Notes under the pieces: model-generated
What the model was told of the DNA's origin: nothing
Databases searched by the model: none
Seen by the model: only the letters and a program-made list of their open reading frames with translations
Made by a program: the position numbers and the translations under genes
Assembly: GCA_002726235.1 (NCBI GenBank)
Contig: PBSN01000002.1
Coordinates: 138,540-158,539, forward strand
Direction of reading: 5' to 3'
Length of the DNA stretch: 20,000 bases
Origin: Nitrospiraceae bacterium
GTDB lineage: Bacteria; Nitrospirota; Nitrospiria; Nitrospirales; UBA2166
Shown: positions 1 through 20,000 of the stretch, in pieces
How the letters are laid out: the number at the start of each line of letters is the position of its first letter
Numbering within the stretch: position 1 is the stretch's first letter

Positions 1-32
1 CCCTGACCGACGCTTTCAATCACGAGATTCAT
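1..32 (-). CDS. Probable 5' end of the next downstream gene (MNLVIESVGQ...), running off the window edge; product unknown
   Basis: ATG at 32-30 on the minus strand, preceded by AAAGGA 8 nt upstream. The frame is open to the window edge and has the same orientation as the cluster. Only 10 codons are visible. Confidence 0.4.
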   Translation of the reverse strand, partial: MNLVIESVGQ

Positions 33-99
33 GCGCGCGATCCTTTACGATGTTTGCAAAAGAGTCATCAGATGATAATCGCCCAAGCTTAACCCGCCC

Positions 100-1491
100 T
101 CAAGCCATGCTCCTGAGATGTTTATAGCGCGGAACAAAACGATCGAAGGTTTCGCAAACGAGGTTCGCAAATTGCTTGCCCGATTCTGTAATGACAATCG
201 TTGTGTTAGAAAGCTCTATAATATTCTCTTGGGCGAAATCACAAAGGATCGTTTTTTCCTCGCCAAAATACTTCTCAAAGTTAATACCATATTGTTCTTC
301 AATGCTACGGCAATCAAGATAAAAGTAGCTTCGTAGGCGAGTTATAATGTCACGTCGCATAATATCGTCTTGGTCTAATTTATACCCGCGGTAGATTGGA
401 AAGTGTCCCTTCGTAATCGCTTTCTCATAATCCGGTTCATCAAAACAATTCTGGAAATAATAGTTTTCGCCAACCGTGCTATAGCTGCTTATTCCGAGAC
501 CGATCACACTCGCATATTTTCCAGATGTATAGCCAAGCGCATTCCAGTGCATTTTTTGCTCTACCAAGGCCTTCGCAACAGCGTCTGTCGGCTTAGCAAA
601 ATGGTCATATCCAATTCGCACATACCCACTTCGCTCAAGAACATCAAGCGCTTCATAAAACAGCATCTTTTTCTCATGCATACTTGGAAGTTCAGATCGA
701 TTCATCAGTTTCTGATGCTTGGCGAATTTCGACAAATGCAAATAATTGAGACAAATTCGATCCGGGGACATGTCTACCACCTTATTGATTGTTTCCCGAA
801 TCGAGGTTGGAGTTTGTCGAGGCAATCCGCAGATGATGTCGAAATTAATGCCGTTCACAAAACACTTCTTAATCTCGGGCGCAAGCAAGTTTTCAATTAA
901 CTCTGGAGGCTGCACTCTATTAATAGCTTTCTGAACATCAAGATCAAAATCTTGCACGCCGAGCGATATCCGATTAACTCCCTTTTCATGGTAGAATTTC
1001 AGTCTCTCCTTATCGACTCTTCGTGGATCTATTTCGATTGAGAATTCGCTTAACCTGTCTATATCAACAATGGTTCGTACACGCTCCATAAGCTGCTCAA
1101 ACTCGTCTTCACAAATATACGTCGGCGACCCTCCACCAAAGTGGACTTCCTGAAAATTTGGCGTCAGCGAGTGTTGATCCAAAAAATCCCGAAATAGCTC
1201 GACCTCGCGATGCAGAACACTGAGATATTTTTTCACTTTTTCATAACTGTGGGTTACCGTCATGTGACACGTACAAAACCAACACAATTCCTCACAATGT
1301 GGGATGTGAAGATAGAGCATTAGTGGAGAGCTTTTATCACATGAGAATAGATTCTTGAGAGCCGTTCTGAACTCTTTATCGCCAAATTCCTTTGACCAAT
1401 GACTGTGATGAGGATACGCCGTATACATAACGACATCACAGTCGTATTTGTCGATCAAACGAGCGTACGTTTCACTAACTATGGCAGCCAT
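100..1491 (-). CDS. hemN: HemN-like (oxygen-independent coproporphyrinogen III oxidase family) radical SAM protein, divergent
   Basis: LYLHIPHCEELCWFCTC (CxxxCxxC), HFGGGSPT, EIDPR, RISLGVQDFD, GYDHFA and a HemN-like C-terminus (ITESGKQFANLVCETFD). Start placed at ATG 1491 (MAAIVSE) because of a GGGAG RBS; the ORF track start at 1524 is probably too long. The family call is secure, but the exact function is not. Confidence 0.8.
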   Translation of the reverse strand: MAAIVSETYARLIDKYDCDVVMYTAYPHHSHWSKEFGDKEFRTALKNLFSCDKSSPLMLYLHIPHCEELCWFCTCHMTVTHSYEKVKKYLSVLHREVELFRDFLDQHSLTPNFQEVHFGGGSPTYICEDEFEQLMERVRTIVDIDRLSEFSIEIDPRRVDKERLKFYHEKGVNRISLGVQDFDLDVQKAINRVQPPELIENLLAPEIKKCFVNGINFDIICGLPRQTPTSIRETINKVVDMSPDRICLNYLHLSKFAKHQKLMNRSELPSMHEKKMLFYEALDVLERSGYVRIGYDHFAKPTDAVAKALVEQKMHWNALGYTSGKYASVIGLGISSYSTVGENYYFQNCFDEPDYEKAITKGHFPIYRGYKLDQDDIMRRDIITRLRSYFYLDCRSIEEQYGINFEKYFGEEKTILCDFAQENIIELSNTTIVITESGKQFANLVCETFDRFVPRYKHLRSMA

Positions 1492-1695
1492 TCGGTTTTC
1501 TCCCGTCTTTTTAAAGTGAAGCATATTCCCGCTAAGCTGTATTGTCGCCTGAGAGAAGAATCACTCCCTGTGTCACCTCCATAGCCGCCTTGCACATGTA
1601 TCGCCCGCCACAATATCACACCGAATACACCCTATCAGCATCCCAGGAGAACGAACCAAGACATACTATCACCAGCAGCAATAGTTGTTGCGAAG

Positions 1696-2604
1696 CTACA
1701 CATCTCGAAGCATCATCTCAACAGTATCGACGATGCGCATGGTGGTTGGCGTCCCGTTTTCCAAACGCTTCGCTACGCCTGGGGAACGATCCGCTTGCCC
1801 CACCGCCTTAACCGGACACCCAGTGGCATACATTAATTCATATGCCACAGATTGTGATGCCCCGGCAATCTCATAGGCAGAATCAACAACGATGCCGTGA
1901 CCACTCGCCTTCAACGGCTCCATCACTCTCTGAGTTAGATCAAACGGCTTTAACCATAGGAGGTGTACAAGGTTGCATCTTACCCCCCTGTGACCAAGCA
2001 CCTCGACGGCTTCGACCGCATTGAAACGCGCCGCCGACATGGCATAGATCGTAATGTGTGCATCATGGTGTACCTGATCCGGCATTTCTTGTCTGCTGGT
2101 GTAACTACGCCGGTGTTCACTCACAAGCAACGGGTCATCGTGCGTCATATACCAATTCCAAATCTGCACATACTCGTTTGGCGTCATCGGCGCACACACT
2201 GGAAGACCCGGCATATGCATGAACAGACTGTGGAAGCAATTGGTGTGTATTGGTCCTGTACTGTCACCCTCACTACCAATCGCACGCACAAACACCGGCG
2301 CCGGATAACCAAAGACGCTTTTCGCTTTCGCGGCGTGGTTGACGATAGGACTTGCATTGAGCCACAGCAAACTTTGAAACCGAATGATAAATATCGGTCT
2401 CCGCCCCATAATGGCAGCGCCAACTGCAATGCCAGCTCCAGACACGTCTGTCATCGGCAACTCCACAATACCCTCTGCCTGTGCCGGCACAGTATTCTGG
2501 ACCCATCCCACCGCAGTAAGACACTGACCAAGAAGAATGCCGTTGTGTTTCGCAATGTGCTCGCGGCTTATATCGCGGATCGTCTCTGCAACCGTTCGTT
2601 CCAT
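1696..2604 (-). CDS. ThDP-dependent 2-oxoacid dehydrogenase E1 beta / transketolase C-terminal-like subunit (pair 2)
   Basis: GIAVGAAIMGRRPI, PIVNHAAK, PVFVR, PGLPVCAPMTP, DPLLVSEHR and LLWLKPFD match the E1-beta layout. Overlaps the upstream alpha gene by 37 bp. Confidence 0.85.
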   Translation of the reverse strand: MERTVAETIRDISREHIAKHNGILLGQCLTAVGWVQNTVPAQAEGIVELPMTDVSGAGIAVGAAIMGRRPIFIIRFQSLLWLNASPIVNHAAKAKSVFGYPAPVFVRAIGSEGDSTGPIHTNCFHSLFMHMPGLPVCAPMTPNEYVQIWNWYMTHDDPLLVSEHRRSYTSRQEMPDQVHHDAHITIYAMSAARFNAVEAVEVLGHRGVRCNLVHLLWLKPFDLTQRVMEPLKASGHGIVVDSAYEIAGASQSVAYELMYATGCPVKAVGQADRSPGVAKRLENGTPTTMRIVDTVEMMLRDV

Positions 2605-3515
2605 AAATCCTCGACAAACGTCTTGATTTCCAGTTCGATCGCACGCGCCTTATCACGAAGTCCAATTTCTGTGAGTTTGGCCTTGGTCAGATCAAAGCGG
2701 CTCCACTCTGCATTGTTGTCGCTTCCTGTCCCGTTATGCCAAAACTCGCGACACGTTCGAATGTTAATGATTGCAGGAAGCTGATCGGCTAACGTGGTTG
2801 TCCAATACTCGATCAACCACGGATCGTCGGTGATGTCCACGGCGTTTAACCCGAAGCCTTGCGCGACATCTACCACACTCCAGTTTCGCCGCTCAACCGT
2901 CGGAGTAAGGACTGAAAGATCGTTATCTTCACAAACGAAAAGAAGTGGAAGTTTCTTGGTAGCCACAAACCCAAGCGTGGCAAGGACGTAATCCTCTTCG
3001 GCGGCCCCGTCACCGAAAAAACATATCACCCGCTCACCTGGCGCCGCGAGGGCAATACCCGCAGCTACCGGCACTTGATCGCCAATCAGCCCGTTATGAG
3101 CGACGATTTTGCGTTCAAAGTCGTGTGACGGCGGTGAACCACCCATACCACCACAACAACCCGTGGACATGCCTAAAAGTTCGTCCGCAAGTCGTTCAGG
3201 TCGCCCACCGAATGAGAGGTAGACGGAATGGCCTCGATGCTGTCCGAGGACGTAGCATCCTTCCATCACAACCGCGACTGCTGCAGCAACCGCCTCCTGC
3301 CCAACAGAAAGGTAAATCAGACATTCAATATCGTTATCAAGCTGGGCTTGCCGAACACGCAAATCGAAATATCTTGTCAGGCACATTTTGCGAAACATCG
3401 CCAACGATCGTTCAGGTGAGCACGCCTCTGCAAGGCCTTCCATCATCCCCCAATCAGGCGAACGTACCATCCTTGGCTGTTGAGGCCCCTGCGCAATACC
3501 GCGTTCAATACTCAT
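2568..3515 (-). CDS. ThDP-dependent dehydrogenase E1 alpha subunit (pair 2)
   Basis: YLSVGQEAV, HRGHSVYL, GMGGS and the ThDP-binding motif FFGDGAAEE...FVCEDN. Start placed at ATG 3515 (MSIERG); TTG 3566 or a later ATG is also possible. Confidence 0.87.
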   Translation of the reverse strand: MSIERGIAQGPQQPRMVRSPDWGMMEGLAEACSPERSLAMFRKMCLTRYFDLRVRQAQLDNDIECLIYLSVGQEAVAAAVAVVMEGCYVLGQHRGHSVYLSFGGRPERLADELLGMSTGCCGGMGGSPPSHDFERKIVAHNGLIGDQVPVAAGIALAAPGERVICFFGDGAAEEDYVLATLGFVATKKLPLLFVCEDNDLSVLTPTVERRNWSVVDVAQGFGLNAVDITDDPWLIEYWTTTLADQLPAIINIRTCREFWHNGTGSDNNAEWSRFDLTKAKLTEIGLRDKARAIELEIKTFVEDLWNERLQRRSAI

Positions 3516-3566
3516 ATGCTTGATCCAAGCTTTAAAATCATACGGAAAAATGTCATGGGCCCACAA

Positions 3567-4727
3567 TCAGCCAACAATTCGATTCACAAGATTCACAATA
3601 TCGTCATCTACGATCATTTTCTTTTTGGCCGATAAATCCTTGAAGGACAAATAGACCTTATCGAAATCTTGCGGCCCGATGTCCAAACTCAATTCCATTA
3701 TTTTTGTCCGCAACGCATGCTTGCCGGATAGCTTTCCCAGCATAAGATCAAACTTTCGAGCCCCGACTGTTTCCGGCTCGATAATTTGATAGGTTTCACT
3801 GTTGCACAGCATGCCGTGCTGATGAATTCCAGACTCATGCTTAAACGCGTTCTCCCCGACAATCGCCTTGTTGGGTGCGACCCTCATTCTTGAGAGCGCC
3901 TCGACCAACTTGCTCGTTTCCAGGATTGCTTTGGTATTAATATCAGCCTGAACTCCAAATTGGGTCGGCCTAGTCTTTAGCGCCATGACAACTTCTTCCA
4001 TCGACGCGTTTCCTGCACGTTCCCCGATCCCGTTGATCGTGCATTCTGCCTGGCCTGCACCCGCGGCCAAGCCAGCCAACGTATTCGCAGTAGCCAACCC
4101 CAAATCGTCGTGGCAATGTGTAGATACCACCATATCTTTCACGCCTGCTACCTTGGCAAGTACGGTTTTGACGATCGAAGCATACTCTGTAGGGATGGAG
4201 TACCCTACGGTGTCTGGAATTTCTAATGTTCGCGCTCCAGACTCCCCCGCAACGGTAAAAACACTGCACAAGAAGTCCAGATCGCTACGTGTCGCATCCT
4301 CAGCTGCAAATTCAACATCCTCGACCAACGATCGTGCGAACGCAACGGTTTCTCTCGTAAGATCAATTACCTGCTCCCTAGTAAGGTTGAGTTTGTATTC
4401 TAGGTGCAAATCTGATGTCGCGAGGACAACCTGAATTCTTGGCTTAGCCGCTGGTCTGAGAGCTTCGTACGCGCACTCGATATCGCGCTTATGGGCCCTG
4501 GCCATGGAACAGATCGTAGGGCCATCTGGAGAACCAAGTTCCATGGCAATACGGTTGACTCCTTGAAAGTCAGACTCTGACGCTACGGCAAACCCTGCTT
4601 CGATAATTGGAACATTCATGTTCACAAGCTGACGGGCAATCTCCAGCTTTTCCTCGGGAAAAAAATTGACGCCAGGCGACTGTTCACCATCACGAAGCGT
4701 GATGTCATTTAACAGGATTCTTCTCAC
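3567..4727 (-). CDS. 2-isopropylmalate/homocitrate synthase family (DRE-TIM) acetyl-CoA condensing enzyme, short form lacking the regulatory domain
   Basis: DITLRDGEQSPG, IEAGF, ATSDLH, AEDATRSD, PDTVG, HCHDDLGLA, GIGERAGN, HESGIHQ and LGKLSGKH. Start likely GTG 4727 (VRRILL), giving 386 aa. It ends before the Leu-binding regulatory domain of canonical LeuA. Confidence 0.85.
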   Translation of the reverse strand: MRRILLNDITLRDGEQSPGVNFFPEEKLEIARQLVNMNVPIIEAGFAVASESDFQGVNRIAMELGSPDGPTICSMARAHKRDIECAYEALRPAAKPRIQVVLATSDLHLEYKLNLTREQVIDLTRETVAFARSLVEDVEFAAEDATRSDLDFLCSVFTVAGESGARTLEIPDTVGYSIPTEYASIVKTVLAKVAGVKDMVVSTHCHDDLGLATANTLAGLAAGAGQAECTINGIGERAGNASMEEVVMALKTRPTQFGVQADINTKAILETSKLVEALSRMRVAPNKAIVGENAFKHESGIHQHGMLCNSETYQIIEPETVGARKFDLMLGKLSGKHALRTKIMELSLDIGPQDFDKVYLSFKDLSAKKKMIVDDDIVNLVNRIVG

Positions 4728-4746
4728 GTTTTCACCATGAAAACCC

Positions 4747-5721
4747 TTATGTTGGGATTGATTCTCCGAGCAGGTTCTCACGATACCAACGTAACGTTTT
4801 TTGAATCCCCCCGTCGAGCGAGGTATTTGGCGTCCAGCCATACCGCGATTTCGCTTTATCGATATTCAAATCAAGCTTGAAACCTATGCTAGGCTTTGTT
4901 AAATCGAATTCGGCTTTTAAATCCATTCCTGAAAACTGGATCATCTTGTGGACGAGGTCTCGAACCGAGACTGATTTGCCTAACCCCAGATTGAGAAGTT
5001 CAAATGCCACGTTTTGCTTTTCTAAGGCCAGATGAATGAAGTCGATGAGGTCATCAACATAGAGAAAATCACGCTCATCAGTCCCGTCACCCCAAACCAT
5101 AATTTTTCCGTCCGTTGCAGTCAGTACCTTGGTCATCGTGGCACCAAATACATGTGATCGTTCCAGATCAAATTTATCGTGTGGGCCATAAATGTTTGAA
5201 TGGCGAAGCACGGTGTATTTCGTTGAGCCTATTTGAGAATAAAACTCACACATTTTTTCGTGATACACCTTGGTCCATCCGCTGGCAAAATATTTCTCGT
5301 GTAGCTCTCCATTAAAATCTTCTTCTTTCACCGGTTCTTGCTGCTCTTGATACATCACTGTGCAACTCAGAAAAACCACATGCCCAACTCCTGCCTCATG
5401 GCTGGCGCGAAACAGAAGCGCATTCATGATTACGTTATCGGTGACATGGATATATGGACTGTTAACAATATCTTTGGCGCCTGAGGTTGTTGCTGCGCTC
5501 TGAACAACAACATCCATACCCTGGACCACACGATATACATCATCTCGATTCGTCAGTTCGGCTTGAAGATATTCAACCGACGGAGTCTTATGAGGCACAT
5601 CTGCTAGGTTCTGCCTACAAGTAGCGTAGACGTCATAGGCCGCATCTTTAGCAAAATACTCACATAGATTTCGACCAATAAATCCTGTTCCGCCGCAGAC
5701 TAAGAGCTTCCGCCGCTTCAT
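4747..5721 (-). CDS. NAD(P)-dependent epimerase/dehydratase, GDP-L-fucose synthase (Fcl/ColC)-like extended SDR
   Basis: GGTGFIG Rossmann motif, NIYGPHDKFD..SHV, VWGDGTDERDFLYVDD. Start at ATG 5721 gives an ATGA overlap with the upstream stop; ATG 5730 is an alternative. Confidence 0.85.
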   Translation of the reverse strand: MKRRKLLVCGGTGFIGRNLCEYFAKDAAYDVYATCRQNLADVPHKTPSVEYLQAELTNRDDVYRVVQGMDVVVQSAATTSGAKDIVNSPYIHVTDNVIMNALLFRASHEAGVGHVVFLSCTVMYQEQQEPVKEEDFNGELHEKYFASGWTKVYHEKMCEFYSQIGSTKYTVLRHSNIYGPHDKFDLERSHVFGATMTKVLTATDGKIMVWGDGTDERDFLYVDDLIDFIHLALEKQNVAFELLNLGLGKSVSVRDLVHKMIQFSGMDLKAEFDLTKPSIGFKLDLNIDKAKSRYGWTPNTSLDGGIQKTLRWYRENLLGESIPT

Positions 5722-6686
5722 GTCTGACATCGTCCAATGTGTTTCTGATACCAATCAATCGTCCGCATCAGACCATCTCGAAGACTCACACGTGCTTCCC
5801 AACCCAACAGTTCTTTGGCTTTTGCTGGATCGGATACTCGATAAGGGATTGTCGCCGGTTTCTCAGGATCATACGTCACCGACACGTCAAGATGCAGGAT
5901 GTCCAAGATCACGGACACGAGATCCTTAATCGTGTATGCCTCCTTGGCGCTGATGTTTACCGGAGAGCATGTCGCGTTCGTGTCAAGATTGATCATCAGG
6001 CCATCGACCAAATCATCAACGTATGTAAATGATCGAATTTGCTTTCCGTCTCCCCATACCTCGAACGGATTCATCCCCTGTGTCGCCTTGACAATCAATG
6101 CCGGGATGACGTGACATTGATCGAGATTAAAGTTATCGTGCGGCCCGTAATACGCATTAGGGCGAACGATTGCATATCTTGTCTTGCTGGTCATGTGACT
6201 GTATCGACACAGCGTTTCCAGATAACGCGTTGTCCAGCCTATACCATAATTTGTGGGAATCCATGGATCACCTTGGAAGCCTTCACTTTCTACATTCGGT
6301 TTTCCCGTATCAGGATAGATATAACAGCTACTGATGAAACTACATCGATCCACCTTCATCTCTGCGGCCAGTACGATTAGTTTCGAATGTATATATAAAT
6401 AATCTAAGATGAGGCTCGCTGGATTAGCTTGGATCTCCTTGGCACCGCGTACTCTGGCGGCTGCAAGAAAAACAATATCCATATCCGCAAACGCTGCGCG
6501 AGCCTTATTCTCGTCCATCAAATCACAAGACATAACCTCCAGGTTCGCGTGCTGCAGCAGCACCTTTCGAGTCGTATACTGCGTCGCTCTGACGAACGCG
6601 CCTTGTTCGAGAAGTTTTCGCACGAGGCTTTGCCCAACCAAGCCTGCGCCGCCAGCGACAAGAACGTTTTTCCCTCGGTAAAACAT
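5718..6686 (-). CDS. NAD(P)-dependent epimerase/dehydratase, GDP-L-fucose synthase-like extended SDR
   Basis: GGAGLVG, FLAAARVRG, SSCYIYP, YYGPHDNF..CHVIPALI, VWGDGKQIRSFTYVDD. Confidence 0.85.
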   Translation of the reverse strand: MFYRGKNVLVAGGAGLVGQSLVRKLLEQGAFVRATQYTTRKVLLQHANLEVMSCDLMDENKARAAFADMDIVFLAAARVRGAKEIQANPASLILDYLYIHSKLIVLAAEMKVDRCSFISSCYIYPDTGKPNVESEGFQGDPWIPTNYGIGWTTRYLETLCRYSHMTSKTRYAIVRPNAYYGPHDNFNLDQCHVIPALIVKATQGMNPFEVWGDGKQIRSFTYVDDLVDGLMINLDTNATCSPVNISAKEAYTIKDLVSVILDILHLDVSVTYDPEKPATIPYRVSDPAKAKELLGWEARVSLRDGLMRTIDWYQKHIGRCQT

Positions 6687-6779
6687 GGTTGCTCAATTAG
6701 TAGGATAAGGGTGTGGATCTAGTACAGAATAGACGTGCTTTTCTTGTTCTTTAGAAATCCGTGCCGCTGCATTTATCGC

Positions 6780-7820
6780 CTAGAAAGGTCCTTTGAAGTT
6801 TTTTTCGTAACTGTAGAACGATTCCCCACTCAGATCGGAATGTTCAAGGCCTAACATGCGTTCGACCGCCTGAATGATCGTCACTGCTGAAGGATAAAAG
6901 AGGTTTTCCAAGGGGCGAGTCGTTGGACATGGCACAGACGCGAAACCAAACCGTTCTACCGGCTTCTCCAGGACCTCAAAACACCTGTGACTAATGAGCG
7001 CAGCCAATTCAGCCCCGAACCCACAAAACACCCAGTCATAGTCGACAACAAGGCAATGCCTGGTTTTCATGACGGATGAGGTGATCAGTCCCTCATCCAA
7101 AGGGGTAGCGGTTCGCACATCCACCACCTCCAACTCAACTCCTCGTTTAGCCAAAACGTCTGCCGCTTTCAATGCCTCAATGTTCATCCACGATGTCGCC
7201 ACCACGGTCAAAGCATCACCTGTCCGACGTATGACGGACGACCCGAGGGGAATTTCCTCTTCCTCATCCAACTCCCCTTCAACATCGTACAGCCACCGAT
7301 GCTCCATGAAAATCACAGGATTGTCATCGCGAATCGAAGACCTCAATAGGCTATAGGCATCTTGAGGCGTCGTCGGAAGAACAACTTTCAGACCGGGAAA
7401 ATGTGCAAATATCGAATGGAGTGATTTGCTATGTTGGGCCGACTGGCCCCACCCACGTCCGATGATAGCTCGAATCACTAATGGGATCTTCAGTCTGCCC
7501 GCACTCATATACCGCAGATTCGACACCATATTCGCAATCTGATTTATACCCAAAAGCATAAAATCCGCGCGGATATGTACGTGGACTGGCCTTAAACCTG
7601 AAGCGGCTGCTCCTAATGCAACACCGGTCATTGCATCCTCTGAGAGAGGGGTCCCAAAGCAACGATCCGTACCGAACCGCTCGACCAAACCACGCGTACT
7701 TCCAAATATTCGCTTGTGATCCGGCACATCGAGGCCAAACACAAAAACCGTCGGATCTCTTTCCATCTCCCGCGTGAGAGCGAGGTTTAATGCCTTGCGA
7801 AATGTCGTCAGCGATGTCAT
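6780..7820 (-). CDS. ThDP-dependent dehydrogenase E1 beta subunit (pair 1)
   Basis: TFRKALNLAL..EMERDPTVFVFG, TPLSEDAMTGVALGAA..GLRPV, QHS, PGLKVVLP, DNPVIFMEHR, EVVDVRT..PLD. ATGA overlap with the alpha gene. Confidence 0.9.
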   Translation of the reverse strand: MTSLTTFRKALNLALTREMERDPTVFVFGLDVPDHKRIFGSTRGLVERFGTDRCFGTPLSEDAMTGVALGAAASGLRPVHVHIRADFMLLGINQIANMVSNLRYMSAGRLKIPLVIRAIIGRGWGQSAQHSKSLHSIFAHFPGLKVVLPTTPQDAYSLLRSSIRDDNPVIFMEHRWLYDVEGELDEEEEIPLGSSVIRRTGDALTVVATSWMNIEALKAADVLAKRGVELEVVDVRTATPLDEGLITSSVMKTRHCLVVDYDWVFCGFGAELAALISHRCFEVLEKPVERFGFASVPCPTTRPLENLFYPSAVTIIQAVERMLGLEHSDLSGESFYSYEKNFKGPF

Positions 7821-8788
7821 ACGAAAACATCGGTGTACAGCTCCGATGGAGCAGGGAATGGCGCCTGTTTTGCGGCTTGAATGCTTCGAGCAATCTTTTC
7901 ATCCACCTCCGTTCGTATCGCGCGCAAGTCATCAAGCGAGCACTCGTTCCTGAGGAGATTTTTCTCAAATCGAAGAACAGGATCGAGACGTGCCATTTCC
8001 GTCGACGCCGGCCGAAGCCTATACCCCACATCGAAGTCTTCTGCTATGCCAACATGCTCGAGAAACCGCAGATACGTAAGATGAAGAAACCCAGGTTTTG
8101 GTTGCTCAGACATTTGCTCCACCATCTGACGTGTCATCATGATGACCTCTTGGACATCGCTCCCATCCCCACTCATGCAATAACACTCAAATCCCCCAAC
8201 AATTTCTGATATGGATCGAAAGCCTTGTCGCGCAGCTGAAGGGGTATGGATCGCTAGATTATTGTCTTCACACACAAACAGGATGCGAAGGCGATGCAAA
8301 CAAGCAAAATTCATGCTCTCCCAGAAGCTACCTTCTTCCACCGCACCATCACCAAAAAAGGCAACCGCCACGTCATCTGACTTCTTGTACTTGGCAGCAA
8401 ATGCTGCACCTACCGCTAACGGAATTGTTGTTCCAACGACGGCCGATGTTGCGACCAAACCGCTCTCCGGCGCGGAGAGATGCATCGACCCTGCTTTTCC
8501 TTTTCCTGCCCCTGTTGCCTTGCCGTAGAGTTCCGCAAAAAACCCATCAGTGTCATCGGTGAGCATCAGGTACAATGCGTGGTTGCGGTATGTTCCGAAA
8601 CACTGCGTTGCCTCTGGCACCCCAGATAAGACACCGACAGGTATCGCCTCTTGCCCAATACTCAGGTGAACTGGGGTTTTCATTCCATCATTGCCATATT
8701 CTTCGCGAATCTTTTCCTCCGCTTGCCGAATTAGGACAAGCTTCCGATACAGATAAAGCGATTCATCCGTACGTAACCGTGCCGTCAT
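7817..8788 (-). CDS. ThDP-dependent dehydrogenase E1 alpha subunit (pair 1)
   Basis: HLSIGQEA, TYRNH, GKAGSMH and the ThDP motif FFGDGAVEEGSFWESMN...VCEDN. ATGA overlap with the upstream PLP-enzyme gene. Confidence 0.9.
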   Translation of the reverse strand: MTARLRTDESLYLYRKLVLIRQAEEKIREEYGNDGMKTPVHLSIGQEAIPVGVLSGVPEATQCFGTYRNHALYLMLTDDTDGFFAELYGKATGAGKGKAGSMHLSAPESGLVATSAVVGTTIPLAVGAAFAAKYKKSDDVAVAFFGDGAVEEGSFWESMNFACLHRLRILFVCEDNNLAIHTPSAARQGFRSISEIVGGFECYCMSGDGSDVQEVIMMTRQMVEQMSEQPKPGFLHLTYLRFLEHVGIAEDFDVGYRLRPASTEMARLDPVLRFEKNLLRNECSLDDLRAIRTEVDEKIARSIQAAKQAPFPAPSELYTDVFV

Positions 8789-9951
8789 TGCACTGCCCCC
8801 AGAACTGTCTGTGAGATGAACGCTAAAGATTCCTCATTCAGAGAAGGATTGTTCGGAAGAAATAGCCCGCAACAATGAATCCGATCGGCCATAGGAAAAC
8901 GTGTCGTTCCGTACCTATCGGACCAAAACGGATGCAATCCAAGGTTTCCAGCTGAAAAAATTCTCGTCTCAATGCCGTTCCGCACAAGAGCAACAATGAT
9001 CTGCTTACGCTGTCCTTCACTCGCTGCCAGAAGACCAAACGAGATGCTCGCAACCTGACACTCTGGCTCGCAGCGCTGAACAGTGAATGTATCCCCAAGC
9101 CGTTGCATATAATAAGCGTGGTTCTCTTGCCGACGAGAGGTCATCCAGTCCAATTTTTCAAGTTGGACAAGCCCAATGAAGGCATTAAGGTCTGTTGATC
9201 GCAAATTAAATCCAGGCTCATAAAAGACAAAGGGTGCATGGAAATCATCAATATGGTGCTGTTTAAGCAACGATTGGTGATCCCTGCCATCTAGGTCTTT
9301 GCTCCAACCATGGCTCCTGAGCATCAGGAGTAAGTTGTTGAACGTTGCGTCATCAGTCGAGACCATGCCACCTTCTATCGTCGACATCTGATGACCAAAG
9401 TAGAACGAGAAACTCGCCATATCACCAAAACTGCCAACCTTGTTCCCCTTGTATGATGCCCCAATTGCAGCACAGGCATCCTCGAGCAAGAAAAAACCGT
9501 ACTTGTCTTTCAGCGCAAGCACCGCGTCCATCTTATGTGGCACACCAAGCACCTGAACCATTAGGACGGTGCTTGGTTCATACTCTTTAAGAAGGCTCTC
9601 AAGATGATCTAAATCAAGCCCAAAGGTGTCCGAATCGGCTTCACACATCACCGGCTCAAAACCAAACTGGATTGCCGGCGCAATGGAGGTTACCCAACCA
9701 ACACTGGGAACAATTACTTTCTTGTTCTTGAGTTTCCCAGACAGGAGAAGGGCATAGTACATGAGGAGGTTAGCTGACGATCCAGAATTGCAGTTGACCG
9801 AATAGGACCGGCCAAGCCACCGACTCCATTTATCTTGAAAGTCAATGGTAACGTCACCTTTCGTCAAGCGCGGATTTGTCTGTAGCCACTGGATCAAGCG
9901 AGCGATGTCCTTGGCATCGATGGTATCTTCAGCCAAGTGAAATTTAATCAA
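8785..9951 (-). CDS. DegT/DnrJ/EryC1/StrS-family PLP enzyme, ColD-type NDP-4-keto-sugar 3-dehydratase
   Basis: NSGSSANLL, LLEDACAAIGA, FSFYFGHQMSTIEGG (His at the Schiff-base Lys position), LRSHGW, PGFNLRSTD. TTG start with a GAAGAGG RBS; 388 aa. Confidence 0.85.
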   Translation of the reverse strand: MIKFHLAEDTIDAKDIARLIQWLQTNPRLTKGDVTIDFQDKWSRWLGRSYSVNCNSGSSANLLMYYALLLSGKLKNKKVIVPSVGWVTSIAPAIQFGFEPVMCEADSDTFGLDLDHLESLLKEYEPSTVLMVQVLGVPHKMDAVLALKDKYGFFLLEDACAAIGASYKGNKVGSFGDMASFSFYFGHQMSTIEGGMVSTDDATFNNLLLMLRSHGWSKDLDGRDHQSLLKQHHIDDFHAPFVFYEPGFNLRSTDLNAFIGLVQLEKLDWMTSRRQENHAYYMQRLGDTFTVQRCEPECQVASISFGLLAASEGQRKQIIVALVRNGIETRIFSAGNLGLHPFWSDRYGTTRFPMADRIHCCGLFLPNNPSLNEESLAFISQTVLGAVQ

Positions 9952-10013
9952 GAAAAGCCTCTTCTTCTACGCGTGGAAACATCAATGCTCAATTTCACTT
10001 CACTTGCACCATT

Positions 10014-10778
10014 TCACTGTGCGCTTTCATTTTTGAGCGACAGCCCTCGGTCAGGTACATATCGAGCAAAAAACTGCTCAGCTGCCCTATATGATTCCGG
10101 TGTGCCCACATCTAAGAAATCCCCTTGGCTACGGCACCCATGCAACGTTTCGCCAACCCAGGCAGGAAAGACCTCACGTTCAAGTGATTCGGCGCCACTC
10201 GATACAATGTCAGACAACATCCGCTGAGAAAAAAGATACATACCCGCGTTGATCCAGCATCGTTCATCGGACGAATCTCCTTTATCGTCGCTTTTTTCTT
10301 TAAAACGAACAATGTGATCATGCTGATCCAAAACCACACTCCCATATCGCTCAGAATCGGGAACAGCCGCTAAGAGCAATGTGGCATCCGAACATCGGTT
10401 CCGATGACACGAAAGAAACAGACTTAGATCCGTCTGATAATACGAATCTCCGTTCATCACCAACACCACATCGGACTGGAGAAACGGGGCCGCCAAGCGT
10501 AGCGCACCAGCGGTTCCCAAGGGTTCTGCTTCCTGAGAATAATTGAGACGGAGACCACGATAAGTATCACCAAATGCTCCCTGAATCTGTTCGCCGAGAT
10601 AGCCCGTACACAAGACAACGTTCTTCAGGTCTCGCTCAACCAACACATCGAGGAGATACGAAAGAAATGGCCGTCCTCGCACCATAGCCAAGACCTTTGG
10701 CGTATCGGCAACGACCGATCGAAGCCGCGTGCCTAACCCCCCTGCCAAAATCGCTGTTGTGATTTGGTCACTAGACAT
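10014..10778 (-). CDS. hddC: Sugar-1-phosphate nucleotidyltransferase, D-glycero-alpha-D-manno-heptose 1-phosphate guanylyltransferase (HddC)-like
   Basis: ILAGGLGTRLRSVV...PK, GRPFL, EAEPLGTAGAL, NGDSY, INAGMY, SLEREVFP, FLDVGTPESY. Start ATG 10778 overlaps the upstream stop by 8 bp. Heptose context comes from the GmhA-like and Cj1427-like neighbours. Confidence 0.8.
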   Translation of the reverse strand: MSSDQITTAILAGGLGTRLRSVVADTPKVLAMVRGRPFLSYLLDVLVERDLKNVVLCTGYLGEQIQGAFGDTYRGLRLNYSQEAEPLGTAGALRLAAPFLQSDVVLVMNGDSYYQTDLSLFLSCHRNRCSDATLLLAAVPDSERYGSVVLDQHDHIVRFKEKSDDKGDSSDERCWINAGMYLFSQRMLSDIVSSGAESLEREVFPAWVGETLHGCRSQGDFLDVGTPESYRAAEQFFARYVPDRGLSLKNESAQ

Positions 10779-11703
10779 TCCCAAATTCGCCACGTCCAAG
10801 CATACGAAACCCCTTTAACAACTCGCGTATGCCCCCTTCAAGAGATCGCTGTGCGCGAAACCCTGCTTCTGCAAGCCTTTGGCTTGACACAATATAATTC
10901 CGTTTGTCGCGATCACTCCCAATTGGTGCAAAATGGAGGTAAAAAGCTGGAACCTGTTCCTTGATTTTCAGAGCAAGCTCTTCTTTTGAAAGATTCGCCG
11001 TATCAAGTCCTGCGTTATAAGAATGTCCGACCATCTGCTGGGCGTTCTCGATGCAATGCACCACACACGCCGCAACATCTCGAATATGAATAAAGTTCCG
11101 CTTGAACTCCTTTTCAAAAATGACCAGATAGCTCGAAGAAAAAGCCGCATAGGTAAAATTATTGACCAAAAGATCCATCCTCATACGTGGCGACATTCCA
11201 AACACCGTGGCAAGTCGCAATGTAATCACATTGGGAGTGCTCAAAAGTTCTGCCTCGGCTTGGACTTTCGTCCGACCATAGAGCGAAATGGGTTCTAATG
11301 GCGTGTCTTCAGTGCAATAGCTATCACCCGATTTAGTTCCATACCCACTGTTCGTTGTTGGAAACACAATTAATTGCTCCGGACTCCTGATACGGTTGAG
11401 CAGTTGGACGGCTTCCAGATTGACGGCCTGAGCCATATCGGGATCACAATCACATGCCGGCGCCCCGACAATGGCAGCAAGCGGGATAAGGACATCTGCG
11501 TTCTTGACATGGTTTCCCAGAAGCGTTTTATCACGTGCGTCACCTAACACAAATTCAAAGTGATCATTCGCGCAAAAATGAAATAGGCTATGTTGCCGGT
11601 AGAGCAAATTATCAATAACAGTTACGTGATAACCAGCCAAAAGAAGATGCTCGCATAAAACCGAGCCTAAATACCCCGCCCCTCCTGTAATAAGAATTTT
11701 CAT
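10771..11703 (-). CDS. NAD-dependent epimerase/dehydratase, Cj1427/WcaG-like GDP-D-glycero-D-manno-heptose 4-dehydrogenase
   Basis: MKILITGGAGYLGS, IPLAAIVGAPAC, PTTNSGYG, CTEDTPLEPISLYGRTK (YxxxK), RLATVFGMSPRMRMDLLVN, RNFIHIRDV, ANLSK, DKRNYIVS. As recalled, these motifs run collinear with Campylobacter jejuni Cj1427. Start ATG 11703 gives 310 aa. Confidence 0.85.
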   Translation of the reverse strand: MKILITGGAGYLGSVLCEHLLLAGYHVTVIDNLLYRQHSLFHFCANDHFEFVLGDARDKTLLGNHVKNADVLIPLAAIVGAPACDCDPDMAQAVNLEAVQLLNRIRSPEQLIVFPTTNSGYGTKSGDSYCTEDTPLEPISLYGRTKVQAEAELLSTPNVITLRLATVFGMSPRMRMDLLVNNFTYAAFSSSYLVIFEKEFKRNFIHIRDVAACVVHCIENAQQMVGHSYNAGLDTANLSKEELALKIKEQVPAFYLHFAPIGSDRDKRNYIVSSQRLAEAGFRAQRSLEGGIRELLKGFRMLGRGEFGNV

Positions 11704-11825
11704 TAGTGTGAAACTTTCACGAGGACAAGAGGTCGTTGAATCAACCACGGCCAGCACCTGCAAAGGCTATCCCCCATGCTACGCAACGGCTGCACAATCT
11801 CGCACCGGACTATAAGCACAATATT

Positions 11826-11912
11826 CAAATCAATCCCTCTCTCCTCTGCCACTTGCAGCAACATGCCTGCTTTCAGTTTGCCACGGGCACACTCAGTGCA
11901 CTCAACGTGCAT
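11826..11912 (-). pseudogene. Probable remnant of a gmhB-type D,D-heptose 1,7-bisphosphate phosphatase
   Basis: Translation HVECTECARGKLKAGMLLQVAEERGIDL resembles the GmhB segment CxH...CxCRKPxPGMLLxAAxxxxIDL. The N-terminal DxDG and the downstream MVGD motifs are missing. It lies in a 303-bp gap next to other heptose genes. Confidence 0.5.
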
Positions 11913-12006
11913 AGAGTAAGCACTTGCAACTTAGCCATTTATGTCCGAAAAAACAGAAGACGATATGGGCCTCTGCCCGAAGCCACAAGCATCACAACCT
12001 GTCATA

Positions 12007-13791
12007 TTAAGTCCGTACGACTTTTTCCCTGCGCCGATTGAGCATGGTAGCAGGGCTCCCCTCTTCCACCATGCGGCCATGCTCCATCCGATACACGCGG
12101 TCGCTGTGTGCCACAGTACTGACGCGATGCGCGACGATCAAAATAGTCTTGCTCCCTCGAAGTGCTGTGACGGCCTGCATTATTCCACTCTCAGTGTCGG
12201 TGTCGAGCGCACTGGTGGCCTCATCCAACACCAACACGGCAGGATCGTGGTACAGCGCCCTAGCAATGCCGATTCGCTGACGCTGACCACCCGATAACCG
12301 AATACCGCGCTCGCCGACCATAGTCTCCAGCCCTTGAGGTAGGCTATCGATAAACTCTTCCAATTGCGCGGATTGGATCGCACGCTTCACGGCAACATCA
12401 TCGATCTGTTTGTTGGGCAATCCAAACGCGACATTACGCTTTAGAGTATCATCGGTAAGATAAATGGACTGCGGCACGTAGCCGATTTGGTCTTGCCAAG
12501 CGCGCAGATCCTGTTGGATGTCTTGCCCATCCACTGTGACCATCCCGGAGTTTGGAGTGAACAACCCTAGGATCACATCCACCAGCGTGCTCTTGCCTGC
12601 GCCACTTGGACCAATGAACCCTACAGTTTCACCTTTTTGGATGGTGAGCAACAAACCGTTAAGTGCTGATGACGATGCACCCGGATAAGCGTAGCTGACG
12701 TTGAAGAGTTGAATATGGGTTTGGAGAATTACAGTGTGCTTCGTTTTTATGGCAGGCTCGGGTGCGTCAAGCCGAAGTTCCTCGAACATGAGATTGATCG
12801 CCGGTCGGCTATACCGAAGACTTTGGACAGACCCCAGCACCCGACTCACCGATGGCATCAGCCGAAACGCGGCTGCGGCAAAGAGCCCCAGCGTAGGCAG
12901 AATGCTAGCTGCGTCGCGTCCTTGAGCCAGCATGGTTAACACCAAGGTGGCCAGGCCCGTTACGGCAAGTAGTTCAATCCATAGGCGAGGGAGTGCCTGT
13001 AGCGTAGCCTGATATCGACTAACCTTGGCGCCTTGAGTGTTGTGCTCGCGATATTGCGCGAGGAAATCGCCCTCACGGCCAAGCAATTTAACATCTTTCA
13101 CGCCGCCTAGCCCCTGCATTAGATGTTGTGTGGATAGCCCGGCGTGATATATACGCAACTCGCCCCAACTCAGAATATAGCGACGCGTGATGTGATGGAA
13201 AATCCAAGCAGCGCTGCCAAGTACCAACGCAACGATTAGCGCGCCTATTGGTTCGACCATGAGCAGAAGTACCGTGATGCCGACAAGCACCAGACATTCG
13301 GTCAACAGTGCCATGCTATAGAGAAGCGTATTCCTAAACACGCCCACTTCATGGGTGGAATTGCGGATCAACTGTGCCGAGTTTCGTTGAAGGTGAAACG
13401 TATAGGGCTGACGCAGATAGGTGGTAAATAGTCGCTGCGAAAGCTGCACTAGCACATCGTTCGCAAAACGCTGCTGCATCCACGTAAAATAGGAGAGAAA
13501 CGAGTTCTTGCAGAGATAAATACTCACCAGCGCCAACATTCCACCTGTGATGAGTTGGACCTGAGTGGGATTACCCAACATATGCAGCACAGGTTGGACC
13601 TTCGGGTAGCTTACAGCGATGTCGTCTTGGACAAGCAATGCAATGACAGGAATGACTAACCCAATGCCCAGAGTTTCCAAGATCATGCTAATGCCCGTGA
13701 GTCCCAATAACACCAATGCATTCTTGCGCTGAATGGAGGTAAGCAGCATCCAGACTTTAGCACCGGAGCTTATTTTCATTTTTACCGGCAT
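12007..13791 (-). CDS. ABC transporter permease/ATP-binding fusion, PglK/Wzk/MsbA-like glycan flippase or exporter
   Basis: N-terminal hydrophobic helices, YLRQPYTFHLQRNSAQLIRN, FAAAAFRLMPS, Walker A GPSGAGKS, Q-loop GYVPQ, signature LSGGQRQR, Walker B VLDEATSALD, H-loop VAHR. Confidence 0.92.
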   Translation of the reverse strand: MPVKMKISSGAKVWMLLTSIQRKNALVLLGLTGISMILETLGIGLVIPVIALLVQDDIAVSYPKVQPVLHMLGNPTQVQLITGGMLALVSIYLCKNSFLSYFTWMQQRFANDVLVQLSQRLFTTYLRQPYTFHLQRNSAQLIRNSTHEVGVFRNTLLYSMALLTECLVLVGITVLLLMVEPIGALIVALVLGSAAWIFHHITRRYILSWGELRIYHAGLSTQHLMQGLGGVKDVKLLGREGDFLAQYREHNTQGAKVSRYQATLQALPRLWIELLAVTGLATLVLTMLAQGRDAASILPTLGLFAAAAFRLMPSVSRVLGSVQSLRYSRPAINLMFEELRLDAPEPAIKTKHTVILQTHIQLFNVSYAYPGASSSALNGLLLTIQKGETVGFIGPSGAGKSTLVDVILGLFTPNSGMVTVDGQDIQQDLRAWQDQIGYVPQSIYLTDDTLKRNVAFGLPNKQIDDVAVKRAIQSAQLEEFIDSLPQGLETMVGERGIRLSGGQRQRIGIARALYHDPAVLVLDEATSALDTDTESGIMQAVTALRGSKTILIVAHRVSTVAHSDRVYRMEHGRMVEEGSPATMLNRRREKVVRT

Positions 13792-13802
13792 GCGGCGACC
13801 TG

Positions 13803-15863
13803 TTATCGTGGAAATGCCTCCTTCACGCCACCATCAATGGGAAGCATCGCACCGGTGGTTTTTGAAGTGCGGTCGGATGCAAAAAACAGCACAGCTTCAG
13901 CCACATCCTGAGCTGATATTCTCACTTTCAACAAATTCCGTTCGCTACAGTAACGCTCAAGATCGCTAACCCGTATACCATACGCCTTAGCACGCGCATT
14001 GCGCAGTTCACCCGACCAAAGGTCGGAACCCTCAAACACGCCATCCGGATTCACCATATTCACCCTCACCCCAAACTCTCCCCCTTCAATGGCGAGGATA
14101 CGTGATAGTTGGGCCTGAGCAGCCTTCGAAGCCGAATATGCGCCAAAGTCTTTTCCAGGTGCAAGAACGTTCTTTGTCGCCACCACCACAATGTTGCCCC
14201 CAATACCTTGCCTTTTAAAGATACGCATTGCCTCCCGACATATGAGGAAATGTCCAGTGGCATTAACGGCAAAACTATCGGCCCAGTCATCTAGCTGGAT
14301 ATTGTCGACCGAGGCACTGCGAGCAATCCCAGCATTGGAGACCACAATGTCAAGGCCACCAAAGACCAAGATTGCTTTTTGAACCGCCTCTGCGACGTTT
14401 TTTTCGTTAGAGACGTCCATTGGAATAGCAACGGCAGTTTCCTCCCCAACTTGCTTATTGAGTTTGGAAGCAAGTGTGCAAAGCTTTGTCTCATTCACAT
14501 CAGTAAGGACGACAGAGACACCTGCTGCCACAAGCCGTTCAGCAATAGCTCGACCAATTGCGCCGGCAGCACCAGTGACGAGCGCAATACGACGGGAAAG
14601 TTCCTTCTCGGAAGGTGCCAAGGTAAGCTTATAGTTTTCCATAGGCCAATATTCAAAATTACACATCTCCTTGGACGAGATTGCGGTATAGGAATTAATG
14701 GCTGAGGCATTAAAAATGACGCGCATTGTATGGCAATACAGATCATGAGCGATTCGTGCTGCGCGCCGATCCTTTCCCGTCGTGAAAAGACCAACCCCCG
14801 GGACGAGGATGATCCGAGGGATAGGATCCAGCATAGTTACCCCAGGAGTTTTATACCGCTCGAAATATTTAACATATTCTTTTTCGTAACCCACTACGGC
14901 TTTCTGTACAATCCGGTCAATTGCGCTCGCAGTACATTCCTTTGGAAGCTGCAAGAAAAGAGGCTTAGGCTTCGTATGGATCAGGTGATCTGGAGTAAAT
15001 GGCCCAATCTGGGAGAGCCTTTTCGCCCTGGGATCATCAACAAACGCCATCACCAACTCGCTGTCATCGTACGTGACCAGCATGCGCTTGTACTTGCTAA
15101 TCGCCCCTCGAAGAACGGGCAGCAATTGCACAGCACGAAACCGTCGTGCCCCAACCAAACGGATTCCTTCTCTCCGCTGACGTCTACGCGATGAACCTCT
15201 GACCCTCCCACCTATGAAACACTCCGCTTCGGAAACCATTTTGATTGTCTCTAAGTATGCAACTTTGGGTGAATCCCCCCAAGTGACCAAGCCATGTTTA
15301 TCAAGGATAATGGCGCGAAGAGTGGGATGACGCCGATATGTTTCACCAACCTGCTTTGCCAACAGAAACCCTGGACGGATATACGGGATGACCGCTACAT
15401 CATCGCCATAGATGGTGTGTATAAGTTTTGAGCTATCCAACGTATCCGTAAGCGTACAAATGGCATCGGCATGAGTATGATACACATGAGCTGGCGGAAG
15501 GAAGGCGTGCAGAAGCGTCTCAATAGACGGCTTAGGCGCAGTCAAATCCAATACGCATTGGGTTTGATACGCAACCATGCTCTCATCAGACATCTCCTTC
15601 CGGTCCCAAAGGACCAGCAGTTCGTCTAGACGAAGGGGCGTGAATTGCTTCTGGGTTATCGTCCGCATATCTGAGCCACTCCCTTTGATCCAAAGCACTC
15701 GGGTTTTGCGTCCCACATGATCCAACATGGTATCTTTCATAGACGAGTTCCCACCTCCCCAAAGAACCAACTCTGGGTTTGACCCAATCGCTCGACTGGC
15801 GTAGACCAGGAGATCCAACTTCTTGAAGGTTTTAGCAACTTGATTCGACCACTGACTTCTCAT
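13803..15863 (-). CDS. rhaD: Bifunctional class II aldolase / short-chain dehydrogenase (rhamnulose-1-phosphate aldolase/alcohol dehydrogenase, YuxG/RhaEW-like)
   Basis: N-terminal aldolase domain: GGGNSS, IKGSG, PSIETLLH, HTHADA, HGL, TPDH. Linker EYWPME. C-terminal SDR: TGAAGAIG, NAG, YSASK, VNPDGV, DGG. GAGG RBS before ATG 15863. Confidence 0.88.
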   Translation of the reverse strand: MRSQWSNQVAKTFKKLDLLVYASRAIGSNPELVLWGGGNSSMKDTMLDHVGRKTRVLWIKGSGSDMRTITQKQFTPLRLDELLVLWDRKEMSDESMVAYQTQCVLDLTAPKPSIETLLHAFLPPAHVYHTHADAICTLTDTLDSSKLIHTIYGDDVAVIPYIRPGFLLAKQVGETYRRHPTLRAIILDKHGLVTWGDSPKVAYLETIKMVSEAECFIGGRVRGSSRRRQRREGIRLVGARRFRAVQLLPVLRGAISKYKRMLVTYDDSELVMAFVDDPRAKRLSQIGPFTPDHLIHTKPKPLFLQLPKECTASAIDRIVQKAVVGYEKEYVKYFERYKTPGVTMLDPIPRIILVPGVGLFTTGKDRRAARIAHDLYCHTMRVIFNASAINSYTAISSKEMCNFEYWPMENYKLTLAPSEKELSRRIALVTGAAGAIGRAIAERLVAAGVSVVLTDVNETKLCTLASKLNKQVGEETAVAIPMDVSNEKNVAEAVQKAILVFGGLDIVVSNAGIARSASVDNIQLDDWADSFAVNATGHFLICREAMRIFKRQGIGGNIVVVATKNVLAPGKDFGAYSASKAAQAQLSRILAIEGGEFGVRVNMVNPDGVFEGSDLWSGELRNARAKAYGIRVSDLERYCSERNLLKVRISAQDVAEAVLFFASDRTSKTTGAMLPIDGGVKEAFPR

Positions 15864-16011
15864 AGAAACCTCGCTGATCTATACAGTACTACCACGGAGA
15901 GGGCCACATGACCTTCGCGTTCTACATACATAGAGAACCCCATACGTCCTCGTCATAGAAACGGGCTCTACGCTCTTCAGACGTTCCCGTCATTGGAGCC
16001 TCCAAAGACCG

Positions 16012-17313
16012 TCAGTTGTGCAGTGTTCGCTGTGCATCATCCCCGGTCGGCTGATTCTCCCAATGTAAGTCATCATGAATCCCATCGGAAACCCATTTTG
16101 CAAAGGCAAGTGCAGACGTCATGCCCGGCGAAACAACATTGAGGATGTGAATGGATCGTGGAGTGGCTTCAACAACGAGATCTTCGACAAGCCGTCCATC
16201 CTTGTTGATAAGTTGCGGTCGAATCCCCACACGCCGATCGAGTGTGAGATCCTGCAGGCATAGACCAGAGACAAGACAACTCGCCTCTTTAAAGAAATGT
16301 TTTTTGCTACATGAATGTCGCAACTCGTTCCATGCGACCCCAATCAACTCCTGATTGCGTATCAACGCGTTCCAGATCCCTCTGTGCCACACCATTTCGA
16401 TCATATCCTTGGCGTTAATCGCAAACTTGTTGTACGCCTCACGACCAAAAGCTGGGACAGCGTTTGGTCCGATCAATACCGATCCCGCAATGGTCCTGGT
16501 CAGATGTACACCCAAAAATGGAACCAACGCGTTAGGAACTGGATATACCATCGATTTTATGACCGGGTCGTCGGCACGATTGACGACAAAATATTCACCT
16601 CTAAACGGTGCCACCACGTAATTTCGTGCAAGTCCCATCGTGTGTGCTAAACGGTCGGCGTAAAGACCCGAACAGTTGATCATAAACTGAGTTGAAAAGC
16701 GGCGACTCCTAGTGTGCAGTGTAATCGCCTGGGCGGATTCTTCAATCCGAACGACTTCCTTCCCCAACGCCACAGTGACTCCTAATTGGCTTGCGTCCTC
16801 TGCCAAGGTCTGTGTTAGTGCAACGGAATCTACGATAGCCCCGGTGGGAGAAAACAGTGCTGCAACACCTTTAACATTAGGCTCCTGCCTACGCACGTCT
16901 TCCATAGATAATATCTCGATCCCTGGAACTCCGTTCTCATCACCCCGGCGTTTCAATGTATGGAGAACGGGGACCTGACTCTCATCCGTAGCTACCACAT
17001 AGGTTCCAACCTGTTCATATGGAACCTGCCTCTCTTTGCACAACTCTCGAATTGCCTTGCTGCCTTCAACGCAAAGTTTTGCCTTCAGAGTCCCAGGCCT
17101 TGGATTGAAGCCAGAATGAACAACACCGCTATTCCTTCCGCTAGTGTGAAACCCAACTGACGTCTCCTTTTCCATTAGAAGAACGTTTCCAAAACGCCTG
17201 CCAAGTTCACGCGCGAGCGCACAACCAATGACTCCACCACCAATAACCACAATATCGTAAAAAACGTCGTCACTGTTCACGAGTGTCAAGGGACGGAAAT
17301 TTGAGACACTCAT
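16012..17313 (-). CDS. lhgO: L-2-hydroxyglutarate oxidase/dehydrogenase (FAD-dependent)
   Basis: VIGGGVIG FAD motif, HTSGRNSGVVHSG, GTLKAKLCVEG, INCSGLYADRLA, PFRGEY, VYPVP...PFLGVHLT, GPNA, GIRPQ, NVVSPGMTS. Confidence 0.85.
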   Translation of the reverse strand: MSVSNFRPLTLVNSDDVFYDIVVIGGGVIGCALARELGRRFGNVLLMEKETSVGFHTSGRNSGVVHSGFNPRPGTLKAKLCVEGSKAIRELCKERQVPYEQVGTYVVATDESQVPVLHTLKRRGDENGVPGIEILSMEDVRRQEPNVKGVAALFSPTGAIVDSVALTQTLAEDASQLGVTVALGKEVVRIEESAQAITLHTRSRRFSTQFMINCSGLYADRLAHTMGLARNYVVAPFRGEYFVVNRADDPVIKSMVYPVPNALVPFLGVHLTRTIAGSVLIGPNAVPAFGREAYNKFAINAKDMIEMVWHRGIWNALIRNQELIGVAWNELRHSCSKKHFFKEASCLVSGLCLQDLTLDRRVGIRPQLINKDGRLVEDLVVEATPRSIHILNVVSPGMTSALAFAKWVSDGIHDDLHWENQPTGDDAQRTLHN

Positions 17314-17553
17314 TCTCCGCCAAGTGTCCCGAATCGCATGACATAAGCCACTATAATATCTTGTGCTCCACTCAACACATTTATGCCCTTTGCGCTGTAA
17401 TCACTGCTTGTAACAAGTCCAATCCTCCACAAAATCTACATATTCTTAAATGAGCCAATTTCACAGTGACCGAATCTCAAGACAGCGTTCGGAAAAATCA
17501 ACCCAAGTAATATTTTCAGCTCACAGCAGCGTTATGAGGGATAGCGAGTTCAA

Positions 17554-19170
17554 TCAAATACGGCTAGCAAGATTGAGATCACCTAATGTATCCACATCAG
17601 CCCAATGGCCACGAATATACTGAATCGTTACTGGAATATCCTGTTCGACAAGAGCATTTAACAGGTCCGCTAACGACATTTGTTGGAATGCTGGGACAGA
17701 GACAAAACGATCAATACACGTCTTCACATGATCCAGCCCACGCTTAGAGAGTTTCATCATTCCAATCCACTCTCCATCAAACGCAAGAGTCTGATCAGGA
17801 GCAGTACTGACCATTCGTTTTAGAACGACCCTATCCTCTAATAAATAGGAACCGCTATCACGGTGGCTAGCGTAGACATAGTCTGATTCCCGCGCGAGGT
17901 GCGTCCGCCCTTCCCAGCCAGAGTCAACGGTTAGGACAATATCATCCTGTTCGCGAATGAGAAGATCGAGGATGTACGGTTTAAAACAAATATCGCCATA
18001 GGCGATCACCACGTTGCTTGAAACCAAGTCAATGGCTTTCGCCAAAGAAACCATTTCACCAGTGCTCTCATACTCTTGGTTTTCTACAACCTTCACTTTT
18101 GGGACATCAATCATTTCCCTGAGATATCCGGCTACAACGATGATATCGTGGATATCATTAACCCATAATGCGTTGACCATTCGCTCTAAAATAGTTTCAT
18201 TGCCTAGTTTTATCATCGCCTTAGGAACATGTTCCGTAAGCTTCCCAAGCGCCAAACCTCGACTCGCCGCAAGAATAATGGCGGAATGTGCATTGTTTGC
18301 AGTGGCCAGATACCGTTTCTCGGCTTCTTGCAATTCATCATCGCCTTGGAGACGAAACACTTCCCCAAGTGAAGAAATTTGATCTTCGACGTTGAGCAAA
18401 TTCTCGTCTACATAAATTCTGGCAGCAACCTCCTGCATTTTTCTAATAGCTCCACGTAGCAGATGATTTGCCCAAATAACGATTGAGACCTTACGTTCTC
18501 GGAATCCCGCTGTGGGCGTTGTGTAATACTTTGTCGGCACCAGAAGAACCGGCAAACGATTGGCCCATTCTTTGAGAAATGAAAAAACTTCCGCAGGATC
18601 TGAGTGTTTACTGTGAATTAGAATGGCATCTGCCCCAGCACGTCGGTAGGCCTCGGCGCGTTTCATGGCCTCTCCTAAGCCCCATCCCGCAATAAACGCT
18701 TCGATTCTCGCGGTAATCACGAAATCATCATCCCGCTGAACATCTTTCCCTGCCTTGATCCGGCCACAAAACTCATCAATATCAGCGAGAGGCTGCTTTT
18801 CCTCCCTCAAAAAACTATTGGTCTTGGGAAATACTTTATCTTCGATGCAAACCCCTGCAATGCCCCGTTGTTCTAACTTTTTGACAAACCTCCGCATGTT
18901 ATTGAAGTTACCATGCCCAGTATCGCCATCTAATAAAACTGGAATAGACACTGCATCGTTCATGAATTCAACGGCTTCCAGAACCTGGGTCCAACTGATT
19001 TCATTGTTGTCACGAACTCCAAGGGATGCCGACACGGTGAGGCCACTTCCCCAGATGCCTTGAAACCCAGCATCCTCCACAATCTTCGCGGATAATCCAT
19101 TGTGCGCTTCCATTAAGAAATCCAGTTGATCTCCTGAAAGCATTTGGTGCAAACGTGTCGTTTTTTTCAT
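17554..19170 (-). CDS. pepM: Phosphoenolpyruvate mutase fused to a C-terminal LicC/PntC-like nucleotidyl(cytidylyl)transferase domain
   Basis: [21 protein letters not shown] and the PepM signature [10 protein letters not shown] (EDKxxxxxNS), then ARIEA, VPTKY, IWANH. C-terminal domain: AIILAASRG...PKAM, VAGY, YGDI, GEWIG, WADVDT. Confidence 0.95.
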
Positions 19171-19325
19171 GAGAATATGGGATGTTGCTACTTGCTCGTA
19201 ATGCGAATATTACAAGCCTCGTCTACCTCCCCGCCACAGGAATATATTGGCAACAAACAACCTCATCCCTTAGATATCGTGATCGAAATATTTACGACCA
19301 ATCCATCCATGGCAGCAACCATCAC

Positions 19326-19889
19326 TCAGGATGCTGGATACTCCGCGCTGCCAATGATCAAGTCACACACAGCTAATAGCCACATCTGATGGGTCATTTC
19401 AACAATGTTGTAGGCCCGGCTATCAACCCAGAAATTGAGATCTCCCCTCATTTTCAGCGGGTTGTCGGAAAGAAACCCGGTGAACGTCACCAACACATGA
19501 TCCTTACTTCGCGCGTAGTCAGCTGCTTTAACCATGTTAATGGATTTGCCGCTCGAGCTGATCAGTATTATCAAATCGCCGCCGTCAGCATACAGTTCCA
19601 ATGCCTTCTCAATCCATCGTTCATAGCCATAATCGTTTGATAAACAGGTCACAAGACCGGTCTCATTAAAATTCACACAGCGAATATGTGCATTTTTGGA
19701 AAAGTCTACGGCGCAGTGGCTCGCAATGGCAGCACTCCCCCCATTCCCAGCAATGATGACCTTTTTCCCATCGGCATGAACTCCACTCATGAGTCCCTTT
19801 AATTCAATGAGTTGACTGTTCATGTCAGTCCCAAAAATGGACTGACGGTAGCGATCGAAATATTCAGCTAAAAACTGTTTCTCATTCAC
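19326..19889 (-). CDS. gmhA: SIS-domain phosphosugar isomerase, sedoheptulose-7-phosphate isomerase (GmhA)-like
   Basis: GNGGSAAIASH, TCLSNDYGY, ISSSGKSINMV, TFTGF, VEMTH. GGAGG lies 5 nt upstream of GTG 19889; ATG 19901 is an alternative. It diverges from enteric GmhA (SHCAVD instead of QHFAAE). Confidence 0.78.
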   Translation of the reverse strand: MNEKQFLAEYFDRYRQSIFGTDMNSQLIELKGLMSGVHADGKKVIIAGNGGSAAIASHCAVDFSKNAHIRCVNFNETGLVTCLSNDYGYERWIEKALELYADGGDLIILISSSGKSINMVKAADYARSKDHVLVTFTGFLSDNPLKMRGDLNFWVDSRAYNIVEMTHQMWLLAVCDLIIGSAEYPAS

Positions 19890-19928
19890 GCTAGCCTCCA
19901 TCTGATCATTTACTTGCTCACATCAAGT

Positions 19929-20000
19929 TCATGGCACGCTACCGCCATGCCGGGTGTAGAACCCACCCAGATGTGTCACGCACACAGCCCCGGTTCGGCT
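19929..20000 (-). CDS. Possible 3' end of the upstream gene (...SRTGAVCVTHLGGFYTRHGGSVP*), resembling a PfkB/ribokinase-family C-terminus
   Basis: Frame is open from the window edge to TGA at 19931-19929. GAVCVTHLGG resembles the PfkB C-terminal AGAxxVTxxG helix. Only 23 residues are visible. Confidence 0.3.
   Translation of the reverse strand, partial: SRTGAVCVTHLGGFYTRHGGSVP
19935..19946 (-). promoter_or_regulatory. ops-like element (RfaH/NusG-paralog recruitment motif) GGCGGTAGCGTG
   Basis: Exact match to the ops consensus GGCGGTAGnnTG on the transcribed strand, 45 nt upstream of the GmhA-like GTG start. It may overlap the end of an upstream CDS. Confidence 0.35.

Follow-up and report, generated by a model that had tools for sequence, protein, structure and literature searches.

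Among enzymes of solved structure, the nearest relative of the sugar dehydrogenase considered here, as judged by sequence, is Cj1427, from the Cj1427/Cj1430/Cj1428 heptose pathway of Campylobacter jejuni. In the available passages of PMC10680097, Cj1427 is described as holding a non-exchangeable NADH, which is reoxidised by 2-oxoglutarate (2-OG) with the formation of L-2-hydroxyglutarate (L-2-HG), and as being used together with the HS:5 C3-dehydratase, which converts glutamate to 2-OG and ammonia. That Cj1427 needs 2-OG was established in vitro, and what becomes of the by-product in the cell is not addressed in those parts of the literature that were found. No enzyme that removes L-2-HG is named in the available parts of the C. 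jejuni papers; the recycling passage of PMC10680097 is concerned with NADH and 2-OG.

The closest precedent for the coupling proposed below comes from Pseudomonas. In the available sections of PMC8651671, WbpB of P. aeruginosa carries tightly bound NADH that is reoxidised by 2-OG to yield D-2-HG, loss of D-2-HG dehydrogenase (D2HGDH) lowers the LPS O-antigen, and the D2HGDH gene, PA0317, is not described as part of the wbp cluster. The likeness of WbpB-D2HGDH (and of SerA-D2HGDH) to the present case, as far as those sections go, is that 2-OG reoxidises the NADH of a sugar dehydrogenase and a 2-HG dehydrogenase removes the product. The present case differs in that the product would be L- rather than D-2-HG, that the dehydrogenase is an extended short-chain dehydrogenase (SDR) whereas WbpB has the GFO/IDH/MocA fold, and that the putative producer and consumer share an operon. 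D2HGDH also belongs to a different flavoprotein family. In Escherichia coli, where canonical lhgO sits in the csiD-lhgO-gab operon, the L-2-HG-forming enzyme CsiD and LhgO are encoded side by side and LhgO returns the 2-OG consumed by its partner. That system is catabolic (glutarate and lysine breakdown) and pairs LhgO with an Fe(II)/2-OG dioxygenase, whereas here the partner is a biosynthetic SDR and the gene context is a glycan operon. A version of the coupling that joins L-2-HG and a Cj1427-type enzyme was not found in the literature search.

Organisation of the glycan locus

The window, i.e. the whole stretch of 20,000 nucleotides analysed, appears to represent the 5′ portion of a large operon for a surface glycan, whose products would build a heavily tailored nucleotide-heptose. 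Every ORF of at least 300 aa lies on the minus strand, as do the genes given with coordinates below. The first locus gene remaining on the contig (19326–19901) encodes a SIS-domain sugar-phosphate isomerase that is weakly GmhA-like (Pfam SIS_2, 45.7 bits; NCBIfam gmhA, 65.5 bits against a cut-off of 209). It is followed by a fusion of phosphoenolpyruvate (PEP) mutase and nucleotidyltransferase (17554–19170; TIGR02320, 378.3 bits, above the cut-off of 319.55; NTP_transf_3), the LhgO-family FAD flavoprotein (16012–17313), a bifunctional class II aldolase/short-chain dehydrogenase (13803–15863; TIGR02632, 724.9 bits against a cut-off of 567.75), an ABC exporter of the PglK/MsbA type (12007–13791; ABC_tran and ABC_membrane; PglK model, 333.9 bits against a cut-off of 1000) and the Cj1427-type SDR (10771–11703). 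Next are an HddC-like sugar-1-phosphate nucleotidyltransferase (10014–10799; NF049965 HddC, 142.2 bits; NTP_transferase, 108.5 bits), whose gene travels with the Cj1427-type gene in cassettes of other families, and a ColD-type PLP/PMP-dependent 3-dehydratase (8785–9951). The E1 alpha (7817–8788) and E1 beta (6780–7820) genes of a thiamine-diphosphate enzyme (together 6780–8788; E1_dh, 158.1 bits; Transket_pyr; Transketolase_C) are found again in Cj1427 cassettes of other families, and their products probably add a carbon branch to the sugar. Two GDP-fucose-synthase-like SDRs (5718–6686 and 4747–5754, together 4747–6686; NF047922, 152.2 and 134.5 bits against a cut-off of 500; Epimerase, 130.5 and 148.2 bits) are candidate 4-keto reductases or epimerases that would finish the sugar. 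Further genes of the locus encode an HddA-like kinase, aminotransferases, B12 radical-SAM enzymes and two 2OG-Fe(II) oxygenases, of which one is of the PhyH family.

This gene content recalls the C. jejuni heptose pathway in its ColD-type dehydratase, Fcl-like reductases, HddC-like transferase, HddA-like kinase and GmhA-like isomerase. It departs from that pathway by including an LhgO-type gene in the operon, and by the addition of the E1-type enzymes, the B12 radical-SAM enzymes, the two oxygenases and PEP mutase. The identity of the sugar is uncertain, because the HddC-like (142 bits, cut-off 300), HddA-like (115, cut-off 600) and GmhA-like proteins all score below their NCBIfam cut-offs; a GmhB-like gene (130.3 bits, cut-off 149.6) lies outside the locus, on contig C8.

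The Cj1427-type dehydrogenase and the ColD-type dehydratase

The dehydrogenase ORF (10771–11763) opens with TTG, and an ATG at 11703 gives a protein of 310 aa that aligns, from its second residue onward, from residue 4 of PDB 6vo6. This match (350 bits, E 1e-103) extends over 308 of the 310 residues, against 81 bits for the next chain, by which measure the SDR appears nearer to Cj1427 than to any other characterised SDR. The depositors' title for 6vo6 is 'putative sugar-nucleotide epimerase/dehydratase'; we take the entry to be Cj1427, in line with the structure paper cited in the C. jejuni literature. In the alignment, ITGGAGYLGS lies opposite ITGGAGYIGS and LYGRTK opposite EYGIDK, and both the N-terminal glycine-rich NAD motif and Tyr-x-x-x-Lys are present; these are presumably the catalytic residues, by what is generally known of SDRs. 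An earlier, sequence-only reading of the window had named a Cj1427-like SDR at these coordinates, which is borne out, and had carried over from C. jejuni a C4 oxidation paid for by the reduction of 2-OG to L-2-HG, a recycling of bound NAD that the available part of PMC10680097 does state for Cj1427.

The best solved match of the 8785–9951 product is ColD/WbdK (2gms, 173 bits); the RfbH model gives 199.6 bits, below its cut-off of 423. The segment FGHQMSTIEGG aligns with YSHHIATMEGG of ColD, its His falling opposite the first His of the ColD 'SHH'. We take this column to be the position of the Schiff-base Lys of aminotransferases, i.e. to hold the catalytic His. The ColD-type assignment made earlier is therefore retained. 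By analogy the enzyme would release 2-OG (as had also been suggested) and ammonia from glutamate, as the accessible text of PMC10680097 says of the C. jejuni C3-dehydratase.

The LhgO-family flavoprotein

The 16012–17313 gene has an ATG start and encodes 433 aa (Pfam DAO, 201.8 bits). Its product passes the NF008726 model, 'L-2-hydroxyglutarate oxidase', with 401.8 bits against a cut-off of 299 over model positions 1–387 of 389, and matches Drosophila L2HGDH (8w75) with 244 bits, sharing the DAO fold of E. coli LhgO (YgaF) and of the Drosophila and human L2HGDH. In L2HGDH, the C1-carboxyl of 2-OG is contacted by Ser, Tyr and His, the C2 oxygen by His and the C5-carboxyl by Arg. Substitution of four of these five residues in the Drosophila enzyme abolished or strongly cut activity, and R393A approximately halved it. 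All five side chains are kept in the window: S62, H66, Y257, H270 and R365 align with S88, H92, Y289, H302 and R393 of the Drosophila protein. They are invariant in an alignment of the five-member clade and present in 22 of the 25 LhgO-type proteins compared; copies adjoining Cj1427-type genes in g20 have lost one or two. It is proposed from these similarities that the product is an L-2-HG dehydrogenase/oxidase, in agreement with the sequence-only reading, which had called it an LhgO homologue.

The flavoprotein falls in a clade tied to glycan loci and separate from canonical LhgO proteins encoded elsewhere (support 98/95), and NF008726 scores are 282–409 bits for glycan-locus copies versus 588 for copies outside such loci. 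It is the only LhgO-type gene found in the genome of the window (90.65% complete), and because there is no second LhgO the protein may also serve in general metabolite repair.

Linkage across the phylum and the proposed recycling loop

The Cj1427-type and LhgO-type genes share a strand and are separated by 4.3 kb, with the aldolase/SDR fusion and ABC exporter genes between them, as expected from the earlier description of one co-oriented cluster. Linkage of the pair was then determined for 401 genomes of the phylum, with Cj1427-type genes defined by 45% identity or more and a linkage window of 10 kb. Cj1427-type genes were found in 62 genomes, and an LhgO-type gene was situated within 10 kb in 11 of these, which belong to 8 of the 21 genera and to 8 of the 12 families. 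Co-location goes beyond chance, since only about 0.7 genomes would be expected (binomial, 1e-10), and when GDP-mannose-dehydratase (GMD) genes served as a control, linkage was seen in at least 4 of 91 genera (compared with 8 of 21, Fisher p 1e-4); as the genomes are related, both figures overstate the significance. The enrichment of lhgO near Cj1427 homologues that had been put forward as a test was thus observed. The linkage is not exclusive. No LhgO-type gene lies within 10 kb in 51 of the 62 genomes; 56 of the 62 possess one somewhere (69 of 338 genomes without a Cj1427-type gene do so), and for many Cj1427 cassettes the LhgO is encoded at another place in the genome. Glycan loci that have no nearby Cj1427 relative may likewise be headed by an LhgO-like gene.

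Gene order provides additional data. In one genome of the same genus (G001), the LhgO-like, Cj1427-like and HddC-like genes are consecutive, and the stop codon of the first overlaps the start codon of the second by 4 nt; in another (G004), the order is that of the window without the PEP mutase gene. The order LhgO-like, HddC-like, HddA-like kinase, ColD-like, Cj1427-like is found in six genomes of five families, with two exceptions: the ColD-like gene is missing in G408, and a B12 radical-SAM gene separates the first two in G188. Cj1427-family genes are linked to three separately supported flavoprotein groups.

An alternative, which we regard as unlikely but deserving of attention, is that variable glycan loci of this lineage share the LhgO-like gene as a general and conserved 'head' gene, inherited with a NusG-type antiterminator and meeting a common need of glycan synthesis or providing the sole L-2-HG repair, its nearness to Cj1427 being incidental. 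Of 32 dereplicated loci belonging to the clade, at least 20 have a NusG paralogue upstream of the gene, on its strand, and in these the gene heads a glycan locus with varying downstream content (PhyH-DegT-NeuB; cytidylyltransferase-GFO/IDH/MocA-DegT; PseB-NeuB), and the position of the gene could therefore be partly inherited synteny. Similarly, 5 of the 13 well-flanked loci of the clade lack a Cj1427-family gene within 10 kb (one of them, G010, has a distant family member 25 kb away), RmlA/RmlB-type genes adjoin the LhgO-type gene in genus g5, where the Cj1427 cassette is approximately 700 kb distant, and the gene is the sole LhgO of its own genome. Against incidental nearness, families without the NusG-LhgO synteny carry other LhgO-type lineages inside the Cj1427 cassette, with linkage in 8 of 12 families, five of which keep a fixed order; the gene has a sporadic distribution, not that of a core gene, being found in 4 of 18 genomes of family f4 and 1 of 19 of f3; and linkage in the GMD control was much weaker than for Cj1427.

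Two further explanations would change the substrate of the flavoprotein. It is improbable, in our estimation, that the protein has shifted to another 2-hydroxy acid or to a polyol phosphate and is a tailoring enzyme rather than a recycler; examples would be a glyceryl, lactyl or 2-hydroxyglutaryl substituent, or glycerol-3-phosphate feeding the neighbouring class II aldolase. Type 2 glycerol-3-phosphate oxidase does rank second among the NCBIfam models, but its 199.5 bits are far under the cut-off of 460. The aldolase/SDR fusion adjoins the LhgO-like gene in the window, G004 and L038/L065, yet it is absent from G001 and most other loci. Although glycan-locus copies score far under canonical LhgO, and a 370-aa type, seen in families f18, f20 and f25, reaches the cut-off of neither LhgO nor glycerol-3-phosphate oxidase, the window protein retains all five 2-OG-contacting side chains, among them a His that is not listed among the GlpO-conserved binding residues (PMC10726252). 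A role in a phosphonate branch begun by PEP mutase, such as oxidation of a hydroxy-phosphonate like phosphonolactate, has the lowest probability of all. The fusion gene is directly upstream, at 240 bp, and further down, an isopropylmalate-synthase-like gene might specify a synthase of the phosphonomethylmalate type, a likeness that we assume. However, the orthologous loci of G004, G002 and L023, in which the SIS gene directly adjoins the LhgO-like gene, lack PEP mutase, as does that of G001. Homologues in relatives (35–39%) are confined to other contigs and G004 has none, and no PEP mutase match was obtained in the other 50-odd LhgO-like loci examined, except on contigs identical to the window. 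The fusion is a strain-specific insertion that lies outside the redox loop, and the phosphonate role is largely refuted by synteny.

The explanation that we favour, with a probability of roughly two in three, is that the Cj1427-type SDR and the LhgO-family flavoprotein form a 2-OG/L-2-HG recycling loop within a nucleotide-heptose operon. It draws on the gene identities, the conserved substrate-binding residues and a linkage that recurs across families; the activities of the two enzymes, the nature of the sugar and the electron acceptor are predictions. The SDR would oxidise C4 of the nucleotide-heptose with its tightly held NAD and, to judge from the characterised C. jejuni enzyme, regain NAD+ by reducing 2-OG to L-2-HG. 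The ColD-type enzyme would strip the 3-hydroxyl from the resulting 4-keto sugar, turning glutamate into 2-OG and ammonia, and the flavoprotein would return L-2-HG to 2-OG, passing the electrons to quinone or O2. 2-OG would thereby act catalytically, the unfavourable sugar oxidation would be pulled forward and an inhibitory by-product would be removed. Where the sequence-only reading had seen a dedicated recycler, recycling is supported by the enrichment and the retained binding residues; 'dedicated' is not, given that this is the only LhgO of the genome and that relatives occur in glycan loci without a close Cj1427.

More tentatively, 2-OG/L-2-HG might be a modular, soluble redox shuttle that has been wired into nucleotide-sugar operons at least three times, with three flavoprotein lineages, to carry electrons from 'stuck-NADH' C4 dehydrogenases to the respiratory chain; we hold this to be possible, but somewhat doubtful. 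If true, an LhgO-like gene in a glycan locus predicts an unrecognised 2-OG-dependent sugar dehydrogenase, and the candidates would be the distant Cj1427-family SDRs beside HldE-like (ADP-heptose) or RmlA/C/D (dTDP-hexose) genes in L034, L047, G010 and G115.

The recurrence of a flavoprotein gene in the Cj1427 cassette provides independent genomic evidence that the ping-pong chemistry is physiological. It would explain what drives an unfavourable sugar oxidation, and how an inhibitor of 2-OG-dependent enzymes is kept at a low level in a locus that encodes a ColD-type enzyme, aminotransferases and two 2-OG oxygenases. The LhgO-like gene offers, in addition, a simple marker by which more sugar dehydrogenases of the same sort could be found in glycan loci not yet explored. 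Through such a loop, the synthesis of surface glycans would be connected with central carbon metabolism and the electron-transport chain.

Identity of the two genes and anatomy of their locus

The open reading frame at 10771-11763 (minus strand) opens with TTG, and its ATG at 11703 gives the 310-aa SDR as first described. Among solved structures this protein matched PDB chains 6vo6/6vo8 over 308 residues (350 bits, E 1e-103), with the next chain at 81 bits; we take 6vo6 to be Cj1427. The structure paper cited in PMC10680097 agrees with that identity. The 433-aa product of 16012-17313 (minus strand) matched Pfam DAO (201.8 bits), the NCBIfam 'L-2-hydroxyglutarate oxidase' model NF008726 (401.8 bits, cut-off 299) and Drosophila L2HGDH (dmL2HGDH, chain 8w75; 244 bits). 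The sequence-only reading, which placed a Cj1427-like protein at 10771-11703 and an LhgO homologue at 16012-17313 in one co-oriented cluster, was borne out on both genes, and all sixteen large open reading frames of the window lie on the minus strand. Its ColD-type enzyme also holds, ColD being the best solved match of the dehydratase (173 bits).

According to PMC10726252, dmL2HGDH contacts 2-oxoglutarate (2-OG) through Ser88, Tyr289 and His302 (C1-carboxyl), His92 (C2 oxygen) and Arg393 (C5-carboxyl); alanine substitution at four of these abolished or strongly reduced activity, and R393A lowered it to about half. The kcat/Km reported for dmL2HGDH is ~6e4 per M per s. His302 is absent from the list given there of binding residues conserved in glycerol-3-phosphate oxidase. 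The counterparts of these five contacts in the window protein, by HMMER alignment, are S62, H66, Y257, H270 and R365, which are invariant in a five-member alignment of its clade. Of 25 LhgO-type proteins compared, 22 retain all five residues; the three exceptions are copies from genus g20 (L072 11484-12746, L073 11652-12905 and L074 8891-10132). Each of these copies lies directly beside a Cj1427-type gene; one has Arg replaced by Ser, another Tyr by Ser and Arg by His, and the third His by Ser. The same genomes carry a second LhgO-type gene elsewhere, and the substitutions suggest decay or a change of substrate in the g20 copies.

The window is the final 20 kb of contig C2 in a genome of 1.87 Mb (27 contigs, 90.65% complete), so the operon is truncated shortly before the first gene seen here. 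In transcription order, with all genes on the minus strand, the locus begins with a weakly GmhA-like SIS isomerase (19326-19901), a PEP-mutase/nucleotidyltransferase fusion (17554-19170) and the LhgO-like flavoprotein. There follow a class II aldolase/SDR fusion (13803-15863), which passes the rhamnulose-1-phosphate aldolase/SDR model TIGR02632, a PglK/MsbA-type ABC exporter (12007-13791), the Cj1427-like SDR, an HddC-like nucleotidyltransferase (10014-10799) and the ColD-type dehydratase (8785-9951), which has His at the aligned site where aminotransferases have Lys. E1 alpha and beta genes (6780-8788) and two Fcl-like SDRs (4747-6686) come next, followed by a short isopropylmalate-synthase-like gene (3567-4841), a second, more diverged E1 alpha/beta pair (1696-3566) and hemN (100-1524). 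The isopropylmalate-synthase-like protein (424 aa) aligns to only the first ~382 of 516 model positions, and its regulatory domain therefore appears to be missing. The window thus holds two E1 thiamine-diphosphate pairs, within 1696-4841 and 6780-8788, and E1 pairs are also present in the Cj1427 cassettes of other families. Together with the isopropylmalate-synthase-like protein, the window's pairs are candidates for C-C bond formation on the sugar or on phosphonopyruvate. The aldolase/SDR fusion adjoins the LhgO-like gene in the window, in the related genome G004 and in metagenome loci L038 and L065.

Beyond the window, on the same strand, are three B12 radical-SAM genes and a PhyH-family oxygenase, then a 'sporadic carbohydrate cluster' 2OG-Fe(II) oxygenase, an aldo-keto reductase and a GMD-like dehydratase; the locus ends with an HddA-like GHMP kinase, a class I/II aminotransferase and a GFO/IDH/MocA-like gene. 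The radical-SAM and PhyH-family genes and the 2OG-Fe(II) oxygenase (TIGR04324, 64.5 bits, below cut-off) fall within 2297-16572 of the downstream stretch, L003, in which three open reading frames of 191-438 aa had no Pfam match. In other families, too, the Cj1427 cassette comes with B12 radical-SAM genes. Since the HddA-, HddC- and GmhA-like genes all score below their NCBIfam cut-offs, a heptose is inferred only on the strength of the match to Cj1427 and of the set of genes present.

Linkage of LhgO-type and Cj1427-type genes across the phylum

The same set of 401 genomes of the phylum was searched with both proteins. Cj1427-type matches (E <=1e-30) were found in 68 genomes, and removal of the window's own genome and of five in which all matches were below 45% identity left 62, spanning 21 genera and 12 families; LhgO-type matches (E <=1e-40) were found in 126 of the 401. 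By their coordinates, 11 of these genomes (G225, G188, G296, G364, G405, G234, G273, G408, G233, G372 and G070) carry a Cj1427-type and an LhgO-type gene on a single contig no more than 10 kb apart; they represent 8 of the 21 genera and 8 of the 12 families among the 62. The enrichment of lhgO near Cj1427 homologues, proposed as a test in the sequence-only reading, was thus observed, with 11 linked genomes against ~0.7 expected by chance (a 20-kb span in genomes no smaller than 1.6 Mb). The binomial tail, ~1e-10 for genomes or genera, is too optimistic given the relatedness of the genomes, and for that reason the genus and family counts are also given. An LhgO-type gene was present anywhere in 56 of the 62 Cj1427-type genomes versus 69 of 338 without a Cj1427-type gene, a contrast that is confounded by phylogeny.

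A canonical GDP-mannose 4,6-dehydratase (GMD) served as a control. Among the 150 of 241 matches listed, which makes the counts lower bounds, an LhgO-type gene lay within 10 kb of GMD in at least 10 of 190 genomes and at least 4 of 91 genera, and all of the listed linkages fall in the window's own order. At the genus level, 8 of 21 for Cj1427-type genes versus at least 4 of 91 for GMD gives a Fisher p of 1e-4.

A recurrent cassette was seen among the linked loci. Six genomes from five families (G070, G234, G225, G273, G188 and G408) have, in this order, LhgO-like, HddC-like, HddA-like, ColD-like and Cj1427-like genes, except that G408 lacks the ColD-like gene and a B12 radical-SAM gene lies between the LhgO-like and HddC-like genes in G188. 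Further along there are usually Fcl-like SDRs, E1 alpha/beta and B12 radical-SAM genes. In G372, 2 nt separate the Cj1427-type stop from the LhgO-type start.

Nearer to the window, an LhgO-type match was found in 23 of 61 genomes of the order, in a close tier of 63-82% identity (G004, G002, G001, G010, G019 and G022) and a distant tier of 30-41%. In G001 the order is NusG paralogue, wHTH, LhgO-like, Cj1427-like, HddC-like, SIS, NUDIX and DegT, with a 4-nt overlap between the LhgO-like stop codon and the Cj1427-like start codon. Families f2 and f3 counted against a link: of their 13 genomes with a Cj1427-type gene (50-56% identity), none carries an LhgO-type gene on that contig closer than 690 kb. 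The first impression from the 61 near relatives, that linkage is lacking outside the genus, was overturned by the wider phylum sample.

The gene order of G004 is that of the window minus the PEP mutase gene, and in G002 the SIS gene directly adjoins the LhgO-like gene; because the mutase is lacking at that place in both, the fusion between the SIS and LhgO-like genes is, on gene order, evidently a strain-specific insertion. The relatives have only 35-39% homologues of it, on other contigs, and G004 has none. A role of the flavoprotein in phosphonate synthesis was rejected, since the corresponding loci of G004, G002, L023 and G001 all lack the PEP mutase gene. The fusion suggests phosphonate decoration of this strain's glycan.

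Flavoprotein lineages and their neighbourhoods

LhgO copies outside glycan loci (G060 and G368) score 588 bits with NF008726, and copies in glycan loci 282-409. A 370-aa DAO-family type from families f18, f20 and f25 scores 214-244 bits with that model and ~200 with the type 2 glycerol-3-phosphate oxidase model, below both cut-offs. This type (L079 11716-12837, L080 8551-9669, L081 7725-8834, L082 10773-11888 and L083 8365-9480) keeps the five L-2-HG-binding residues and occupies the place of LhgO in the heptose cassettes of those families. In a maximum-likelihood tree of 25 LhgO-type proteins, three groups were starred, namely the short type (100/100), the window's clade (98/95) and a second glycan-locus clade (100/99), of which the canonical pair is the unstarred sister. 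Members linked to the Cj1427 family occur in all three starred groups. The linkage label requires six changes on the tree, at least four of them forced by starred branches, a pattern that suggests recruitment on several occasions, or else frequent gain and loss.

Scanning metagenomes with the alignment of the window's clade returned 50 loci, which, pooled with the window and four loci from genomes, formed 37 groups at 95% identity, 32 of them at least 55% identical to the window protein; L071, whose match is too short, was left out of the neighbourhood counts. A search of the contig collection with the flavoprotein as sole query gave one weak, irrelevant match (45% identity over 40 residues). 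Upstream of the LhgO-like gene, a same-strand gene for a NusG paralogue was present in at least 20 of these 32 groups, frequently with a winged-helix gene ahead of it (Pfam-confirmed for examples). NusG paralogue (PF02357) and winged-helix (HTH_24) genes head the glycan locus in L017 (9294-9797 and 10085-10465), L023 (7556-8041) and L040 (221-595), and the same head recurs in many of L024-L063. The LhgO-like gene follows this head directly or almost directly in at least 20 of the 32, while the later genes vary. The arrangement resembles a hypervariable surface-glycan locus under the control of a specialised antiterminator. The window's contig stops just short of this region.

Several types of downstream content were seen: PhyH, DegT and NeuB; cytidylyltransferase, GFO/IDH/MocA and DegT; SDR, HldE-like, SDR and GFO/IDH/MocA; a 5u4q-like epimerase-family SDR (beside a UDP-sugar dehydrogenase gene), LhgO-like, PseB and NeuB; and aldolase/SDR with ABC exporter. 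The GFO/IDH/MocA oxidoreductases were considered as WbpB-like producers of the substrate, a reading not adopted because WbpB makes the D enantiomer (PMC8651671). Thirteen groups have at least 5.9 kb downstream of the LhgO-like gene. Eight of these contain, within 10 kb, a region for which the Cj1427-like protein is the best panel probe (at least 100 bits), and five have no such region within that distance. For three of the weaker SDRs, those of L047, L033 and G115 (32-37% identity), no solved chain matches better than Cj1427 (161, 192 and 113 bits versus 115, 118 and 93 for the next chain). One of the five negatives, G010, has a Cj1427-family SDR 25 kb downstream (122.6 versus 83 bits), in a module of SIS, HAD, transaldolase, SDR, SDR, HldE-like and GFO/IDH/MocA genes.

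Similar modules, with SIS, (HAD, transaldolase), SDR, HldE-like kinase/adenylyltransferase, distant Cj1427-family SDR and GFO/IDH/MocA, are found at L034 3640-8182, L047 6773-11368 and L097 2055-8502. The module lies beside the LhgO-like gene or, in G010, 25 kb away, and its composition suggests a variant of the C4-oxidation pathway that runs on ADP-heptose. The distant Cj1427-family SDR beside the HldE-like gene is at 9352-10401 in L047 and at 4004-4999 in L097. The G115 locus (L084 6873-11965) reads RmlA-like, LhgO-type, RmlC-like, weakly Cj1427-like SDR (113 versus 93 bits) and RmlD-like, possibly a dTDP-hexose counterpart of the dehydrogenase/epimerase/reductase trio.

Strength of the link and the proposed electron route

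In 51 of the 62 Cj1427-type genomes no LhgO-type gene was found within 10 kb of the Cj1427-type gene, so any coupling of SDR and flavoprotein can take place in trans. Genus g5 has its LhgO-type gene within a glycan locus (GT4, LhgO, RmlA-like, RmlB-like, then GMD and Fcl), ~700 kb from the Cj1427 cassette. By similarity (351 bits), the RmlB-like SDR next to this LhgO-type gene is an ordinary 4,6-dehydratase. The NusG-LhgO synteny could mean that part of the window's arrangement was inherited by descent. A further limit is that the window's LhgO-like gene is the sole LhgO of its genome. Comparative genomics provides good support for the pairing of LhgO-type and Cj1427-type genes; the activities of the two proteins are putative.

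Among described systems the closest is that of WbpB and D-2-HG dehydrogenase in Pseudomonas aeruginosa, in which, according to PMC8651671, WbpB holds NADH tightly and converts 2-OG to D-2-HG, and loss of the dehydrogenase leads to less O-antigen. As far as that account goes, it differs from the window's system in enantiomer (D-2-HG, against the proposed L-2-HG) and in that the window has producer and consumer genes in one operon. The folds of WbpB and the window SDR also differ. D2HGDH belongs to another flavoprotein family than the window's flavoprotein. A full-text literature search of main articles found no paper on L-2-HG recycling tied to Cj1427, heptose or glycan loci, and the text of PMC10680097 has no match for 'oxidase' or 'regenerat'.

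For Cj1427 itself, PMC10680097 describes enzyme-bound NAD+ oxidising the nucleotide-heptose, after which enzyme-NADH and 2-OG yield enzyme-NAD+ and L-2-HG. By analogy, the window SDR would convert nucleotide-heptose and enzyme-NAD+ to a 4-keto sugar and enzyme-NADH, and would then recover enzyme-NAD+ by reducing 2-OG to L-2-HG. The ColD-type enzyme would turn the 4-keto sugar and glutamate into a 3-deoxy-4-keto sugar, 2-OG and ammonia, and the flavoprotein would pass electrons from L-2-HG to an acceptor, giving 2-OG and reduced acceptor. Electrons from the sugar would thus exit via flavin while 2-OG remained catalytic, and L-2-HG would not build up around the aminotransferases and 2-OG oxygenases of the locus.
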